A DNA stretch of 64,000 bases. It comes from a virus (lineage: Duplodnaviria; Caudoviricetes). The stretch lies in IMG/VR virus record IMGVR_UViG_3300044796_000401, one strand, 5' to 3'. Positions within the stretch are counted from its first letter, which is position 1; each line of letters starts with the position of its first letter. This document shows positions 1 through 64,000 of the stretch, in pieces. Made by a program: the position numbers and the translations under genes. Below the pieces are notes generated by a model. The model was not told the origin of the DNA. It ran no database searches and worked only from the letters and a program-made list of their open reading frames with translations.

Positions 1-903
1 GCGGAGATGGTGGTACATCCAATACTCCAAGGAATTCCCGGCTTCTGTCGTGATCATCCGCTTCTTGGTGGTGCGGGCGTGATTGCCGGAATGACAAGGA
101 ATGAGGAATCGAGTGTCCGGGTCCGTGTTTTCCAGCATGAACTTAAGGCCGCTGACAAGCTGATCTTCCGCGTGCTGGATGGCCTCCATCGGAAGGAGCA
201 AGTTGCTGGCCGCTGCATCCTCGTGGATGTTGTTCGTGATGAAGTCGCCCAGCAGCGCGATGATGACCTGCTTGATGGCGGTGTCCCGCTTGAGGATATC
301 AATCAAGCGAAGAGCCCCCTGCCAGAACCGTGCGACACGCGCAGCGCCGATCTCAAGGTTAAACTCGTTAAGACCCGCTACGTGCGTGTTGATGACCTCT
401 TCCTCAAGGTGCCAGTCGGAAGCGACAACACACGCCACGGACTCGCTGGTGCTGGACGGCGTACGTGGGGCAAGTATGGTGACTTGGGGCGTGTATTGCC
501 CGAGGGACACAGCGGCTTCCAGTTCTTTTTCAAGCTTAATGATGCGCGTGGCCGCTACTTTTAGCTGTCCCTTGGCGTCCTCTTGCTTGGCCTTGATCTT
601 CTCTTTTTCCAGATCAAGCTTCAATTCCGGGGTTAACTTTGGTTCAATCGGCGTGGGTGCCTTCGGTTCTGGGGTCAAATCGGCTGCCTCGCACCCGGCC
701 TCCTTCACCAGATCGCTGAACTTCGGGAAGTAAAGGGAAATGGCCTTGTCGGCGAATTTGCCCTGCTGGCGGTAGAAATCGCGGGTGATTACGGCGTTTG
801 GAAAGCTCTTGCGGATACTGCGTATGTCATTCAGGAGTTGCTCACGGGAAGCGGTGGCCCTTTTGTGGCCCTCCGCTGTCCTTGACTGGGGTTTCTTAGA
901 CAA
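1..903 (-). CDS. Calcineurin-like metallophosphoesterase with N-terminal extension; runs off the window edge, absent from the ORF track
   Basis: Hand translation from TTG at 903 (GGAGG upstream) is open to base 1. It shows motifs VASDWH, LLGDFI and HSGNH. Confidence 0.75.
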   Translation of the reverse strand, partial: MSKKPQSRTAEGHKRATASREQLLNDIRSIRKSFPNAVITRDFYRQQGKFADKAISLYFPKFSDLVKEAGCEAADLTPEPKAPTPIEPKLTPELKLDLEKEKIKAKQEDAKGQLKVAATRIIKLEKELEAAVSLGQYTPQVTILAPRTPSSTSESVACVVASDWHLEEEVINTHVAGLNEFNLEIGAARVARFWQGALRLIDILKRDTAIKQVIIALLGDFITNNIHEDAAASNLLLPMEAIQHAEDQLVSGLKFMLENTDPDTRFLIPCHSGNHARTTKKRMITTEAGNSLEYWMYHHLR

Positions 904-1119
904 AGTGGACGTTCCCTCCAACGGAACTTTCTACTTAAGAACTCAATAGCTCTGGCACAGCATAATTGGTGTCCCCATCCGTGCGAGCAAGCTGCACGCC
1001 GGGAACAACGCTCAGACCTTCAATACTCGTTATCGCTTGGAAATACCGTATTTGAAATACATTAGATGGGGAGTGCGTGAGCGCTGCCTTTCGGTTTTTC
1101 CAGTGTTGTTGGGGATACA

Positions 1120-1824
1120 ATGGAGCTATCTAGTAGGCGCATCAAAAATCTGGCGGGGCGAACAATGGGCTGCTGGGCCGTGCTGGATTGTGCGGGCAAC
1201 AACAAGCACGGGCAAGCCATGTGGAACTGCCGATGCGGATGCGGGCTTGAACGGGTCGTGCGGGGGGGTCGGCTTTTGGGGGGTCGGAGCATTTCCCGTG
1301 GCTGCGAGAAAATCAGCAGCCTCACCGGACGCAAATTCGGTAAATTGCTGGTTCTACAGCGGCTTCCCGCTTCATCCGCAAGACAGTCTGTTTGGCTCTG
1401 CCGCTGCGATTGTGGCGAAAAAGGCGCTGTTCATGGCACCAATTTATTGAGAAACCTAGTTAAAAGCTGCGGCTGTTTACGCCGTGAAATCACGCAAGCT
1501 CGAATGACTGGGCCTTCCAATCCCGGCTGGAGGGGAGGCATAACCCCTGAAGTCCAACGGATTAGAAACCATCGAAAAACGAGAAACTGGAAACGATCCG
1601 TATTTAAGCGGGACAACTTTACTTGCCAAAAGTGCAATGTCCGTGGCGGACGATTGGAAGCCGACCGCCACCCAAGGCCGTTTCGAAGCTTGGTCGTGGA
1701 AATCACAGGGTTGTACGGCACAGCCAATCTACACGAAAAGGCGCTGGAATACGCCCCGATGTGGGATATCGACAACGGCCGAACACTATGCTATGAATGC
1801 CACGGAGGAAAATCAAATGCTTAA
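1120..1824 (+). CDS. HNH homing endonuclease with N-terminal Cys-rich DNA-binding repeats
   Basis: WNCRCGCG and KFGKLLV...WLCRCDCG...SCGC repeats. C-terminal CQKC...EADRH...NGRTLCYECH. Confidence 0.8.
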   Translation: MELSSRRIKNLAGRTMGCWAVLDCAGNNKHGQAMWNCRCGCGLERVVRGGRLLGGRSISRGCEKISSLTGRKFGKLLVLQRLPASSARQSVWLCRCDCGEKGAVHGTNLLRNLVKSCGCLRREITQARMTGPSNPGWRGGITPEVQRIRNHRKTRNWKRSVFKRDNFTCQKCNVRGGRLEADRHPRPFRSLVVEITGLYGTANLHEKALEYAPMWDIDNGRTLCYECHGGKSNA

Positions 1825-3397
1825 ATCGGCCGATAAACTACCAAATATGCACAGCACGGAGGTTCGTGGATTGCCGATAGTCATTCAATGGCCTCGCGGC
1901 AGCATCCGGGTGGGCAAGCGCGAAGACGGCACCGAATTCAAGTCAGAGATGAAGTCAGATTACGGTTATGTGCCCGGAACGACGGACGCCGATAATGATG
2001 GCCGTATTGATGTGTACATCGGGCCGGACGAAAAAGCCGAATATGCCTATGCGGTTGAACAACTCAAGGATGACGGCTCGTTCGACGAATACAAAGTCAT
2101 GTTGAATTTCTCCTCTTTGGAAGACGCCGAGGAAATATACGCCGTCCATGCGGGGGAGGACCGCCTCGGGGAGATTCAGGAAATCCCGTTCGACGAGTTC
2201 GCCGAACAGGTTCAGGCCCACCAAAAAACACGGACACCGGATCGCCAAGAAAAACTGGAAGAAAAGACCGCCGGGGAGCACGCCCTGATCGAGGCTTACG
2301 TAAAAAATTATGCCCATGAAATTGACTTCTATGAAGAGGTCGCCCATCTTGCACAAGACAAGCTCGACTCCGCCTTGCAGGACGGGGGCATCAAGGCGGT
2401 CGTGTCATCCCGTGCAAAACGCCCCAGCCGCCTAGAAAAGAAGCTCCTCAAGCGCGAGTCGGAGAAAGGCTACAAGACCTTCCGCAATATTACCGACGAC
2501 ATCGTGGACCTCGCGGGATGCCGCGTGGCGCTCTATATGCCCAAAGACCGCGAAGAGGTGGGGGCGATCATCCAAGAACTGTTCACCGAGGTCCGCCCGA
2601 CCAAACACTTTCCCGAGGATAGGGGGCCGGGAGACTCCCTCGGCTATGTCGCCGACCACTATTTGGTGAAGCTCAAGCCCGAAGCCCTGCGGAAGAAAGA
2701 ATTCCGGTATGCCGACACGCAGGTCGAGATACAAGTGGCGAGCGTGCTGATGGCCGCTTGGGCTGAAGTTTGTCACGACCTCATCTACAAGCCGGAGAAG
2801 GGCAAGCTGACTCCCGCGGAAATGAGCCTGCTCAAGGACCTGAACGACATCGTGCAAATGGGCGAGCAGCAGCTTGAGAAGCTCCAGAACGCCATCGAGC
2901 ACCGCACGTCGGAAGACCTGAGGTTCGACATCGTGGCGACGCTGGAGAAGCTCGCCAAGATCGGCCGCGGCGACGTGGAAGAGTTCAGGTTGCAGGCGGG
3001 CAAGATCGCAGCCGGATTTAACCCCAAGGACATCTGGCGCTACGGCGGCTGGCTCCTTTCCAATACGAATGTCGTGCCTTCGGTGGGGAACGAGAAGACG
3101 GCTTTGGATAACGGCGCGGCGAAATTCGACCTTGACATGTCCGGGGCGATGGTGATCGAGCGCAAGGGTGGCGACCGCCACGCGGAAGCCCGCCTTATGG
3201 ACTTCATCAAGAAATTCCCCCCGCCCGAAACTCTTCTCCTGAAGTTCAAAAGCGTCGGCGCGGAAGAGGATGCCGCAAAGCTTCTGAAGGACCTCGGCGT
3301 CACTGCTGCGGCTCCGACACAGCCCGCCAAGAGCCAATGGGCATCGTACTTGAAAGCCCGGCTGGCGATGATCAAGTCCGGCAGAAACCCCCAGTAA
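1817..3397 (+). CDS. Inorganic-pyrophosphatase-like domain fused to a RelA/SpoT (small alarmone synthetase) domain
   Basis: Start at ATG 1817 (GGAGG RBS), inside ORF 1637..3397. N-terminal DYGYVPGT..DNDGRIDV..GP...FDEYKVML. Central SRAKRPSRL, DIVDLAGCRV, GYVADHY and EIQVASVLMAAWAEVCHDLIYK. Confidence 0.8.
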   Translation: MLKSADKLPNMHSTEVRGLPIVIQWPRGSIRVGKREDGTEFKSEMKSDYGYVPGTTDADNDGRIDVYIGPDEKAEYAYAVEQLKDDGSFDEYKVMLNFSSLEDAEEIYAVHAGEDRLGEIQEIPFDEFAEQVQAHQKTRTPDRQEKLEEKTAGEHALIEAYVKNYAHEIDFYEEVAHLAQDKLDSALQDGGIKAVVSSRAKRPSRLEKKLLKRESEKGYKTFRNITDDIVDLAGCRVALYMPKDREEVGAIIQELFTEVRPTKHFPEDRGPGDSLGYVADHYLVKLKPEALRKKEFRYADTQVEIQVASVLMAAWAEVCHDLIYKPEKGKLTPAEMSLLKDLNDIVQMGEQQLEKLQNAIEHRTSEDLRFDIVATLEKLAKIGRGDVEEFRLQAGKIAAGFNPKDIWRYGGWLLSNTNVVPSVGNEKTALDNGAAKFDLDMSGAMVIERKGGDRHAEARLMDFIKKFPPPETLLLKFKSVGAEEDAAKLLKDLGVTAAAPTQPAKSQWASYLKARLAMIKSGRNPQ

Positions 3398-3460
3398 AAC
3401 AGGCAAAATGACAACTTCGGAGAAACCTCGATTTTCCAGTACCTTAAGATAGAGGGTATC

Positions 3461-6439
3461 GTGGAATCATCATTGCTCAAATCCGCCATCAGTGTCGCAC
3501 CCGAGAACGGAAAAATCGCCAAGACCACGGCCAAGCATGCCAGCACGCAAATCAACCTCCCGGAGGAACTGGCCGAGAAGCTACGGGAAGCCGTGCGGGA
3601 GGTCATCCCGGAGTCCGACCTCATGGCTGACGGCTACGAGGAAAATTTGCACGTGACGACCAAATACGGGGTTAAAGAGTCCGAAGACGACCTCGTCAAA
3701 GCGGTTGCCGGGCAAGCTGCGTTCGTCGTCGAGTTGGGCAAGACGCACGTCTTCGACCCGAGCGAGTCCAGCGACGGCGCGGCCCCGGTAGCGGTCTTGG
3801 TCGATGCTCCCGAGCTTCACGAACTGCATACGGCTATCGACAAGGCCATGGGCGTCAAGGAAGACAGCTTTCCGGACTACTTACCGCACGTTTGTTTGGC
3901 GTACGTCAAGCCCGAGGCCGCGAGCAAGTACGAAGGCTTGGACATCTTCAAAGGCATCGCCTTCGAGGCCGACAGCATCACCATCTCGAAGAAGGACAGG
4001 GTTTGCGTCGCCGTGCCGTTCGGGAAGGCCAAGACGGCGGCGAGCGACAGGGGAAGCTGCGTGACTCTGGCAGCCGATGCGGAGGGATTCCCGCCCGCGG
4101 TGGTCGTCCGCTTTCCGCAGCGCGGCATGCAGTGGCGTCAGGTGCTCAAGATTGTAAAACAAATTGTCGGAGAGGTCGCCGGGAAGCGCGTCCCTTGGAG
4201 AGACATCCGTATCTTCGAAAACCCGTGGGGCGGATACGCCGAACAGCAAGAGAGATTCCCCGAATGGGCGGCCAAGCAGAAACTCGTGATGTACGACATC
4301 ATGCCCGACGGGTCGTTCCAATCGGTCGGGAAGCCCCATGCCCCGCTTGCGATCCAAGGCAGCCACAAGACCCCGCCGCTCTCCGACACCGTGTACGAGA
4401 ACCCGGAAATCGGGCAGGAGACCAATGCCTATGCCGACATCCCGGAGCGCGTGAAGGGCGTCGAAGCCCTTCCGACTCTGGAGGAACTTGCGCCGGAGAT
4501 GTTCGAAAAGAAGGCAGCCGGATTTCCATCCTTGGAAGAAGTGCTCGAATACGGCGGCGGCAGCGTCGAAAGCGTGGTCAACGACCTCGTGGACTGGGAA
4601 CCGCTCCGCAAAAAGGTAAAGAATTTACCTGAAGCCGAGCAGGAAACCGCCCTCAACAAGCTGGGCTTGAAGGAGGTCACCCGGCGTTGGAAACAAGTCA
4701 ATGCGCTCATGCAATCGCACAAATTCCCGCTCACCGTCTACCGCGGCGTTTGCGCGAACAGCGCGAAAGAGGTCGTCACCGATCCCGATTTCGTGTCCAA
4801 GGAAAGCATAACGGGACGTGGGCTGGGGGTCTATTGGGCATACGACGAAGATAGCGCCTACCTGAGCAAGGAGCTTCTCCACAATTGTCCGGCGTGGGGC
4901 AAGAAGGGCATCATCATGTTCCGCGCCGTCATCTCCGATCCCTCCAAGGTGGATTGGCTGCATACGGCTTGGACAAACCTTGCGGCGGAGGACGAGAAAG
5001 AAGTCCATCTGGTCAAGGGCGCTCGAATCCAAGTCACGGGCGTGAAGAAATATGGCGAGACCACATGGCGCAATCCGCCTCCGAGGTTCCGCAGCGTGAC
5101 CGCCGTCTTCGCCGAGGCGCAGAACCAAGTGCAGCACACCGACCACAAGCCGGTCGGCATGTACAAGACCCCCAAGCGCGACCCGTTCCAAGAGGAATGG
5201 GATTTGTTCGCTCCGAAGGACGAGCCCGAGGCGCAGGAGCCGGAGACGAACGCCCCCATGACGCCGGGCGGGGAGATCAAGAGCCTTTTGAACAAGGCTG
5301 CCGCCAAGGCAACCTACGTGACGCTGTGGGATTTGGTGAATATCGCTGGCGGGCCGCTCCGCATCAAGAACCAGTGCAAGACCCCCGAGGAGGCGCTGGC
5401 ATTGCTCAACGACACCCACGCGAAATACCTCAGGAACTTGCGGACGAAATTCATCGGCATGCATGTGGTTCCCGAAGATCCGTCAAGGATCGCCGCTTGG
5501 GTCGAGCAGCTGTATTCCGAAAACAAAAAGACTGCCGCGCCGCTTCACGATGAAGCGAAGCAAAAGACATATTATCATGGCACCGATGAAGAAGCTCGGG
5601 CTCAAGCCATTCTCAAAGAGGGCATCCAGCCCCGCGAAATTATCCTGCCAAACAAAGCCAAGAGCCGGGCGATGCAAGCTCCGGTGCCGGATCGTGTTTA
5701 TCTGACTGACAGCTTTGGTTATGCCGCGATTTACGCCTTGGGCGGTCAAGCGTTCGGAATGGGGCTCAGCGACCGGACGAAAACCAATTATACCGCCGAC
5801 ATGTGGCTCAAGAATCACATCAAGGCGGGAGAATACGGATACATTTTCGAGGTGCGGGGAGCCGACCTCGCCGGGGATGTGGTGCCTGACGAGGATAGCA
5901 TCGGCGAAGCCCTCGCGTGGATGATCGACTACAAAAAGGATACGCGCAGGCTGGAAGAGCTTGAGACCCAGCCCGAACGCTGGAAGGGCGAGAAGGAAGG
6001 CTTGCAGCGCGGCTTGAAGGCCGTCATGGAGCAGCCGATCGCCAAAGCCCCGGAAGACATTCAAAACCGGCTTGCCTGGCTCAAGACTTACCTGACACCG
6101 GCGCAACTGGACCGCATCGACGAAGCGGCCGTGCAGTCGCAGGTCGGCAAAAAGCTCCAGAAGCGGCTGCCGCCCGATGTCGCCGAATGGCTTCTCGACC
6201 ACGGGGCTCACGTTGCGCACCAAGGCCCCGTATTCCCGGATCGCTGCTGGCGCTTCGGCAAGAAAGACGCCCTATATACCACAGACTTGCAAAGCATCCT
6301 GCAAGAAGTCCCCATTCGGAAGATAGCCGCGGCACAGCCAGTCGCCCCCGTGTATTTCTACATAGAAGTGCCGCGCTGGGCTCGGGAACGCTTCTGTCGC
6401 CTTCACCACATTGAAGAGAAGGACAAATACGATGTTTGA
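3461..6439 (+). CDS. Multidomain protein: 2H phosphoesterase (Acb1/T4 gp57B-like) + R-S-E-type ART-like domain + YHGT-type ART-like domain
   Basis: LHVTTKY and DYLPHVCLAY (HxT/HxC). LTVYRG...GVYWAYD...DEKEVHL. YYHGT...ILKEGI...VYLTDSFGYAAIYA. Confidence 0.72.
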   Translation: MESSLLKSAISVAPENGKIAKTTAKHASTQINLPEELAEKLREAVREVIPESDLMADGYEENLHVTTKYGVKESEDDLVKAVAGQAAFVVELGKTHVFDPSESSDGAAPVAVLVDAPELHELHTAIDKAMGVKEDSFPDYLPHVCLAYVKPEAASKYEGLDIFKGIAFEADSITISKKDRVCVAVPFGKAKTAASDRGSCVTLAADAEGFPPAVVVRFPQRGMQWRQVLKIVKQIVGEVAGKRVPWRDIRIFENPWGGYAEQQERFPEWAAKQKLVMYDIMPDGSFQSVGKPHAPLAIQGSHKTPPLSDTVYENPEIGQETNAYADIPERVKGVEALPTLEELAPEMFEKKAAGFPSLEEVLEYGGGSVESVVNDLVDWEPLRKKVKNLPEAEQETALNKLGLKEVTRRWKQVNALMQSHKFPLTVYRGVCANSAKEVVTDPDFVSKESITGRGLGVYWAYDEDSAYLSKELLHNCPAWGKKGIIMFRAVISDPSKVDWLHTAWTNLAAEDEKEVHLVKGARIQVTGVKKYGETTWRNPPPRFRSVTAVFAEAQNQVQHTDHKPVGMYKTPKRDPFQEEWDLFAPKDEPEAQEPETNAPMTPGGEIKSLLNKAAAKATYVTLWDLVNIAGGPLRIKNQCKTPEEALALLNDTHAKYLRNLRTKFIGMHVVPEDPSRIAAWVEQLYSENKKTAAPLHDEAKQKTYYHGTDEEARAQAILKEGIQPREIILPNKAKSRAMQAPVPDRVYLTDSFGYAAIYALGGQAFGMGLSDRTKTNYTADMWLKNHIKAGEYGYIFEVRGADLAGDVVPDEDSIGEALAWMIDYKKDTRRLEELETQPERWKGEKEGLQRGLKAVMEQPIAKAPEDIQNRLAWLKTYLTPAQLDRIDEAAVQSQVGKKLQKRLPPDVAEWLLDHGAHVAHQGPVFPDRCWRFGKKDALYTTDLQSILQEVPIRKIAAAQPVAPVYFYIEVPRWARERFCRLHHIEEKDKYDV

Positions 6440-7316
6440 TGATGCCGTCCTCTGCCAGAAAAACGTTGTTTACTGTTTTCGTAACAAGATAACAGGTAAA
6501 GTGTATATAGGAAAAACTGTTAAGTCCATGCGGACACGCTGGAAAACCCATCATTGGCATGCTTTTTCAAATAATAGCCCCGCCTTCTTCCATCGGGCGC
6601 TGCGTAAATATGGAGAAGAAGCATTTGAACTTAGCATCCTCGCAACCGCCACTACCAATGATGAACTTTGTCGTTTGGAAAAGAAGTACATTCAAGAACT
6701 GCAAGCTGATAACGCGGATACTGGATACAACCTCACGTCTGGAGGAGAAGGAAGCATTGGATACCATCCGAGTAAAGAGACACGTTTGAAGCTCAGCCGA
6801 GCAACGTCTGGGACTAGAAACCCGAATTATGGCAAAGCCAGTGTTTGGAGGGGAAAACCCCTGCCGTTGGCCGCCAAGATAAAATTAAGCATAGCCAATT
6901 CCGGCTCCTCTCATCCGTTGCACGGTCAACAATTCTCAGAGGATAAAATTGGGGCATTTAAGAGCCTCTTGGGGGGAGTAAAGCAAAAACAAAGAAAGGT
7001 GAAATACGCCCCGTCTGAAGAAACTCGCAGAAAAATCAGCCTCGCTAATCGGGGAAAAGTGAAACAAGCACCGTCTGAAGAAACGCGTAGGAAGATCAGC
7101 CTCGCTAACCGAGGCAAAGTTAGGTCGGAAGAATCACGCCAACGCTATCGTGAATCAAAAACTGGGGCAAAGAACCCGCAGTTTGGAAAGCCCGGCACGA
7201 AGCGGGGCACAAAATGGATACACCAAGAATCGGGAAAAGCAAAGATGGTACCCTTAAATGAAGTGCCAGAATCTTTGAATGCGGGCTGGCTGCTTGGTAT
7301 GGGAGCAAGGTCATGA
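6432..7316 (+). CDS. GIY-YIG homing endonuclease with NUMOD3 repeats
   Basis: VVYCFRNKITGKVYIGKT and LRKYGEEAF...GYN. APSEETRRKISLANRGK occurs twice with a 60-nt period at about 7000-7120. ATG at 6432 overlaps the upstream stop. Confidence 0.9.
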   Translation: MFDDAVLCQKNVVYCFRNKITGKVYIGKTVKSMRTRWKTHHWHAFSNNSPAFFHRALRKYGEEAFELSILATATTNDELCRLEKKYIQELQADNADTGYNLTSGGEGSIGYHPSKETRLKLSRATSGTRNPNYGKASVWRGKPLPLAAKIKLSIANSGSSHPLHGQQFSEDKIGAFKSLLGGVKQKQRKVKYAPSEETRRKISLANRGKVKQAPSEETRRKISLANRGKVRSEESRQRYRESKTGAKNPQFGKPGTKRGTKWIHQESGKAKMVPLNEVPESLNAGWLLGMGARS

Positions 7317-7537
7317 CCGACCACAACCTCGAATTCTGGGCGTTCCGCGACCGCCCGCGGTGCTTCTACGACCAGAAGATCGTCTTCACGTTCGACCGCA
7401 AGCCCATCGCGGAAGCGACGGTGCTGAAGATCGAGGAGCCAGGCCAGAGCGTATGCAGCGAAACTCAAGAGTACCTTAACTACTACAAAGTTCTTTGGCG
7501 TCCGGATACCTTCAGGAAATATACCCAAGCAGGTTAA
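7313..7537 (+). CDS. Hypothetical protein (74 aa)
   Basis: ATGA overlap with the upstream gene; GC3-rich codon usage. Confidence 0.6.
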   Translation: MTDHNLEFWAFRDRPRCFYDQKIVFTFDRKPIAEATVLKIEEPGQSVCSETQEYLNYYKVLWRPDTFRKYTQAG

Positions 7538-7564
7538 AAGGCATTTGATAAATCGACTTTCGCC

Positions 7565-7592
7565 TGTGCCGCATCCGAAGGGCGGTGGCACA
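7565..7592. terminator. Hairpin between convergent transcription units
   Basis: TGTGCC...GGCACA outer stem with CCGC/GCGG inner stem. No clear U-tract. Confidence 0.3.
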
Positions 7593-7683
7593 TAAACGGG
7601 AATCTGTCAACGCTATTTAGGGGAATTATACGCTTGATTCCACAGATTTAGACCCTTTGTTTTGAAGGCTATGCGCTTCACCC

Positions 7684-7722
7684 CTCCCAATTGTTGTTAA
7701 TAAGGGTGGTCAACCCATCAAG
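7684..7722. repeat. 39-bp perfect direct repeat, copy 1
   Basis: CTCCCAATTGTTGTTAATAAGGGTGGTCAACCCATCAAG is identical to 8890-8928. Confidence 0.97.
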
Positions 7723-7859
7723 TTGTGATCGAAGAGTGGAAACTTCATGCTTGTCCTTCAGCCGCCAGAGGGCGGTGCGTGGGAAACACAGGTACACGGG
7801 GGGCGAAGGCCCCCTACGACTAGGGGTTAGACAGACGGAATTTGGGAGTAATTGGGGGG

Positions 7860-8786
7860 CTAGGCGGCGGCTTTGATCAGACCGGCGGCGATGCAGAGGG
7901 CGCACTTCGCACTGGGCTTGGGGAGATAGAACTTGCCGCTGCGAGAGTAGCCGTTGACATGCCAATGAAGGTGGTTGGACATACGACCAGCTTGGGAAGA
8001 AATCTTCTGAAGATGCCCGTTCTCAACATTATTACGCCCGTTCCGTCGTGCCGCCGCTCTTGTTTGTGGTAAATCTTGAAGGGCTTGTATCTGACCCCTT
8101 TCCGCCGCCTCACACCCGCTCTTAAGACCGCCCCTGCGACTGTCTTCTGTCCTCTGCTTTAATGTACGCCCAAACAATCCTGTTTTGTTTTTGAAGTTCT
8201 TGCGACCTTGAGTGCGGCCGTTTTTTCGTTGCGCTTCTTTTGTTTGCGGCAAGTTGCGGATGCGGTCCCATTCACCACTTTCCACAATTTGACGGCCCCG
8301 AATGGGACCTTGAATGAGCCCAGCTTTACGCCCATCTTCCGACATCTTTTCAGGTGTACGTCCACAAAAACCTGTCTTGTTTTTTGCATTGCTGCGACCA
8401 CCAGCCCGAGGACCTATACCAACCCGAAACTCAAGTTCAAGCAGTTCGACATCGGTGTACGTGTGCGGCCTGCCAACGGCCTTGTCCAGCCCCAGAGAGA
8501 ACCACAGTTTCCGCGACTTTCCAAGTTTTACATGGTTGCACCGGCAGTGCACCGCCTTCAAATTCATCGGCGCGTTGGCTAACGCAATAGCTTCCTCGAT
8601 GGGCAAATCGGACTTTGCGATCCATATGACGGGGATGCTATGATCAAGAGCCGCCAAGATCAAATCCTGAATCCCCTCCCCGCACAGGTCGCACAGCCGC
8701 CGCTGGTTCTTATAGCACGCTTCGAGGAGATCGGGCGTTGCGTTGCGGATAAGCTTGGCGCGTGTTTTGATTTCGGCCTTGGTCAT
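7860..8786 (-). CDS. HNH (EndoVII-like) endonuclease with C-terminal G/K/R-rich repeats
   Basis: LCDLCG...ALDH...NLKAVHCRCNHVK, then duplicated KNKTG(F/L)xGRT and LPQT modules. Confidence 0.75.
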   Translation of the reverse strand: MTKAEIKTRAKLIRNATPDLLEACYKNQRRLCDLCGEGIQDLILAALDHSIPVIWIAKSDLPIEEAIALANAPMNLKAVHCRCNHVKLGKSRKLWFSLGLDKAVGRPHTYTDVELLELEFRVGIGPRAGGRSNAKNKTGFCGRTPEKMSEDGRKAGLIQGPIRGRQIVESGEWDRIRNLPQTKEAQRKNGRTQGRKNFKNKTGLFGRTLKQRTEDSRRGGLKSGCEAAERGQIQALQDLPQTRAAARRNGRNNVENGHLQKISSQAGRMSNHLHWHVNGYSRSGKFYLPKPSAKCALCIAAGLIKAAA

Positions 8787-8886
8787 GACGTTGTCCTACC
8801 TATAGGATACGGCCAAAAATGGTAAATCGGCTATCCGTAAGTGGCTGATTATCATAGGTTTGGATAGTGGGCCTAGTTGTCCGAGG

Positions 8887-9339
8887 TTACTCCCAATTGT
8901 TGTTAATAAGGGTGGTCAACCCATCAAGGTCAGTTACCGAGCGCATTTTAGAACGGGGGGTAATTTGCTCTTGTAGCCAACGGATGGAGCAAGGCTTTTG
9001 ACCCCCGCCACCGTGAACAACATAGGTAGGAATACCCGTCTTTTTTATGTTTTCGTGAAGGAAAACAAACTTTTCGTCCACTGAACCTTTGCTTTTTTGA
9101 TATTTGCATTCGATGCACTTCTTGCTGCCGTCTCGCTCCGTTATCAAAATATCCACGTGCCGCTTAGACCCGTAGACGGTTTCCCCGACATAAACATGCC
9201 GCTGAAAGGTTTTTTCTCCCGCAACGGGGGGCTGTTCCTTATAGCCGTTTTCCTCCAAGAGAGGCACGATTTGCCTTTCGAGAATCCGCCCGTTTTTGTT
9301 GGCTTCCCCTCCTGATGTTCGTTTTTTATTTCTTGGCAT
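8887..9339 (-). CDS. PD-(D/E)XK nuclease, restriction-endonuclease-like
   Basis: Start MPRNKK with GGAGG RBS. NGRILE...HVDIL...IECKYQKSKGSVDEKF. Directly downstream of a DNA methylase. Confidence 0.75.
   Translation of the reverse strand: MPRNKKRTSGGEANKNGRILERQIVPLLEENGYKEQPPVAGEKTFQRHVYVGETVYGSKRHVDILITERDGSKKCIECKYQKSKGSVDEKFVFLHENIKKTGIPTYVVHGGGGQKPCSIRWLQEQITPRSKMRSVTDLDGLTTLINNNWE
8890..8928. repeat. 39-bp perfect direct repeat, copy 2 (last 13 codons of the PD-(D/E)XK gene)
   Basis: Identical to 7684-7722; encodes LDGLTTLINNNWE on the minus strand. Confidence 0.97.
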
Positions 9340-10003
9340 GGTCAATCCTCCTGAGTTGTTGTTGCGCGAACTTGACGTACACCGGGTCCATCTCAAAACC
9401 CAAGTATTGACGATTGAGATTTTTGGCGGCGAGTAAGACCGTTCCGCTGCCAGCGAAGGGGTCACAAACCAAATCCCCCTCATTCGTGGTTAAAATGATG
9501 ATTCTCCGTGCAAGTTCATACGGGATGGGGCATGGGTGGGGGTTTTCTTTTTTGCTGACATTCTTGACTTGATTGATCTCCCACCAATCATATAGCTTGC
9601 AGGCTTTGCCCTCCGCGATGCGCTTGGCGATGCGTTTGTCCGTGGGGTTTTTGTAGGGCTGTGTGATCCTGCGCATATCGGGCTTGCAGTTAAACCATGT
9701 GATTGAGCGATGCTGCTTTGCGGTGTTCGACGGATAGACCCAAGCAACCGACTGCTCCGCTTGTCCGAGTAAGCCGCCGCCCAAAAGATTGATGGTCTCT
9801 TCCGGGTAGTGTATGACAACAGATTTCCTGTCTTTGAAAGCCGCCGCCAGCAATTGGCGGTATTCCTGTAAGGCCAAAGAGTCTCCATACTCGGCGTAGT
9901 GGTACCCTTGGTTATACGGCGGATCGGAGATAATGTAAGCATCGGGAGGAACGTCAGCCATCAACTTTTGGCAGTCACCGAGTACGATTCTGTTTATCAT
10001 CAC
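9326..10003 (-). CDS. N6-adenine/N4-cytosine DNA methyltransferase (beta class)
   Basis: SDPPY precedes HPCPIP and DPFAGSGT, the beta-class motif order. Confidence 0.9.
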   Translation of the reverse strand: MMINRIVLGDCQKLMADVPPDAYIISDPPYNQGYHYAEYGDSLALQEYRQLLAAAFKDRKSVVIHYPEETINLLGGGLLGQAEQSVAWVYPSNTAKQHRSITWFNCKPDMRRITQPYKNPTDKRIAKRIAEGKACKLYDWWEINQVKNVSKKENPHPCPIPYELARRIIILTTNEGDLVCDPFAGSGTVLLAAKNLNRQYLGFEMDPVYVKFAQQQLRRIDHAKK

Positions 10004-10317
10004 GAGTTTCCTTCCACGGCGTCAAACCAAGTCTTGCCTTGGGTCAACCGCTCGTAAGTGATTCTGCAACCTGCGACCGCATCCACGAAACTGTCAAGCC
10101 GCTCCCACGTATGCCCGCCAACGTTCCCCGCGTTGAGCCTGAACGCAAACTCGTCCACATATCGCCCGAGATGCTTCTTGCTAGCGTGGTGGTAGACTCC
10201 GTGAAGTCCCCGCTTCATCACGGCCCACACGCTCTCAATACCGTTCGTGTGGACATTCCCACGAACATATTCATCCTTGATGTGCGAGACCGTCTGGACT
10301 TCATAGCCGAGGATCAT
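10000..10317 (-). pseudogene. C-terminal fragment of an IS1595-family transposase
   Basis: VSH..EYVRGNVHTNGIESVWAVMKRGLHGVYHHASKKHLGRYVDEFAFRLN. The N-terminal zinc ribbon and first catalytic Asp residues are absent. Confidence 0.8.
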
Positions 10318-10457
10318 CGCTTCCCCAACTCGCACTCGACGATGACCCGCAGGATGTCCTTGGACAGCGGGCTGAGTTCGATGCCGTTCTCGTTCTTCAC
10401 GGCGGCGATCAATTCTTCCAGCTTAGATTCGAGCGTGTTGGCTTGCGCGGGGGTCAT
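10314..10457 (-). CDS. Small hypothetical protein (47 aa, MTPAQANTLESKLEEL...)
   Basis: Hand translation; ATGA overlaps at both ends. Confidence 0.6.
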   Translation of the reverse strand: MTPAQANTLESKLEELIAAVKNENGIELSPLSKDILRVIVECELGKR

Positions 10458-10639
10458 CCGCGGTCCTTGATCGCCCGCAGGATTTCGGCATGGCGTTCAT
10501 CCCGTTCTTTTTCCCAAGTCTGCACGATGGAAAACGCCAAGCAGCCGAAGCCGATGCACGCCAGCACTTGACTGTGACTGCCGGTAATCCACGCAATCAG
10601 ACCGCAAAGTAAAAAGACCAGAAAGAATATCGCGGGCAT
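10454..10639 (-). CDS. Small membrane protein
   Basis: Two hydrophobic segments; AAGGAG RBS. Confidence 0.6.
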   Translation of the reverse strand: MPAIFFLVFLLCGLIAWITGSHSQVLACIGFGCLAFSIVQTWEKERDERHAEILRAIKDRG

Positions 10640-10727
10640 GGCATTTCTCCTTTACACCCCTAGTATACAGCGGCGCGGGGATTTTAGCTACCTATAACCC
10701 CTTGAAAATCAGATATTTGGGGGAAGA

Positions 10728-11087
10728 CTACTCGGATTCCGCAACGGTAAGCCCGCCAAGGCTGCCGGATTTCGGTTTTTTCCATGTTTCGGGATGCTTC
10801 AAGTCGGCGTGGTCTGGACTGGGGCGGAACCGTCCTTTGGACCAAACTATGAAAGGGCACGTTTCCCCGGCTTTTCCTTCGAGCACGAAGTCAGCGAATT
10901 CCCAGTACCAAGGCTGGTTGTCGGGAATTGGGTATTCTCGCCATGAAAGGAGGTTTTCAATTTCGTTAAAGAACGATTCGGCCTTAAGCTGGTCGCCTCC
11001 CGCCAGCCTGAGAAATTCCTCGGCGATATCTAGAAGGCGCTTGGCGTTGCAGTTGTACAGGCTCGGTTCGAGCTTTTTACCGGGCAT
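10728..11087 (-). CDS. Hypothetical protein
   Basis: 119-aa ORF overlapping the upstream gene end; no motif recognised. Confidence 0.55.
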   Translation of the reverse strand: MPGKKLEPSLYNCNAKRLLDIAEEFLRLAGGDQLKAESFFNEIENLLSWREYPIPDNQPWYWEFADFVLEGKAGETCPFIVWSKGRFRPSPDHADLKHPETWKKPKSGSLGGLTVAESE

Positions 11088-11376
11088 GCTCGTCTCGCAA
11101 AGCCTTCAAATATTCTTTGAACGCTTGAAGCCTCTGCGTCGAGCCTTGGGGATGGGCAAAAGCCGCGGCGAACAGTTCTTGGGACTTGCGGCGTGCGGGA
11201 ATCTTCATTGCCGCCTCATGGGCGGAAAACACGGTTTGGTTGGCTTCCGCTACGGCTTGTTTTGGCTGTGCGCCCATGCCGTCCATCTTAGTGGAGTTCT
11301 TCTGTTTTGTCAAATGCTTCTTCCATGCCTTTTCGGCAGCTTGCAGCACGGATTCCATTGTTTCAGGAGATGCCAT
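11077..11376 (-). CDS. Hypothetical protein
   Basis: 99-aa ORF with GAGGG RBS and CAGTATTA 34 nt upstream. Confidence 0.6.
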   Translation of the reverse strand: MASPETMESVLQAAEKAWKKHLTKQKNSTKMDGMGAQPKQAVAEANQTVFSAHEAAMKIPARRKSQELFAAAFAHPQGSTQRLQAFKEYLKALRDEHAR

Positions 11377-11499
11377 GGTTTGCCCTCTGTTATGGGTTTT
11401 ATAGTCGTCTAATACTGAAAAATCAGCCGCTTGGATGTTGTTTTAGGCTGGCTTTCCAAATCCCGTCTATCCGAGCCCTTTAGGTAGGGAGGCCGACCG

Positions 11500-13590
11500 T
11501 TGTCCAAGCTGCTCCAGATGGATTTCCACAAGGGGTTTGTTGCCTTGGACGAATGTGCCGAGGTGCCATGGGCATCCGACCTCGAACGCTGGGACGAACT
11601 GTGCGAGGCGGAAGAGGAAGAGATGGCTCCGGCTTCCCTCACCTCGGAAGAGGCGGAGGAGAAGTACCGCCTCGGCCCGTCGTCCGAGACCCGCATAGCC
11701 GCCGAGAAGCCCAAAGCCGTCCCGATGCCGCAGGAGATCGACGACGACGGCTGGGTGACGCCACAGGGCAGATGGATTCATGTCGGCGTCGCCGAGACGC
11801 ATGCCGACATCGCCGCGGACTTCGGGTTCCGGGGCAAAGACCCGGTGCGGGAAGCCATCGACGCCGGATATGTGCGGGTGGTCGTGTGGCTGGAGAAGGG
11901 AACGGCTTTCCTCCTGTTCCGGAGCGCAGCCGACGCGCTGCGCCGCGCCGGGGAAATCATGCGCCGCTTCCCCGCGGGGATCGGGACTGTCGGCATGGAA
12001 TACGGCCAAGGCAAGTTCCTCGAAATGCCCTTCGAGATAGCCGAGGAAAAATTTCCCGGCGGCAGCCTCATGTCCGTGACGGCGGCGAAGCGTGAAAAAC
12101 CCGCCAGCAAAACAGCCGGGGAGCACATCCTCGGAGGCATGCCCAATCCCCTGACCCTCGTGGACACGCGACCGGACATCATCGAGGACTGGGTCTACTT
12201 GCCGGAGCGGGACCGCAAGGAGATGCTTTCCGAGGCCAAGGAGATCATGGTCGATCCGAACGACCTGAAGACGGACCAGCTTACCGTGGGCAAGGACGAG
12301 GTGGAGGAGCTTGTAAAGAACATCGGCAGCATCGACGAGCCCACGGAGAGCACGGACGAGGAGCATCTCGCCCACCCGCTGGTCCTCGGAACCGATCAGG
12401 GCATGTTCGTGTTCGACGGCAACCACCGCTGCTCCGCCGCCAAGCTCGCTGGCGTGCCGATCAAGGTGCTGTACATAAACTTGCACCCGATGGAAGACCT
12501 CGTGGGGGACGATGATTGGGGCAAGACCGGGGTGAGCAAACTGGCATCCATCGACACAAACACTCGTGTCCTCTACCATGGAACAAATAAGGATGAGGAT
12601 TTCAATGAGGTTAAACCCGACATGTACGGAATCTTGTGGCTTGCTGAAACAGATGCCGCTCAAGACTACACGATCCGCAGCTATCGCGAAGGTGAGCCCC
12701 GTCTGTTTGAGGTTCGATTGAAGTCAAACACCAAGCTGATAGACATCCGCGACCTATCCGATCCCATCGTGCGGGAGTACAAGGAAGTCGAGTTCCCCGA
12801 TACACTGGACGCCGAATACTTGGAGCGTTGGGCGACATGGCGTCGCGTGGAGGGCAGCCCAAAGCTGGTGAAGTTCATGAAGGATCGGGGCGTCGATGGG
12901 GTCATCGTCAATGACCAACTGAAGCGGGGGCGTCCGCACGACAGCGTGGCCCTTTTCAACCGTGACAAGATCGAGTCACAGAAAGTAGTAAAGACCGCCG
13001 ACAGGTACAATCCCGAGGGCTTCTGGGCGGGCGAAGGCGACGCCGCGTCCGGCATCCTCCCTGTATGCCCCGCCACGGGGCGTGTGGGGCTCGCCATGCG
13101 CTCCGGAGCCGTGGACTATCCCCATACGTATTCCACGGTGGGAGGGGCTGTCAAATCGGGAATGTCGCCCCAGCAGAGCGCCAAGGCGGAACTCAAGGAA
13201 GAGACCGGATACGGCGGCGGAATCAATTTGATCCCCGCATACACCTTTGCGTCCGGGGGCGGATTTAAATACCACAACTTCATCGGCGTGGTTGGCAAGG
13301 AGTTCGGGCTGCATCCCCAAAAGGGCGAGAGCGCGAACCTCGCGTTCGAGGACGAGAACGTCGGCATCGACTGGGTGCCGTTCCAAGAGGTGCTGGACGA
13401 CATCAAGGCGAACAGCGGCAAGTACCACCCGGAATTCGCCAAGTTCCTGGCCAACTCCGAGCAGGCCATCAGGCGGGCGCTGCGCGAGGAGCGGCATGGC
13501 GTCTCGAAGAAAGAGGCCTCCGGCGAGAAGCTCATGCCGGGACGGATCGCCGCCATGCTCGCAACCAAGACTGCCACTATTTCTTCTTGA
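11500..13590 (+). CDS. Multidomain protein: unknown N-terminal domain + ParB/Srx-like + ART-like (YHGT) + NUDIX hydrolase
   Basis: HPLVL...VFDGNHRCSAAKLAG. VLYHGT...GILWLA...GVDGVIVND...VALFN. GGAVKSGMSPQQSAKAELKEETG (NUDIX box). Confidence 0.75.
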   Translation: MSKLLQMDFHKGFVALDECAEVPWASDLERWDELCEAEEEEMAPASLTSEEAEEKYRLGPSSETRIAAEKPKAVPMPQEIDDDGWVTPQGRWIHVGVAETHADIAADFGFRGKDPVREAIDAGYVRVVVWLEKGTAFLLFRSAADALRRAGEIMRRFPAGIGTVGMEYGQGKFLEMPFEIAEEKFPGGSLMSVTAAKREKPASKTAGEHILGGMPNPLTLVDTRPDIIEDWVYLPERDRKEMLSEAKEIMVDPNDLKTDQLTVGKDEVEELVKNIGSIDEPTESTDEEHLAHPLVLGTDQGMFVFDGNHRCSAAKLAGVPIKVLYINLHPMEDLVGDDDWGKTGVSKLASIDTNTRVLYHGTNKDEDFNEVKPDMYGILWLAETDAAQDYTIRSYREGEPRLFEVRLKSNTKLIDIRDLSDPIVREYKEVEFPDTLDAEYLERWATWRRVEGSPKLVKFMKDRGVDGVIVNDQLKRGRPHDSVALFNRDKIESQKVVKTADRYNPEGFWAGEGDAASGILPVCPATGRVGLAMRSGAVDYPHTYSTVGGAVKSGMSPQQSAKAELKEETGYGGGINLIPAYTFASGGGFKYHNFIGVVGKEFGLHPQKGESANLAFEDENVGIDWVPFQEVLDDIKANSGKYHPEFAKFLANSEQAIRRALREERHGVSKKEASGEKLMPGRIAAMLATKTATISS

Positions 13591-13673
13591 GCCCGATCTT
13601 CTTCATCGTTGCGCCGATGTCTTCGCAGTCGGCGCACGGAACAACTTTCCCGCATTCCTTGGCGCGTCGGGTT

Positions 13674-15464
13674 TTATCCGCTCTCGTCCTTCCATCCTTC
13701 CGGGGCGCATGCGGGGCAAAGCGTCGAATACCATCCGCCCCGCTGCCCGAGCTTGCCGGGCTTGCCGCACGCCTCGCAGGTGATTCCCGAAAGCCTTTCC
13801 GCTTCCCTGATGAAGGAGCGGATTTTGTCATTGCAAGAGCAGTAGAATCTGAGGCTGTTTCCACTCCATACAGATTTCCCGTTTCGCCGCACGTATAGTA
13901 GTCCGTTTGGAACAGTGGCGCAGTGCACCTTACCTGTGTACCCCAACCACCCCTCCTTGGCGTTCGCTGGCACGGTATGCCGAAAGCTTTTCTTCATCCA
14001 GCTAATACAAAAACAGGGAAAGTTACCTTTAATAACTCGTCCGTTTCTTAAAACAGTAGTGCTTGGCGGACGGGTATCCACGTCAGCGACATCCCCCGCT
14101 TTCAAAATCAACTCAGTCGCATCATCTGACAATTTTGGAGATACAGTATACAAGGTATGCGCGGTGCGGGCTTTGTGCCCATCTCCAGCGAATAAGGCAT
14201 CCAGAAAAATCCGTATCTGGTCCGGGGGCAGTTCCTTGATAAAAGACGGAACATGTTTGTTCTCGGCAAAATGCCCACATTCGTCCAAAAGCCAAGGGGC
14301 TAGCTGCGCATCATAAAAATTATAAACGACCGCCGATTTGTCTTCCATGCTTGGGATCGGATCATAGCCTATGGCTTTGATGGCCGCTTCGACTGTCTGC
14401 CTCTCAATACCCCCATCCGCATTGTTGGCGCTTATGCTGATTTGAGATATGTTGATCTGATCAGAAGAGCAACAGCCCTCAGCCACATACCAGCCAAGAA
14501 AAGTCAACCACGCCCCCATGGGCACGCTTCGCACTTCCCGAATGTACCCGCGGGTCATAAGGGTTCCGTCCGACCGGAAAGGATTTCGAGTTTGATTGGA
14601 TCGACGATATTCGGGCAAAAGGAATTCATCCTGTTGCCGCCCCAGCCACAAAGCGCCCTTTTGCATGTCTTTCTTTTTTCCAAAAAACTCATGGGGAAGA
14701 TGAAAGCCAAGCGGATAAATCCGTTTTACAAGCGGGGGTAGGTACCTTCCAAACCAGAACGGAGCCTTGGCTAAATAAAGGCGATGGTTGGGAGTGACAA
14801 GCAAATCTACCCCACGAGACTCAAGAAAGTACATGGGTCCAGCGTAATCATAGGCGATCAAATCATTTGGCTTTTGATAGACGAGAAATCCGTGTTCATC
14901 CAGCGTAGCCAGATCGTCTTCCATCGTTAATGACGAGAAAAGCTTCCAACCACCCTTTGTAAGGGTTTCCGTTTTTTCATCGTAGCAGCCGAACTTTTCC
15001 TTGACTTGGTCCACCGCCAGCCCCGTGGACGGGAACCAGGCGAGATTTTTCAGCCCGAGGCGCGTGATATTGAAGTTCCCGGCCTTGCGGTGCTTGCCGA
15101 AAACGGCCTGTATGATGCGTTCGTCCCAAGCTGGCTTTCCTTCGTGCACGACAAAGCGGCAGGGATCGTCCTTGGTGCCCGCGCCCAGAGTTTCCCGCGT
15201 GTTCCGCGTTACGGGAGACAGCCGATAAACAAGGCGGTTCCAGCGCACGGAAAGCCGCTTTTTGAAGAGCAGCCAAAGGCCGGGAAAGGCGCTGTCATAC
15301 CCCATCTCGGCATTGATCGCCTCGGAAAGGTTCCAGATTATGCCAAACCAGCCATCGCCGCATGAAAAGCCCCAGCACATGCAGGTCTGGGTCATCGGGC
15401 TGTAGTAGTCTTGGTACAGCACGGGGAAGGCTTCCAGCAAACGCTTGGTGTTTTCCTTGTTCAT
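13674..15464 (-). CDS. Uncharacterised phage protein of the QxKEKFG-x-LRFY / CExCG family, split by an intein
   Basis: Start MNKENT (GAGG RBS). The spliced exteins read DQVKEKFG|SLRFY...EAERLSGITCEACGKPG (about 219 aa). Confidence 0.8.
   Translation of the reverse strand: MNKENTKRLLEAFPVLYQDYYSPMTQTCMCWGFSCGDGWFGIIWNLSEAINAEMGYDSAFPGLWLLFKKRLSVRWNRLVYRLSPVTRNTRETLGAGTKDDPCRFVVHEGKPAWDERIIQAVFGKHRKAGNFNITRLGLKNLAWFPSTGLAVDQVKEKFGCYDEKTETLTKGGWKLFSSLTMEDDLATLDEHGFLVYQKPNDLIAYDYAGPMYFLESRGVDLLVTPNHRLYLAKAPFWFGRYLPPLVKRIYPLGFHLPHEFFGKKKDMQKGALWLGRQQDEFLLPEYRRSNQTRNPFRSDGTLMTRGYIREVRSVPMGAWLTFLGWYVAEGCCSSDQINISQISISANNADGGIERQTVEAAIKAIGYDPIPSMEDKSAVVYNFYDAQLAPWLLDECGHFAENKHVPSFIKELPPDQIRIFLDALFAGDGHKARTAHTLYTVSPKLSDDATELILKAGDVADVDTRPPSTTVLRNGRVIKGNFPCFCISWMKKSFRHTVPANAKEGWLGYTGKVHCATVPNGLLYVRRNGKSVWSGNSLRFYCSCNDKIRSFIREAERLSGITCEACGKPGKLGQRGGWYSTLCPACAPEGWKDESG
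13857..14987 (-). mobile_element. Intein with LAGLIDADG endonuclease (377 aa)
   Basis: Starts CYDEKTETLTKGGWK and has DLLVTPNHRL. LAGLIDADG helices FLGWYVAEG and FLDALFAGDG. Ends VHCATV...RRNGKSVWSGN|S. Confidence 0.92.
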
Positions 15465-15600
15465 TTCATCCTCAGTTTGCAATTGTCGAAATGGTGCCGC
15501 ATCACCCCCGGCGGTGCTTTGCTGACCCCGCGGTGCGGACAAGTATACAGCTTTCGTTCGACACCCAAAGCCTTGCAGTTCTCAAAATGCCACCGCTTCA
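15461..15600 (-). pseudogene. Remnant of a homing-endonuclease C-terminal zinc-finger tail
   Basis: KRWHFENCK...YTCPH...VMRHHFDNCK, the RWHFDNCK-type tail; no catalytic domain present. Confidence 0.55.
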
Positions 15601-15713
15601 AGTCTAACGGCTTCCTCGGGTGAGACCTCGTTACGTTCCTCCAACATGAGCTTCGGGTGCTCATGCAAAAAATGGTACACATCATAGGCGTTGCTGATCT
15701 TATGCTTTTTCAT
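15582..15713 (-). CDS. Short (43 aa) probably truncated ORF MKKHKISNAY...
   Basis: ATGA overlap with the upstream gene. It ends inside an out-of-frame endonuclease-tail remnant. Confidence 0.45.
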   Translation of the reverse strand: MKKHKISNAYDVYHFLHEHPKLMLEERNEVSPEEAVRLEAVAF

Positions 15714-16153
15714 GGCTTGTTCCCCGCCAAATCGAACCCGGTCACCTTGCCATCAACAAAATCGCGAGTTCGTTTCGGACTTTCCTCAGCCTCTCGCTCT
15801 TCCCGCTCTTTCCAGGCGAGTTTGTGCCGTTCAATTTTGGCTTGTGTTTCTGCGTCGCTGGCGGCGCTGAATGCTCTGACAACCGAAGCCCCAAGCCGCT
15901 TCTGCGCTCCGTTGAAGTACTTCGCAGCAAGACGGTCGTCTGTCAATTCGATGATGGGGGTATGCTTGCCTTCCCACGATACTTTGGCCATGGTGAGGGG
16001 CACGTCTTCCGTCTCGCACCGCGGACACACGTCAATGGGACCGAGCTTGTCCGGCGCAGGGCTAAACTCCCGTTCACATTCCCGGCAGGTCTGCTTTCTT
16101 ACCACGGTCCCTCCACCCACAGTATACCGCATCGGGGCGATTTTGACTAGCAT
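15710..16153 (-). CDS. Hypothetical zinc-ribbon protein
   Basis: CREC...CPRC. Start ATG 16153 lies just after the upstream stop. Confidence 0.6.
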   Translation of the reverse strand: MLVKIAPMRYTVGGGTVVRKQTCRECEREFSPAPDKLGPIDVCPRCETEDVPLTMAKVSWEGKHTPIIELTDDRLAAKYFNGAQKRLGASVVRAFSAASDAETQAKIERHKLAWKEREEREAEESPKRTRDFVDGKVTGFDLAGNKP

Positions 16154-16154
16154 G

Positions 16155-16826
16155 CTAATCCCAAAGCGAAAAGAACGATTTCGTAAAACACGCCAGTCCT
16201 TCCTCGAAGATTTTCTGATCCCGTTCCTCAAGAAGGCGGCTGGCCTTGTAGCGGTCGTCGCTGACCTTGCACCATTCTTCCTTAGTTACGCCCTCGGGGC
16301 GATCCATGGGGTATTCGCCAAGCTCCTTCTCGTACAGGCCGTCGTTGATGCGCCACGCGGCCTCGAACCCGGCAATCATCTTGTCCATTGTGGCGTCCCA
16401 GTTGCGAATGGCGATCTCGTGGGCCTCTTCCGTGGGATTACCATCGGATTGAATGTATTCGGCCTCCGTGGGGAACATGGTCATGGGCGTGCCGTGCTTG
16501 TGCGCCTTGAGGCGGCGGAGGAAGGCGGGCATCATCGTGGGCTCGCAGAGGTACCAGTCGATGCTCCAAGCGTCGCGATCAGACCAGCCCCTACGGCCGC
16601 GCTGGATAAAGTACTTGATGTCGTAGTAAATGTCGCGGGGGTGGAAGACCTTGGTGTTGGCAAAGAAGCGATAGACAGCCCAGTAGACGTGGGTGTACCA
16701 CGGGTCTTTGCTGTCGTCCCAAAGACCCTCCCAGTAGTCATCATTGACTTCGATGAGTTCGTCGGGTTTACGGATGGGGGTATTGCGAAGGAAGGAATTG
16801 ACCTTCCGAAGTAGTTTGGGAAACAT
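16155..16826 (-). CDS. Conserved-looking phage hypothetical protein
   Basis: GGAG RBS; RGRRGWSDRDAWSIDWYL...LKAHKHGTP. Confidence 0.7.
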   Translation of the reverse strand: MFPKLLRKVNSFLRNTPIRKPDELIEVNDDYWEGLWDDSKDPWYTHVYWAVYRFFANTKVFHPRDIYYDIKYFIQRGRRGWSDRDAWSIDWYLCEPTMMPAFLRRLKAHKHGTPMTMFPTEAEYIQSDGNPTEEAHEIAIRNWDATMDKMIAGFEAAWRINDGLYEKELGEYPMDRPEGVTKEEWCKVSDDRYKASRLLEERDQKIFEEGLACFTKSFFSLWD

Positions 16827-16948
16827 ATGCGTGCTCTCCTGTAGCACTAATACGGAGCTAATCGCATATGTTCTCCTTTCGGAAGATCAAGGAGAGGAAC
16901 CCCGTAGGGCTTCTGGAAGCCTCGTAAAGCTTCCTCGCCTCTCCTATC

Positions 16949-16976
16949 ATAATACCGCGAAAGCCGGAAAAGTCAA
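16949..16976 (-). promoter_or_regulatory. Sigma70-like promoter candidate
   Basis: TTGACT-16 nt-TATTAT (or 19 nt-TATGAT) in the intergenic region upstream of 16826. Confidence 0.45.
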
Positions 16977-16980
16977 GAGC

Positions 16981-17142
16981 TTAATACGGCAGAAGGAATG
17001 AAAGGCCCCAGCAAGCCAAGCCCCATCCGATGAAACGGAAACGGGCCGGTTCCGGAAGCCCCAGACCTGCGAGTATGAAAAGCACGGTGCCTGCGACTTG
17101 CAGGAACAACGCTATCGAAACGTGTGTATAAGATGGATGCAT
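16981..17142 (-). CDS. Small membrane protein (53 aa, MHPSYTHVSIALFLQVAG...)
   Basis: Hand translation; GAGGAG RBS; two hydrophobic segments. Confidence 0.65.
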   Translation of the reverse strand: MHPSYTHVSIALFLQVAGTVLFILAGLGLPEPARFRFIGWGLACWGLSFLLPY

Positions 17143-17230
17143 AATAGCTCCTCAACGCTCGTTCGGCCCAGAATTCTACCCGATGAATCGAGCACTCTTA
17201 TAGGGTCGCTAAAGTCGGAAAAGTTGAGGT

Positions 17231-17422
17231 TCAACGCCCGAAATGGATATTGGACATAAGCCCCAAAACCCCAAAGACTTCCAAAAGCCACAGCACGAGG
17301 GCGATGAAGACGACGACGTTCAGGATTTTCTTGATCGGGGCTTCCATGGGAACGTAGCGGTTCACCAAGTACAGCAGCAGGCCGATTACCGTCAGGATAA
17401 CTATAAGCTGGATGACAAACAT
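17231..17422 (-). CDS. Two-TM membrane protein, Thivi_2564-like
   Basis: MFVIQLIVILTVIGLLLYLVNRYVPMEAPIKKILNVVVFIALVLWLL; GGGAG RBS. Confidence 0.7.
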   Translation of the reverse strand: MFVIQLIVILTVIGLLLYLVNRYVPMEAPIKKILNVVVFIALVLWLLEVFGVLGLMSNIHFGR

Positions 17423-17456
17423 AGGTTGCTCCCCAACTATGGCGTTGAAAGTCCGG

Positions 17457-17756
17457 TTAGGACTTGGGCCGGATGTCCAGATCGTCCAAGCGCTCCGGCT
17501 TGCCGCCGAACTCCCGGACCAAGACGTAGTAGTTGACCGAGCGGGCCTCGGTGTCCACGCTAAGCTGTTCCTTCTTGCCGCCGTAGGACCGCAGGAGGAA
17601 CATCGGATGGGCGCGGCCGCACTCGCTGTCCACCTCCGGTCTTTGCGCCCAGTTGTGGTAGCGCAGGGAGTCCCGGAGGTTCTCGGGCGGCAGGGCCGTA
17701 AGCGGCGGATGGTTCCAGCCAAAGTATCGCTTCAGCCATGCGAGGATTCGGCGCAT
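17457..17756 (-). CDS. Hypothetical protein
   Basis: 99 aa; GAGG RBS; GC3-rich codons. Confidence 0.6.
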   Translation of the reverse strand: MRRILAWLKRYFGWNHPPLTALPPENLRDSLRYHNWAQRPEVDSECGRAHPMFLLRSYGGKKEQLSVDTEARSVNYYVLVREFGGKPERLDDLDIRPKS

Positions 17757-17795
17757 GCCTCATTATAGGCGGACAGGAAACAAAAAGCAAACAGT

Positions 17796-19691
17796 TTACC
17801 CGGCTACGGTGGCTAGGTCCGCCTTAAGCTGCGCCGTGTTGAAGCCCGCGGGGTCCCAAGCGGCACCCAGCAGCGTGTGGGATTCGTCGCAGTACTTCTC
17901 CCAGAACGCTCGGGTCATCTTCTGGAGCATGCCCCACGTGATGCAGGTGATGGTCGTCGCGCCGCCCGCCATGGTGTCCTTGACGTGGTAGGCGGGGCAA
18001 TTATGGGCGAAAACGCCAGCGGACAAAGCAAAGTTGTGGTAGTCATCTACCGTAAGGTCGTACACGTCCTCATATCCTGCGAACTCTATCGAAACCACTT
18101 TATGGTTGGGGGAGGTCTCAGCCGCGTTTCTGTGGTGATCCAAGTAGGCCTCAAATGTATTGAATTTGCCTTTGTGCCACTTTTCATAGCAAGATTTCAG
18201 GCCGTTCATTCTTCTTGCTTTCCGCTGACAATCTGTGATAAACAAGTTGGAGGCGATACCGCCAAGCTCGCTAATTTTGGTCAAGTGAGCCCGATATTCT
18301 GGATCGTTCTGATATCTCTCTTTGTTTGTTTTCGAGAGAGTTTCAAGGGCCTCAGGAGTACGCGCCAAAGCAAGACTTTTTCGCCAAATCGCTTTTCCTT
18401 GAGCGGAGAGAATACTTTTATCAACCACTTGAAACCCACATCTGCCCTCTGCCTTCAGTAACTCCGTCGCTTTCTTACCGTTTTCAGCGAGTCTCAACAA
18501 GCTGGCGGCTCTCCATTCTGGGTCTGCCCACAATCTGGACATATTTTGTTGGGATATTTCTCGCCGCTCTGGACTCTGAGAATGGTACAGTTGATGGTCC
18601 ATCCACCGCATCCACTCCAGCATTTCCGGGCGATTGTCCCGTTGGTTGAAGTCGCTTGTTTCTGGGTTAAACTTGTGATGCACGACCCAACCACCGTGAT
18701 CCACGCCATCCGCATCGCGCCTGAGAATTTCAGGTTTGGGAAGTTCTGAAGCAATAATTTTGTGGGTAAACTGGGTATCTCTCCATTTTGATATCCGAAT
18801 CCTCTCATATCCTTTGCAGTCCCACCGATACAGCCCAACGAGAGATTCCCCGACTTCTGGAAATTTCCAAGTCCCATCCAGCATTTGAAAGGAGTGGTCT
18901 TTTGTTGCCTTGAAAGATTCTCCAGAATCTAAGGTAACTCTGTACACGGGAGCGTTCTCTTTAGTTTTTCTTACGCTATGTGCCCTACCGGGAACTAGTT
19001 TGTCCTTTTCGTAATCATAGCTATAGACCCAAAAATACTCATCTTTGAACTCTTCTTGTGCCTGCTTTATGGATACCTCCCGTCCGTCCAGCAGGGAAAC
19101 TTCGGTGTCTCCCGAAAGACAATAAACAGCGTGTCCGCCTGCGATCCCGCCGTCGTTCTTGACGACATCCCAAATCTGGCCGTTCTGGTTCTGGGTGATC
19201 GCCGAATTTGGCAATTGTAACCCGATGTAGATGCCGCCGAACTCCGCGATGGAATGCATGACGTGCCCGAAGTTCTGGGGCTGCGGGCTGACGTAAGCCA
19301 CGAGCACGTGCCCGCCGAACGTCTGGTTGTACCAGTCCTTGATGACGGTGCTTTCGACGCCGCCCTCATCGGTATTCGGATTGCCCGGCACATAGCCGTC
19401 CCACTGCTCGTACTTGGCTAGGATGAGGCTGTCCGGAGGGGTGGTCTTGCCCTTCGTCCAGACCTGCTCGGCGTGGCCGCAGGCGGCGACGGTGCAATCG
19501 CCCAATCCTGCCGCGGGAACCTTGCCCCCGTAGGTATTGGGTCCGTTTAGCATCATGCCCCAGTTCGTAATGCCCCAGGTGTTTTGGGCATACGGCGGCG
19601 GGACGTAGGTTGACAGCACATAGTCCTTCATGTGTGGTACGGTGGAATCGAACTTGGCGTCTTTCTTGCCGAACCTGTATTCAAATCGCAT
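17796..19691 (-). CDS. Papain-like (C1-type) cysteine peptidase split by an intein
   Basis: Start MRFEYRF (GGAGG RBS). LGDCTVAACGH (catalytic Cys), GGHAVY|CPAY (His) and CITWG. Spliced length about 257 aa. Confidence 0.72.
   Translation of the reverse strand: MRFEYRFGKKDAKFDSTVPHMKDYVLSTYVPPPYAQNTWGITNWGMMLNGPNTYGGKVPAAGLGDCTVAACGHAEQVWTKGKTTPPDSLILAKYEQWDGYVPGNPNTDEGGVESTVIKDWYNQTFGGHVLVAYVSPQPQNFGHVMHSIAEFGGIYIGLQLPNSAITQNQNGQIWDVVKNDGGIAGGHAVYCLSGDTEVSLLDGREVSIKQAQEEFKDEYFWVYSYDYEKDKLVPGRAHSVRKTKENAPVYRVTLDSGESFKATKDHSFQMLDGTWKFPEVGESLVGLYRWDCKGYERIRISKWRDTQFTHKIIASELPKPEILRRDADGVDHGGWVVHHKFNPETSDFNQRDNRPEMLEWMRWMDHQLYHSQSPERREISQQNMSRLWADPEWRAASLLRLAENGKKATELLKAEGRCGFQVVDKSILSAQGKAIWRKSLALARTPEALETLSKTNKERYQNDPEYRAHLTKISELGGIASNLFITDCQRKARRMNGLKSCYEKWHKGKFNTFEAYLDHHRNAAETSPNHKVVSIEFAGYEDVYDLTVDDYHNFALSAGVFAHNCPAYHVKDTMAGGATTITCITWGMLQKMTRAFWEKYCDESHTLLGAAWDPAGFNTAQLKADLATVAG
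18000..19121 (-). mobile_element. Intein with HNH-type endonuclease (374 aa)
   Basis: Starts CLSGDTEVSLLDG and has KATKDHSF. Central VVHH...DNRPEMLEWM...H. Ends VYDLTVDDYHNFALSAGVFAHN|C. Confidence 0.92.
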
Positions 19692-19722
19692 CTGTGTTTC
19701 TCCTCCTAAAGGGGTTTGAAAG

Positions 19723-21717
19723 TTAGACTGAGGGGCGGTGGTGGTGATGGTGATGGCGGTGGCGGCGCTTATGGTGCTTGGGTTTGGGCGGCTCGTGATG
19801 GTGGTGGTGCTTGGGCTCGTGATGTCCCTCGTCAACCAGCTTGCGCATCATAGGCGGCTTGCCTTGCGCCGCATAGTAGCGGTGCGAAAGCTTGTCGTTC
19901 ACTCCAATCTCAGACTGATGCTCCCACATGCGCTCTTTCCAGTGGACCCATTCTCGCACTCCCTGTGGGCCGATTTGCGGATGCCAAAGATGCAAGACTT
20001 GGTTGGACAGGGTCTTGTGTGTCCAGTAAAGCGTATCCATCGCACGCATCGCAGCATGGTCTTCGCCACCCCAACCGCTATTGCCTGTAAAGTAGGTTTT
20101 GCCCTTACGCCTTGCCAACCATGTTTTATTTTCGGTTGTGGGGCACCAAACGACCCCTTCAAACATTACGGCAGTGTGCTTACCCTTGCATAGTTTGAAA
20201 CGGTCTTGCTGGCGTATTCTTAGGGCCGTCATACCATAGTCGTAGCCTTTTATCGTTTTCTCCGTATGTACGGATGTGCAATGACCGGCTAAGATACAAG
20301 CGAACTGAAAAGTGTCTATCGCAGCCGGATTTTTTTGCCCGAGTGCTGTTTCCCCATTTTTCGGCCTAACGTGACCGTCCCCTAGAATGGAGCATTCGAT
20401 AAACAGGTCAAGTTGGGGTTTTGTTAACGACAGCAAGAAATCATGGGACGGCACACGATTGGGGGCGTACTTTTGCAGGATCGATCCGGCTTCCGCATTC
20501 AAATTGAAAATTACGTTTCTTCGATCCGGACGTTCATTCCAACGAGGAATATCAGGCGCAATAGACGCCCCCCTGCGTGGAAAAGAGCTTGGTTTTCCAA
20601 AAGCCTTGATTAAAACCGTTCGTATACGTTCACATTTATCAGGATTAACAACAATCGACTGAGAAATAGCAACATTGCGACCGTGATGCCCGTTTCGCAG
20701 ACGGCTAATTGAACCTTCAGTCCAAAACCATGCTACACATTCAACAATTGCATCACTATATTTTGCAACAGCGGGAAGAGTGGCGTGCGGAGCCGCCATA
20801 GGAACCATGCTCTCGGAGGTAAAACCGCTGGAAGTCGCCCAGCCTCGGGTTTCTTCTTTTGAGCCCCAACCTGTCTTGGAGCGGTAATCTGGACGACAAA
20901 TAATAGGCCAATTGTGGTTCATGGTAGTCAACGAAGAATGAGTTTTGCTTTCAATTGACAACATTTTATGCTGGCCATAGTACACGTTGACGGCTTTCAC
21001 AGGCTGCCACTCGCTCAGCCCCGTGTTATGATTCAAAGTCAAAACTGCATCACCGACCCTTAATTCTTGGTAGAATTTCCAGCCTTGCTGTGTAAGGATT
21101 TGAGTTGAATCATCAACACAAAAACGTTCGTCCCAGCCTCCCACAAGCTCGAATGCTTCGCGGGGCATGATCTGGATCATCGCCCCGTACCAATGCCCGA
21201 CGTTGGGATCGGTGTCGCCCAAGATGGAGTCCCCGTCCGGAGGCGAGGGAAACACATAAGGCGATGCTGGGTCGGATTCCAGCAGAAAACACGACGCCTC
21301 CTCCGTCAGACGATAAAACTTGCGGTAGGGGACGAACCACAGCCTGCGGCCCCTCTTCCGTGCGCGGCGAATCTCCCTGACACAGTGGAGAACTGCGTTG
21401 GCGGGAACGTATCCGTCTGCATCTACGATCACAAACACGTCGCCGCTTGCCTTGGACGCCGCGTTGTTCACTGCGGCCGACTTGGAGAAAGGTTCACCCG
21501 AGTCATCGCCCAGGATGATCTCGGCACCCGGAAACTGGGCGGCCCAGTACTTCTTAAGCCATTCAACATTTCTTACACGGGAAGAAAATTTATCTGAGCA
21601 GCGGAATGGGATTAGGATGCTGACGCCGTGACCTTTGCGAAAACGCGGGGCGGCTGCATATGCGGCCCCGGCCGCAGCCGACAGGATCGCCACCACGGTG
21701 AGCAAAACGTTTATCAT
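19723..21717 (-). CDS. GT-A (GT2/GT7-like) glycosyltransferase split by an intein, with His-rich tail
   Basis: SILIPFR, FSKSAAVN, VDAD. Spliced VGGWDERF|SGWGGED. C-terminal HHEPKHHHHH...HHHHHHRPSV. Confidence 0.85.
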   Translation of the reverse strand: MINVLLTVVAILSAAAGAAYAAAPRFRKGHGVSILIPFRCSDKFSSRVRNVEWLKKYWAAQFPGAEIILGDDSGEPFSKSAAVNNAASKASGDVFVIVDADGYVPANAVLHCVREIRRARKRGRRLWFVPYRKFYRLTEEASCFLLESDPASPYVFPSPPDGDSILGDTDPNVGHWYGAMIQIMPREAFELVGGWDERFCVDDSTQILTQQGWKFYQELRVGDAVLTLNHNTGLSEWQPVKAVNVYYGQHKMLSIESKTHSSLTTMNHNWPIICRPDYRSKTGWGSKEETRGWATSSGFTSESMVPMAAPHATLPAVAKYSDAIVECVAWFWTEGSISRLRNGHHGRNVAISQSIVVNPDKCERIRTVLIKAFGKPSSFPRRGASIAPDIPRWNERPDRRNVIFNLNAEAGSILQKYAPNRVPSHDFLLSLTKPQLDLFIECSILGDGHVRPKNGETALGQKNPAAIDTFQFACILAGHCTSVHTEKTIKGYDYGMTALRIRQQDRFKLCKGKHTAVMFEGVVWCPTTENKTWLARRKGKTYFTGNSGWGGEDHAAMRAMDTLYWTHKTLSNQVLHLWHPQIGPQGVREWVHWKERMWEHQSEIGVNDKLSHRYYAAQGKPPMMRKLVDEGHHEPKHHHHHEPPKPKHHKRRHRHHHHHHRPSV
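20080..21120 (-). mobile_element. Intein with LAGLIDADG endonuclease (347 aa)
   Basis: Starts CVDDSTQILTQQGWK and has TTMNHNW. Helices AWFWTEG and FIECSILGDG. Ends VWCPTT...RRKGKTYFTGN|S. Confidence 0.92.
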
Positions 21718-21718
21718 T

Positions 21719-22450
21719 TTAGTTCCCCCTTAAGAGGCTAAGAAAGTCATCCCCATGCATATCATGTTTATGATAGTTACAGGATATGCAAGCACGAACT
21801 AAGTTCCACCAATGGTCGGTACCTCCTTTAGCTAGGGGGTTATAGTGGTCGTCCTGTTCACCGAGATCACCGCAGTAAAAACAAGGGTCGTTGGCAATGG
21901 CTTTTCGATAGGCTTTTGACAGTTCTATATCAAAAGCGTCCATATTAGCGGCTACACGAGTTCTACGACGGGCACAGTATGCGTGGCTGGTTTCTGGGTG
22001 GGCTTTTTTCCACTTACGGTTCAACTCATTACACCGTGCCAAATTGTTACGTTTCCATCTACGGTGGTTTTCATACGCCCGTTCTGGATTGTTGTGTCTC
22101 CATTGTAAAGACCTATCTTTTATCTTCGCTTGATGGGCTTTGTAGTATTCGGCGAGGGTAGCTGCCACCTTTTCTGGGTTATCTTCACAATATTTCTTTG
22201 ATCTCGCTCGTACTTCATTCCTATGTGTTAAATATCGTTGATGATCCTGTTTTTTGATCTCTTCCAAATGGGCCTTTCGATATCGGGTGTTGATTTCAAC
22301 ATTTTTTCCAGAGGCTATTCGCTTTCTCATTTGTTCCCGTGTGTTGCACAACTTGCATCGAACATTAAGGCGGGACACCGAAGCAGTGCATTCTTTGCCC
22401 GCAGTCCCAACACACACGTGCTTTAACGCGAATTTATAGCCCGTTCTCAT
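21719..22450 (-). CDS. HNH endonuclease
   Basis: CFYCG...DDHYNPLAKGGTDHWWNLVRACISCNYHK, preceded by basic helical repeats. Confidence 0.88.
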   Translation of the reverse strand: MRTGYKFALKHVCVGTAGKECTASVSRLNVRCKLCNTREQMRKRIASGKNVEINTRYRKAHLEEIKKQDHQRYLTHRNEVRARSKKYCEDNPEKVAATLAEYYKAHQAKIKDRSLQWRHNNPERAYENHRRWKRNNLARCNELNRKWKKAHPETSHAYCARRRTRVAANMDAFDIELSKAYRKAIANDPCFYCGDLGEQDDHYNPLAKGGTDHWWNLVRACISCNYHKHDMHGDDFLSLLRGN

Positions 22451-23232
22451 TGCCCCTTCCTTATGGCATCCTTCAAAGCTCGGTATGCGTCATATATTTC
22501 GAATTTTCGATCTTCAACCCGAAATCGAGATGGGGCGGTTACTTTGCCGATTTCGAGCGGAGTTTGAATTGACGCACTATAGTCTTTGAATTTATACAAA
22601 CCCCCATCTTTCTCCATTGCCGAGCACATTTCTACCCGGCGCGGGATGGCAAAAGCGTCCGCGGCGATCATTCCGTGCAGCGAAGAGGTCACGATCTTGC
22701 GGCACGCGCCGATCTGGCGCAGCACCTCCAGCGGGTCTCCGCTCGGGTTGATGACCTTGGTGATGTAGGGCTTTTGAATCAGGGGGATAAACCTTGCCGC
22801 CAATTCCTTGTCCTGCCAATGGGGAACGATCCCCAGGTCCCATTGCTTTTCCTGCGGCCCGACAAGCTCGTCGGCCAGTATGCCGGGATCGCCCAAGGCG
22901 AAGCTGCCCGGTATTCCCCTCGCCGACAGCGGCCCGCGTATGGCGAGAATCTTGGCGGTCACGCCGGACCTAAGCTGCTGCAATTGCAGACGGGAGTTTT
23001 CGATCAGCCTGCCGGACCCGAGGATGTAGCCGTCCCAGAGCGGCGGGATGTGCTCAAGGATCGAGCCCACCGAGACTATCGAGGAATGGGAAATCGTGTC
23101 CCACTCGACTTCGATCTCGGCAAAGTGTTCGAGCAGGAGCGGAGCTATGGCGTCGCCGAAATTGGGAACCTGGTTCCACCAATAAGCTTTAACTGGACGC
23201 TTCCTAAAAGGGTTTTTGAATCCAAGCTTCAT
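22447..23232 (-). CDS. Polysaccharide pyruvyl transferase family protein
   Basis: NFGD, GSIL, GSG, IRGPLS, LGDPGIL, GIVPH and SSLHGMIAADAF. Confidence 0.85.
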   Translation of the reverse strand: MKLGFKNPFRKRPVKAYWWNQVPNFGDAIAPLLLEHFAEIEVEWDTISHSSIVSVGSILEHIPPLWDGYILGSGRLIENSRLQLQQLRSGVTAKILAIRGPLSARGIPGSFALGDPGILADELVGPQEKQWDLGIVPHWQDKELAARFIPLIQKPYITKVINPSGDPLEVLRQIGACRKIVTSSLHGMIAADAFAIPRRVEMCSAMEKDGGLYKFKDYSASIQTPLEIGKVTAPSRFRVEDRKFEIYDAYRALKDAIRKGQ

Positions 23233-23246
23233 CGCCCGGCCGCCTC

Positions 23247-23262
23247 ACTCAAAGGGGCAAAA
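23247..23262 (-). promoter_or_regulatory. Recurrent upstream motif TTTTGCCCCTTTGAGT
   Basis: 14/16 match to the motif at 36187-36202 and 51530-51545; 15 nt upstream of the ATG. Confidence 0.5.
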
Positions 23263-23306
23263 AGTCGGGCGAAAATTATCTCACTGGCAATGCGAAAAAG
23301 CCCAAT

Positions 23307-23333
23307 AAAAAAGCCCCTCCGGAGAGAGAGGCT
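23307..23333 (-). terminator. Rho-independent terminator
   Basis: AGCCTCTC-loop-GAGGGGCT followed by TTTTTT, just after gene 23359..23991. Confidence 0.7.
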
Positions 23334-23358
23334 CAAAATTTCTGCTTGCGGGTTTTTG

Positions 23359-23991
23359 CTAGCTGTGGTCGTCGTCCCCGGCTGCGATTATTTCCTCGGA
23401 GCGTTGGTCGCTAATGGCAGCGATGTGCACGGCTTCTCGGGTTGCCTCGTCGGCCGCTTCTATGGTGGCATCGCATTCTTCGGGCCGGGATATCGACCCC
23501 CCCGTGGTTTCGGCCGCCTCATCAGGGGTATCTGCTAATTCCGGTTCCGGTTCTTGAGGGGATTCGGCTCCCGGCGTCTCGGTCGGGACGACGGTCATGG
23601 GCTGGCCGGGCTGCTGGATCGGCTGGACCGCATAAGTAAAGACGAATGACGCCGCCTCCGCCGCTTCCGTCACGCCCTCGGGAAGCTCCCACTTGATGTT
23701 GATGCGCTGATCCTTGAAGGATTCCGTCTCCTCCTTGGTGAGCACTACCTTGTCGCCCGATTTCTTGAGCAGGCAGGCGCAGAGGACGGAGAGGCGGCTG
23801 TTCTGCGAGGATAGTTCCCGGTACTGGGTGAAGAACTTCCCGATCATGGTGCCGGGATCGAACCGCATCGCCTCATTGTCCTTCTCAAGTTGGTCGATAT
23901 ATTTGACCGCTTGGGTGAGGGTCTGGCGCTTCATCGCGTTTTTCTGCCGCAGGTATCCCGGAGTGCCCTTCTTAGGTTTTCTTTGGGCCAT
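23359..23991 (-). CDS. Hypothetical protein with acidic low-complexity C-terminus
   Basis: 210 aa; AAGGA RBS. Confidence 0.7.
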   Translation of the reverse strand: MAQRKPKKGTPGYLRQKNAMKRQTLTQAVKYIDQLEKDNEAMRFDPGTMIGKFFTQYRELSSQNSRLSVLCACLLKKSGDKVVLTKEETESFKDQRINIKWELPEGVTEAAEAASFVFTYAVQPIQQPGQPMTVVPTETPGAESPQEPEPELADTPDEAAETTGGSISRPEECDATIEAADEATREAVHIAAISDQRSEEIIAAGDDDHS

Positions 23992-24131
23992 CTGATCTTC
24001 CTTTCGCCTTGCACACAGCGCAGAAATTGGGAATGACCTGCACCGGGGGCTCCCCCCAGCATCCGCAGCCCCTCACGACAACCCTGCCGCAGGAGCATTT
24101 GATGGTGCCTTGTTTGGGCCTTCCGCCCAAC

Positions 24132-24392
24132 TTACTTCGCCTTTTTGGATTTCTTCGCCTTCTTGGGCTTGGCCGTGGTCTCGTCGCTCTTCACCACGCG
24201 GGCGCTGGTGTCCACGCCCGGCTTCGGCGGGGCGTCCGGGGCGTTGATCTTCTCGTCGAAGCCCAGTTCGCTGCCGATGTAGTGCTCCAGCCCTATCGAA
24301 TCGTCATAGGTCAATTCGCTGGTTTTCTTGAACCTCATGCCGTCCGCAGTGAAGTACGTACCGGCCTTGATCGCAGAGAAATTTTTTCCCAT
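24132..24392 (-). CDS. Hypothetical protein with Lys-rich tail (86 aa)
   Basis: Start MGKNFS; AAGGA RBS. Confidence 0.65.
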   Translation of the reverse strand: MGKNFSAIKAGTYFTADGMRFKKTSELTYDDSIGLEHYIGSELGFDEKINAPDAPPKPGVDTSARVVKSDETTAKPKKAKKSKKAK

Positions 24393-24494
24393 AGTTTGTC
24401 CTTTAGCCCGTGGGGCCATCGCTGGTTAATACTGCTTTTCCCATAGTTTGTCCTTTAGCCCGTGGGGCCATCGCTGGTTAATACTGCTTTTCCC
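24384..24494. repeat. Tandem duplication, 52-bp unit x 2.1
   Basis: TTTTCCCATAGTTTGTCCTTTAGCCCGTGGGGCCATCGCTGGTTAATACTGC starts at 24384 and 24436, with a partial third copy at 24488. Confidence 0.95.
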
Positions 24495-24871
24495 CGTTTC
24501 TCCACCTTTTTCTTCTCGGCCCTCGCCCGGCGCATCAAGAGGGTCTTTGCCAGATGGTGCTCATAGCATAGGGCCCTCAAATTTGATAGCTCAAAGAAGC
24601 TGCCGCCATCCGCCAACTCGACGATGTGATCGACATCGGAGGCCCAATTCCCGCAAATCTGGCACTTGCGGCGGTCGCGGCGGAGGACGCTCGCCCGGAT
24701 ATACCGCCACTCGACCCGGCGAAGGACTTCCCTGAGGCATTTCTTGTCGCACCAGGCGGTCCTGCGGCCCGTGAGCGCCTTTCCGCAATAGCGGCAGTGC
24801 CAGCCATCGGCCTCTTTCCGCGCGGGGAAATCGTCCCATGCAAGCTGATTCGCAGACCTTTTTACGCCCAT
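24455..24871 (-). CDS. HNH endonuclease
   Basis: CRYCG...WC...C, then CQICGNWASDVDHIVELADGG...SNLRALCYEHH. Confidence 0.85.
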   Translation of the reverse strand: MGVKRSANQLAWDDFPARKEADGWHCRYCGKALTGRRTAWCDKKCLREVLRRVEWRYIRASVLRRDRRKCQICGNWASDVDHIVELADGGSFFELSNLRALCYEHHLAKTLLMRRARAEKKKVEKRGKAVLTSDGPTG

Positions 24872-24983
24872 GCTAATGGGCTTTGAAGCGGAGACTCCCA
24901 AGACGACATGGGCCGGTCGGAGGACGAGCAATAGCCCTCTTCCGGCCAAGCGACCGAGGATTCCGTTGGCTCGTCCTTTTCTT

Positions 24984-25235
24984 CTAGTCGATCTTCCGCC
25001 ATTTCCAGCAACTCCCCGTAATTATAAACTCATGCTTGCATATCCAGCACTGGGCCCGGTTTCCCAATTCGATGCCTGTGCCATCCGGACAGATGATTTC
25101 CTGAGCGCCGCATTTGGGACATGTCAGGTCTTCCGCTTCTTTGGGCCAGCTACCGTCGTTTTGGCGAGGGTAGCGAGTGTAGAATGCGTACAGATGCTCC
25201 CCCGCCGCCGAGTAGTTGTAATCCACGAGACTCAA
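24984..25235 (-). CDS. Small zinc-ribbon protein
   Basis: CPKCG...CWIC; start codon uncertain. Confidence 0.5.
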   Translation of the reverse strand: MSLVDYNYSAAGEHLYAFYTRYPRQNDGSWPKEAEDLTCPKCGAQEIICPDGTGIELGNRAQCWICKHEFIITGSCWKWRKID

Positions 25236-25244
25236 TACCGCGGA

Positions 25245-25685
25245 TTAGGCTGTTTCTCCCTTTGCTTCCGAAGTTGAGACTTCCCCGGCTTCCGCGGGCG
25301 CGCCCGTGCTCAGATCGACCACGAAAGAGGCGACGGCGGAATTGCGGGCCGGTGCGCTCGCGAAAGTGACGTTGCCCGTCAGGGCGTTCACGCTCGCCCC
25401 GCTGATGGCGGCGTCCGGCAAGCCGCTGCCGCAAGCGGTGCTGGCGAAGGTAAGGCCCGCATCGTTCACGAAATTCGACGTGCCGATGGTCGGGTTGGAA
25501 GCGTTGACGCTCCCGGCATTGCCAGTGCGGACGACGTTCCTGGCCGTGTTCAAGTTTTGGGTGGTAGTGGTTGGCTGCTGGTACGGAGTAGTCGTCCAGT
25601 TCCCGTTCTGCCAGTAGCCGTTTTGGGGCTGGGGCCACGTGTAGTACTCCCCACGAGCCTTATAGGCTCGCCGTCCACAAAGACC
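25245..25685 (-). pseudogene. Probably 5'-truncated G/N/T/A-rich (structural-type) gene
   Basis: The frame is open 25685-25245 (YYTWPQPQNGYWQNGNW...NTARNVV...). The first usable start is a TTG at 25553 and the 5' end abuts an endonuclease remnant. Confidence 0.45.
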
Positions 25686-25708
25686 TCATACGTGCGTCCG
25701 TGATTCAT
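25550..25708 (-). pseudogene. N-terminal remnant of a GIY-YIG-like endonuclease, paralogous to 52578..53456
   Basis: MNHGRTYEVFVDGEPIRLVGSTTR versus MRSGRTYEVFVGGRPVGLVGSTIR. ATGA overlap with the upstream gene; similarity ends after about 24 codons. Confidence 0.75.
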
Positions 25709-26241
25709 AAACTATTTACGCTTACTTGCACCAGATTGCTGCTGGCGAAGAACTGCACGCTGCCGTCCGTCTGCGTGAAGACCGAGGACGGGAGAACCTG
25801 AAACTGGATCGCTCCTCCGGGAATGCTGGGGCTGCTGGGAGCGACCGTGATATCCGGAACGGGATAGCTCACGACATCGGACTTGCGTCCCGTGCAGGCG
25901 TCCGGAGCCGAGTACAAGGTGATCGTAGAGCTCGTGTACACCGCCCAGTACGATGCGTTCGGAGGAGCCTGACCGAAGCTGGGAGCGGTCGCGATGTAAG
26001 TATTCGGCGGGCTGCCAGCAACGTTGACGACCTGCCCCACGGTGTAGTTGACAGTAGCGCTCCATGCCGGGGCGGAGGCGGCTGGCAGGCTGTAGAACGT
26101 CACCAAGTCGCGCCCAGTGGCGGTGAAATAATTCCCGTTGAGAGGGTCGCAGGCGACGAAGACCGGGTTCAGCGCGGGAGATGACGCCCCCGTGGGCTGA
26201 AGCGTGAGCAATGCTCTATTGGATACGGCTGTTTTTGGCAT
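25705..26241 (-). CDS. Probable virion protein with CBM5/12-like carbohydrate-binding module
   Basis: APAWSATVNYTVGQVVNV...YIAT...PPNASYW. Confidence 0.6.
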   Translation of the reverse strand: MPKTAVSNRALLTLQPTGASSPALNPVFVACDPLNGNYFTATGRDLVTFYSLPAASAPAWSATVNYTVGQVVNVAGSPPNTYIATAPSFGQAPPNASYWAVYTSSTITLYSAPDACTGRKSDVVSYPVPDITVAPSSPSIPGGAIQFQVLPSSVFTQTDGSVQFFASSNLVQVSVNSL

Positions 26242-26290
26242 GTTAACCCCCTAACCTCTATGTCGTACAAATCTATGGGCGGAACGGGCA

Positions 26291-26848
26291 TTAAGAGACC
26301 CCCACTACTTTGAATTTCGTAGTTCTAAGTTTAAGCTGCTGCAAAGCTTGAGCCATACACAGCCATTCGTCATGAGTATAGCGGTTAGTTTTTGAGAGGT
26401 TGCAACGGGCGCAGCAGACGACCAAATTTTCTTCCAGATACCCAACTTTGGGGTCTTTACGATCAAGTCGATAAGCCTGAATTCCCTGGGGCTTCCACGT
26501 TATGACTTCTCCGCAATAGTGGCAAACAGTGACTTTGGTGTACCCTAGAAATTTTTCGTACGAAATTTGAACGTCGGCATTCATTAATTTTGCCATGCGT
26601 TTCAGGTTGTTGTAGGCCGCTTCGAAAGGACGAAGTTTGTTCGCCTCGCTGCGTTCATGTTGGATTTCCCGCTGCAAGCAGCCACAGCTTTTGCTATTTC
26701 CGCTCGTGAGGTTGCCGCCTTGAACTGTGACTTCTTTGCCGCATCTACACCTGCAATCCCAATGGATAAAGCGAGTCGCCGATACACCCCGCCGAAGGAC
26801 AGTCAATCTGCCAAACTTTCTTCCCGTAAGATCAACAAATTTAGGCAC
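26291..26848 (-). CDS. HNH-like homing endonuclease
   Basis: DLTGRKFGRLTV...WDCRCRCG...SCGC, then CHYCG...LDRKD...GY..ENLVVCCARCNLSK. Confidence 0.85.
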   Translation of the reverse strand: MPKFVDLTGRKFGRLTVLRRGVSATRFIHWDCRCRCGKEVTVQGGNLTSGNSKSCGCLQREIQHERSEANKLRPFEAAYNNLKRMAKLMNADVQISYEKFLGYTKVTVCHYCGEVITWKPQGIQAYRLDRKDPKVGYLEENLVVCCARCNLSKTNRYTHDEWLCMAQALQQLKLRTTKFKVVGVS

Positions 26849-26984
26849 TTTTGCTAAATAACGCCTCTACCGCCGAGACAATGCGACCCGCAATGCCGGG
26901 GTATTTGATGGCAAAGAACATGCCACCGAAAAAGACAACAACTGCAAGGACAAACTCAAGTACAATTTTAAATAACTCAAACAT
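26841..26984 (-). CDS. Small membrane protein (47 aa, MFELFKIVLEFVLAVVVFFGG...)
   Basis: Hand translation; AGGGG RBS; the stop overlaps the downstream GTG. Confidence 0.6.
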   Translation of the reverse strand: MFELFKIVLEFVLAVVVFFGGMFFAIKYPGIAGRIVSAVEALFSKSA

Positions 26985-27015
26985 ATAAAATCACCCCTAT
27001 GAAAGAGGGTGGTAG

Positions 27016-27747
27016 TCAGACGTTTCTTGGGGTGTGGACGATTTCGAACCTGCCGTCCGGGTGCTCTACAACAGCCGAACAGTGCTCCAGCCAATCACCC
27101 GCATTGACATAAATCAATCCGTTTATTTCCTTGATGACGGGAGAGTGTATGTGCCCGCAGATCACCCCATCGCAGCCCTTGGTCCGGGCGTACTCGACGG
27201 CGATCTCCTCGAATTCCCGCATATAGGTCACCGCTTCCTTGACCCGCTTTTTCAGGTAGGCGCTGAGGCTCCAATGGGGCATATGCAGCCAGCCCCGGAC
27301 TTTGTGGACGATATGATTGAAGACAATGGTCATGTCGTAGGCCCAGCTTCCGACCTTCATCATCCAGATCGGAACATGCGTATCGAACTGGTGCCCGTGG
27401 ATGACAAGGTACCGTTTGCCGTCCGCCGCGGTATAAATGTACTCGTGCTGCACGGTGACCTGCCCGAGCGCCGTGCCGAGAAGGAATTCGAAGAACTCGT
27501 CGTGGTTGCCGGGTATCAGCAGGATTTGCGCCCCTTTGCGTCCCTTGCGGAGAATTTTCTGTATCACGTCATTGTGGGATTGCGGCCAATAGAACCGACG
27601 CCTGAAGGACCAGCCGTCGATGAAATCGCCGACGAGCCCGAATACATCGGCGTCGGTGTCACGAAGAAAACGAAGGAACGCCCTGTCCTGCGAAAGCGGG
27701 TTGCCTAAGTGGTGGTCGGAGGTCCAAACGCTACGGTATCGGTTCAT
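27016..27747 (-). CDS. Metallophosphoesterase, UDP-2,3-diacylglucosamine hydrolase (LpxH)-like family
   Basis: SDHHLG, GDFIDGW, PGNHD, IHGHQFD and CGHIH. Confidence 0.85.
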   Translation of the reverse strand: MNRYRSVWTSDHHLGNPLSQDRAFLRFLRDTDADVFGLVGDFIDGWSFRRRFYWPQSHNDVIQKILRKGRKGAQILLIPGNHDEFFEFLLGTALGQVTVQHEYIYTAADGKRYLVIHGHQFDTHVPIWMMKVGSWAYDMTIVFNHIVHKVRGWLHMPHWSLSAYLKKRVKEAVTYMREFEEIAVEYARTKGCDGVICGHIHSPVIKEINGLIYVNAGDWLEHCSAVVEHPDGRFEIVHTPRNV

Positions 27748-27779
27748 TTTGCCTCTCACCAATTAGGCGGGAAGCTGGG

Positions 27780-28649
27780 TTATTGGCGCGTGACTGGAAG
27801 GTTGATGCCCGGCGAGTACTTGTCGATCAGCGTTTGGACAAAATCGTTCAACAGGCGCTTTTTCCTGCCTCCGCTCACCCGCACATAGGCTGTGTCTTCA
27901 TCGTCGTAGGAGAAATATTCGACCAAACACGCATCGATGTTCAACTGGTCGGAAAGGCCCTCGATGAGGTAGGTTGGCTTATCATCCTGCGGGCGGCAGG
28001 TTTCCATAAGCAGTGCGAAACGTCCCCCGGAAAGCAGGGTGGTGTCGATGCCGATTCCCTTGAACCTGCGCGAGTCCACCTTGCGCTGCCAAAGCCCAAA
28101 TGGCCAGCGGTTAGGGTCGCCCGGACCAGCGCCGCGGCCCGGTCCACCAAACGGATCGGAAACATATCCTCGGTCGGTTCCCGATTCGTGAATCCATCCG
28201 CATCCGGTGTTATGCCCGTGGCAAATGTCGTGGTGCTTCTCGATTACCCGCATGAACCTTGTCTGCGACTCAAACGTGTCAAACCTCTTGCCATCGATGG
28301 TGATCGCCTTCCGTAGGGACAGTTCTTGCCATTTCGGGCTCTTAATTAGCTCTTCCACGCTCAAAAGCTCCGGGAGTTCCGGAGCCAGCAACTTGCGCTT
28401 GACCTCCTCGTCGCAGTCGAATGTCCACGCTTCGATGCCGAGGGACTCCAATGTCTTCCGGATGATAGGAAGATGCGGAGTATCGGGACGCACGATGCCC
28501 AGCAAAAAGACCGCTTTCTTGAAGGCCTCCCAGCAGCGCGGGCAGTACATCAGATAGTAATGATCCGGCCCAATGAAAGAAAGTCCCCGTTGAGCCAAGG
28601 CTGGTTCTACGGGACTGGTGCGCGCAAAACCCTGATCCCGTCTTCTCAT
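27780..28649 (-). CDS. Hypothetical protein
   Basis: 289-aa ORF with ATGA overlap; no motif recognised. Confidence 0.6.
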   Translation of the reverse strand: MRRRDQGFARTSPVEPALAQRGLSFIGPDHYYLMYCPRCWEAFKKAVFLLGIVRPDTPHLPIIRKTLESLGIEAWTFDCDEEVKRKLLAPELPELLSVEELIKSPKWQELSLRKAITIDGKRFDTFESQTRFMRVIEKHHDICHGHNTGCGWIHESGTDRGYVSDPFGGPGRGAGPGDPNRWPFGLWQRKVDSRRFKGIGIDTTLLSGGRFALLMETCRPQDDKPTYLIEGLSDQLNIDACLVEYFSYDDEDTAYVRVSGGRKKRLLNDFVQTLIDKYSPGINLPVTRQ

Positions 28650-29668
28650 ACAGCTTCCGGCGCAGCCGCCGCGGCTTTCTTTTTCGCCGACCGCTCCTTG
28701 GCTTCTTTCGTCCGCGCCTCAACATCGGCGTGCCACTTGACCAATTCAGACTCAAAAGCTTCCGTGTTGATCTCCGGGGAGCAGATCAGGTACTCCTGCT
28801 GGTGGTTCCAGGCATCCTTCGAGCCGTTGATCGAATACCGAAAGGGAATTTCCAGCATTTTCTGGTTCTCATAAAGCTTCTCGATTGGTTTGCAGATGTC
28901 GTACGATATGATCCAGTTGGTTCGAGCGCCAAGCACAGCCGCTAAACGTTCGTGCTCAAAATCCTTCATCGCTACGGGGTACAAAGCTTTTCCCTTAACA
29001 TAGTAAGGGGCATCTAGATACATCGGGGCGTTTTTCGGTATGCCGGGCAGCCAATCCCAGATGTCGGCATCGCTGACAGTCATCCGTCCGCGGAGGAGGG
29101 TGCGGAGGTTGCGCACCTTCTCGACCAGGAGCGGCGCGTTGAAGCGGCAGTCGATAACCCACTTCGACCGTTGGAAGTACCCGCCGATGGGCTGGGACAT
29201 AGCGATACCGGAAAAACAAGTACGGTTGAAAAAGATGGCGTAGAACGCACGTTCTACCAGTGTCGCCGGGGGATTGGTGCGAAGCTGGCGAAAGTACCGT
29301 ACTTTCGCGCAGTACTGGTCCTCCCCCTCGGTGTCCAATGGGCCTCCTTGGATCATCGGGAAATTCAGTATTAGGTTTTCGAGTTCGGCGGCTTCCTCGT
29401 CCGTGCCGTTGGCGATCAGTTCCCAGAACCCGCTGATGGTTGGGTCCTTATCGGTGACGAATATTCTCTTTTCGGGGAACTGGATGGCGACGGCGAGGGA
29501 GACCGCGGCGGAGCCAACGAATCCCTCGTAGAAAACCTCCCCACTCTGGGCGAGCGGGTACAGCAACGCCAAAAAGGCTGGGTTGATTATGAGCTTGCTT
29601 TTGCCACCCGGATAACGGAACGGCTGGTAGTTTTTAACGGTAGCGATAGACGCAGATTTCTTCGCCAA
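28646..29668 (-). CDS. dam: Dam-like (D12 class) DNA adenine methyltransferase
   Basis: FRYPGGKS, YEGFVGS, FFNRTCFSG and YLDAPYY (DPPY variant). Confidence 0.85.
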   Translation of the reverse strand: MAKKSASIATVKNYQPFRYPGGKSKLIINPAFLALLYPLAQSGEVFYEGFVGSAAVSLAVAIQFPEKRIFVTDKDPTISGFWELIANGTDEEAAELENLILNFPMIQGGPLDTEGEDQYCAKVRYFRQLRTNPPATLVERAFYAIFFNRTCFSGIAMSQPIGGYFQRSKWVIDCRFNAPLLVEKVRNLRTLLRGRMTVSDADIWDWLPGIPKNAPMYLDAPYYVKGKALYPVAMKDFEHERLAAVLGARTNWIISYDICKPIEKLYENQKMLEIPFRYSINGSKDAWNHQQEYLICSPEINTEAFESELVKWHADVEARTKEAKERSAKKKAAAAAPEAV

Positions 29669-29698
29669 GCGGGGCTCCCTCCAACAGGACTCGCCTGA

Positions 29699-30094
29699 CT
29701 AATACTGCGCCGCAACGCCTTTGGCCCGTTTGGAACGGGCCTTCAGGGAATGTTCCCACAGCACCATAGCGTTCCAGCCCATCCTGCGGTATTCCTCCAA
29801 AACCTCGGCGTCCCGGGCCTTGTTGCGGGCAAGCTTGGCGGACCAGAATCCCGCGTTGGATTCCGGCACGGTGCCGTGCTCGGGGCAGGCATGCCAGAAG
29901 CACCCGTGGACGAACACGGCGGTCCTGCGGCGCTTGTTGAAGTAGTCCGGTCGGCCGGGGAGCCCGGACTCGCCCCTGCGGAGCCTGCATCCGGCGATCC
30001 GCTCCGCCTCGGCCTTGGCGGAAAGCTCCAGCTTGGACACGGAGCGTATCCTCGCCATGAGGCGGCTGCGCTGCTTTTTCGTGAGGAAGTCCAT
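29699..30094 (-). CDS. vsr: Very short patch repair endonuclease
   Basis: D.LT..QRS..MARIRS, LPGRPD, FVHGCFWH, FWSAKL.RN..RD. Confidence 0.9.
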   Translation of the reverse strand: MDFLTKKQRSRLMARIRSVSKLELSAKAEAERIAGCRLRRGESGLPGRPDYFNKRRRTAVFVHGCFWHACPEHGTVPESNAGFWSAKLARNKARDAEVLEEYRRMGWNAMVLWEHSLKARSKRAKGVAAQY

Positions 30095-30168
30095 TATGCT
30101 TCTAGGAATCTCCCCGATAGTGTACTCCGAAAACCGCTAAATGGCAAGGCGACAAGTATTAATACCCG

Positions 30169-30318
30169 ATGATGGTCTACGGAAGCGTATGCAGCGGGAT
30201 AGAGGCGGCCACGGTCGCTTGGGAGCCCCTCGGCTGGAAGGCCGCGTGGCTCAGCGAGATCGAGCCGTTCCCGAACGCGGTGCTGGCATATCGATTCCCG
30301 AACATTCCCAATCTGGGA
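30169..30318 (+). pseudogene. N-terminal fragment of a C5-cytosine DNA methyltransferase
   Basis: YGSVCSGIEAATVAWEPLGWKAAWLSEIEPFPNAVL..RFPNIPNLG (motifs I-III). No PC catalytic motif follows. Confidence 0.8.
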
Positions 30319-30420
30319 GGAAACGACAATCGGGGGGAAAATAGCGTCCGCGCATCGCTTTTTCATGCGTTCCGCAACATCCGGATAGAGGTCGATCCCG
30401 ATGAATCGCCTACCGAGCTT
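30319..30420 (-). pseudogene. C-terminal fragment of an N4/N6 DNA methyltransferase
   Basis: Hand translation KLGRRFIGIDLYPDVAERMKKR, the typical end of beta-class MTases. Confidence 0.6.
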
Positions 30421-30775
30421 GATGCTCAGCCTTCATGTGACAAGGCTGACAAAGTCCGATAAGGTTGTCTCTGCTATTTGCTTCAGCCGCAGTCTCAAAT
30501 AAGCGAAACGGCTTAATGCGGTGAACGGGTAAGCTGCTCCCAAGGTAGGCGGGACAGTGGCTACACTTTCCTCCCTGTTCAGTCACCACAACACGACGAA
30601 TGGCCTTCCAGCCCCTTCCGCGATACGTTTTAGGGCCGCCAACCCAGTCGGGAGAGTTTTCTCCGCTACAGTACTCCCGCCAATGAGCGGTCTTACATTC
30701 AAAAGAGCAGAATTCTCCGCTGTGTCCGTTGTGTAATCTCCATTCCTTTTTCTCAAAGACCGCCTTACAGTATTT
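30410..30775 (-). pseudogene. 5'-truncated HNH endonuclease (not in the ORF track)
   Basis: Open frame after an in-frame TGA: KYCK...FCSFECK...NSPDWVGG...GWKAIR...CSHC...PVHRIKPF...DNLIGLCQPCH. Confidence 0.75.
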
Positions 30776-30779
30776 TCAA

Positions 30780-31958
30780 TTACTTATAGGTTGGCCATGC
30801 AGTCGGTGTTGCCGCTGCTGCCTTGGTGCGTTTCTTGTATGGGCGGCGCTGCTTTGGCACAGGCAGACCCTTCTCGAAGCATTCGCCAAGTTGCTTCAGG
30901 CGGTTGCGGAACCTCGAAAATTCGCCGCCGCTGACTTCCATGAATTTGGCCGCATCGCCGATGGTGCCCGTGGATTCCAGTGCTTCAAGAGCCGGATAAA
31001 CGGACGGGTCAACATTCTCCACGAACTGCTTGAACTCGTTCGTGTACAGGCGGTCGTCGTGCTGCTTGGCGAGCCGGGTGGTCTGGCTTGCCAGATAGTT
31101 GCTGCTGGCGTGTATGAACTCGTCGCTGGTTCCCCCGCGGCGCTCCTTCGACTCGTCGGGGTCGGAGCCGAACGAGATGTTGCCGGGGCGGAGCACGGGG
31201 TTCTTGCTGCGCTTGCTCTGCACCGTCAAGAATTTGTTGCCGAGGATGTTGTTCACGTAGTTGCGGAAGCGGCGCTCGCTCGCTCCGTACTGCTGGAGCG
31301 GATCGAACGTCTCGATAATGTCGGTGCATCCCCGCGGGCGGCCGTTAGCGCCGGGACGGCGGTGCTTCGAGCTTTGCGGCAGGTAGCGGAGGTGGATGAG
31401 CAGGTCTTGCGTCCAGTCCTCGACCTCGTCGTCGACCTGGAACCGGTTCAGGCGCTTCTTCACCCATGTCAGGACGTACTCCGGCCTCCATGCGTAGAAC
31501 TCGTCGAAGTTGTTGGGGACGATGAACCGCTTCCCCGCGGGCTTTTTCAGTTCGTCCTCGTCCATGAAATGCCCGGACTCCGTCACGATGAACGGGTCGC
31601 CGGTGTAGGGAACGTCCGGAGCCGCTGGCGCTACAGGAATGCCGTCCTCCGGCGTCTCGGCGGCGGGTTCCTCGGCCTGCGCACTGATGGCCGCTTGGGC
31701 GGTCTTCAGGCACCACGACCCCTCGTGGTTGGCGGCGATCCGGGATAGCTGGCGCTGGATTTCGTGCTGCCACTCGTAGCTCTTGCTCGTCTTTTTGCGG
31801 TGCGGGCAAAAAATATCCGGGCAGTCCTGGGGCTGGCGCTCCAGTGCGATCTGGTAGATTTCCTTGACCCGTTTCGGACCTTCGGTCAAGGCTTCTGTGA
31901 TAAGACGATTGAATTTTGCAATTGATGCTGGCGGCTGTGCGACTGTATCTTCTGCCAT
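30780..31958 (-). CDS. Divergent ECF-like sigma factor with an N-terminal winged-helix-like domain
   Basis: Region-2-like VEDWTQDLLIHL...FDP...FRNYVNNILGN. Region-4-like HTH TIGDAAKFMEVSGGEFSRFRNRLKQL. Confidence 0.55.
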   Translation of the reverse strand: MAEDTVAQPPASIAKFNRLITEALTEGPKRVKEIYQIALERQPQDCPDIFCPHRKKTSKSYEWQHEIQRQLSRIAANHEGSWCLKTAQAAISAQAEEPAAETPEDGIPVAPAAPDVPYTGDPFIVTESGHFMDEDELKKPAGKRFIVPNNFDEFYAWRPEYVLTWVKKRLNRFQVDDEVEDWTQDLLIHLRYLPQSSKHRRPGANGRPRGCTDIIETFDPLQQYGASERRFRNYVNNILGNKFLTVQSKRSKNPVLRPGNISFGSDPDESKERRGGTSDEFIHASSNYLASQTTRLAKQHDDRLYTNEFKQFVENVDPSVYPALEALESTGTIGDAAKFMEVSGGEFSRFRNRLKQLGECFEKGLPVPKQRRPYKKRTKAAAATPTAWPTYK

Positions 31959-32078
31959 GGGCCTCCGACAACCACGAGGTAATTAGGGATGCTGTGGCCC
32001 GCGAGGGAGCCACAGTTTACGGACAACACGGGCCACCTCAGGGAGTCGGGCCTGATTGTGCCTAGTTGGCGAACAAAA

Positions 32079-32261
32079 TTATTTCCGAGCGGCGGCTGAC
32101 ACCGTGAGCTCGCTTTCGATGCATTGGATGTCAGATCGCAGTTGCCCCAGCGACGGCGCTGTTTTGTCGCCGTTCAGCTTAGCTAGCTGCTCGGCGTAAA
32201 AATCCTTCAGCTTGCGGAGCCCCCGCGAGTTTTTCAACTCGGTTGGAATCGCGTTTTGCAT
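32079..32261 (-). CDS. Small hypothetical protein (60 aa)
   Basis: Start MQNAIP; GAAGGAG upstream. Confidence 0.55.
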   Translation of the reverse strand: MQNAIPTELKNSRGLRKLKDFYAEQLAKLNGDKTAPSLGQLRSDIQCIESELTVSAAARK

Positions 32262-32430
32262 AGTCTGACCCGGCGAGCCGGGTCTCCTTCCAACTATGAT
32301 GGTACACCCCGGATACGGGGCCAATGCAAGTGATTTTTTGGGTTGAACTTTCTAAGCCGCGATTGGAACCGCGGTCTCCACGGACGTTAATACTGGCGGA
32401 ATCGGGCCCTGTTGGCTAGAGGCGGACGAT

Positions 32431-32874
32431 TTAGCTTGTGGGCAGTCGCGGGGTACGGTCCACGAGAATCTTGATGTCCACCGCCATCCCGGTCAAGGTG
32501 TCCACCATCTTGTCGGTCTTCTGGTTCAAGGACTCGATTCCCTTCTCGATCCCCGTCAGGTGGTTTTTGTCCAAAGTATCTATCTTGGAGGAGGTTGCTG
32601 AGATTTGCTCCTGTAACTCAACGACGGATTTTTCCCCGTGTGCCCTTGCTTCTGCGACTTCTTTCAGGGCGTCCGCCTTGGCGATTTCGATGCCCGCAAG
32701 CGTTTTCATCACCAAGTCCCGGTCTGTCTTCTGGTTCGCCACGAAACTGTCAAACGCCCCGCGTGCTTTCCAGACCCACTTCGTGATTAGGATGGTGCAT
32801 GCACTCAGCGTCCCCCAGCCGACGATGGGCATGTGATTCGAAATGAAATCTAAAACTGTGGGTTCGTTGAGCAT
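32431..32874 (-). CDS. Single-TM coiled-coil protein (possible holin/antiholin-type)
   Basis: IVGWGTLSACTILITKWVW, then a heptad-like helix; downstream of the terminase. Confidence 0.55.
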   Translation of the reverse strand: MLNEPTVLDFISNHMPIVGWGTLSACTILITKWVWKARGAFDSFVANQKTDRDLVMKTLAGIEIAKADALKEVAEARAHGEKSVVELQEQISATSSKIDTLDKNHLTGIEKGIESLNQKTDKMVDTLTGMAVDIKILVDRTPRLPTS

Positions 32875-32932
32875 TGTTGGCCTTATCGATCTCTCTGTAA
32901 TAGGCTTCCATAGGCATAAAATTCCCACAGAG

Positions 32933-35900
32933 TTATCTGTGGCGGCCGCCCCTGCGGCTCCACGGGCTCCTCGGGGCCGTGCCGCTCGAATATCCCAGAT
33001 TTGTTGTGAGTTTCTTGGTCCTTTCCATGACCTTGAGGGTCGAAAGCGGGACGCCATCGATGTTCGAGAGCGGTGCCGGGGGCCTGGATTGCTGCTGTTG
33101 CATCAGGAGACCGATGCCCTTGGGGTCCATGTGCACGTTGCCTTCCTTGACGAGCCAGTTCTGGGCGAGCAGGGCGCAAAGCATCGCGGCGTCCGCCATG
33201 TCGTCGTGGGCTCCCTTCTCCATCGGCGCTTGGACGCGAATCCTGTACTTGGACGCCACCTCCAGTTCCACCAATTTCAGTTCCTTGATGAACTTCGGCT
33301 CGTACGGGAACGAGCAGAGCTTGTTCTCGATGTAGCCCCTGAGGGCGTACGCCATCTGCGAGTTGATCGCCGGGGTGATGTTCAGCATCTCGAAGTTGAA
33401 GATGCCGTTCAGTTCGAGAAGCTGGGCAAGCTGCTGACCTCCGTGCTGGTCGGTCGCCCCGCGGAAGCAGGGCAGAATCCTGTTGATGGCCTTCATCCAG
33501 ACGAGGATGTCTTCGAGCGGCAGCACCTTGTAATTTTCGTACCTCTTCTCCCCCGGCGCTTGCGGGATGAACGGCCCCGTGAAATGCTCCCCCACCATCA
33601 TGCGGTCGATGTAGTCATAGATCAGCCTGATGCCGCCCCCGCCGCCGTATTCGAGGTGCGCGATCGCGAGCGCGCTGGCGTCGCAGATCATGCCGAGGTC
33701 GAATCCCCAGAAGTAGTTGCGCCCGAGGTGAAGCTGCGGGATGAAGCTCACGACGTTCAGCCGGGTGCTGCCCTCCGTGGGCAGCCCCGTCTCGTCCCAA
33801 TGGCAGTCCACGCAGGACTTGACCGCGGCTTCCGTGACGTACGACTCGGACGATTCGAGGAACTGCCCGCCGAACTCGGCCCTGAACGTCAGGGGATTCT
33901 TTTCATGGTCGGCCCGCAGGGTCTTGGAAAGGACCTTGTTGTTCATCTCGGCGGTCGAGCAGTTCAAGGTGAAAATCGAGGAGGCGGCACCCTTGGACAA
34001 AGCCAGCTTGTGCAATTCGTACATCTTGCCGACCCGCTTCAGGGGCGAGGAGATGCTGAAGATCATCGAGTCCTGGACGCCGAATTGCCCAGGGAGGCGG
34101 GGAGCCAGAATGTTCTTTTCGTAGACCTGCGCCGAGATGTCCTCCTCAAGAACCTCCTCTTCGTTGTCGGGATCGGCTTCCGGAGGGATGGCTTCCGTCG
34201 TGCCATCGGCATAAATGCGTTCCGTGTGGTGGAAGTCCACGGTCGATGGAGTGGCTGCGGCGTACATGTCCTCCGATGTGCTGCCTTTTTCGGCGCGGAA
34301 ATGGGCGAATTCGTCGAGGGCGAGGAACACGGACGAAGGTCCGCGGACGGCGTTCGTGGAGCAGGGCAGCGACCACACCGTGAGGGTCGGCGTTATGTCC
34401 CGCTTGTGGCGGTCGGCTTCGCAGACAAAGGTCAGTTTCTTGCTGTTGTTGTCCCGGACGAAGGGCTCGAAGAAACTGCAATGGTTCACGCGCTCGCTGA
34501 GCTTCTTGAACAGGCGGTCAGCGCCGGTGTCATCTTGAGCCAAGTAGGTGATGTCTATGGGGGAGCCGGGGACCAAGCCGAAGAATTCCTGCGGCGAGCG
34601 GATGTTCAGAAGGAGGTACAGCTTGAAACAGGTGATGGCGGCGACAAGTTCCGAATTGTGCGTGATATTGAAGTTTTTGCCAAACAAAAACAAACCGTCC
34701 GGGTCTTCGACCGTCAAACAACGCACCATTCGCCTTCCAGCGGGTTCTATAGACACAACGTACCTGTATTTTTGAGTTTTACGCACAGTCACAGAGAGCA
34801 GATTAAGCTTCCTCTGTAGACGAAAAACAGAAGATTCTCCTGTCCATGTTACCCAATATTGCACTTTGTGCTTGGGGTTACGAGGGGGCACCTCTTTCCA
34901 ATAAGGCTTAAGCCCCAAACTTGCTGCTAAATGATACACTCCCTCCGAAAGATTACGTCTCGTGTTGGTGAATGTCACTAATCCTTTTGAGCATCCCCCA
35001 TCTGTATCTAACAAACCCTGCAATAGCGCCTTTCTTTGAGAAGATGAAGCCCAAAGATAATCATTCGGAATATGTTTGTTTCCAAGAACCCCCATTTTTC
35101 GCAACACAACTTTTAACCCGCGGATAGACCAACGATGTTTTCTTTTAGACTTTTTCCAGCTAAACCCGGCACTTACAAAATATTTAAGAATTTCCAAGGC
35201 GTCAGACTCTTCCGCAGCATAATTTCCTCCAGCGCTTTCTCCATCGCCTAACCAACACCCAAAGCAATACGGGTCAAGGGGAAGGTCTTTATCCGGTAGT
35301 TCAACCGCTCTAGGCAGCGGAATCGCATGATTAGAATAATTGCCGACTTTAAGTGTCTGAAAAATTTCTTGGGTTGTTTTTACAGACCCCATCGGTTGAA
35401 GTTTAGTACATAAACCAACTATTTCAGGGCGTGGCGCATACTCATAACCAGCAGCAACCGCCCTTACCCTGCGTTGTTCTCTGCGTGCTTTACGGTGTTC
35501 TGGTGTGCGATAACACGAGGCCATACGGTCAGCCCTAGTAAACGTCAGCCAGCGATGCTCTGGATGGGCCAACACGGATGTGCCGTCGTCGAATGTGACA
35601 CAATATACTTCTGAAACAAACGGCTCGTGGGCGTAAACAACCTTGGTAGGCTTACCGCTGGGAGATAAAACCATGTCCCCGTCCTTGATGTCACCGTTCC
35701 GAACAAACCCATTGGGGGTGGGGATAGGCTCATCCAAAGCGAGGGCCTTCCCCCCACGGCGGCCAGCAAAGACGACCGCTTCGTTGTACCCGCCGTAAGT
35801 CTTGCCGAGGTTCGGGATGTCCCGCCAATCGTCGATGTTGCAGCGGTTTTCGTTGAACGCTATGTGGAGGTACTCTTCCTCCGACACCGTGCGGATGAGC

Positions 35901-36175
35901 TTCTCGCGGAACACGTCCCACATCTGCACCTGGCCCCAGAGCGGGATGCGGTCGGCCCACTCCGGACGCCAATCCAGCGGCACGCCGAAGATGCACTTGG
36001 CGATGACGCGCTGCACGGGGCGCAGGACTATGCCGGTGCCCTGCGGGCCTTCGATGAACTCGACCGCGTTCATCAACTTGCGGTTGATGTCCGTTAGCCC
36101 GGCGCTGATCGCCTTGCCGAAGGCGGAATTCCTCTGCGCTTCCTTGTTGAATATCGAGACCCTGCGTGGCGGCAT
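32933..36175 (-). CDS. terL: Terminase large subunit split by an intein
   Basis: Walker A spliced as VFAGRRGGK|S; Walker B FLALDEFAHF; ISSP coupling motif; RNaseH-like WGFDLG...DAS and GAHDDMADA. Confidence 0.92.
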   Translation of the reverse strand: MPPRRVSIFNKEAQRNSAFGKAISAGLTDINRKLMNAVEFIEGPQGTGIVLRPVQRVIAKCIFGVPLDWRPEWADRIPLWGQVQMWDVFREKLIRTVSEEEYLHIAFNENRCNIDDWRDIPNLGKTYGGYNEAVVFAGRRGGKALALDEPIPTPNGFVRNGDIKDGDMVLSPSGKPTKVVYAHEPFVSEVYCVTFDDGTSVLAHPEHRWLTFTRADRMASCYRTPEHRKARREQRRVRAVAAGYEYAPRPEIVGLCTKLQPMGSVKTTQEIFQTLKVGNYSNHAIPLPRAVELPDKDLPLDPYCFGCWLGDGESAGGNYAAEESDALEILKYFVSAGFSWKKSKRKHRWSIRGLKVVLRKMGVLGNKHIPNDYLWASSSQRKALLQGLLDTDGGCSKGLVTFTNTRRNLSEGVYHLAASLGLKPYWKEVPPRNPKHKVQYWVTWTGESSVFRLQRKLNLLSVTVRKTQKYRYVVSIEPAGRRMVRCLTVEDPDGLFLFGKNFNITHNSELVAAITCFKLYLLLNIRSPQEFFGLVPGSPIDITYLAQDDTGADRLFKKLSERVNHCSFFEPFVRDNNSKKLTFVCEADRHKRDITPTLTVWSLPCSTNAVRGPSSVFLALDEFAHFRAEKGSTSEDMYAAATPSTVDFHHTERIYADGTTEAIPPEADPDNEEEVLEEDISAQVYEKNILAPRLPGQFGVQDSMIFSISSPLKRVGKMYELHKLALSKGAASSIFTLNCSTAEMNNKVLSKTLRADHEKNPLTFRAEFGGQFLESSESYVTEAAVKSCVDCHWDETGLPTEGSTRLNVVSFIPQLHLGRNYFWGFDLGMICDASALAIAHLEYGGGGGIRLIYDYIDRMMVGEHFTGPFIPQAPGEKRYENYKVLPLEDILVWMKAINRILPCFRGATDQHGGQQLAQLLELNGIFNFEMLNITPAINSQMAYALRGYIENKLCSFPYEPKFIKELKLVELEVASKYRIRVQAPMEKGAHDDMADAAMLCALLAQNWLVKEGNVHMDPKGIGLLMQQQQSRPPAPLSNIDGVPLSTLKVMERTKKLTTNLGYSSGTAPRSPWSRRGGRHR
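34655..35746 (-). mobile_element. Ala-start (class 3-type) intein with LAGLIDADG endonuclease (364 aa)
   Basis: Starts ALALDEPIPTPNG. W-C-T triplet in AHPEHRW, VRCLTV and ITHN|S. Helices FGCWLGDG and LLQGLLDTDG. Confidence 0.92.
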
Positions 36176-36186
36176 GCTTAACCCCT

Positions 36187-36202
36187 ACTTAAAGGGGCGA
36201 AA
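36187..36202 (-). promoter_or_regulatory. Recurrent upstream motif TTTCGCCCCTTTAAGT
   Basis: Identical 16-mer at 51530-51545; 12 nt upstream of the terL ATG. Confidence 0.55.
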
Positions 36203-36254
36203 AGCGGGGTTATGCGGATTCCATGGAGGCTAGGTACCGCACGTCAGAAAGAGT

Positions 36255-36505
36255 GGAGCCGGGGCGTAGATTCCCGGCTCCTGTTATCGACTCCCCCGGC
36301 TTTGACCCGGCTGAGAACGGGAGTCCATATCTCGGGAAGTGGCTGGTCGGATTTCACATCCCTGTGATCGGCTCGCATCTCTCAGGGGATTTCGCGGGCG
36401 AGCCCATATACTTTTTGTGCTGCCGGGCATTCACCCCGGTTGCATCCCGTGCTGACCCACATGGCGGCGTTACCCGGTGCGATAGGGAATTTCTGGATGC
36501 AGCAC
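36255..36505 (-). ncRNA. Structured non-coding region of unknown class downstream of the tRNA-like gene
   Basis: Four consecutive stems: 36499-36505/36417-36423, 36398-36404/36370-36376, 36319-36325/36289-36295 and 36273-36281/36255-36263. Confidence 0.4.
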
Positions 36506-36516
36506 AAACTCAAACT

Positions 36517-36626
36517 TGGAACGCGGGGTGAGAATTGAACTCACGACCTCCGTCTTAAATGGACGGTGCTCTGTGGGGCAAAACATTTAGGAGGTGACTT
36601 GCCCCTCTCGACTGAGCTACCCGCAT
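36517..36626 (-). tRNA. Atypical tRNA-like gene (anticodon TTT) with a 34-nt D-loop insertion
   Basis: Acceptor ATGCGGG/CCCGCGT + T73 + encoded CCA. D-stem GCTC/GAGC. Anticodon stem CCGTC/GACGG with loop CATTTAA. Variable loop AGGTC. T-arm GTGAG-TTCAATT-CTCAC. Length 110 nt; D-loop 42 nt. Confidence 0.88.
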
Positions 36627-36641
36627 ATCGTCTTTTAATGC

Positions 36642-36983
36642 TTAGCTTTTTCCCATCTGCTGCAAAACGTCGGCCGCATGCTTTTGCGCGTCGGCGAATT
36701 CCTGGTCCCAATTGGAAGCCGACGCGATCTTTGCCATCGGATCGTGCCGCTGGAGGCCTGTGCCGCCCGTCTTGACCCTGCGGATGGCCGAAAGCTGGAC
36801 TTCCCCCTCGGGGGAAGCTCCGAGCCCCCGCATGAACGATTCGGGGTATTCGAGCCAGAGGTCCACGACAGCCTCTTCCGTCTCTTCGTTGCAGGCGGCT
36901 TCGAGCGTCCGGTCGAAGTCGTCCACCGTCTCCCGCCATCTATACTGCACAGCTCCTGCCGTCTTCCTGAGCCAGGCTTTCAT
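36642..36983 (-). CDS. Hypothetical protein (113 aa)
   Basis: Start MKAWLRKTAG; GAGG RBS. Confidence 0.6.
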   Translation of the reverse strand: MKAWLRKTAGAVQYRWRETVDDFDRTLEAACNEETEEAVVDLWLEYPESFMRGLGASPEGEVQLSAIRRVKTGGTGLQRHDPMAKIASASNWDQEFADAQKHAADVLQQMGKS

Positions 36984-36990
36984 TGTGACC

Positions 36991-38772
36991 TCATAAAGGC
37001 ATTGAATAGCGCCTTTTCCCAGAATCCCATATGCGATACCAACCCCCAACCCTTGCTGCTTGCTTTTCATTAACTCCGGCTTTGACCCGGAATGCATACT
37101 TAGAAACTCGTTTAACCCCATTTGTATATCCGTAATCCGGTCTAAGCTCCTTCTCAAATGTAAATCCAAGCTTTTCATACAGACTTCCTGTATGAAAGCG
37201 GTTGTCGGAAAAAGTCACCATGCGAGTGAACTCCATGGCCTTGAGCGACGGCTTCGCCATGGTTAAAGCCTTTTCATGGGGATTCCAAGCCTTAAACCGG
37301 CAATCCCAGCAAGCTCGGTGCCACAGCACGGTATGAGCTTCGCGTTTCATGAACACCCAGCAACCTACAATCTCTTCTTTGTATTTCGCCACAACAGTAA
37401 GACATCCACTGGCGGCCCCAAGATAATGATTGGCATCCAAAAACCCTCTAGCATCCTTGGGAGTTCCGCGTTCAACCGTGAAAATTGGATTGATGCGTTT
37501 TTTGCTTGTCGGTTTGATCGCATCACAAAGCATACGTTCCATGATATTGCGTTTGTTTTTCCATTCATCAGCGTAAATCTGGATCAGACGGTCTCCACGG
37601 TTCACGGCGATCAAACTCTTATCGTAGTCGGCTTTTGTCCCACTGTATTTTTCCGAGTGCCATATCAGTCCGTGATGCTCAACAGCTAGTTTCTTAGACG
37701 GGATGTAGATGTCATAACTTTTGCGGGTACCCAATATTCGGTAAGTTCCGTTGTACGTACTGGGCTCTAATGATGCCACAAACTTTCTGATTTCCGATTC
37801 GGGGGAAGCGGGACCTTGCCCCTTGCTACAGCCGCAGGAAATTGTTCGCCCCGAAATTATATTGAATAGGTTGGAAACGATTTTACCCCCGCAGTCGCAA
37901 AGCAAGCGTACTTTCTTTGTAACCCCCCATTCCTCGGGGAGAGGTTGGTTGGGGTCTATTTTAAGGCTGCCCCACGATTGGTCTAACCACTCAAATTTAG
38001 GCTTCCAATTGCAGCGACCGCAGGAACTAACGCGTTGATTTACAACATTGTAAATGCTGGTTGATACACTTCGGCCACAATCACAAATGAAACGTAGCGG
38101 TGCTGATCGCCCATCCCCCCACTCGTCCGGCAGGACTTGGTTCCCATCCAACGCTAGTTTTTCCCATCTCTGCTTTAACCAATATGCCTTGGGCTTCCAG
38201 CTACACTTACCGCAGGAGGTGGAGTTGCCTGACACAACCCACGATCCGCGTAGCGTAGAATTCCGGCCACATTGGCATTGAAATTCAAACTTCTTTGCTG
38301 ACATTAGATTGAATACGTCAGGTAAAGGTTGGGTTTTACGCAGAGAGTATTTGCCCCACTTCTGACTCAGCCAGTAGTTTTTTGGACGGTCATTGCAATG
38401 ACCGCAGGAAGCGATTCGTCCCGATTGAACATCAGGCAAATACTTGCGTGTAATACTGCCACAGATGCAGTTGAAGATTAAAAATTTGGCGTGGCTGGGC
38501 GGGAACTCCTTAGGAAGAGGTTGATCCGCTGATAGTTTCAAACTTCCCCAAGCCTGTTCGAGCCAATAAGAGGCTGGCTTACAGGTACATTTGCCACAAG
38601 ATTTGACCTGCCCGCGAGTTAGATTTTTGAACACAGGAGAGAACGATCTACCACAAGAACAGATCGCTGAAAGCTTTTGATGACTGCCCGGCCCCCACTC
38701 ATCTAGTAGATTTTGAGTGGGGTCTAGTCTAACCCCACCCCACAATTGGCCCAGCCAATAATCTTTCAGCAT
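36991..38772 (-). CDS. Hef-like endonuclease: five Cys-rich repeats + PD-(D/E)XK/Vsr-like nuclease + GNAT/Mom-like domain
   Basis: Five repeats of about 64 aa (YWLxQxWG...QPLP...CxCG...SCGxC). SYDIYIPSKKLAVEHHGLIWH. GFLDANHYLG...TFSDNRFHTGSLYEKLGF...IWDSGK. Confidence 0.75.
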   Translation of the reverse strand: MLKDYWLGQLWGGVRLDPTQNLLDEWGPGSHQKLSAICSCGRSFSPVFKNLTRGQVKSCGKCTCKPASYWLEQAWGSLKLSADQPLPKEFPPSHAKFLIFNCICGSITRKYLPDVQSGRIASCGHCNDRPKNYWLSQKWGKYSLRKTQPLPDVFNLMSAKKFEFQCQCGRNSTLRGSWVVSGNSTSCGKCSWKPKAYWLKQRWEKLALDGNQVLPDEWGDGRSAPLRFICDCGRSVSTSIYNVVNQRVSSCGRCNWKPKFEWLDQSWGSLKIDPNQPLPEEWGVTKKVRLLCDCGGKIVSNLFNIISGRTISCGCSKGQGPASPESEIRKFVASLEPSTYNGTYRILGTRKSYDIYIPSKKLAVEHHGLIWHSEKYSGTKADYDKSLIAVNRGDRLIQIYADEWKNKRNIMERMLCDAIKPTSKKRINPIFTVERGTPKDARGFLDANHYLGAASGCLTVVAKYKEEIVGCWVFMKREAHTVLWHRACWDCRFKAWNPHEKALTMAKPSLKAMEFTRMVTFSDNRFHTGSLYEKLGFTFEKELRPDYGYTNGVKRVSKYAFRVKAGVNEKQAARVGGWYRIWDSGKRRYSMPL

Positions 38773-38833
38773 ATACACCAATACTGAAAAGTTCGTATTT
38801 GTATCCGCTTACATTGATCCTGTAAGTTATTGA

Positions 38834-41800
38834 TTATTCACGAGTTCCACAAACAAACTTATAGCGCATAATCATAGAGTCAGTGTCGATAGACTCGGCC
38901 CTCACGAATACCTCGTACACATAGCCCCCCTTCGGGCTATCGTTCCAAACGGCCGCTTGGCTCCAACTATCATTGATACAGTCCTGCACTTGACTGTCGC
39001 TCAGTTTGTCTAGCAAATACTTCACGCGGCTGCCCGTGTTAACAATGTTGTAGCTGCTCATGCCCTGCGGCTGCTCGATCTGGGCAAGCTGTACTTCGCC
39101 GACGCCCGGAACTTTGTCCAGCAGCGGGCGGCTGGTGACCTTAAATGCGCTGGTCATTGTTGCGGCTATCTCTCCGCACACCTTCTTCAGGAACATCCCG
39201 AACTGTTCAACCTCGGTCCCTGCGGCTGCTTTCTTCTGCAAGATAGACTCAGCCGAAGGTCCACCTTCATACTGCCCGTAGAACTGCTCGCGCCACAGGT
39301 CGCCCGCGCCGCGGATGTCGTCGTTGCCGCTGTTGGACCCTGCGGCGCTCTTCGATGCCACTTGCAGCGACGAGCCCGGAACGCTGTCGTAATTTCCGTA
39401 GAACTCATCAGTAAACATTAACCCCCTGATATCATTCTCCTTGCGGAGCGGTGCTCCTTCGAGCACCTCGGGCTTGCCGTCGCGTCCGATCCCCATCGCC
39501 CCGGCGGGGCTGGTTGAGGAATAGTCCGCCGAGGTGTGGACCTCTTCGACCTCGCCCACGTCGCCCGGAAGCTGGATCGCCTCCACGATGCCGATGTTGT
39601 CCATGGCGTTGTCGATCATGGTGTCGAGGTTCTGCTGGTCCGGCTCGCCGACCATCTCCGGTGCCTGCACGCCTTGCGGCGTGTTGGTGGCGTTCGGGTA
39701 GTCCACGATCTCGTGCTGGATTTCCGGGTAGAATTCCTTCAGGACTTGACCGGGGAAGAAGAAATTGAAGCCCGCTTCCTTTTCAAGTTCCGTTTGGCTC
39801 TTTACCACGCCCTTCGGTTTTGTGTCGTCTGCCATTGTTTTGTCCTTTGCCACTATGTACCAGCGCATCTGCTTCTGTTTCACCATGCCGCGGTCCTGAA
39901 GCTCCTTGAGAAACGGGTACGCAAGATTCGAGTGCTCCTCGCCGCCGAGCAACCGGTTAACCTCGCCCGTGGTTTTCGGACCCTGCTCCAAGATGCTCAA
40001 AATCTTGCCGCCCTGCTGCATCCCGTGCATCACATCGCCCATGGCTTCCTTGTACTCAGCCGCTTTCTTCACGCCCTTGCCGCCCGCCATGTAGTCGGCA
40101 TCGTCCCAGCGAAGGCCGTGCCTCGCCAAGACCTGCAACGCCTGCTCCTTGTTCATCCCGCCCATGACGCCCACCATTGCATCGGGTGCCTTGAGAGTAT
40201 CGATCGCGATGCGAAGCTGGTGCCTGTCGGGCACGCTGAGAGCGCCTTTGATCCCCATTTCCTGCATGAGCTTCTGGTCCTCTTCCGTGAGGTCCAGCTT
40301 GTCCTTAGACTTCGGCTCCGGAATCGGTTTTCCCGCTGCCTTCAGTTCTTCCTTCTCGCTTTCGACGGCGCTCTCCGCTATCTCTTCCCAGTTGACCTCG
40401 CCCATGGGCTGCTCCCAACTGTTCTGGACATCCCCGATGCCGTAGAAGAGGTTGTCAACCCTGTGCTTGAAACCCTCCTCCTTGGTCTGGGGCTGGTAGC
40501 CCTCAAGCTCCTTGCGCTCGAATTCCCCGCGGTCATCGCGAGCATTCTGGGCGTTATCCTCGTGAAATTGCGCGGTCTCCTCCGCTTGCTTGCGGAACAG
40601 GCGGCTGAACTGCCCGGCAAGCTGCTTTATCCCGATGCCCTTCTTCAGGGCGTTGGCGGCCAAATTGCGCTTGGTGTTGTAGACGGACTCCGTGTTGTCG
40701 ATCAGCAGGGCGACGTGCCATGTGCTCCAGTTCGTCCAGCCCTCGTAGCCTCCATCCTCGTCCGCCTTCTTGGATGACGCCGCCTTGCGCTGCTGCTCCT
40801 GCCAAGGGCATTTCGTGCACTTGTAGGTTCCGTCGTGGGTCTCTTTCCTCGCCTCAGCGCCGCACCACGGGCAGCGCATCGTGTCGGCGGCGGTCTTGGA
40901 GCTCATGACCTGAGTCCGCTCGGGGACGGTCCGGGACGGTGCTTGCGGCGTTGTCTTCGGCTTGTAGGGCTGGAGCTTCCACAAATACTTCTCAACCAAG
41001 GCATTGACCTTGTTTTCCGGCCTGGAAATCCCCGCGTACTCGCGGCGGAAGTCTTCCGCATCCTGGCCGCGCAACACGTACTCCCGCCCGTCCATGAGGA
41101 TGACCATCTGGAAACCGCTGGCGTCCCGGCCCTGCAACACGGAGATCGCGGCAGTACGTATACGGCCCAGGAATTCCCGTCCCGCTTTCTTCAAATCCCT
41201 TATGGAAATTGCTGCGGTCTTGCTGAGCGCCGCCGCCTTCTTCGCCGGGTAATCCCAGGACTCAAGGGCCGGACCTTCCAGATCGGTTCCGCCGAACATG
41301 CCGCCTCCATGACCTGATGTAATCTTGCCTTGATCCTCGCCGCCAATTGCCTCGTCATTCTTGGAAGCGATGTTGATGATGATCTGCTTGCCGGGCTTGG
41401 CGTCGATCTCCACCGATTTGCCAGCCTCCTCGGCTTTGACTTCTTCCTGCTTCTCAGAAATCGGCACACCGACTTCCATCTCGGACTGCGTCTCGATGGC
41501 CTCGCGGATGGCGTTCACGTTCGCACGCTCCGGAGAATGCAGGTCGCCATCGAGCACGGGGGAAGCCCCGTTCTCCGAGTGCGAGTTCTCATGAAGCTCG
41601 TCGTTCGCCGGACCTGCCTCGGGGCCGGGAACCGCGGGCTCCATTTTCTGCCCCAGTTCGTTGTCGCTATGGATCATTTCCGCTGCTTTCTTGCCGCCTA
41701 CCGGAATGCCCCGACGCTCAAAGTCGTAACACGTCTGCGAACATAAGAGCTTGCCGTTGGCTCGATAAGGCTCTTTCGTGATAGGGTCGCCGCACCGCCC

Positions 41801-42043
41801 GCATTTCTGTTCCCCTGCTGCCTTCTTGGAGGCGGTAACCTGACCGTCGTCGGATATTCCTTGATTCGGGATGACAGCTACGGAACCGTCCGCGAAGCGG
41901 ACCTTGGTTTCCTTATTGGGGTACTTTCCTGCCGGACCCAGATTCTCGACGATCTCCAAGTCCGTTCCCGAACGGCGGAAATCCCCGCCGTAGGAATACT
42001 TCGTCACGTCCCAATAACCCCAGCCCGCCAGCAATTTCGCCAT
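38834..42043 (-). CDS. Large modular protein (1069 aa), probable virion-associated polyvalent protein
   Basis: Short modules (CGRC..C..C and CPWC..CTKC ribbons, GWTNWSTWHVALLIDN module, HQLRIAIDTL module, wHTH-like segment) separated by KxA-containing linkers. Confidence 0.75.
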   Translation of the reverse strand: MAKLLAGWGYWDVTKYSYGGDFRRSGTDLEIVENLGPAGKYPNKETKVRFADGSVAVIPNQGISDDGQVTASKKAAGEQKCGRCGDPITKEPYRANGKLLCSQTCYDFERRGIPVGGKKAAEMIHSDNELGQKMEPAVPGPEAGPANDELHENSHSENGASPVLDGDLHSPERANVNAIREAIETQSEMEVGVPISEKQEEVKAEEAGKSVEIDAKPGKQIIINIASKNDEAIGGEDQGKITSGHGGGMFGGTDLEGPALESWDYPAKKAAALSKTAAISIRDLKKAGREFLGRIRTAAISVLQGRDASGFQMVILMDGREYVLRGQDAEDFRREYAGISRPENKVNALVEKYLWKLQPYKPKTTPQAPSRTVPERTQVMSSKTAADTMRCPWCGAEARKETHDGTYKCTKCPWQEQQRKAASSKKADEDGGYEGWTNWSTWHVALLIDNTESVYNTKRNLAANALKKGIGIKQLAGQFSRLFRKQAEETAQFHEDNAQNARDDRGEFERKELEGYQPQTKEEGFKHRVDNLFYGIGDVQNSWEQPMGEVNWEEIAESAVESEKEELKAAGKPIPEPKSKDKLDLTEEDQKLMQEMGIKGALSVPDRHQLRIAIDTLKAPDAMVGVMGGMNKEQALQVLARHGLRWDDADYMAGGKGVKKAAEYKEAMGDVMHGMQQGGKILSILEQGPKTTGEVNRLLGGEEHSNLAYPFLKELQDRGMVKQKQMRWYIVAKDKTMADDTKPKGVVKSQTELEKEAGFNFFFPGQVLKEFYPEIQHEIVDYPNATNTPQGVQAPEMVGEPDQQNLDTMIDNAMDNIGIVEAIQLPGDVGEVEEVHTSADYSSTSPAGAMGIGRDGKPEVLEGAPLRKENDIRGLMFTDEFYGNYDSVPGSSLQVASKSAAGSNSGNDDIRGAGDLWREQFYGQYEGGPSAESILQKKAAAGTEVEQFGMFLKKVCGEIAATMTSAFKVTSRPLLDKVPGVGEVQLAQIEQPQGMSSYNIVNTGSRVKYLLDKLSDSQVQDCINDSWSQAAVWNDSPKGGYVYEVFVRAESIDTDSMIMRYKFVCGTRE

Positions 42044-45000
42044 TTATTTATCCTCGCCCGCCTCGGGTTCTTCCGCCATGACTACATCAGCCAAGTCCCC
42101 GGCCCCGAGGTCGATGGGGATTTCCTCCGGCAGATTGTCGCCCGCCGCCGCTTCCTTGCCTGCCGCCATCTGCCCGAAGGTCCAGACGATCTGGTTGCAT
42201 TCATGGCAGAACATCTTCTTGCCTTCCGCGACTGTGAAGGTCTCCGTGTCGGGGGAGAAGCAGCGGGGGCATTCGCCCCTCGACGCCCTTTCCCCGCCGA
42301 TTCTGGGGTTCTGCTCTTGGCTCTCGAACAGCCCCGAGGCTTCCTTGTCGCTCGCCAGGATCGCCGGAACATCCAAAGCTTCCGGCGCTCCGCCGCCCAG
42401 GTTGGACACAGGCTGTTTGCCGCTTTCCGTTTCGCCCTGTGCCACAGGGATTTCGGACGCCGAAACCTTGGCGGCTTCCGGGACCGACTTGGTCTCCCGC
42501 TTGATGCTCGGGTCAACCGTATCGGGGCTCACAGTCTCGGACTTGGCTTCCGCCACGTCTCCGGAGACAGGAGCAGCGACCTTGGCCGCCTCCGGTACCG
42601 ACTCGGTTTCCTGATGGATATCTGTGTCCACGGTGTCGGGGCTCACGGTCTCGGACTTAGCCTCGGCCACGTCGCGACTAACATCGCTGGAAGTCAGAGG
42701 CAAGCTCATCTGGTTCGGGTCGGGCTCGGATGCGGGTTCCTCTTCATCGTACAGATTTCCGCCGTACTGCATCCATACGTTCTTTCCGCTCACTAGTTCC
42801 TCAACCATATCTTCGATCTGGTAGCGTTCGTGCCAGTAGACGTTCCCGCCCGGATCGGAAATGATCTCGCCAGAGGTCAATGCACCGATATCCTCGGGGT
42901 TGACCCATTCCCAGCCGTTGCCAGTGAAGTCTTCGAGCAAATCGTGAAGCTGCGGGTTCCATTCAACAAACCCCTTGCCCACATCAGCCTTGTTCTCAGC
43001 AACTTCGTTGAGAAGCTCCGGAGTCGGCTTCAGTGTGATGCCGCCCTTTGAATAAACAGCGGTCACATAGAGACCATCGAATTTGCCTGTCGGCTCGGCC
43101 GCTGTCTTGCTGCGCAGTTCCTCGGCCGAAGTGGTTTCCGGCTTCGTGTTGCTGTTCGTGGCGTAGGGGCTCACGGATTCCGCCTTGGCTTTCGCCAAGT
43201 CCTGCTGGATGCCGTCCGCCAACTTCTGGCCCGTGGGACCGTCGCTCGGCCCTATGTTGTCGATGGGCTTCTTCGGTTTTGGCGTCGTTATGGTTCCCAA
43301 GGCGGAGGCGCTCCTCGCGTTCGGCCCGCTGGTGTCCGCCTTGACGGCGTTCTTCTTGTCTTCCGGCGCTCCGTCGCCGTCCTTCCAGTTGTACGGGTTG
43401 TCGGCGGTATCGGCTTTCTTTTGGGATACGCCCGTGCGTGATGTGAGTGTGGATTTAAAATCCGGATGATGCCGCAGATTTTCTGCTTCATAGCCTCGCG
43501 GTTTTTCATCCGATTGTGCGGCACGATAGGCTGCCTGACAGCCACGACAAGTTGCATCCCAAGCAGGATGCTTTTCGCAATGCACCTGCTTTTCAAAACC
43601 GCCAGCGCCCTTGGACTGCTGCTTGTCATATTCCTTGTGGTGCTGCACGGTCGAAGATTCCCCGGTTTCCTTGGTTGGTGCTTCGCCCTTATCGGCGTCC
43701 ACGGCGTTGTCCGCAATGTCCGCCCTCTTCGGCTTGTCGGCCTTGACCTTCTTGGCAGACGTGTGGATGTCCCCTTCAAGAGGCTCGCCACTTTTGTCCA
43801 GATCGGGCTTCTCGTAAAGCTCTTCTTCCTCGGAAGGCTCTTGGCAGTTGCAAGACTCGCCCTCTTCCACATCGCTGCCGCATATCGGGCACTCGTTGTA
43901 GCGGACCCAGCCCTTTTCCGGCACCCACGTCTTCTTCCCGTTGGGGCAGCCAAGTTCGTGGCACGGTATCCCGTTGATGCTGAGCATCTCGCACTGGTCG
44001 CACCCGAACTTCGGCGCATCGGATTCCAGTTCGTCGGCTGCTTCCTTCACGAAGTCTTCCATGCTGGACGAAACCTGCCACGGCTTGTCGGACTCCGGCT
44101 CGTCATGTTCCTGCTTCGCCTCCGGCATGGAATCTTCTTGCGCCTCGGCTTCGGGCTCGGACAATGCCTTGTCGTCTTCCGGCTCGTCGCTCTTGAACGC
44201 CTCGGGCAACTCGCCTACATCTTTCTTGTTCGGGCGGCCATCAGTGCTGCCCTCCGGCTGCGTCGCGGTCTCACCAGGAACATCAATATCGACCAATGGT
44301 GCCGGTCCCATATCCTCGGTAATTTCTTCCCAGATCGAGTCGATGTCGAGCGCGACATCCGCCTGCTTGGGGCGGAGCTTGTTCAGCTTTGCTTCGCGCT
44401 CGTCATATGCCTTTTTGGTCTTCAAGGACGCCACTTCATAGCCCTCGTCGAAATCGGCGGCGATATGCTCGGCGATGAAATCCGCCTTGATTTGCTGGGC
44501 GGCTGTCTTAAGAGTCGGGTTTGGTCCCCATTTCCCTGCATCGATCTCTGCTGCATGGTCGAGCATGGCATGGTGCGGCTGCGCATCGGGCGTCGTGGTC
44601 TTGATGAGGTAGGCGCGGACATCCTTGGGCGGGAAGCTGTGCTTGTCGTGGAATCCACCCGTGCCATATGCCGCGGAGTATCCGCTGCCAAGGGAATTTG
44701 ACGAGCTTGCTGGCATGAGTCGCCCAGCGTCCGGATGTGTGCCGGGGTAACGCTTTCCCGTGCGGCTACGATTCTTGGTAATAGCGGCTTCCTTGTCAGA
44801 AGCGAGCACTTCCGGAAGAACCTTGACAGCGGTGCTGATCGCGCTGCCGACACCTTCCGCGGCGTTTTGCAGCGGATTTTCCTCATTTTGCGAATCTCCG
44901 TTAGTGGCTTTCTTCTCCGAAACCGTTCTCGGAAGCTCCTCCCCACTGGCGAAACCGCTGGGAAGCTGACGGAATGCCTCGGGGCTGTGGTCCTTCAGCC

Positions 45001-47032
45001 ATCCAGCTAGCCAGTGGCGCATGAACGCATACAGGTAATCGCGCCCGGCGTTGCCACGGGAGCGGATTCTCTTGCGGAAGGCTGTGTTGGCGGCGTACAC
45101 CCTCTCCGCGTAGTTTGTGAGGTAGTCCACTACAGGCTCGGTGTTCTCACCAATGGAGTCTTGCAGCCCCTTGCCAACGAAGAACATTTGGACTTCGCGG
45201 ATGACGCTGTCAGCAATGACCGTGGGCAGGATCGGCGTGTCGTCCTCGATGGCGGAAGTCTTCTTGCTGCCGACCTTGGCTTCCTCTTCCTCGCGGCGGG
45301 GAACCCCGGTCTCGTCGATGGCCACGCCGATGGGCGGCTCGCCTTCCTGCTTTTCGACACGCTCCTTGACGGCCTTGACCGTGCCTTCTTGGGCTGCGGC
45401 TGCCTCGGTGCCCGGCCCGACGTTCGTAATCGGGGTCTCGTGAGCGGCGGGCTCGATGCAAGCGCATTTCTTGCCAGATGTTTTTCCTTCTTCCAGCAAG
45501 CCAGCACCATCAAAGCGGACGGTTTCACCATTGGCAAGCATTTCAATTGGGTCTTCAATCTGATAACGTTCATGCCAGTAGACGTTCCCGCTCGGGCTGA
45601 GAAGAATTGGAGCAGAAGTCAAAGCACCGACATCTTCCGGATTCTTCCATTCCCAGCCGTTGGAAAGTAGGTCTTCAAAGATGTCCATCAGAGCGTTGTC
45701 AGTCGGCTTGTCCTTGTAAGCGGGGATTTCCTTCAAGCCGAGTTCGGTCGCGGCGACATTCAAATTGCCTTGCGGATCAATCTTGAAGGAAACGTAAGCA
45801 CCCCGGTCATCGTCTTCGTGGGCGTCCTTGTGCCTCTTGGCAGCCTCGTCCAAGCACTTGTTGCAACGGTCGCCACGGGCTTCGTCACCCATGAGAGTTG
45901 CATGGCAGGTCTTGCATTTCTTATCGGCGGCTGACTTCGCTTCCCCCTCTTGCTTGTCTGTCTTCTTTTCAGAGCCGAACGGCGGGGCTTGTCTTCCACC
46001 AAATGCCTCGGCGGCTCCGGTTTTTGGAGCGTCTTCCTTGTCTTTCTTGCCGGAGGTGCTCTTGTTCTTGCAGAAATTGCAACCACAGTCGGGCTTGCGA
46101 CCCCCGACAGAGTTTTCGGATTCATGGGACTTGGCAAGCCCCTTCATCGATTCGTACGACATGGCTTCTTTGGACGCCACGCGGGGAACGTCGAATCCGC
46201 CGTCGTCGTGATGCTCTTCCCCGGCTTCCTCCGCCGTCTCGGTGCTGGGTACCAAAGCTTCGCTGAGCGCCTGATTGAGGGACTCGAACACGTCGAGTTC
46301 CTGCGGGTCCAGTACTTCCTGGGTCACGGCGTCGGCCGTGCGGTGGTTCAGGAAAATCTTCTTCTTGTTCCCGGCTTGCTTCTGGAGGTCCGGATACTGC
46401 GTGAGCAAGTTCTCGGCGAGGAACGGGAAATTCAGCTTCGGGGTGATGTCCGTAACGTCGATCTTGGTCGTGTTGGCGTTCGTCATGATGGCGTTGAATG
46501 CGCTCGACAGACGGGGATCGTAGTACGCCGCGAACACCTGATGCCGCAAGTTGTTCTTGAGTTGCGTCTCGTCCTTCGTGAACTTGAAGACAATATACTC
46601 GCGCTTGCTGAGCCAGTTGGGGGCGAACAGGACGAGGGACTCGAACTTGCCGTCTCCGACGCCGAACAAGCGCTCTTTGATTGTGTCGAAGTCAGCTTGG
46701 CTGTATTCGTCCCAATCGCTAATACCGATCCTCTTCTCGATCATGTCGCCGACTTCCTCGCCGCCGAATTCCCTTACGATGCAGCCGTAGAGCAACGCAG
46801 TCGGGAAGTCCTTGCGGTCGGAGCAGATAGACGCCGGAATGACATAGATGCGCCCGATGCAGATGTTGGCACGAAAGCCGCGATAGAACACCTCGAAGCT
46901 CTGGATGTTCCCGGACGAGCGGGCCTGTTTCTCCCCCGCTTGTACGGCCTCTGTGACTTTCGCCAGCAGGTCTTCGCTGATGATAAACGAACTGTAGCTT
47001 TTTCCAACGTTAGAATTTCCGCTTACGCCCAT
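42044..47032 (-). CDS. Very large acidic modular protein (about 1662 aa), probable virion-associated polyvalent protein
   Basis: Start MGVSGN just after the HNH stop. Duplicated NGWEW.NPED.GALTS...GNVYWHERYQIED domain; several Cys ribbons; many KxA linkers. Confidence 0.75.
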   Translation of the reverse strand: MGVSGNSNVGKSYSSFIISEDLLAKVTEAVQAGEKQARSSGNIQSFEVFYRGFRANICIGRIYVIPASICSDRKDFPTALLYGCIVREFGGEEVGDMIEKRIGISDWDEYSQADFDTIKERLFGVGDGKFESLVLFAPNWLSKREYIVFKFTKDETQLKNNLRHQVFAAYYDPRLSSAFNAIMTNANTTKIDVTDITPKLNFPFLAENLLTQYPDLQKQAGNKKKIFLNHRTADAVTQEVLDPQELDVFESLNQALSEALVPSTETAEEAGEEHHDDGGFDVPRVASKEAMSYESMKGLAKSHESENSVGGRKPDCGCNFCKNKSTSGKKDKEDAPKTGAAEAFGGRQAPPFGSEKKTDKQEGEAKSAADKKCKTCHATLMGDEARGDRCNKCLDEAAKRHKDAHEDDDRGAYVSFKIDPQGNLNVAATELGLKEIPAYKDKPTDNALMDIFEDLLSNGWEWKNPEDVGALTSAPILLSPSGNVYWHERYQIEDPIEMLANGETVRFDGAGLLEEGKTSGKKCACIEPAAHETPITNVGPGTEAAAAQEGTVKAVKERVEKQEGEPPIGVAIDETGVPRREEEEAKVGSKKTSAIEDDTPILPTVIADSVIREVQMFFVGKGLQDSIGENTEPVVDYLTNYAERVYAANTAFRKRIRSRGNAGRDYLYAFMRHWLAGWLKDHSPEAFRQLPSGFASGEELPRTVSEKKATNGDSQNEENPLQNAAEGVGSAISTAVKVLPEVLASDKEAAITKNRSRTGKRYPGTHPDAGRLMPASSSNSLGSGYSAAYGTGGFHDKHSFPPKDVRAYLIKTTTPDAQPHHAMLDHAAEIDAGKWGPNPTLKTAAQQIKADFIAEHIAADFDEGYEVASLKTKKAYDEREAKLNKLRPKQADVALDIDSIWEEITEDMGPAPLVDIDVPGETATQPEGSTDGRPNKKDVGELPEAFKSDEPEDDKALSEPEAEAQEDSMPEAKQEHDEPESDKPWQVSSSMEDFVKEAADELESDAPKFGCDQCEMLSINGIPCHELGCPNGKKTWVPEKGWVRYNECPICGSDVEEGESCNCQEPSEEEELYEKPDLDKSGEPLEGDIHTSAKKVKADKPKRADIADNAVDADKGEAPTKETGESSTVQHHKEYDKQQSKGAGGFEKQVHCEKHPAWDATCRGCQAAYRAAQSDEKPRGYEAENLRHHPDFKSTLTSRTGVSQKKADTADNPYNWKDGDGAPEDKKNAVKADTSGPNARSASALGTITTPKPKKPIDNIGPSDGPTGQKLADGIQQDLAKAKAESVSPYATNSNTKPETTSAEELRSKTAAEPTGKFDGLYVTAVYSKGGITLKPTPELLNEVAENKADVGKGFVEWNPQLHDLLEDFTGNGWEWVNPEDIGALTSGEIISDPGGNVYWHERYQIEDMVEELVSGKNVWMQYGGNLYDEEEPASEPDPNQMSLPLTSSDVSRDVAEAKSETVSPDTVDTDIHQETESVPEAAKVAAPVSGDVAEAKSETVSPDTVDPSIKRETKSVPEAAKVSASEIPVAQGETESGKQPVSNLGGGAPEALDVPAILASDKEASGLFESQEQNPRIGGERASRGECPRCFSPDTETFTVAEGKKMFCHECNQIVWTFGQMAAGKEAAAGDNLPEEIPIDLGAGDLADVVMAEEPEAGEDK
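42465..42673 (-). repeat. In-frame tandem repeat, 114-nt (38 aa) period
   Basis: DVAEAKSETVSPDTVD...ET.SVPEAAKV occurs twice. Confidence 0.9.
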
Positions 47033-47033
47033 G

Positions 47034-47606
47034 TTATTCTCCCGCTCCGATTGCCACTCCAATCGAATGCCTGTAAATCTTTGAAATGTGCCGCTTGAAA
47101 TTCTCAACCGACATAGCGGCCTTCATCCTATTGCAGTCCCAGCAGCAAGGCACAACATTGCCCTCGACATACCCGTCCGTGCTTTTTAGCCTGTCTATGC
47201 CGTTGCAAATTAACTCTTGCACACAGTGTTGGTGCCGAACAATTCTCGTTGGTACATCTCCGCAGTAAAAACAGTCTGCCGCAATCAACTCAGTGAAGCA
47301 TTCAACAGACAATCCCCAAGATAATTTCCGCCTACCAGCGTTGCGCCTGTAGTACTCCAGTACCTTGTTTCTATTAGCTTCATTATTCGGAAGCCCGTTG
47401 GCTTTTCCGACTCCGGACATGAAATCCTTAAGTAAGCAACCACAACTTCTTGTATGCCCGTACCTCAAGTCGCATCCGTTAACGACTGGAGTTGCCCCAC
47501 AATCGCACTGGCACAACCACGTTGGCTGCCCATGTTTATTGGTACCTACTTTTTTGATAACCAATAAACGCTCAAACCGTTTTCCGGTCAGGTCAATTAA
47601 TCGCAT
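47034..47606 (-). CDS. HNH-like homing endonuclease (paralogue of 26291..26848)
   Basis: DLTGKRFERLLV...WLCQCDCG...SCGC, then CFYCG...NGIDR...GY..GNVVPCCWDCNRMK. Confidence 0.85.
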   Translation of the reverse strand: MRLIDLTGKRFERLLVIKKVGTNKHGQPTWLCQCDCGATPVVNGCDLRYGHTRSCGCLLKDFMSGVGKANGLPNNEANRNKVLEYYRRNAGRRKLSWGLSVECFTELIAADCFYCGDVPTRIVRHQHCVQELICNGIDRLKSTDGYVEGNVVPCCWDCNRMKAAMSVENFKRHISKIYRHSIGVAIGAGE

Positions 47607-48115
47607 TTGGTTTCCGTAGTAAAATCCAACTTATCAACAGCTTTTCTTATTCCCGGTTCCCGTTGGGCCATTTCATCCCTCCACTGACGGAGAAATTGTT
47701 GAACGGTACTCTCGTCGATACCGATTTTCTTAAGGGTATCAACCGCTCCCTGGCGATACTCTCCTAGCACAAAAGCCAAACGAGGACCATCAAAGTTCAA
47801 AAAATCCTTCTTGCTGAGCACGTCGGACTCCATCAGTTCCTTGCCGAGTTCGCGGAACGCCTTGACTTGCGATTCCAGCACCTTGACCTTCAGCCCGTCC
47901 AGCATGTTGGTGCTCACATCCTCGCTGCAAATCATCATCTCTGCCGTGACAGAGGCGATCTCGGCGGCTATTTTCCGCTTGATGGGTGCCAGCGGGGCAT
48001 CCGGGTCGTCGATCATTTCGCGGATTTCCTTGATCTTGGAAAACCGCTCCCGCTCGCTCATGACGGGCGTGTGGGAGACTTCCCCGTTTTTTTCTACCTT
48101 GAGTTCCTCGTTCAT
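47597..48115 (-). CDS. Hypothetical alpha-helical protein
   Basis: 172 aa, coupled to the upstream gene. Confidence 0.7.
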   Translation of the reverse strand: MNEELKVEKNGEVSHTPVMSERERFSKIKEIREMIDDPDAPLAPIKRKIAAEIASVTAEMMICSEDVSTNMLDGLKVKVLESQVKAFRELGKELMESDVLSKKDFLNFDGPRLAFVLGEYRQGAVDTLKKIGIDESTVQQFLRQWRDEMAQREPGIRKAVDKLDFTTETKCD

Positions 48116-50202
48116 TAATCGACATCCACCTTGAATGAAGCGTTCGACTCCACGTCGAGCCGATCCGGTTCGTCAGCACTAATATCCTGCTGCGCTGCCG
48201 GGCCGGACAGATCGTACTCGTTCAAGATAGAGTGCCCGTCTTCCGCCTTCTTCGACGCCGTCTTCTTGCTCGGGTCGTTCATGCCCGGATAGGCAAGAAT
48301 CGGGGCATCCCCGCTGCTGGCGACCACCCGGTCCGCCGGAGGACGCACCTGTTCGAGCGTGCGAAGCGCCTCGGGCTTGAACCCGACCCTTGCGAGGAAG
48401 GACTGGTCGGATGCGTTGACCTGAATCCGCCCCGGCACCCTCTTCAGTTTGGCGAGGTACTGGGCTACGACCCTCTTCGCTTCCGGCGTGCCCATCTTCT
48501 TGGCGGCGACGGCAAAAATGCGCTCGATGCTGTGCCCCTTCTGGTGCATCAGCCTGACATCAGCCGCGGTGATCGCCGCCTCGGCCGATTCCTTCTGTTG
48601 CGCCGCCACGACGGAAGCCGTGCGCTGGGCGAAGTTGCCGCTCACGCGCATCGCGCCGCGGTCTTCCTCGACCGGGCGTGCCGGGCGTCCAAAGTGGCTC
48701 GGGCAGGAAGCGCACTTCGCGCTGCCTTCGAACTTCTCGTTGCGGATGCCGATGGAGTTCAGGAATTGGAGGTCGGACGCGGCTATCACGATCCTGCCCC
48801 TGTCGTTCTTGCGGAGCGACTGGACGAAGCCCCTGAATGCCACGCTGGTCTCGATCGAGCCGAACTTCTTGTCGGCCCACTTGTAGGCGTCCTTGAGGGA
48901 TACGCCCTTGTCATGGAGCTTCGCGAGGTGCCCGGAAGTGAATGTCCGCCGCACGGGCTGCGTGCGGGCCGCCTGATTATAGACACTGGCGTCGGCGGTC
49001 TTGACGATCTGCGTCTGCGCCGTCTTTCCGGCGTCGAACGGCTGGACATGCTCGTCCGTGCGGTTGGCGATTTGCACCAAGGCGGCGCGTTTCTGCTTCA
49101 GCGGCACGCCGGGCGTAAGGTTGTTCACGATCTGGCTGAGTTCCCCAGCGTTCGCCACGACCGGGAGGTGGTACAGATTGCACCGCTTGCCAGATGCGTC
49201 CTTCTTGAAGAACGTACAGCCGGGGCACGCCCCGATCTGCTTGACGCTCTTCGCCTGCGGCTTGATGCCAGCCCTCTTCATCCCCTCGAAGGAGGCGACG
49301 CACTCGTTGGAGCCGCTGCTGCCCGTCACTTCGTAGGGCTTGGTGCTGAAGATGATGCGGTCGCAATGCGGGCAAAGGCTGTTGCCTTGGAGAACCTTGG
49401 GGACGACATCCTTTTTGCACTCGGTGCAATACAGCTTCCCGCCGAAGCTCATGCTTTTCGCTTCCTCGACGCCCTTGTTCCAGGCAAGCTCGTCCTGCTC
49501 GCAAGTGCACCTGTCGCCGGGCTTGTGGCACAATGCGCAGGTATCGTGCTTCAATGCCCCGGCGTTGTGGCGATAGTTCGGATTCTGCTTATCCATAAAC
49601 GTGTTGGGCTCAAGGTAGGCCATGCCCAGCATTCCGGCATTGCGCTGGAGATAATCGGTCGCCGTCGTGTGGTTGAAAAGCTCAAGCTCGGCCAGCTTTT
49701 CGAGCTTCTGGGCGACCTTCGCCGGGGACGTGCCTTGGTTGAGCAGCCCGCGGATGTACTTCTGGACCGCGGCATCGGTGACTTCCTTCTTGTCGGCGGT
49801 GTTCTCCTTCAGGTTTCCCCCGGACGCGGCCTGTTCCAAGCTCATCGTGACTTCGTTGAACAGCGAATCGCTGTCGCCGTAAGCGTTGCGGTACTCATCT
49901 TCTCGGGAGTAGGCGTCCTTGTGCCAATTCTCCTGCACGGCGGAGACCCGAGGAGACGCTTTCTCCTTCTCGCGAAGGCGATCCGTGAGGGTGGCGCTCT
50001 TCGACGGCGGGATGGGGGTGTGCTTCGAGGCCGATTCCGAGATTTCGTCCATGAAGTCCCGATCGATGAGGGAATGCGTGCGGTCGAGCGTTTCCTCGCC
50101 GGACTTTTTTGCCTCGTCAAGATCGAGGTCTTTCCACGAGGGTTCCCTGGAGTCAAGAATTTCATCCAAAATACTTGTATAAGGCAGTTTTTCTTTCGCC
50201 AT
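48115..50202 (-). CDS. Large hypothetical protein (695 aa) with Cys ribbons and KxA linkers
   Basis: Start MAKEKLPY just after the GIY-YIG stop. CALC, CTEC..CPHC, CPGC and CASC motifs. Confidence 0.72.
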   Translation of the reverse strand: MAKEKLPYTSILDEILDSREPSWKDLDLDEAKKSGEETLDRTHSLIDRDFMDEISESASKHTPIPPSKSATLTDRLREKEKASPRVSAVQENWHKDAYSREDEYRNAYGDSDSLFNEVTMSLEQAASGGNLKENTADKKEVTDAAVQKYIRGLLNQGTSPAKVAQKLEKLAELELFNHTTATDYLQRNAGMLGMAYLEPNTFMDKQNPNYRHNAGALKHDTCALCHKPGDRCTCEQDELAWNKGVEEAKSMSFGGKLYCTECKKDVVPKVLQGNSLCPHCDRIIFSTKPYEVTGSSGSNECVASFEGMKRAGIKPQAKSVKQIGACPGCTFFKKDASGKRCNLYHLPVVANAGELSQIVNNLTPGVPLKQKRAALVQIANRTDEHVQPFDAGKTAQTQIVKTADASVYNQAARTQPVRRTFTSGHLAKLHDKGVSLKDAYKWADKKFGSIETSVAFRGFVQSLRKNDRGRIVIAASDLQFLNSIGIRNEKFEGSAKCASCPSHFGRPARPVEEDRGAMRVSGNFAQRTASVVAAQQKESAEAAITAADVRLMHQKGHSIERIFAVAAKKMGTPEAKRVVAQYLAKLKRVPGRIQVNASDQSFLARVGFKPEALRTLEQVRPPADRVVASSGDAPILAYPGMNDPSKKTASKKAEDGHSILNEYDLSGPAAQQDISADEPDRLDVESNASFKVDVD

Positions 50203-50204
50203 AG

Positions 50205-51200
50205 TTATGCGGCAGCCGAGGCTGCTTTCTCCTTCTTTAAACATGTAACTTGTGCTCTGTTGGCGCAAGCGGAACTACAATATTTTCTTACTCCCGCGAG
50301 ACACAAATCCCTCCTGCGCAAGACAATCGAAGAACCGCACGTTAAACACACATTCGGATGGGTAAGGTATTCATTCCATTCACGATTATGACGTTCTCGA
50401 ACCGATTCGCTGCGCAAAGTACGCACAAAACGATATACGCCTTGAACGCCTTTGGTATACCCGAGTGCTTGTAACCGCCCCCAAATTGTAACCCCGTCTA
50501 GCTGTGGCATTTGTTGGAGCCATGAAGTGACAATCTCCCGAAAGGGCTCGCACTCCCTATGAATACGAGGACTCAAAAGTTGTACTTGACGCATTCTATC
50601 TGCCTGAGCTTTACGCCGTGTGGCGGTCCAATGCTCTTGCTGTTCTTTTCTAAAAATCGGATCATTCCAAGCAGCTTTAGAGATTAAACTCATACGTGTT
50701 TTTATGTCTGCCGGATATTCCCGTTGCTTGTTGTACGCAGTAAAACGCTCTCCGTGGCGCTTTTTACGTTCGTGGTTGGATTGCCATGCTGCCTTGCGCG
50801 ACGCGCTCTGTCTGTCACGGAATTCCTTTGATAACCACAACCGCTTGGAAATCCCGCTTTGTTGTTTTCGCCTTGCGGGTGAGAGTTTGATTCCAGAATT
50901 CCTGCCCGCTAGCGGCATGACGTTGTACCCATTTTTAACCGCGTCGAACGAGTTTATCGCCATCTGTTCGTGCCACAACAGGTCTTCCTTTGGGCAAAAC
51001 GCCAACATCTCAAATTCAAAGGCGGCGGGTCCGTATTTATTCCAAGCGCGTTGAAAATGGATGCTGTGGTGCCCGTTGGCCTTAAGAAGCCTTAGATGGG
51101 CAGCTTTTCGTTCTCGTACTTTGGCAGAACTCCCAATATAGGATTTCTGGGTGATTGTGTTCAGCCAGCGATAGACCCCGCAATTGAAAAAGTCTGTCAT
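50205..51200 (-). CDS. GIY-YIG homing endonuclease
   Basis: GVYRWLNTITQKSYIGSS...R...AWNKYG...EQ...GYN. Confidence 0.9.
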   Translation of the reverse strand: MTDFFNCGVYRWLNTITQKSYIGSSAKVRERKAAHLRLLKANGHHSIHFQRAWNKYGPAAFEFEMLAFCPKEDLLWHEQMAINSFDAVKNGYNVMPLAGRNSGIKLSPARRKQQSGISKRLWLSKEFRDRQSASRKAAWQSNHERKKRHGERFTAYNKQREYPADIKTRMSLISKAAWNDPIFRKEQQEHWTATRRKAQADRMRQVQLLSPRIHRECEPFREIVTSWLQQMPQLDGVTIWGRLQALGYTKGVQGVYRFVRTLRSESVRERHNREWNEYLTHPNVCLTCGSSIVLRRRDLCLAGVRKYCSSACANRAQVTCLKKEKAASAAA

Positions 51201-51520
51201 TAATCGAAGCTCAAATCATCAAGAATGTTAGCCAAAAACGTGGCTGGCTTATCCTCGGGGGCACCGGGGATTGAGTCCCCATCGTCAACCTCAGAGCCGA
51301 CTAATTTCCGTATTTTTCCGTCCTTGACCTGCCAGAAATCGTGGGATGCGGGGCATTCGTAGATCGACCCAGCTACCCGAGTCAGCCCCCAACTGGCGAT
51401 CTGCTGGCGGACCTCCTCGGAATAGGCCGCCAAGCTGGCGAAGTGGTTCTTGGAAAATACTGTTTCCGTGGCCTTTTCGCTGCCGAGGCCGTACACCTTT
51501 TGGGGATAAGTTTTGCGCAT
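51200..51520 (-). CDS. Hypothetical protein (106 aa)
   Basis: Start MRKTYPQ with GAGGG RBS; this is the 3' part of ORF 51200..52351. Confidence 0.65.
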   Translation of the reverse strand: MRKTYPQKVYGLGSEKATETVFSKNHFASLAAYSEEVRQQIASWGLTRVAGSIYECPASHDFWQVKDGKIRKLVGSEVDDGDSIPGAPEDKPATFLANILDDLSFD

Positions 51521-51529
51521 AGTGCCCTC

Positions 51530-51545
51530 ACTTAAAGGGGCGAAA
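51530..51545 (-). promoter_or_regulatory. Recurrent upstream motif TTTCGCCCCTTTAAGT
   Basis: Identical to 36187-36202; 10 nt upstream of ATG 51520. Confidence 0.55.
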
Positions 51546-51631
51546 GTAGGTTTCCACACAAAATACCGCTTTTTCGACCCTCTATTAGGGGCCTTGAAAG
51601 TCCGACTTCCGCCCGCTTTATTGAGGAAACC

Positions 51632-52456
51632 ATGCAGATCAAAAACATCGGTATTTTCGACTCGACAGCCATAATCACTTCGCCTCCGGCCGCCACCGCA
51701 ACCGGGGCATGGATCGACATCAGCAACCTCGTCTCTTTGTCCGTGCATATCACGGGAGTCGAATCCAAGACGTGGATCGAGGTCAGCAACGACCCCTACG
51801 TCAACATCGACGGCAGCGGGGCCTCGGGCACCGACCTCGTGGCGGCACCCGTCTCTGGACCGACCCTGAGCCAAGGCCCGGCGGCGTTCGGCGGCCTCAG
51901 CAACCAAGGCACCTACTTCGTCAAGGTCACGTACATCACCCCTTGGGGCGAGACCACGGCAAGCCCGGAGTCCAGCCTCGCCGTCAGTGACAACTATGTC
52001 CTGTTCATCGCCCCGCCCCCCGCGGACGTGACGGGGTTGGCCGCGGGCTGGAACGCCTACGTGGGCAAGTCCAGCGGCAAGGAAGTGCTTCAGACCGGAC
52101 CGGCCTACATCCCGGCGCATACCGTGGACGCGACCCCCGGCATCCATTTCGCCATCAACGGCGTCCTTCCCTTGGGCATCGGCCTGAGCCTGGTGAACGG
52201 CTACGCCAGCACGGGCGTGGCGGTCCCGGCTTCCAACACGGCTGGCGGCATCGGCGTGGGAACAAACGTGTTGGGCACGAGCGGCGACCTCAGTTCCGCC
52301 TCGCAGACGGACGCCGCGATCTCCATTTTCAAGGACACCAACAACAACCAAGTGGTCTGGTCTCCGGCGGGCATGACGTGGAAATGGCTCCGCGTGCGCA
52401 AGACCCCGCTGGGCTCGCTTGACACCGTGGCTTGGCTGACAGGGCAGAACGGATAA
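51632..52456 (+). CDS. Probable structural (beta-rich, G/A/T/S-rich) protein
   Basis: GAGG RBS; YFVKVTYITPWGET..SPES motif typical of phage tail/virion proteins. Confidence 0.55.
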   Translation: MQIKNIGIFDSTAIITSPPAATATGAWIDISNLVSLSVHITGVESKTWIEVSNDPYVNIDGSGASGTDLVAAPVSGPTLSQGPAAFGGLSNQGTYFVKVTYITPWGETTASPESSLAVSDNYVLFIAPPPADVTGLAAGWNAYVGKSSGKEVLQTGPAYIPAHTVDATPGIHFAINGVLPLGIGLSLVNGYASTGVAVPASNTAGGIGVGTNVLGTSGDLSSASQTDAAISIFKDTNNNQVVWSPAGMTWKWLRVRKTPLGSLDTVAWLTGQNG

Positions 52457-52577
52457 GAGCTTCCCCCGTCCAATCTATGCCCGACTCGTGTCGGGCTAAG
52501 CATCAAGGTGCCGGGGCTGGGGGATGAAACAAAAGTCCCGGCACTGTTATTAGCATAAAAATTGAGTATTTATAGGC

Positions 52578-53456
52578 ATGCGATCAGGACGCACGTACGA
52601 AGTTTTTGTGGGCGGTAGGCCCGTGGGGCTCGTGGGGAGCACCATACGGACACTTGCTAAGCGAAGAGTAAATGGTTACACAAGACGCTTTGGTCAAGGC
52701 GTTGAACTTCGTCTCATCCGCGAAATCCCTCGTCCTGAGGACTATTCCGACTCGGACTACAATTTCTATCTCAAGGCTTGCGAGGCGATGGACATCGCCC
52801 GCAAGAAGACCTACATAGAGCACGGCGGACTGAACAAGATTTCCCCGTTGATTCAGGCATATGGGAAATCTATCCTTGAAGAGGAGATGGGGAAAATTGG
52901 AGGTCGTATCGGCATCCGTAAAATGCCCCGAGAAGCGATGCTCCGCGGTGCGAGTAATGCGGGTAAGATTGGCATTAAAAAGATGTCACGTGAAGCAAAA
53001 GTTCGCGGTGCACTAAACCAGCCTCGGGAAGCAAAAGTACGGGGCGGCCTTACGCAAGGTCTGAAACATAGAGAAAACGGTACGGGTATATTTAGCTTAA
53101 CGCCGGAAGAACGTAAACAGGCTAGTAGTAAGGGCGGGCGTAAAGCTGTTGAGAGCGGGCATCTGGCCAAAGTACGCACCGTAGAACATCAGCGAGAAGC
53201 GGGGCGTAAGGGCGGACGCAAGAGTGTTGAATCGGGGCATCTAGCACGTATTCGTGCGCCGCTTGATCATACTTCAGAACATCAAAGGAGAGCGGGTTGT
53301 ATTGGTGGTCGGATCGGTGGACCCGTTTCTATTCGTAAAATGCCCCGCGAAGCAAAAGTCCGTGGAGGTCAAATTAGTGGCTGTAGACGTTGGAACGTCA
53401 ATCGTGGAAAGCCCTGCACTTGCGGGCAGCATCGAAACTACTCCATCATGGTATAG
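52578..53456 (+). CDS. Divergent GIY-YIG-like endonuclease with KMPREAKVRG and RKGGRKxVESGHL repeats
   Basis: GRTYEV...LVGST..R...E...GGLN N-terminus, followed by multiple short basic repeats. Confidence 0.6.
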   Translation: MRSGRTYEVFVGGRPVGLVGSTIRTLAKRRVNGYTRRFGQGVELRLIREIPRPEDYSDSDYNFYLKACEAMDIARKKTYIEHGGLNKISPLIQAYGKSILEEEMGKIGGRIGIRKMPREAMLRGASNAGKIGIKKMSREAKVRGALNQPREAKVRGGLTQGLKHRENGTGIFSLTPEERKQASSKGGRKAVESGHLAKVRTVEHQREAGRKGGRKSVESGHLARIRAPLDHTSEHQRRAGCIGGRIGGPVSIRKMPREAKVRGGQISGCRRWNVNRGKPCTCGQHRNYSIMV

Positions 53457-54061
53457 AGTTCCAACATAGTTTTTGATTGTCCGACCGGGTGTGCATTATC
53501 CCCAGTACAATCGCATATAGCTACAGCCCGCTTAAAATCGGGCACGGACCATCCGGGGATAATAAGGCAGTGCCGCCTATCGTATAACGGTTGAATCCCA
53601 GCATCGTGAAGCACGCTTCCAACCCAACGATCCTCTGCCCACTCTCCTGTAGGAATCTCAGCGTTAGCTACTATCTTCATCGCACGTTCGTCCAACCAGT
53701 ACGCAAACCCGCTACACCATGGTTTTGGGGGGGTTTGATTAACAAATCCTGTATAGGAATTGGTTGGCAAAGCAGCGAGCATGCGTTGGGGGTGTACGCA
53801 TGTATCATCGTCGAGCTTGCAGACTTTCTGGTATCCGTTCGCCAGCGCCCATTGGAGCATCAGCCGTACCTTGAGGGGAAGGCTGTGATAGTCGTCGGGA
53901 CAACCGTCAAGAAAAACCTCATCAGGAAGCGGTTCCCTTTCTTGTTTGGCGAGGAAAAAGCGGACATCCGCGCCCTTGACAAGCGGCACCCACGTCGCCC
54001 GCTGGGCGTCGGCTCGTGCCTTGAATTTTTCGCAGGTTACGATGGCTAGGAGGAGTTTCAC
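53438..54061 (-). CDS. GT31/Fringe-like glycosyltransferase
   Basis: QRATW, LPLKV, KLDDDT, SGFAYWL and AEDRWVG. Confidence 0.75.
   Translation of the reverse strand: MKLLLAIVTCEKFKARADAQRATWVPLVKGADVRFFLAKQEREPLPDEVFLDGCPDDYHSLPLKVRLMLQWALANGYQKVCKLDDDTCVHPQRMLAALPTNSYTGFVNQTPPKPWCSGFAYWLDERAMKIVANAEIPTGEWAEDRWVGSVLHDAGIQPLYDRRHCLIIPGWSVPDFKRAVAICDCTGDNAHPVGQSKTMLELYTMME

Positions 54062-64000: not shown

What the first reader, a model, noticed from the sequence alone, without database searches (positions are those of the whole stretch)
1817..3397. Pyrophosphatase-like domain fused to a RelA/SpoT synthetase in a phage
Seen: a YGY-GT..D.D..DV family-I-PPase-like domain, then a SAS domain with EIQVAS in place of the usual EIQxRT, then an unknown domain of about 90 aa. 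Established: SAS enzymes transfer pyrophosphate from ATP to GDP/GTP, ADP/ATP or tRNA CCA ends and release AMP, not PPi. The PPase therefore cannot be a simple product-removal partner. Inference: alarmone-based host reprogramming, or a synthetase with a built-in counter-activity.
Basis: partly seen in the sequence, partly recalled or inferred. Interest (0 to 1): 0.62.

Follow-up and report, generated by a model that had tools for sequence, protein, structure and literature searches.

The report
Phage pyrophosphatase-alarmone synthetase fusion enzyme
A giant uncultured phage encodes one protein that permanently joins a pyrophosphatase-like enzyme to an intact but unusual RelA/SpoT-type pyrophosphate-transferring enzyme, at the head of its cluster of host-attack genes; the pairing is real and conserved in about 90 related phage proteins, but what it modifies is unknown.

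Summary
Window 1817-3397 (+) is one 526-aa gene with three parts: a phage-type family-I-pyrophosphatase-like domain (Pfam InPase, E 1.7e-30), a RelA/SpoT synthetase domain (best fold match RelQ, Z 18.3), and a roughly 105-aa unassigned module ending in a conserved basic helix.

The synthetase looks active. Every catalytic position is invariant across 105 relatives, and EIQVAS, in place of EIQxRT, is an invariant signature of the subfamily, not decay.

The pairing is obligate. I found 81 tandem and 3 nested forms, the latter with the synthetase inserted inside the InPase domain. On a quick tree they form one clade. Its sister clade is a RelA/SpoT+HEPN-motif protein found at variable accessory sites of P2-like prophages.

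The gene always sits between a divergent exonuclease or T5-A1-like gene and a giant 2H/ART/GNAT polyvalent protein, on contigs up to 463 kb.

My best reading is an early-acting, probably injected, two-enzyme effector that makes a hyperphosphorylated nucleotide. The InPase would act on a P-O-P bond in the same pathway. Substrate, delivery and coupling are untested.

In this copy two of the three signature aspartates of the PPase motif are out of register.

This scan has already reported the same fusion in other phage genomes. Both domain types were predicted in phage polyvalent proteins in 2017. I class it as a new variant of a known kind.

The parts
1804..1809 (+). Shine-Dalgarno GGAGGA, 7 nt before the ATG
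1817..3397 (+). CDS of 526 aa: InPase, RelA/SpoT, unassigned module, basic tail helix
1850..2212 (+). InPase domain (phage-type family I PPase-like OB fold), residues 12-132
   Evidence: Pfam PF18823 E 1.7e-30. AF2 pLDDT above 90. VIA-align to family I PPases 6mt1 Z 6.3, 5cuu 6.1, 5cux 6.0, 8qpt 6.0.
1979..2014 (+). Loop equivalent to the PPase D-x-D-x-x-D metal motif. This copy reads T-T-D-A-D-N-D-G-R-I-D-V, with N and G where the first two Asp of E. coli PPase fall.
2264..2281 (+). Linker motif K-T-A-G-E-H (residues 150-155), identical to a linker in the 11500-13590 protein; candidate protease site, not conserved in the family
2285..2941 (+). RelA/SpoT SYNTH domain with its flanking helices, residues 157-375
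   Evidence: Pfam. AF2 pLDDT above 90. RelQ 5dec Z 18.3, RelP 6ewz Z 17.4. Foldseek TM 0.75-0.81 normalised by target length.
2726..2743 (+). EIQVAS (syn4) motif, residues 304-309, invariant in the subfamily
2999..3316 (+). Unassigned mobile module of about 105 aa, residues 395-500
   Evidence: AF2 pLDDT 34-66.
3335..3382 (+). Conserved basic amphipathic C-terminal helix (type A tail, Y-L-K-A-x-L-A)
1120..1824 (+). Context: upstream ORF with a Cys/His-rich tail whose stop overlaps the start codon; no Pfam or NCBIfam hit; homologous ORF at the same place in L010
1..921 (-). Context: divergent exonuclease gene (436 aa, cut by the window edge), syntenic in relatives
3461..6439 (+). Context: next gene, a 992-aa protein with a 2H/Acb1-like domain; it corresponds to the giant polyvalent proteins that follow the fusion gene in relatives

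Best explanation
The gene encodes an early-acting phage effector made of two enzymes that are kept together.

Shown or strongly supported by sequence and fold:
(1) The RelA/SpoT domain is a complete RelQ/RelP-like synthetase fold. It keeps the Mg-binding Asp, the acceptor-stacking Tyr and the catalytic Glu-x-Gln, so it should still transfer pyrophosphate from ATP.
(2) The N-terminal domain is the phage-type family I pyrophosphatase-like InPase.
(3) In this phage lineage the two are never found apart, and in one branch the synthetase is inserted inside the InPase.
(4) The gene heads a conserved cluster of polyvalent effector genes.

Inferred:
- The protein is delivered with the DNA or made from the first genes expressed.
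- Its acceptor is most likely a free purine nucleotide, giving a (p)ppGpp- or (p)ppApp-like product. I favour this over tRNA because the domain is acidic and resembles RelQ/RelP most closely.
- The InPase acts on a P-O-P bond in the same pathway. It could trim the product or a 5' or 3' polyphosphate, or clear PPi from a follow-on reaction. It does not act on the AMP by-product.
- The net effect is manipulation of host nucleotide signalling or energy charge at the start of infection.
For: Domains: Pfam, AF2, Foldseek and VIA-align.

Active synthetase: R199, K201, K209, R213, D228, D231, G234, R236, Y277, H281, E304, Q306, H320, Y324 and K325 are invariant in 105 sequences. The Asp and Tyr equivalents are essential in FaRel2 (10.1101/2021.04.30.441581).

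Obligate pairing: 81 tandem and 3 nested forms against 34 solo forms. On a quick ML tree the InPase-linked sequences form one clade (aLRT 99), with the nested branch as sister to the tandem branch (97 each). The two 'solo' rows inside that clade come from short contigs of 1.3-2 kb.

Nested forms: Pfam matches the InPase profile in two stretches that flank the RelA/SpoT domain.

InPase catalytic residues: the family consensus keeps D-x-[DE]-x-x-D in 68 of 80 members, plus Y49, E81, D90/E91 and K93. It aligns to E. coli PPase residues 53-74.

Context: the order exonuclease or T5-A1-like gene (reverse strand), then the fusion gene, then a protein of about 1,400-3,000 aa with 2H plus ART-PolyVal, SprT or GNAT domains recurs on 7 viral contigs. 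A further 4 contigs, and this window, keep the divergent exonuclease.

Virion link: in cultured phages the InPase domain lies in portal, minor-head or DarB-like proteins. PMC5512222 predicts it is packaged.

Nucleotide rather than tRNA: the synthetase domain has a median pI of 5.8. Z-scores are highest for RelQ/RelP, lower for CapRel (12.6) and FaRel (7.7).
Against: No activity, substrate, packaging or expression timing has been measured for any member.

In this window's copy the first two Asp of the PPase motif are replaced in register by N60 and G62. Asp residues flank them at 57, 59 and 61, but this InPase may be weakened.

Seventeen relatives carry inserts of 134-266 aa between the two domains. 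This phage has a K-T-A|G-E-H linker that could be a protease site. Both points fit a picture of independent modules.

The Arg and Thr of EIQxRT are missing, and I could not establish what those residues do.

The charge and Z-score argument for a nucleotide acceptor is weak. Kurata et al. found no sequence signature that identifies tRNA-targeting toxSAS.

The terminase gene is 30 kb away, so nothing in this window ties the gene to a head module.
Confidence: 0.45

Rival explanations
1. The modules are independent and are fused only so that they are delivered together, which is the usual polyvalent-protein logic. The InPase clears PPi to speed early transcription or replication. The RelA/SpoT domain separately makes an alarmone. 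The two may be cut apart by a protease.
For: Iyer et al. propose exactly this alternative for InPase. Linkers vary and 17 relatives carry inserts of 134-266 aa. The K-T-A-G-E-H linker recurs in a neighbouring effector, and an (M/L)-L-K-S-A peptide lies at the N-terminus of this gene and the next. Unchecked notes from this scan report the same motif beside the head protease. InPase is also fused to many unrelated partners in other phages.
Against: Within this clade the pair is never broken across deep divergence, down to about 43% identity. In the nested forms the synthetase interrupts the InPase fold, so the two cannot be separated by cleavage without destroying the InPase.
Confidence: 0.2
2. 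The protein shuts off translation in the manner of a toxSAS. The synthetase pyrophosphorylates the 3'-CCA end of host tRNA, and the InPase trims the 3'-diphosphate to a monophosphate so that alarmone hydrolases cannot reverse the modification.
For: The stacking Tyr and the ATP-binding motifs are conserved, and no sequence signature separates tRNA-using from nucleotide-using enzymes. CapRel is a clear structural relative at Z 12.6. The nearest sequence relatives lie at variable accessory sites of P2-like prophages and carry a HEPN-type motif, which suggests a toxic role.
Against: The synthetase domain is acidic, with net charge about -5. Kurata et al. argue that the negatively charged surface of housekeeping SAS precludes tRNA binding. 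Blocking tRNA charging would also hurt the phage. The trimming step is pure inference.
Confidence: 0.15
3. The protein is an anti-defence enzyme. It modifies or destroys a host immune signalling nucleotide, working alongside the neighbouring 2H/Acb1-like and NUDIX domains.
For: The next gene has an Acb1/2H-like domain and a NUDIX domain lies nearby. Iyer et al. suggest that InPase targets nucleotides made in response to infection. The sister clade sits at variable accessory sites of prophages.
Against: No candidate signal has been identified. PADLOC gives only weak hits to one candidate family, PDC-S33, at E 7e-7 or weaker.
Confidence: 0.12
4. The chemistry has changed. With the Arg and Thr of EIQxRT lost, the domain transfers a nucleotidyl group as other Pol-beta-fold enzymes do. 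That reaction releases PPi, which the InPase then removes as an ordinary product-clearing partner.
For: The invariant A-S replaces R-T. The sister clade pairs this domain with a HEPN-type motif, which recalls MNT-HEPN pairs where the transferase AMPylates the HEPN partner (my own knowledge). A PPase beside a PPi-releasing enzyme is the commonest reason for such a fusion.
Against: All other RSH-specific motifs are retained, including the basic residues of syn1, and the fold is closest to true pyrophosphokinases.
Confidence: 0.05
5. One or both domains are catalytically dead and serve only as structural or packaging modules.
For: This copy's PPase motif is out of register. InPase domains sit on portal C-termini that are disordered in the Pa193 virion map.
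Against: Strong purifying conservation of the acidic, basic and Tyr catalytic positions in both domains across the family.
Confidence: 0.03

Closest known systems
Phage-type polyvalent proteins (Iyer, Burroughs, Anand, de Souza, Aravind 2017, PMC5512222)
   Same: InPase and RelA/SpoT are both in their catalogue of phage-only polyvalent domains. The neighbours are the same kinds of domain: 2H, ART-PolyVal, SprT-like zincin, GNAT, ParB and NUDIX. They likewise predict action at or just after DNA entry.
   Different: This is a small separate gene of 374-745 aa upstream of the giant protein, not part of it. Only one relative longer than 921 aa was found. The pair is fixed and appears to have a single origin instead of being shuffled. 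One branch has a nested architecture. The text of that paper does not mention this pairing.
Housekeeping small alarmone synthetases RelQ/RelP (5dec, 6ewz, 6fgk)
   Same: They are the best fold matches (Z 16.8-18.3 over about 180-194 residues), including both long flanking helices. The catalytic syn motifs are conserved and the domain is acidic.
   Different: Sequence similarity is only marginal: profile E 2e-4 and NCBIfam YjbM 18.8 bits against a cut-off of 320. EIQVAS replaces EIQIRT. The protein is fused to InPase and encoded by a phage.
Apk2: MuF-adenosine 3'-pyrophosphokinase polymorphic toxins of temperate phages (PMC12226406)
   Same: A RelA/SpoT-type enzyme sits behind an N-terminal module that is associated with phage heads. 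Apk2 produces (p)ppApp and is toxic.
   Different: The N-terminal module here is InPase, not MuF. No IapK or Aph1 immunity genes were seen. The syn3 and syn4 signatures differ: Apk2 has GxN and YH, whereas this family has A-[TD]-H and V-A. These are jumbo phage contigs, not prophages.
toxSAS (CapRel, FaRel2, PhRel, FaRel; Tas1)
   Same: RSH synthetase domains used as weapons in phage-host conflict.
   Different: There is no adjacent antitoxin or SAH. Fold similarity is lower: CapRel Z 12.6, Tas1 10.2, FaRel 7.7. No toxSAS with a PPase fusion turned up in the papers I read.
Uncharacterised RelA/SpoT+HEPN-motif proteins of about 435 aa in P2-like prophages (e.g. P0100, P0092)
   Same: They are the nearest sequence relatives (47% identity over the synthetase domain) and share the EIQVAS signature.
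   Different: They lack InPase. Their C-terminus carries an R-N-x-L-V-H motif in 31 of 34 members. They lie next to the integrase and CI genes, after Ogr, or between the tail-fibre assembly and sheath genes.
Family I inorganic pyrophosphatase (E. coli Ppa)
   Same: The same OB-type fold (Z about 6 over 115-134 residues). The Y-G-Y and D-x-D-x-x-D-V segments align.
   Different: The domain has about 135 residues. It lacks a beta-hairpin according to PMC5512222. It has no PF00719 hit. The substrate is unknown.

Membership tests
RSH superfamily, SYNTH domain (PF04607) | Pfam model matched above the gathering score | tested here: met
   38.6 bits against 27, residues 198-327
RSH superfamily, SYNTH domain (PF04607) | Catalytic residues: Mg-binding Asp in D-x-x-D-L-x-G-x-R, acceptor-stacking Tyr in G-Y-x-x-x-H, and Glu-x-Gln of syn4 | tested here: met
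   D231, R236, Y277, H281, E304 and Q306 are invariant in 105 sequences.
RSH superfamily, SYNTH domain (PF04607) | Canonical syn4 E-I-Q-x-R-T | tested here: not met
   E-I-Q-V-A-S. A308 and S309 are invariant in the whole subfamily.
RSH superfamily, SYNTH domain (PF04607) | SAS fold | tested here: met
   5dec Z 18.3, rmsd 2.7, 182 residues aligned. Foldseek E 2.6e-8.
RelQ/YjbM equivalog (NCBIfam NF053588) | Score above the curated cut-off | tested here: not met
   18.8 bits against 320
toxSAS toxin-antitoxin modules | Conserved adjacent antitoxin or SAH gene | tested here: not met
   The neighbours are an unassigned Cys/His-rich ORF, an exonuclease and polyvalent genes. No HD_4 match was found in the 103.5-kb fragment, which is only 32% complete.
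toxSAS toxin-antitoxin modules | Toxicity on expression, neutralised by a cognate partner | not testable with these tools
   Needs expression in a laboratory strain
Apk2 / MuF polymorphic toxins | N-terminal MuF domain | tested here: not met
   No MuF hit. The N-terminus is InPase.
Phage-type polyvalent proteins (PMC5512222) | Two or more catalogued effector domains in one polypeptide of a phage | tested here: met
   InPase plus RelA/SpoT
Phage-type polyvalent proteins (PMC5512222) | Linkage to head or packaging genes, or evidence of virion packaging | tested here: inconclusive
   The gene is adjacent to polyvalent genes, but the terminase is 30 kb away. InPase sits in portal and minor-head proteins of cultured phages. 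There are no proteomics data.
Phage-type polyvalent proteins (PMC5512222) | Associated zincin-like processing peptidase | tested here: inconclusive
   A small gene of about 130 aa follows the fusion gene in L002, L003, L008 and L011. The L003 copy is SprT-like, and L012 has a SprT-like domain inside its giant protein. None was seen next to the gene in this window.
InPase (PF18823) | Pfam model matched above the gathering score | tested here: met
   106.1 bits against 26.8
Family I inorganic pyrophosphatase (PF00719) | Pfam model matched | tested here: not met
   No hit for this protein. One relative, P0014, scores 20.9 bits against 23.5.
Family I inorganic pyrophosphatase (PF00719) | Fold | tested here: inconclusive
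   Four PPases at Z 6.0-6.3 covering residues 2-152. This is a middling Z from a search with the whole model. The domain was not searched on its own.
Family I inorganic pyrophosphatase (PF00719) | D-x-D-x-x-D metal-binding signature in register | tested here: not met
   68 of 80 family members have D-x-[DE]-x-x-D[VI]. This copy has N60 and G62 at the first two positions, with Asp at 57, 59, 61 and 65.

The most novel reading that the evidence does not exclude
The two domains form a single two-step machine that has not been described. The RelA/SpoT domain pyrophosphorylates a 3'-OH, and the fused, in one branch physically nested, PPase-like domain then cuts the new P-O-P bond. The product would be a new nucleotide such as a 3'-monophosphorylated polyphosphate, or an RNA 3' end blocked in a way that host alarmone hydrolases cannot reverse. 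On this reading the EIQVAS RSH subfamily uses an acceptor that no characterised SAS uses.
Probability: 0.15. Interest if true: 0.8.

Novelty: new variant of a known kind. Interest (0 to 1): 0.5.

Why it matters
RSH enzymes are central to bacterial stress signalling and are now recognised as toxins and immune effectors. Their use by lytic phages, however, is known mostly from prediction.

This family gives a concrete and testable case. It has a distinct RSH subfamily marked by the EIQVAS signature. It is locked to a pyrophosphatase-like partner in dozens of giant phages. Its sister group lies at variable accessory sites of prophages.

If the two activities are coupled, the result would be either a new nucleotide product or a new way to make pyrophosphorylation irreversible. 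If they are not coupled, this remains the clearest example of a fixed 'starter' gene for the polyvalent effector clusters of jumbo phages. It would also give the so far uncharacterised InPase domain an experimental handle.

Tried and rejected
I took genomic context from IMG/VR loci instead.
- AF2 on the nested variant P0076 modelled the C-terminal InPase half poorly (pLDDT 44-62, helices in place of strands). The likely cause is that the tandem sequences misalign there. The nested fold therefore rests on the two-stretch Pfam match alone.
- AF2 coordinates and PAE are not available, so I could not measure the geometry between the two domains. A pTM of 0.50 with domain pLDDT above 90 suggests the relative orientation is not fixed in the tandem form.
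- The ESM Atlas gave no usable hit for the C-terminal part.
- Pfam found nothing useful in the proteins that share the C-terminal module.
- A global hhalign against E. coli Ppa failed. The local mode and hmmsearch both aligned the signature segment.
- phmmer of the InPase domain against PDB sequences found only the Pa193 portal. That part of the portal is not resolved in the map.
- PADLOC gave only weak PDC-S33 hits.
- The promoter and terminator scan did not exceed the shuffled controls.
- No cultured phage carries this synthetase clade. The only hit was a weak one in an 8-kb Vibrio element. Megablast of the region against phages found nothing.
- The [LIMV]-L-K-x-A motif is not enriched overall in the 103.5-kb fragment: 2 hits against 2.4 expected. 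Only the position of the hits is notable, since both lie in the first residues of two adjacent genes.
- I considered filing the protein as a toxSAS, an Apk2 or a RelQ. I rejected all three because defining features were not met (see Membership tests).
Full report
**Observation.**
Window 1817-3397 (+) is a single gene. The frame is open from 1637, but the start is ATG 1817. GGAGGA lies 7 nt upstream of it. About 70 homologues begin 4-6 residues before the same A-D-K-L-P-N-M-H-S peptide.

Pfam finds InPase (PF18823) at residues 12-132 with E 1.7e-30. It finds RelA_SpoT (PF04607) at residues 198-327 with E 1.4e-9. Both are above their gathering scores. The record is an IMG/VR viral fragment of 103.5 kb, rated 32% complete by CheckV. 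It carries a large terminase, homing endonucleases and methylases.

**Anatomy.**
An AlphaFold2 model built on 105 aligned relatives gives pLDDT above 90 for residues 10-135 and 155-365. Confidence is low after about residue 370.

- Synthetase domain. Its best structural matches are the housekeeping small alarmone synthetases: RelQ 5dec (Z 18.3, 182 residues), RelP 6ewz (17.4) and 6fgk (16.8). Next come the Rel N-terminal domain (14.3), CapRel (12.6), an exported SAS (11.7), Tas1 (10.2) and FaRel (7.7).
- InPase domain. Residues 17-145 align to four family I pyrophosphatases at Z 6.0-6.3. A family profile aligns its Y-G-Y...D-x-E-x-x-D-V segment to E. coli Ppa N-Y-G-Y...D-G-D-P-V-D-V (hmmsearch E 2e-4 and hhalign E 1.4e-3, both one-to-one comparisons).
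- Third part. It is a module of about 105 aa (residues 395-500). Ten other proteins share it in different positions and none has a Pfam family.
- C-terminus. The protein ends in a basic amphipathic helix. Across the family this tail comes in two alternative conserved versions, even though the region before it varies.

**A conserved family.**
A search of 5.8 billion proteins with residues 150-526 returned 241 proteins. At least 84 clusters among the best 120 carry both Pfam domains. Several sit on contigs of 240-463 kb. I classified 118 proteins with domain HMMs.
- 81 are tandem InPase-RelA/SpoT. Sixty have linkers of 9-39 aa and 17 carry inserts of 134-266 aa.
- 3 are nested.
- 34 lack InPase.

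In the nested proteins (P0070, P0076, P0082, the fragment P0090, and the L012 gene) Pfam matches the InPase profile in two stretches. About profile positions 10-55 lie before the synthetase and 57-134 after it. The synthetase therefore sits in the loop just ahead of the metal-binding motif.

A quick maximum-likelihood tree of the synthetase domain was rooted at the midpoint for drawing only; the careful search did not finish. It splits a solo clade (32 rows, aLRT 99) from an InPase-linked clade (86 rows, 99). Inside the latter the nested (97) and tandem (97) forms are sisters. The two 'solo' rows inside the tandem clade come from contigs of 1.3-2 kb, and one is identical in its domain to a full fusion. 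The simplest reading is one old fusion that has never since been lost. Only one relative longer than 921 aa was found.

**Catalytic state.**
These synthetase positions are invariant across 105 sequences: R199, K201, K209, R213, D228, D231, G234, R236, Y277, H281, E304, Q306, H320, D321, Y324 and K325. The equivalents of D231 (Mg) and Y277 (acceptor stacking) are essential in FaRel2.

A308 and S309 are also invariant, and the solo relatives share them. EIQVAS is therefore a subfamily signature under selection. I could not determine what the missing Arg and Thr do.

In the InPase domain the family consensus keeps Y49, D60-x-E62-x-x-D65 (68 of 80 members), E81, D90/E91 and K93. This window's copy belongs to a minority variant, T-D-A-D-N-D-G-R-I-D-V. 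N and G occupy the first two signature positions and Asp residues flank them. Its closest relative, P0004, has the canonical loop. The hydrolase may be shifted in register or weakened in this copy.

**Context.**
The next gene (3461-6439) has a 2H/Acb1-like domain. Further on, 11500-13590 has ParB and NUDIX domains. Homing-endonuclease and methylase genes lie between them.

Upstream on the other strand lies a 436-aa exonuclease. It is 45-52% identical to the gene in the same position in L001, L002 and L004-L008. L003 has a different exonuclease there, and L009, L012 and L020 have a T5-A1-like 'DNA transfer protein' (phrog_1745, E 8e-171).

In L001, L003, L009-L012 and L020 the fusion gene is followed on the same strand by a protein of 1,431-2,982 aa. 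The four I scanned with Pfam carry a 2H domain plus ART-PolyVal, SprT-like or GNAT domains. A gene of about 130 aa lies in between in L002, L003, L008 and L011, and the L003 copy is SprT-like.

This is the polyvalent-protein theme of Iyer et al. 2017. They list InPase and RelA/SpoT as phage-only polyvalent domains. They predict that InPase is packaged and acts either on a nucleotide-like substrate or on PPi.

In 376 cultured-phage records the only matches to this protein are InPase domains, found in portal, minor-head, structural or DarB-like proteins. The best PDB sequence match is the unresolved C-terminus of the Pa193 portal. No cultured phage carries this synthetase clade.

**Mechanism.**
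The evidence supports three things: an active pyrophosphokinase; a hydrolase domain whose catalytic residues are conserved in the family; and a physical pairing that selection has kept, including a nested form that cannot be cut apart.

I therefore favour a coupled two-enzyme effector that acts at the start of infection, with confidence 0.45. I lean towards a free purine nucleotide as acceptor. The domain is acidic (median pI 5.8) and is closest in fold to RelQ/RelP. Both arguments are weak.

The rivals, each with tests in its field, are independent co-delivered modules, toxSAS-like tRNA modification, an anti-defence enzyme, changed chemistry that releases PPi, and dead domains. The variable inserts and the phage-specific K-T-A|G-E-H linker favour the independent-modules rival. 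That linker is shared with the 11500-13590 protein, and an (M/L)-L-K-S-A N-terminus is shared with the next gene. Earlier notes from this scan say the same motif flanks the head protease elsewhere in this phage. I checked only the local occurrences.

**Comparison and novelty.**
The protein works like a phage-delivered RSH effector. The best-studied analogue is the MuF-Apk2 toxin (PMC12226406). It fails the defining features of Apk2 (no MuF domain), of toxSAS modules (no partner gene) and of RelQ (far below the cut-off). It fits the broad definition of a small polyvalent protein.

The library has one paper that mentions InPase. In the papers I read, none describes this pairing, the EIQVAS subfamily or the nested form.

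This scan has already reported the same fusion in other phage genomes, and one note describes an InPase directly followed by a Tas1-like synthetase in a prophage giant protein. I did not check those notes. I class the finding as a new variant of a known kind, with interest 0.5.

Noticed in passing
L013-L027 (IMG/VR prophage-like contigs); proteins P0091-P0122: The nearest relatives of the synthetase domain are proteins of about 435 aa without InPase. They share EIQVAS, and 31 of 34 carry an R-N-x-L-V-H (HEPN-type Rx4H) motif near the C-terminus. They lie at variable accessory sites of P2-like prophages: next to the integrase and CI repressor, after Ogr/Delta, or between the tail-fibre assembly and sheath genes. 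They look like an undescribed single-gene RelA/SpoT+HEPN defence candidate. PADLOC gives only weak PDC-S33 hits.
   Followed up: partly
window 1817-1831 and 3461-3490; also 2264-2281 and the 11500-13590 protein: This gene and the next both start with (M/L)-L-K-S-A. These are the only two [LIMV]-L-K-x-A hits in 29,543 aa of ORFs. The linker K-T-A-G-E-H before the synthetase recurs before the ParB domain of the 11500-13590 protein. This fits a phage-specific protease or sorting signal.
   Followed up: partly
window 1120-1824 (+); L010:9454-10008: An ORF with a Cys/His-rich tail, and no Pfam or NCBIfam hit, overlaps the start codon of the fusion gene. A homologous ORF (31-40% identity) sits in the same place directly upstream of the fusion gene in L010.
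   Followed up: partly
L002:11472, L003:11353-11751, L008:11534, L011:2608: A gene of about 130 aa lies between the fusion gene and the giant polyvalent gene in several relatives. The L003 copy is a SprT-like zincin by Pfam. It is a candidate processing peptidase. No counterpart was seen at this position in the window.
   Followed up: partly
family-wide C-termini: Two alternative conserved C-terminal tails close an otherwise variable C-terminal region. Type A reads H-V-S-Y-L-K-A-K-L-A-L-W-K-A-H and is the type in this window. Type B reads E-I-I-A-L-A-Q-Q-L-K-x-E-A. They may be docking peptides. Their function is unknown.
   Followed up: no
window 32933-36175 (-): The large terminase ORF is 1,080 aa long, and its PHROG terminase matches cover only residues 133-517. 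The rest of this unusually long ORF is unassigned.
   Followed up: no
P0126 (1,422 aa, ENA contig of 29.7 kb): This is the only long relative found. It has InPase and RelA/SpoT followed by about 1,100 more residues that include a DUF4116 match.
   Followed up: no
L009:8113-9795, L012, L020: In one branch of relatives the divergent upstream gene is a T5-A1-like 'DNA transfer protein' (phrog_1745, E 8e-171). This hints that the effector cluster lies in an early or pre-early region.
   Followed up: no

What the first reader, a model, noticed from the sequence alone, without database searches (positions are those of the whole stretch)
36517..36626. tRNA cloverleaf whose D-loop displays the 16S rRNA anti-Shine-Dalgarno sequence on a hairpin
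Seen: a complete cloverleaf with encoded CCA carries 34 extra nt in the D-loop. The insertion folds as GGGGCAAG/TTTGCCCC (8 bp including one G-U) with a 15-nt loop UCACCUCCUAAAUGU (36597-36583). Established: the bacterial 16S 3' end is GAUCACCUCCUUA, so 9 consecutive nt are the anti-SD core. A chance 9-mer hit in a 15-nt loop is roughly 7 x 4^-9. The body is also odd for a Lys decoder (A at position 33, A1-U72, U73). Inference: a tRNA scaffold repurposed to present an anti-SD. It could mask Shine-Dalgarno sites of mRNAs (host shut-off or timing control), tether to mRNA starts, or decoy defence RNases that cut the 16S anti-SD or tRNA-Lys. I know of no described RNA class like this.
Basis: partly seen in the sequence, partly recalled or inferred. 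Interest (0 to 1): 0.9.

Follow-up and report, generated by a model that had tools for sequence, protein, structure and literature searches.

The report
Phage tRNA-like RNA with anti-SD loop
An uncultured peat jumbo phage makes a 110-base tRNA-like RNA that keeps an extra hairpin in its D-loop, and the hairpin's open loop copies nine bases of the ribosome's mRNA-docking sequence; the RNA is real and expressed, but no related RNA shares that copy, so its purpose is unproven.

Summary
Window 36517-36626 (minus strand) is a complete cloverleaf with an encoded CCA (Rfam tRNA 44.4 bits). ARAGORN and Rfam's default filters both miss it. A 31-nt hairpin sits in the D-loop, and its 15-nt loop exposes UCACCUCCU.

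What I added:
- **Source.** The DNA is a fragment of a roughly 330-kb jumbo phage from peat and pond metagenomes. Its nearest cultured relative infects an Acidobacteriota host.
- **Expression.** One metatranscriptome contig joins the CCA end to base 1 and keeps the hairpin. So the RNA is made, cut at tRNA ends and not spliced.
- **Position 33.** A33 is not a defect. Many phage tRNA-Lys(UUU) genes carry a non-U base at position 33, where the anticodon nucleases PrrC and RloC cut.
- **Family.** The acceptor, D stem and CCA match jumbo-phage tRNA-like RNAs whose D-loop and anticodon arm vary. Most are capped by tetraloops.
- **D-loop hairpins.** They recur in phage tRNAs and in one bacterial tRNA, and they covary.
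- **The anti-SD.** It is unique to this RNA, so its conservation cannot be tested.

Best reading (0.45): an accessory tRNA-like RNA used in conflicts over tRNA cleavage, with the anti-SD match incidental. A functional anti-SD display remains open (about 0.3). The scan noted this stretch twice; other notes report anti-SD-like loops in other phages.

The parts
36517..36626 (-). The whole tRNA-like RNA: 110 nt, from base A1 to the encoded CCA
   Evidence: Rfam tRNA 44.4 bits. Fold z = -4.0. An RNA-run contig joins 36517/36516 to 36626/36625, which marks both ends.
36620..36626 (-). Acceptor stem, 5' strand AUGCGGG
   Evidence: Pairs with 36521-36527 (CCCGCGU): 7 bp with A1-U72 and U2-G71. The same acceptor occurs in G001 and L059 tRNA-like RNAs.
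36517..36527 (-). Acceptor stem 3' strand CCCGCGU, discriminator U73 and encoded CCA
   Evidence: Sequence. The head-to-tail joint in run X20 lies at the CCA end.
36568..36617 (-). D arm: stem GCUC (36614-36617) with GAGC (36568-36571), enclosing a 42-nt loop
   Evidence: Rfam alignment. The cloverleaf evaluates at -36.8 kcal/mol. The MFE instead forms a competing 3-bp CUC/GAG mini-hairpin.
36575..36605 (-). Inserted D-loop hairpin: 8-bp stem GGGGCAAG/UUUGCCCC with a 15-nt loop
   Evidence: Predicted in the MFE and centroid structures. -12.7 kcal/mol when folded alone. Unchanged in DNA runs X14-X19 and kept in RNA run X20.
36589..36597 (-). UCACCUCCU, nine bases identical to the 16S rRNA 3' tail (anti-Shine-Dalgarno)
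   Evidence: Sequence. The CCUCCUAAA part of the loop, which overlaps this 9-mer, is unpaired with probability 0.95 or more. It is the only copy of this 9-mer in the 103-kb record.
36550..36566 (-). Anticodon arm CCGUC-CAUUUAA-GACGG: A33 at 36560, UUU at 36557-36559
   Evidence: Two bases are missing at 36557 in the RNA contig only.
36528..36544 (-). T arm GUGAG-UUCAAUU-CUCAC
36176..36516 (-). A 340-nt non-coding leader between the tRNA-like RNA and terL (context, not part of the RNA)
   Evidence: Fold z = -2.9. Its 3' part, including the hairpin GAGCCGGGAAUCUACGCNCCGGCUCC, is conserved in relative G002.
36642..37178 (-). Upstream ORF. Only its C-terminal ~100 residues have homologues. Its stop codon lies 15 nt before the tRNA-like RNA
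   Evidence: No sigma-70-like promoter lies between it and the RNA.
32933..36175 (-). Downstream gene: terminase large subunit carrying a LAGLIDADG intein
   Evidence: Pfam and PHROG matches. An intein-less strain exists in runs X15 and X16.

Best explanation
This is a genuine accessory tRNA-like RNA of an uncultured jumbo phage, probably one that infects Acidobacteriota.

How it is made (partly shown). It has no promoter of its own, so it is probably transcribed with its neighbours. It is cut out exactly at tRNA position 1 and at the CCA end. The extra D-loop hairpin stays in the mature 110-nt RNA.

What it belongs to (shown). Its acceptor stem, D stem, variable loop and encoded CCA match a jumbo-phage family of CCA-ending tRNA-like RNAs. 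In that family the D-loop and the anticodon arm are free-varying modules.

How it most likely works (inferred). Its anticodon loop is the phage type of tRNA-Lys(UUU) with a non-U base at position 33. That is the phosphodiester that PrrC and RloC anticodon nucleases cut. Its anticodon stem also differs from the AriB (PARIS) site at positions 39-41. I therefore infer that the RNA works through its tRNA body in the conflict with host tRNA-cleaving defences. It could be a nuclease-proof Lys decoder or an uncleavable decoy.

On this reading the D-loop hairpin is one of the extension helices that phage tRNAs tolerate or use to alter the elbow surface. The nine-base anti-SD match in its loop has no dedicated function.
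For: - **It is a tRNA-like RNA.** tRNA model 44.4 bits with intact stems.
- **It is expressed and unspliced.** An RNA-run contig forms a 108-nt circle or head-to-tail join at the exact tRNA ends, with the hairpin retained. DNA runs show no such joint.
- **It is stable across strains.** It is unchanged in strains from several studies, including one with about 0.6% divergence and no terL intein.
- **Non-U33 recurs.** About 30 distinct IMG/VR phage tRNA-Lys(UUU) genes have intact cloverleaves and non-U33: about 21 C33, at least 7 A33 and 2 G33.
- **The nuclease sites fit.** PrrC cuts 3' of U33 and RloC excises base 34 (PMC2610378). AriB needs U39 and A41 and contacts the D-loop (PMC12409363). Here positions 39-41 read GAC.
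- **An RNA ligase is present.** The record encodes an RNA-ligase-family protein (PF09414).
- **Family relatives exist.** RNAs with the same acceptor and CCA carry other D-loop and anticodon modules.
- **D-loop hairpins are maintained helices elsewhere.** 5 of 7 hairpin pairs covary in a family found in phages and in Solirubrobacterales.
- **The anti-SD is not shared.** None of about 35 other D-loop inserts displays CCUCC in its hairpin loop; one (L167) has it half within the stem.
Against: - A 9-nt identity to the best-known motif of bacterial translation, placed in a G-poor, open 15-nt loop, is improbable for a single loop (about 3e-5).
- Most family hairpins are capped by compact tetraloops, so this large loop stands out.
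- U73 replaces the A73 used by LysRS. The D-loop has no clear G18G19. Most relatives with the same acceptor cannot decode at all. So the 'nuclease-proof decoder' half of the explanation is weak for this member.
- No nuclease, charging or decoding assay exists.
- The expression evidence is one low-depth contig (depth about 2.4) in one run.
Confidence: 0.45

Rival explanations
1. The anti-SD display is functional. The tRNA body is a processing and stability scaffold (RNase P cleavage, a CCA end). The open loop either pairs with Shine-Dalgarno sites of mRNAs and competes with 30S subunits, or it mimics the 16S 3' tail as a decoy for a factor that binds or cuts that tail.
For: - Nine bases match 16S exactly, and the CCUCCUAAA part of the loop is unpaired with probability 0.95 or more.
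- The loop binds model SD sequences as well as the 16S tail does: -15.5 versus -15.2 kcal/mol for AGGAGGUGA.
- The RNA is expressed and the insert is retained.
- The phage's own genes mostly have short or no SD. About half of 31 well-placed starts have no match of 4 nt or more, and only 3 have 6 nt or more. The phage would therefore suffer less than SD-rich host messages.
- Earlier unchecked notes of this scan describe anti-SD-like loops in phage RNAs next to tRNA genes.
- sRNAs with C-rich loops that mask SD sites are an established mechanism (recalled knowledge).
Against: - It is a singleton. No related RNA carries the motif. The nearest relative with a D-loop hairpin caps it with UUCG.
- No set of targets has complementarity beyond a generic SD. 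TTAGG-type sites are not preferred over canonical TAAGG at gene starts.
- Abundance is unknown.
- The host's SD usage is unknown.
Confidence: 0.3
2. It is mainly a cis-acting processing element. A tRNA-shaped punctuation mark lets RNase P and 3' processing enzymes cut the polycistronic transcript and set the 5' end of the structured terL leader. The released RNA is a by-product.
For: - No sigma-70-like promoter lies near it.
- It sits 15 nt after an ORF stop and directly before the 340-nt leader of terL.
- In run X20 the tRNA contig and the leader/terL contig are separate.
Against: - Relatives G001 and G002 express the same gene order without any tRNA at this place.
- A punctuation role explains neither the A33-UUU loop nor the hairpin.
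- Read depth is too low to map processing sites.
Confidence: 0.1
3. It is a decaying tRNA gene: a tRNA-Lys copy disrupted by a small palindromic insertion, no longer functional.
For: - ARAGORN does not call it.
- It has A33 and U73, and no GG in the 5' part of the D-loop.
Against: - All four stems are intact and the encoded CCA is kept.
- It is expressed, with exact ends.
- It is identical in all strains sampled.
- A33 and D-loop hairpins both recur in intact phage tRNAs.
Confidence: 0.07
4. The hairpin loop mimics an anticodon stem-loop. CUCCUAA fits the loop consensus of tRNA-Arg(CCU), which would make this a two-headed tRNA-like decoy. It would resemble the double-arm amber-suppressor tRNAs seen in related phages. 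The match to the anti-SD would then follow from CCU being the complement of AGG.
For: - CUCCUAA lies in the centre of the loop, flanked by C-G and A-U pairs.
- L104/L164, L108 and G001 (L027:1501-1601) carry two arms on one tRNA. In L104/L164 the second arm has loop UAUUUAA, close to CAUUUAA here.
Against: - The closing C-A pair is a mismatch, so the loop is 9 or 15 nt, not 7.
- The arm is about 13 bp long.
- UCAC upstream of the motif would still be a coincidence.
- No homologue exists to test it.
Confidence: 0.05
5. The insert is an intron, removed to give a 76-79-nt tRNA.
For: Archaeal pre-tRNAs can carry introns in the D-loop (recalled knowledge; papers listed).
Against: - No bulge-helix-bulge can be drawn at the borders; the flanks form a plain internal loop.
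- The RNA contig keeps the insert between mature ends.
- The nearest cultured relative infects a bacterium.
Confidence: 0.02

Closest known systems
Phage-encoded tRNA-Lys(UUU) variants that escape host tRNA nucleases (T5 tRNA-Lys versus PARIS AriB; the 'anticodon loop mutation' hypothesis)
   Same: It is a phage-borne UUU tRNA whose anticodon stem-loop differs from the host type at nuclease contact sites: position 33 for PrrC/RloC and 39-41 for AriB. The phage also encodes an RNA ligase.
   Different: It has a 31-nt D-loop hairpin, U73 instead of A73, and no clear G18G19. Its relatives with the same acceptor mostly cannot decode. No resistance has been measured.
Canonical bacterial and phage tRNA (Rfam RF00005)
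   Same: Cloverleaf with a 7-bp acceptor stem, a 5-bp anticodon stem with a 7-nt loop, a UUCAAUU T-loop and a CCA end. It scores above the family's gathering score.
   Different: The D-loop is 42 nt with an internal helix, and position 33 is A. Standard finders miss it.
Small RNAs that mask Shine-Dalgarno sites with C-rich or anti-SD-like loops (Cuckoo/CcsR of Alphaproteobacteria, RsaE/RoxS of Firmicutes, C4 antisense RNA of phages P1/P7)
   Same: An exposed pyrimidine loop complementary to GGAGG. Like C4, the RNA would be released by tRNA-type processing. This resemblance is recalled from memory, plus unchecked notes.
   Different: Those RNAs are not tRNA cloverleaves. Their motifs are conserved across homologues and usually repeated. 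Here there is one loop in one phage lineage and no identified target.
Archaeal pre-tRNAs with non-canonical introns in the D-loop
   Same: Extra sequence inside the D-loop of a tRNA gene.
   Different: There is no bulge-helix-bulge, the extra sequence is not removed, and the context is a bacterial phage.
D-loop-hairpin tRNAs found here (GCGCCNG...UGGUCAA-hairpin-AAA family; tRNA-like RNA L059:6670-6771)
   Same: A helix inserted in the 3' part of the D-loop of an otherwise intact cloverleaf. It is kept by covariation in the GCGCCNG family. One member shares this RNA's acceptor stem.
   Different: Those hairpins are 7-9 bp and capped by 3-4-nt loops such as UUCG. This one has a 15-nt open loop holding the anti-SD. 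I found no paper describing this class.
Bacterial Y-RNA-like YrlA and other tRNA-mimic modules
   Same: Non-decoding RNAs with tRNA-like acceptor and T-arm geometry, often encoded near phage tRNA genes. Rfam gave a weak YrlA-like hit in G001's array.
   Different: This RNA gave no YrlA match. It is a full cloverleaf with an encoded CCA, and no Ro-binding stem is apparent.

Membership tests
tRNA (Rfam RF00005) | Covariance-model score at or above the gathering score (29 bits) | tested here: met
   44.4 bits, E 3e-8, model positions 1-71. Seen only with lax filters; missed.
tRNA (Rfam RF00005) | 7-bp acceptor stem, 5-bp anticodon stem with 7-nt loop, 5-bp T stem with UUCRANY loop | tested here: met
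   The full cloverleaf evaluates at -36.8 kcal/mol.
tRNA (Rfam RF00005) | U at position 33 | tested here: not met
   A33 (base 36560). The same departure recurs in about 30 phage tRNA-Lys(UUU) genes.
tRNA (Rfam RF00005) | D-loop of 7-11 nt with G18G19 | tested here: not met
   The D-loop is 42 nt. Its 5' part reads AGUCGAGA, with no GG before the hairpin.
tRNA (Rfam RF00005) | Mature ends at position 1 and at the CCA | tested here: met
   The head-to-tail joint 36625/36626 to 36516/36517 in RNA run X20. One contig, depth about 2.4.
tRNA (Rfam RF00005) | Aminoacylation and decoding | not testable with these tools
   Needs a charging assay. U73 departs from the A73 that E. coli LysRS uses (recalled knowledge).
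Nuclease-escape phage tRNA-Lys(UUU) | Changed base at a known nuclease cleavage or recognition site | tested here: met
   A33 lies at the PrrC/RloC cleavage site (PMC2610378). G39-A40-C41 replaces the U39-C40-A41 needed by AriB (PMC12409363).
Nuclease-escape phage tRNA-Lys(UUU) | Recurrence of the change in unrelated phages with intact tRNAs | tested here: met
   A33 in L157, L158/L160, L166, L184, L190, L206, L210 and others; C33 in about 21.
Nuclease-escape phage tRNA-Lys(UUU) | Measured resistance to cleavage and rescue of infection | not testable with these tools
   Needs an experiment.
SD-masking small RNAs (anti-SD or C-rich loop) | Single-stranded loop complementary to the SD core | tested here: met
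   Unpaired probability 0.95 or more. Duplex energies equal those of the 16S tail.
SD-masking small RNAs (anti-SD or C-rich loop) | Loop motif conserved among homologues | tested here: not met
   No homologue carries it. Near-identical strains are uninformative.
SD-masking small RNAs (anti-SD or C-rich loop) | Identified targets with complementarity beyond a generic SD | tested here: inconclusive
   Three gene starts carry TTAGG[AG]GG, but there is no enrichment over canonical TAAGG.
Archaeal-type tRNA intron | Bulge-helix-bulge at the borders and removal from the mature RNA | tested here: not met
   No BHB can be drawn. The insert is retained in the RNA contig.
Jumbo-phage CCA-ending tRNA-like RNAs with acceptor ACGCGGG/CCCGCGU (working name, defined here) | Shared acceptor stem, UAGCUCAG...GAGC D stem, AGGUC variable loop and encoded CCA, with variable D-loop and anticodon modules | tested here: met
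   G001 (L027:1219-1292), L059:6442-6523 and L059:6670-6771. This RNA differs at C2 to U2 and has U73 where they have G73.

The most novel reading that the evidence does not exclude
A phage uses a tRNA body, matured by the host's own tRNA enzymes, as a carrier for a copy of the ribosome's anti-Shine-Dalgarno sequence. The released 110-nt RNA then competes with 30S subunits for strong Shine-Dalgarno sites, or soaks up a factor aimed at the 16S tail. Either way translation tilts towards the phage's weakly SD-dependent messages. The head-to-tail RNA form might mean that the active species is circular.
Probability: 0.3. Interest if true: 0.85.

Novelty: new variant of a known kind. Interest (0 to 1): 0.6.

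Why it matters
Phage tRNAs are now understood as weapons against host defences that cut tRNAs. This RNA suggests the repertoire is wider than standard gene finders report, in four ways:
- extension helices in the D-loop that stay in the mature RNA;
- non-U33 Lys anticodon loops;
- whole arrays of CCA-ending tRNA-like RNAs with no anticodon;
- one member that holds out the ribosome's mRNA-docking sequence.

If that loop is functional, it would be the first tRNA-scaffolded regulator of translation initiation, and a compact design for synthetic biology. If it is incidental, the case still gives concrete sequences for two tests. One asks whether base 33 governs cleavage by PrrC and RloC. The other asks what D-loop helices do to recognition at the tRNA elbow.

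Tried and rejected
1. **Intron reading: rejected.** No bulge-helix-bulge can be drawn, and the insert is retained in RNA. ARAGORN at an 80% threshold drew a 'tRNA-Arg(cct) with intron', which has mismatched stems and is an artefact.
2. **Homologues carrying the anti-SD: none found.**
   - The TAGCUCAG...UCACCUCCU...GAGCA pattern in IMG/VR gave one chance hit in coding DNA.
   - Patterns for a long D-loop plus YAUUUAA, run on IMG/VR and JGI metagenomes, found other RNAs but no anti-SD.
   - CCUCC or CACCUCC inside D-loop inserts, searched in IMG/VR and GTDB genomes, occurred only within stems or across adjacent tandem tRNA genes.
   - blastn against GenBank phages found nothing.
   - The tools may hide records very close to the window's own genome.
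3. **Synteny: no conservation.** Relatives G001 and G002 lack the gene at this place. The adjacent HNH gene is also absent there.
4. **A private 'UUUAGG' ribosome-binding motif matched by the loop's UAAA extension: not supported.** TAAGG precedes gene starts at least as often as TTAGG.
5. **An antisense ORF led by AGGAGGUGA-N4-UUG on the plus strand (36599-36775): judged a shadow ORF.** It lies inside a tRNA and opposite a conserved coding region.
6. **Hairpin as a terminator: not credible.** The scan listed it only because of the U-rich 3' stem strand.
7. **Pairing of the loop with the terL ribosome-binding site or leader:** no convincing duplex was seen by inspection, and terL was not among the 15 strongest start sites.
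8. **RtcB ligase:** absent from both genomes searched.
9. **Literature:** searches for D-loop insertions or tRNA-borne anti-SD RNAs in phages found no description.

Full report
**1. What is in the sequence**

On the minus strand, 36626 to 36517 reads as follows:
- AUGCGGG (acceptor), then UA
- GCUC (D stem), then AGUCGAGA
- GGGGCAAG-UCACCUCCUAAAUGU-UUUGCCCC (the inserted hairpin), then ACA
- GAGC (D stem), then A
- CCGUC-CAUUUAA-GACGG (anticodon arm), then AGGUC
- GUGAG-UUCAAUU-CUCAC (T arm)
- CCCGCGU (acceptor), U, CCA

Rfam's tRNA model scores 44.4 bits (gathering score 29), with 39 nt where the model has 4 in the D-loop. This match appears only with permissive filters. The default run and ARAGORN in several modes find nothing, so routine annotation would miss the gene.

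The RNA folds well (MFE -40.5 kcal/mol, z = -4.0). The hairpin forms in the MFE and centroid structures. Bases CCUCCUAAA are unpaired with probability 0.95 or more. The textbook cloverleaf costs -36.8 kcal/mol. The MFE instead pairs CUC with GAG just before the hairpin, so the D stem has a local competitor.

**2. Where it comes from**

The window is the minus strand of a 103.5-kb IMG/VR virus record that CheckV rates 32% complete. That implies a phage of about 330 kb.

- This is the only tRNA in the record.
- A related complete phage, G001 (332 kb), shares neighbouring proteins at 57-66% identity.
- The nearest cultured relative is Tunturiibacter phage Tunturi_5 (309 kb, Acidobacteriota host, TerL 42.5% identical).
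- The DNA occurs in peat and pond metagenomes from 14 studies.

The RNA gene lies 15 nt after an ORF stop. It has no sigma-70-like promoter of its own. A 340-nt structured leader separates it from the terminase gene.

**3. Expression, ends and splicing**

In a peat metatranscriptome (run X20), one 138-nt contig maps as 36588-36516 followed directly by 36625-36559 (repeated). That is a 108-nt cycle with the 30-nt overlap expected of a k=31 assembler.

- The joint links the CCA end to base 1. It is ambiguous by one A.
- The whole hairpin lies inside the contig.
- No DNA run shows the joint.

So the RNA exists, its ends are the tRNA ends, and the insert is not removed. The joint could reflect a circular RNA or reverse-transcriptase template switching. 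I cannot tell which from contigs at depth about 2.4.

The same contig lacks two bases in the UUU of the anticodon loop. No DNA run shows this. It may be a reverse-transcription skip at modified bases, a repaired cut or an error. It remains unexplained.

A strain in runs X15 and X16 differs by about 0.6% and lacks the terL intein. It has no change inside the 110 nt. About 0.7 changes would be expected there, so this says nothing about constraint.

**4. Relatives of the gene**

At the syntenic place G001 and G002 have no tRNA. G002 shares only the 3' part of the leader. The 596-aa HNH-type gene just upstream is also absent there. Both are additions in this lineage.

Elsewhere, G001 and a 416-kb phage (L059) carry RNAs with the same acceptor (ACGCGGG/CCCGCGU), D stem, AGGUC variable loop and CCA, but with other modules:
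- a GCAA-capped arm in place of the anticodon loop (L027:1219-1292);
- a UCGG-capped long arm (L059:6442-6523);
- in L059:6670-6771, a D-loop hairpin UUUCAGCC-UUCG-GGUUGAGA plus a UCCG-capped arm.

The same arrays hold amber-suppressor tRNAs and CCA-ending minihelices. Some tRNAs there carry two arms. The window's RNA is therefore one member of a set of jumbo-phage tRNA-like RNAs. In this set the acceptor/T-arm/CCA core is kept while the D-loop and anticodon arm vary. Most members cannot decode.

**5. The 'odd' body features are recurrent**

Pattern scans of IMG/VR found intact cloverleaves with anticodon loops YAUUUAA in several unrelated phages. L166 is among them, with a canonical D-loop and A73.

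A scan allowing any non-U base at position 33 gave about 30 distinct tRNA-Lys(UUU) genes: about 21 with C33, at least 7 with A33 and 2 with G33.

- PrrC cleaves 3' of U33, and RloC excises base 34 (PMC2610378).
- AriB of PARIS needs U39 and A41 and touches the D-loop, and the T5 tRNA-Lys escapes it by changes there (PMC12409363).
- This RNA reads G39-A40-C41.
- The record also encodes an RNA-ligase-family protein.

Escape from, or inhibition of, tRNA-Lys-directed nucleases is thus a reasonable inference for the tRNA body. It is not shown.

**6. D-loop hairpins are a class**

It yielded 36 other distinct sequences with intact acceptor, anticodon and T stems. A few of these are partial tandem duplications rather than true inserts.

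One family (GCGCCNG...UGGUCAA-hairpin-AAA, mostly anticodon UUC) shows both-side changes in 5 of its 7 hairpin pairs. It also occurs in the chromosome of a Solirubrobacterales MAG. There ARAGORN mistakes the hairpin for the anticodon arm.

These helices sit in the 3' variable part of the D-loop, as here. Most end in 3-4-nt loops. I found no paper describing them.

**7. Is the anti-SD meaningful?**

For:
- The match is exact over nine bases, the loop is open and G-poor, and its size is unusual for the class.
- The loop pairs with model SD sequences as well as the 16S tail does.
- The phage's own starts have modest SDs. 15 of 31 well-placed starts have no 4-nt match, and 3 have 6 nt or more.

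Against:
- It is a singleton. No other D-loop insert displays CCUCC in its hairpin loop.
- No homologue with the motif turned up in viral, metagenome or genome collections.
- The closest relative with a hairpin has UUCG.
- No target set stands out.

The per-loop chance of about 3e-5 must be weighed against the very large number of loops read in this scan. I also note that CUCCUAA, in the middle of the loop, fits an Arg(CCU) anticodon-loop consensus. That is a further reading which I rate low.

**8. Verdict**

- **Best reading (0.45).** An accessory tRNA-like RNA acting through its tRNA body in the nuclease conflict, with a tolerated D-loop helix whose anti-SD match is incidental.
- **Main rival (0.3).** The loop is a working anti-SD display.
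- **Minor rivals.** A cis processing element (0.1), a decaying gene (0.07), an anticodon-loop mimic (0.05) and an intron (0.02).

Earlier notes of this scan flagged this same stretch twice. They also report anti-SD-like loops in RNAs next to tRNA genes in other phages. I did not test those.

Noticed in passing
window 36516-36626, RNA run X20: The only RNA contig over the gene is a 108-nt cycle that joins the CCA end to base 1. It may reflect a circular RNA, or template switching during reverse transcription. It also lacks 2 nt of the UUU anticodon, which no DNA run shows.
   Followed up: partly
window 36176-36516: A 340-nt non-coding leader lies before terL (fold z = -2.9). Its 3' hairpin GAGCCGGGAAUCUACGCNCCGGCUCC and the CCCCUUUAAGUAGGGG hairpin that encloses the terL ribosome-binding site are conserved in relative G002 (L004:4290-4720).
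   Followed up: partly
window 34649-35747: The terL intein is polymorphic. A ~99.4%-identical strain in runs X15 and X16 lacks these 1,099 nt and has 7 other letters in their place.
   Followed up: partly
window 36991-38781: A 596-aa HNH/homing-endonuclease-like gene (phrog_559) is absent from the syntenic place in G001 and G002, as is the tRNA-like RNA. Both are lineage-specific additions that flank one conserved small gene.
   Followed up: partly
L027:1100-1700 (G001), L158:1540-2040, L059:6380-6860, L157:3900-4200: Jumbo-phage arrays mix several RNA types: amber-suppressor tRNAs, non-U33 UUU tRNAs, tRNA-like RNAs whose anticodon arm ends in a GNRA or UNCG tetraloop, and CCA-ending minihelices made of an acceptor plus a T arm only.
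   Followed up: partly
L104:7631-7735 (same sequence in L164), L108, L027:1501-1601: These tRNAs carry two D-arm/anticodon-arm modules in tandem. The first arm has a canonical CUA (amber suppressor) loop. The second has a variable loop. The 5' D-stem strand can pair with either GAGC, so two alternative cloverleaves are possible.
   Followed up: no
L078, L089, L123, L124, L139, L064, L051 (phages); L172, L173 (Solirubrobacterales MAGs): A tRNA family (GCGCCNG acceptor, mostly anticodon UUC) has a covarying 7-bp hairpin inserted after UGGUCAA in the D-loop. It is present in a 2.46-Mb bacterial chromosome, where ARAGORN mis-calls it as a tRNA with a 4-base anticodon.
   Followed up: yes
L181-L212, L157, L158, L166 and others: About 30 distinct phage tRNA-Lys(UUU) genes with intact cloverleaves have C, A or G instead of U at position 33, the PrrC/RloC cleavage site.
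   Followed up: partly
L045, L153, L116 (D-loop inserts): The palindrome-containing motif UGAUCAG recurs in the large loops of D-loop hairpins of three unrelated phage tRNAs. I estimate about 0.07 would be expected by chance. L165 has CUGAUCC.
   Followed up: no
G000:C1:90838-91275 (outside the window): The phage record encodes an RNA-ligase-family protein (PF09414, 93 bits). G001 has three such hits and a CCA-adding-enzyme-like gene.
   Followed up: no
window 17796-19691: A 631-aa protein containing an intein has one of the few strong ribosome-binding sites in the record (UUUAGGAGG). Its homologue in G001 lies between the small conserved gene and terL.
   Followed up: no

Follow-up and report, generated by a model that had tools for sequence, protein, structure and literature searches.

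A directional Lys-x-Ala tag in giant proteins of an uncultured jumbo phage is a probable prohead protease site

Question and locus

Three very large proteins encoded side by side in an uncultured giant phage from soil or peat (Duplodnaviria; Caudoviricetes) carry one short motif, K-x-A, many times over, which raises the question of what the motif marks and what the proteins are for. The window analysed here is a stretch of 64,000 nucleotides (IMG/VR record IMGVR_UViG_3300044796_000401). An earlier note had read the three proteins as small, normally stand-alone phage proteins concatenated into cleavable cargo polyproteins, with K-x-A at the borders of the modules. We regard it as fairly probable that P0001–P0003 are head-internal polyproteins of a Tunturi_5-like jumbo phage, which would be cut at the tag by the phage's own prohead protease and injected as folded pieces.

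Gene layout and the counterpart in Tunturi_5

By synteny and homology, the window genes (Table 1) are the counterpart of the TerL-adjacent genes gp348–gp350 of the Tunturiibacter jumbo phage Tunturi_5; no near-identical DNA was found in cultured phages. The gp349 homologue is invariably placed between the P0003-like ORF and the giant ORF, and its K-x-A sites, when counted, were not enriched. In Tunturi_5, gp350 is a single ORF of 1080 aa. Its counterpart in the window is expanded about 2.5-fold and comprises two ORFs, the TAA stop of P0002 being followed immediately by the ATG of P0001. The two-ORF form was present in all six distinct IMG/VR relatives, and a sequencing error was therefore rejected as the origin of the split. 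As part of the overall reading favoured here, and with the same fair probability, P0002 and P0001 would derive from one ancestral gp350-type gene whose variable middle was enlarged by the uptake of small modules and which was split into two coupled ORFs.

Table 1. Coordinates of genes, domains and tag sites in the window
Feature	Position	Strand	Basis or remark
Polyvalent-type protein, 586 aa (InPase + RelA/SpoT)	1637..3397	+	Sites before, between and after Pfam domains
Polyvalent-type protein, 992 aa (2H/Acb1-like N-domain)	3461..6439	+	6 sites vs 1.8 expected
Polyvalent-type protein, 696 aa (ParB-like + NUDIX)	11500..13590	+	Sites between domains
P0001, second half of expanded gp350 homologue (ORF B)	38834..42043	-	1069 aa
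Conserved C-terminal alpha/beta domain, P0001 residues 940–1069	38837..39226	-	pLDDT 78–96
Conserved, predicted unstructured segment, P0001 residues 758–939	39227..39772	-	AF2
Site K755-E-A-G of P0001	39770..39781	-	Alignment of homologues
wHTH-like helical module, P0001 residues 662–733	39845..40060	-	pLDDT 53–73
Small helical module, P0001 residues 601–661, ending at site 661	40061..40243	-	pLDDT 87–96
DUF7249/phrog_871 module + helical extension, P0001 residues 428–600	40244..40762	-	Begins directly after site 427
P0001 module, residues 281–363, between sites 277/287 and 385	40955..41203	-	pLDDT 72–96
P0002, first half of expanded gp350 homologue (ORF A)	42044..47032	-	1662 aa from ATG; 1687 from upstream TTG
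Two 38-aa tandem repeat units, P0002 residues 1451–1525	42458..42682	-	Each ends in K-V-A/S site
Duplicated domain copy 2, P0002 residues 1362–1427	42752..42949	-	59–66 % identical to copy 1
Site K889-Q-A-D of P0002	44357..44368	-	Alignment
Duplicated domain copy 1, P0002 residues 448–513	45494..45691	-	59–66 % identical to copy 2
Site K218-Q-A-G, end of P0002 N-domain	46370..46381	-	Alignment
Conserved N-terminal domain, P0002 residues 1–220	46373..47032	-	AF2 confident for 17–170
Homologue of Tunturi_5 gp349, 172 aa	47597..48115	-	Synteny/homology
P0003, homologue of Tunturi_5 gp348	48115..50202	-	695 aa from ATG

Statistics and specificity of the tag

K-x-A-[ASD] occurred 12 times in P0001, 12 times in P0002 and six times in P0003, against 1.6, 3.3 and 1.7 expected in composition-shuffled sequences. 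All three ORFs are thus rich in the motif, as had been claimed, with some 30–37 strict sites, so that the claimed 'dozens' applies only loosely. Position preferences across 26 homologues were K at P3 (3.9-fold; R 1.9-fold), A at P1 (3.8-fold, every other residue ≤1.45-fold), S at P4 (9.7-fold), T/K/Q/F at P2 and A/S/D/G at P1'. Among 87 homologues, K.A[ASDG] reached 3.2 times the expected frequency, whereas seven control patterns (reversed, R.A, E.A, K.G, K.S, KA. and K..A) remained at 0.8–1.3 times. The pattern was confined to the coding frame and its Ala codons were mixed, so a DNA-level origin (nucleotide repeat or recombination signal) was rejected. The tag exists only at the protein level and in one direction. 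Its sites were held at aligned positions between the window and Tunturi_5 and across 32–95 homologues.

Modules and joints

AF2 predicted at least six separate modules in P0001, including well-folded ones (pLDDT 85–97), with 46 % of the protein disordered. Five of the six predicted domain starts (281, 390, 433, 661 and 940) lie 0–6 residues past a site (277, 385, 427, 661 and 939, respectively), and 33 % of internal homology-block ends fell within 8 aa of a site (12 % by chance). For P0001, the proposal of a module mosaic with K-x-A at its borders was therefore upheld. It did not extend to P0003, which is mainly one collinear, conserved protein with a Cys-ribbon stretch inserted (the small Cys ribbons of the earlier note are present), an internal repeat (429–489 and 552–611) and a conserved C-terminal tail beyond the last site. 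The homology-block ends of P0002 and P0003 showed no significant nearness to sites, and both proteins fit the punctuation picture less well than P0001. Some sites are embedded in predicted helices or in a Cys motif and may be uncut (P0001 285 and 568, P0002 996 and K-C-A-S of P0003).

The P0001 module at 281–363 occurs at different positions in other giant proteins. A module singled out in the earlier note (P0001 432–496) is Pfam DUF7249/phrog_871, the only family match when P0001–P0003 were searched against Pfam and PHROG and the only significant one when ten site-cut pieces were scanned against PHROG. It has stand-alone small phage genes as relatives, and small proteins elsewhere begin at its start point. 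The expectation that the pieces would match stand-alone small phage ORFs was thus borne out for DUF7249 and not for the other modules, which gave no family match. The C-end of one metagenomic protein of 89 aa falls 3 residues from the end of the 601–661 module; such small metagenomic look-alikes come from contigs of 0.9–6 kb, and scans of viral contigs with two of them yielded no informative gene neighbourhood. One relative (L003) has the wHTH-like module before, not after, the 279–599 block. As had been anticipated, module content varies between relatives and the sites are kept; module order and host ORF vary as well.

The ends of the giant proteins are more constant. The N-terminal domain of P0002 heads 92 giant proteins of 416–1971 aa, and in the site that closes it (K218-Q-A-G) K is invariant in 32/32 and A present in 26/32 aligned homologues. 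K889-Q-A-D (K 30/32, A 32/32) lies immediately upstream of a conserved DSIW...GPAP segment, and gp350 of Tunturi_5 has K-T-A-D at the equivalent place. K755-E-A-G of P0001 (K 87 %, A 81 %, G/A 88 % in 81–89 homologues) has variable neighbours and a K-E-A-A counterpart in gp350. The P0001 segment at 758–939 holds linear motifs conserved in all homologues, and the C-terminal domain begins right past site 937–940 and is always the extreme C-end in homologues. Judged from the alignments, the giant proteins are not free concatenations; they have fixed N- and C-terminal domains and linear segments from a single ancestral gene.

Both internal duplications described for P0002 were recovered. The domain of about 100 aa has a 66-aa core whose two copies are 59–66 % identical, and the tandem repeat units at 1451–1487 and 1489–1525 are 81 % identical. 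The AF2 model of P0002 was poor (mean pLDDT 48), and 63 % of the protein's first 1200 residues were predicted to be disordered. The models of P0001 and P0002 show small, separate domains together with long stretches of disorder. The case that would have spoken against the earlier note, one continuous conserved portal or tape-measure fold, is not what was found: P0001–P0003 matched no such family, and relatives encode the portal in a gene of its own. Foldseek with the P0001 model gave no PDB match at E ≤ 0.001; its weak rows were PAS/LOV-like and presumably reflect the C-terminal alpha/beta domain. Against BFVD it gave only meaningless long alignments (TM about 0.06).

The tag on head proteins of relatives

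Evidence on protease and capsid was drawn from relatives because neither gene was found on the window contig, which represents 32 % of a genome. In relatives the protease gene adjoins scaffold and capsid genes (gp331-gp332-gp334 in Tunturi_5; homologues in four genomes, G001–G004), and the protease homologue of G001–G004 matches phrog_18299 'head maturation protease' (E 8e-16). Searches of three genomes with PF03420 (Peptidase_S77) and with T4 Gp23 capsid models gave no matches, the control genomes being likewise silent, and the protease sequence had no match in the PDB.

In the Tunturi_5 capsid protein the tag is confined to residues 19 and 26. The protease of this phage (287 residues) has sites at 33 and 265, and in four relatives sites border the protease core on either side. 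Sites were numerous in the acidic scaffold-like gp332 (seven vs 1.9 expected) and in gp328 (12 vs 2.3); tail proteins, sheath and fibres included, had 0–1. The complete genome of relative G001 had 67 sites vs 21.0 expected in head and internal proteins, two vs 3.0 in tail and neck proteins, and 127 vs 95 in all other ORFs. Among 120 capsid homologues, a site at about residue 26 was present in 119 and a site past residue 45 in none; this alone proves little because the capsid proteins are 82–97 % identical. The clade's capsid family exceeds 1300 proteins, on contigs of up to 465 kb. One motif is thus found in relatives on capsid and scaffold, at the protease termini and on internal proteins, and is absent from tail proteins. 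This suggests that the tag is probably where the prohead protease cuts, and it backs the earlier claim of cleavability at K-x-A. Capsid proteases of the assemblin fold cut Ala|Ser, and by analogy the cut here would fall after Ala.

The tag could instead be an uncleaved inter-domain linker, capping sequence or other modification site, with the giant proteins acting intact. Lys/Ala-rich linkers are common, and transfer without cutting is known for the virion RNA polymerase of phage N4 and for several polyvalent proteins of plasmids (PMC5512222). However, a plain linker needs no fixed K at P3, A at P1 or direction, nor would it be expected to mark the N-end of the capsid protein, border the protease core on either side and run through the scaffold-like protein yet spare tail proteins; we consider this explanation improbable. 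Cleavage by a peptidase of the host, or by one embedded in the polyproteins, the role proposed by Iyer et al. for zincin-like MPTase domains, seems more remote still. MPTase domains occur in 36 % of polyvalent proteins (PMC5512222) and gp321 of Tunturi_5 has an SprT-like zincin domain, but no peptidase domain was detected in P0001–P0003 or 95 homologues, and a tag on the protease's own flanks, the capsid and the scaffold points to the head protease.

Polyvalent proteins also carry the tag. In Tunturi_5 gp321, sites 473, 730, 910 and 1046 fall between Pfam domains (2H 511–638, ART 755–894, GNAT 940–1013, DUF3990 1082+), and a fifth, 594, is inside the 2H domain. A 2982-aa polyvalent protein of G001 was unenriched (five vs 3.2).

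Proposed processing and fate of the pieces

On the reading that we favour, the phage's own prohead (head-maturation) protease would recognise S-K-x-A-[A/S/D/G]. The precursors would first be built into the prohead and then cut at the joints into some 10–15 pieces each, of 30–380 aa. At the same time the protease would trim the capsid N-end, remove its own N- and C-terminal tails and dice the scaffold-like protein. Folded pieces would remain in the head and exit together with the DNA to act in host takeover or anti-defence, and disordered acidic pieces would probably be lost, as scaffold fragments are. Cutting, packaging and injection are all inferred steps.

Cargo delivery is our inference, and it is just as conceivable that the pieces are cut and expelled in the manner of scaffold. 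The giant proteins would then be scaffold or core that fills and shapes the prohead and is diced so that the pieces leave before DNA packing, with nothing delivered. The disorder of P0001 and P0002 and their many acidic stretches are in keeping with this, as are the scaffold-like protein beside the protease, which shares their composition and is densest in sites, the position of the genes in the head/packaging block and the absence of detected enzymatic domains in P0001–P0003 (Pfam and PHROG searches). On the other side, a separate scaffold-like gene is already present, P0001 has well-folded small modules of which one is homologous to stand-alone small phage genes, DMP19-like and GNAT modules occur in the same frame in relatives, and rapid turnover and shuffling of modules is more in keeping with an arms race than with a role in structure. 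We therefore hold the scaffold explanation to be unlikely, though less so than the two above, and retain processing into injected pieces as the preferred reading.

Comparison with known systems

The system is a variant of known polyvalent proteins and of the head processing of T4, phiKZ and SPN3US. Iyer, Burroughs, Anand, de Souza and Aravind (2017) proposed proteolytic release of domains from polyvalent proteins, which, like the giant proteins, have many modules, shuffled and fast-changing domains, and are thought to be delivered with the DNA (PMC5512222). Many independent domains in variable architecture are likewise found in P0001 and its relatives. The hallmark domains (MPTase, ART, ParB, SNF2, methylase, RelA/SpoT, 2H and others) are absent from P0001–P0003, whereas InPase, RelA/SpoT, 2H, ParB, NUDIX, ART-PolyVal, GNAT and SprT occur in the 586-, 992- and 696-aa window proteins and Tunturi_5 gp321. 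Homologues of P0001–P0003 gave rare matches to GNAT, DMP19 and Zn-ribbon. The P0001–P0003 type further differs in its much smaller modules (37–170 aa, mostly of unknown family), in keeping fixed N- and C-terminal domains and in its proposed release by a trans-acting capsid protease at a short joint tag rather than by an embedded MPTase.

Prohead-protease processing in SPN3US, phiKZ and 201phi2-1 (PMC10052503, PMC5694885) and in T4 (gp21; internal proteins, Alt) similarly uses a short motif common to capsid, scaffold or core, ejection proteins and the protease C-tail, from which the head proteome can be predicted, with several cuts per substrate (here predicted). In SPN3US, A-x-E is the motif at which the protease gp245 cuts capsid, portal and ejection proteins as well as its own C-tail (PMC10052503). 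The motif here is Lys-x-Ala-small instead of x-x-Glu, without the hydrophobic/Ala-x-Glu form. Nearly all SPN3US cuts remove N-terminal propeptides, whereas the predicted sites here punctuate the whole length between modules, and the match of the clade's protease is to phrog_18299, the search with the Pfam Peptidase_S77 model of the T4 type having been silent in the control genomes too. Large internal head proteins are also known from the P1 Dar system, in which DarA is cut by the protease Pro, DarB (~2000 aa) is packaged, and proteins loaded via head morphogenesis are ejected to counter host defence (PMC12810830). The label 'DarB-like' on Tunturi_5 gp350 comes from an automatic structure-based annotator; Pfam and PHROG searches found no DarB methyltransferase or helicase domain in gp350, P0001 or P0002, and no DarB-family sequence match. 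Herpesvirus assemblin and viral polyproteins resemble the proposal in that one translation product is cut into many, but assemblin substrates have no homology to the giant proteins.

Implications

More tentatively, and at somewhat less than even probability, K-x-A-small may serve the capsid protease as a 'punctuation code' throughout a widespread clade of soil and peat huge phages. Dozens of small effectors would be loaded within a few polyproteins whose constant end domains act as anchors, and modules could be inserted, deleted, duplicated, swapped at joints and moved between the two ORFs with loading undisturbed. If so, the injected proteome of uncultured phages would be readable from sequence alone. 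Should the tag prove to be where the protease acts, sequence would suffice to predict which proteins this Acidobacteriota-type jumbo phage clade loads into its heads and probably injects, and the clade would illustrate a polyprotein strategy in a dsDNA phage with a trans-acting capsid protease and an Ala-type rather than Glu-type site. The clade is large and almost unstudied, and its small modules, mostly of unknown family, would form a catalogue of candidate early host-takeover and anti-defence factors. The cultured relative Tunturi_5 makes this reading directly testable.

Gene order and origin of the giant proteins

The window derives from an uncultured jumbo phage and covers 64 kb of a 103.5 kb contig that is estimated to represent ~32 % of the genome. 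The closest cultured relative was Tunturiibacter phage Tunturi_5 (large terminase 42 % identical), a myovirus (309 kb) infecting an Acidobacteriota host (PMC11924767). Three large proteins, P0003, P0002 and P0001, are encoded near the terminase, and the TAA stop of P0002 directly abuts the ATG of P0001. The order in Tunturi_5, gp348 (530 aa), gp349 (170 aa), gp350 (1080 aa) and terminase gp1, is the same minus the endonucleases. The 'DarB-like' label on gp350 was not borne out.

This gene block is heavily invaded, by an intein and three free-standing homing endonucleases, two HNH and one GIY-YIG, which split the Tunturi_5-adjacent pairs gp347/gp348, gp349/gp350 and gp350/terminase. The large terminase is 1080 aa long, versus ~710 aa in relatives, because it contains a LAGLIDADG intein/homing-endonuclease domain (Pfam LAGLIDADG_3, residues 380–455). 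Upstream of gp348, Tunturi_5 encodes the small conserved protein gp347; the corresponding 383-aa ORF matches gp347 only over its last ~105 residues and is probably an over-extended call.

Features of the window discussed in the text
Feature	Coordinates	Strand	Length (aa)	Remarks
InPase + RelA/SpoT polyvalent protein	1637–3397	+		tag before, between and after Pfam domains
2H/Acb1-like polyvalent protein	3461–6439	+		tag around Pfam domains
ParB-like + NUDIX polyvalent protein	11500–13590	+		tag around Pfam domains
Large terminase with LAGLIDADG intein	32933–36175	-	1080	next after second HNH endonuclease
Second HNH endonuclease	36991–38781	-		between P0001 and large terminase
P0001	38834–42043	-	1069
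P0002	42044–47032	-	1662
P0002 tail after last site	42047–42148	-
HNH homing endonuclease	47034–47606	-		between 172-aa gene and P0002
172-aa gene	47597–48115	-	172
P0003	48115–50202	-	695
P0003 tail after last site	48118–48255	-
GIY-YIG homing endonuclease	50205–51200	-
383-aa ORF	51200–52351	-	383	gp347 match at ~51200–51520

The N-terminal 270 residues of P0002 aligned with the beginning of gp350, a short conserved stretch near P0002 residue 900 with gp350 748–790, and the last 315 residues of P0001 with the end of gp350. P0002 and P0001 therefore represent one ancestral gene that has been split in two and whose middle has grown ~2.5-fold. The two-ORF form was present in all six distinct IMG/VR relatives (ORFs of 1346–2002 and 1056–1591 aa), and some metagenomic homologues of 876–1151 aa carried both end domains within a single, gp350-like protein.

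A protein-level K-x-A tag

K-x-A-[ASD], a putative prohead protease site, occurred 12, 12 and 6 times in P0001, P0002 and P0003, compared with 1.6, 3.3 and 1.7 expected from composition, bearing out an earlier note that these giant proteins hold many KxA sites. A ~100-aa domain present twice and a 38-aa tandem repeat, both described in that note, were found again in P0002; a K-V-A/S site closes each repeat unit. Position-by-position counts in 26 homologues showed enrichment of Ser at P4 (9.7×), Lys at P3 (3.9×; Arg just 1.9×), Thr/Lys/Gln/Phe at P2 (7–12×), Ala at P1 (3.8×; all other residues ≤1.45×) and Ala/Ser/Asp/Gly at P1' (2.6–4.1×). Across 87 proteins with the common N-domain the pattern was found 939 times versus 296 expected (3.2×), while seven control patterns, the reversed motif among them, gave 0.8–1.3×. 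At the DNA level there were 16, 14 and 7 occurrences in the coding frame versus 0–3 in the other five frames, and all four Ala codons were used. The tag is therefore a protein-level signal.

The sites are also conserved where their surroundings are not. Four lie at identical aligned places in the window and gp350 (~40 % identical). In an alignment of 33 sequences with identity down to 26 %, P0002 K218 and A891 were invariant and K889 was present in 30 of 32 homologues. P0001 site 755 retained K in 87 %, A in 81 % and G/A in 88 % of 81–89 homologues, with neighbours below 50 %, and K and A of sites 425 and 659 were kept in 66–78 %.

Distribution of sites on head and tail proteins

As the window's contig is without head genes, the distribution was investigated in relatives. 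In Tunturi_5, capsid protein gp334 had exactly two sites (residues 19 and 26), and head-maturation protease gp331 (287 aa) had one ~10 residues ahead of the conserved core and a second at residue 265. Seven sites (1.9 expected) were present in gp332, which is acidic and scaffold-like, and 12 (2.3 expected) in 'ejection protein' gp328. In gp321, a classic polyvalent protein (SprT, 2H, ART-PolyVal, GNAT, DUF3990), sites 473, 730, 910 and 1046 lay in gaps between Pfam domains and a fifth, 594, within 2H. Tail proteins, among them the sheath and four fibre proteins, had 0–1 sites. In a complete 332-kb relative (G001), 67 sites versus 21.0 expected (3.2×) fell in the head/internal set, two versus 3.0 in the tail/neck set and 127 versus 95 in all other ORFs. 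The 2982-aa gp321 homologue of G001 (L018, C1:309147–318095, minus strand) was not enriched (5 versus 3.2), so punctuation with the tag is not universal among the giants of this clade.

Protease cores were flanked by sites in four relatives, each time leaving a conserved C-terminal tail of 30–40 residues. P0002, P0003 and the protease homologues of relatives (L014–L017) end in conserved, mostly acidic tails of 30–46 residues after the last site, and these tails may bind the prohead or act as loading peptides. Of 120 capsid homologues, 119 kept the site near residue 26 and none had a site past residue 45, but this adds little because these homologues are 82–97 % identical. In the window, the three other multi-enzyme polyvalent proteins carry the tag before, between and after their Pfam domains and belong to the same system as P0001–P0003. 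In phage SPN3US, mass spectrometry has placed an A-x-E motif on the capsid, portal and ejection proteins and on the protease's own C-tail (PMC10052503), a head-protein distribution like that of the K-x-A tag here.

Sites, module borders and mosaicism

An AlphaFold2 model of P0001 built with 62 sequences contained confident domains at 281–363, 433–600, 601–660 and 940–1069, a weaker one at 661–733 and a weak Zn ribbon at 390–420, with pLDDT <50 elsewhere. Five of six predicted domain starts lay 0–6 residues past a strict site (277, 385, 427, 661, 939), for which our rough estimate of chance, given 13 site clusters over the 1069 residues, is ~2e-5; the sixth (601) is preceded by K-G-A-L. For ends of P0001 homology blocks, the median distance to a site was 12 residues versus 27 by chance (p 6e-4). 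In homologues, 33 % of internal block ends were ≤8 residues away from a site versus 12 % by chance, although these ends are mutually non-independent. The picture is weaker for P0002 and P0003, in which block-end proximity was not significant. The P0002 model was poor (mean pLDDT 48), with sites 220, 844, 891, 1104 and 1143 at ends of structured elements and 998 within a helix. P0003 is for the most part one conserved, collinear protein into which a Cys-ribbon stretch has been inserted.

Searching 1.84 billion representative proteins with P0001 in a full HMMER scan gave 345 matches. The C-terminal domain was always at the very end of the matched proteins, which were ~75–1520 aa long, the shortest probably being fragments. 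Modules 118–230, 291–372, 429–600, 600–667 and 679–732 occurred at differing positions in other giants; in one relative (L003) the wHTH-like module precedes the 279–599 block. DMP19-like, GNAT and several Zn-ribbon modules were present in relatives, and the DUF7249 module is located in an ORF-A-type protein in one case (P0076). The DUF7249 module of P0001 matched phrog_871 (E 1e-10) and an 89-aa stand-alone ORF of T7-like Providencia phage MTT. Four small metagenomic proteins start at P0001 423–431, corresponding to putative cut sites 422/427, and an 89-aa one stops three residues from site 661; with contigs of 0.9–6 kb, these look-alikes are only suggestive of stand-alone modules. The earlier note's proposal that small phage proteins were concatenated into cleavable cargo polyproteins with KxA boundaries is partly supported, by the P0001 borders, the shuffling and DUF7249, but not by the P0002 and P0003 borders or by the other pieces cut at sites, for which PHROG scans found no phage family match. 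The main rival explanation, that the proteins are scaffold-like filler which is cut and expelled, is supported by their high disorder, but fits poorly with folded, fast-changing modules and with the separate scaffold-like gene already present.

Comparison with known systems and proposed mechanism

In concept, P0001–P0003 overlap both with polyvalent proteins (PMC5512222) and with the processing of head proteins by prohead proteases in T4, phiKZ and SPN3US. They differ in the Lys-x-Ala-small motif, in its use as punctuation from end to end of the chain, between modules of very small size, and in the fixed end domains, the two-ORF split and the clade itself. Literature searches turned up no paper connecting polyvalent proteins with capsid-protease joints.

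Cleavage after Ala has a precedent in assemblin. A cut after Ala is proposed here because of this precedent, and look-alikes starting just past Ala also fit. Under the proposed mechanism, the precursors would enter the prohead, with loading signals that may lie in the conserved domains at either end, in P0001 758–939, which is unstructured yet conserved, or in the conserved tails past the last site. Cleavage of the joints by the prohead protease would follow, and the folded pieces would stay behind and exit with the DNA.
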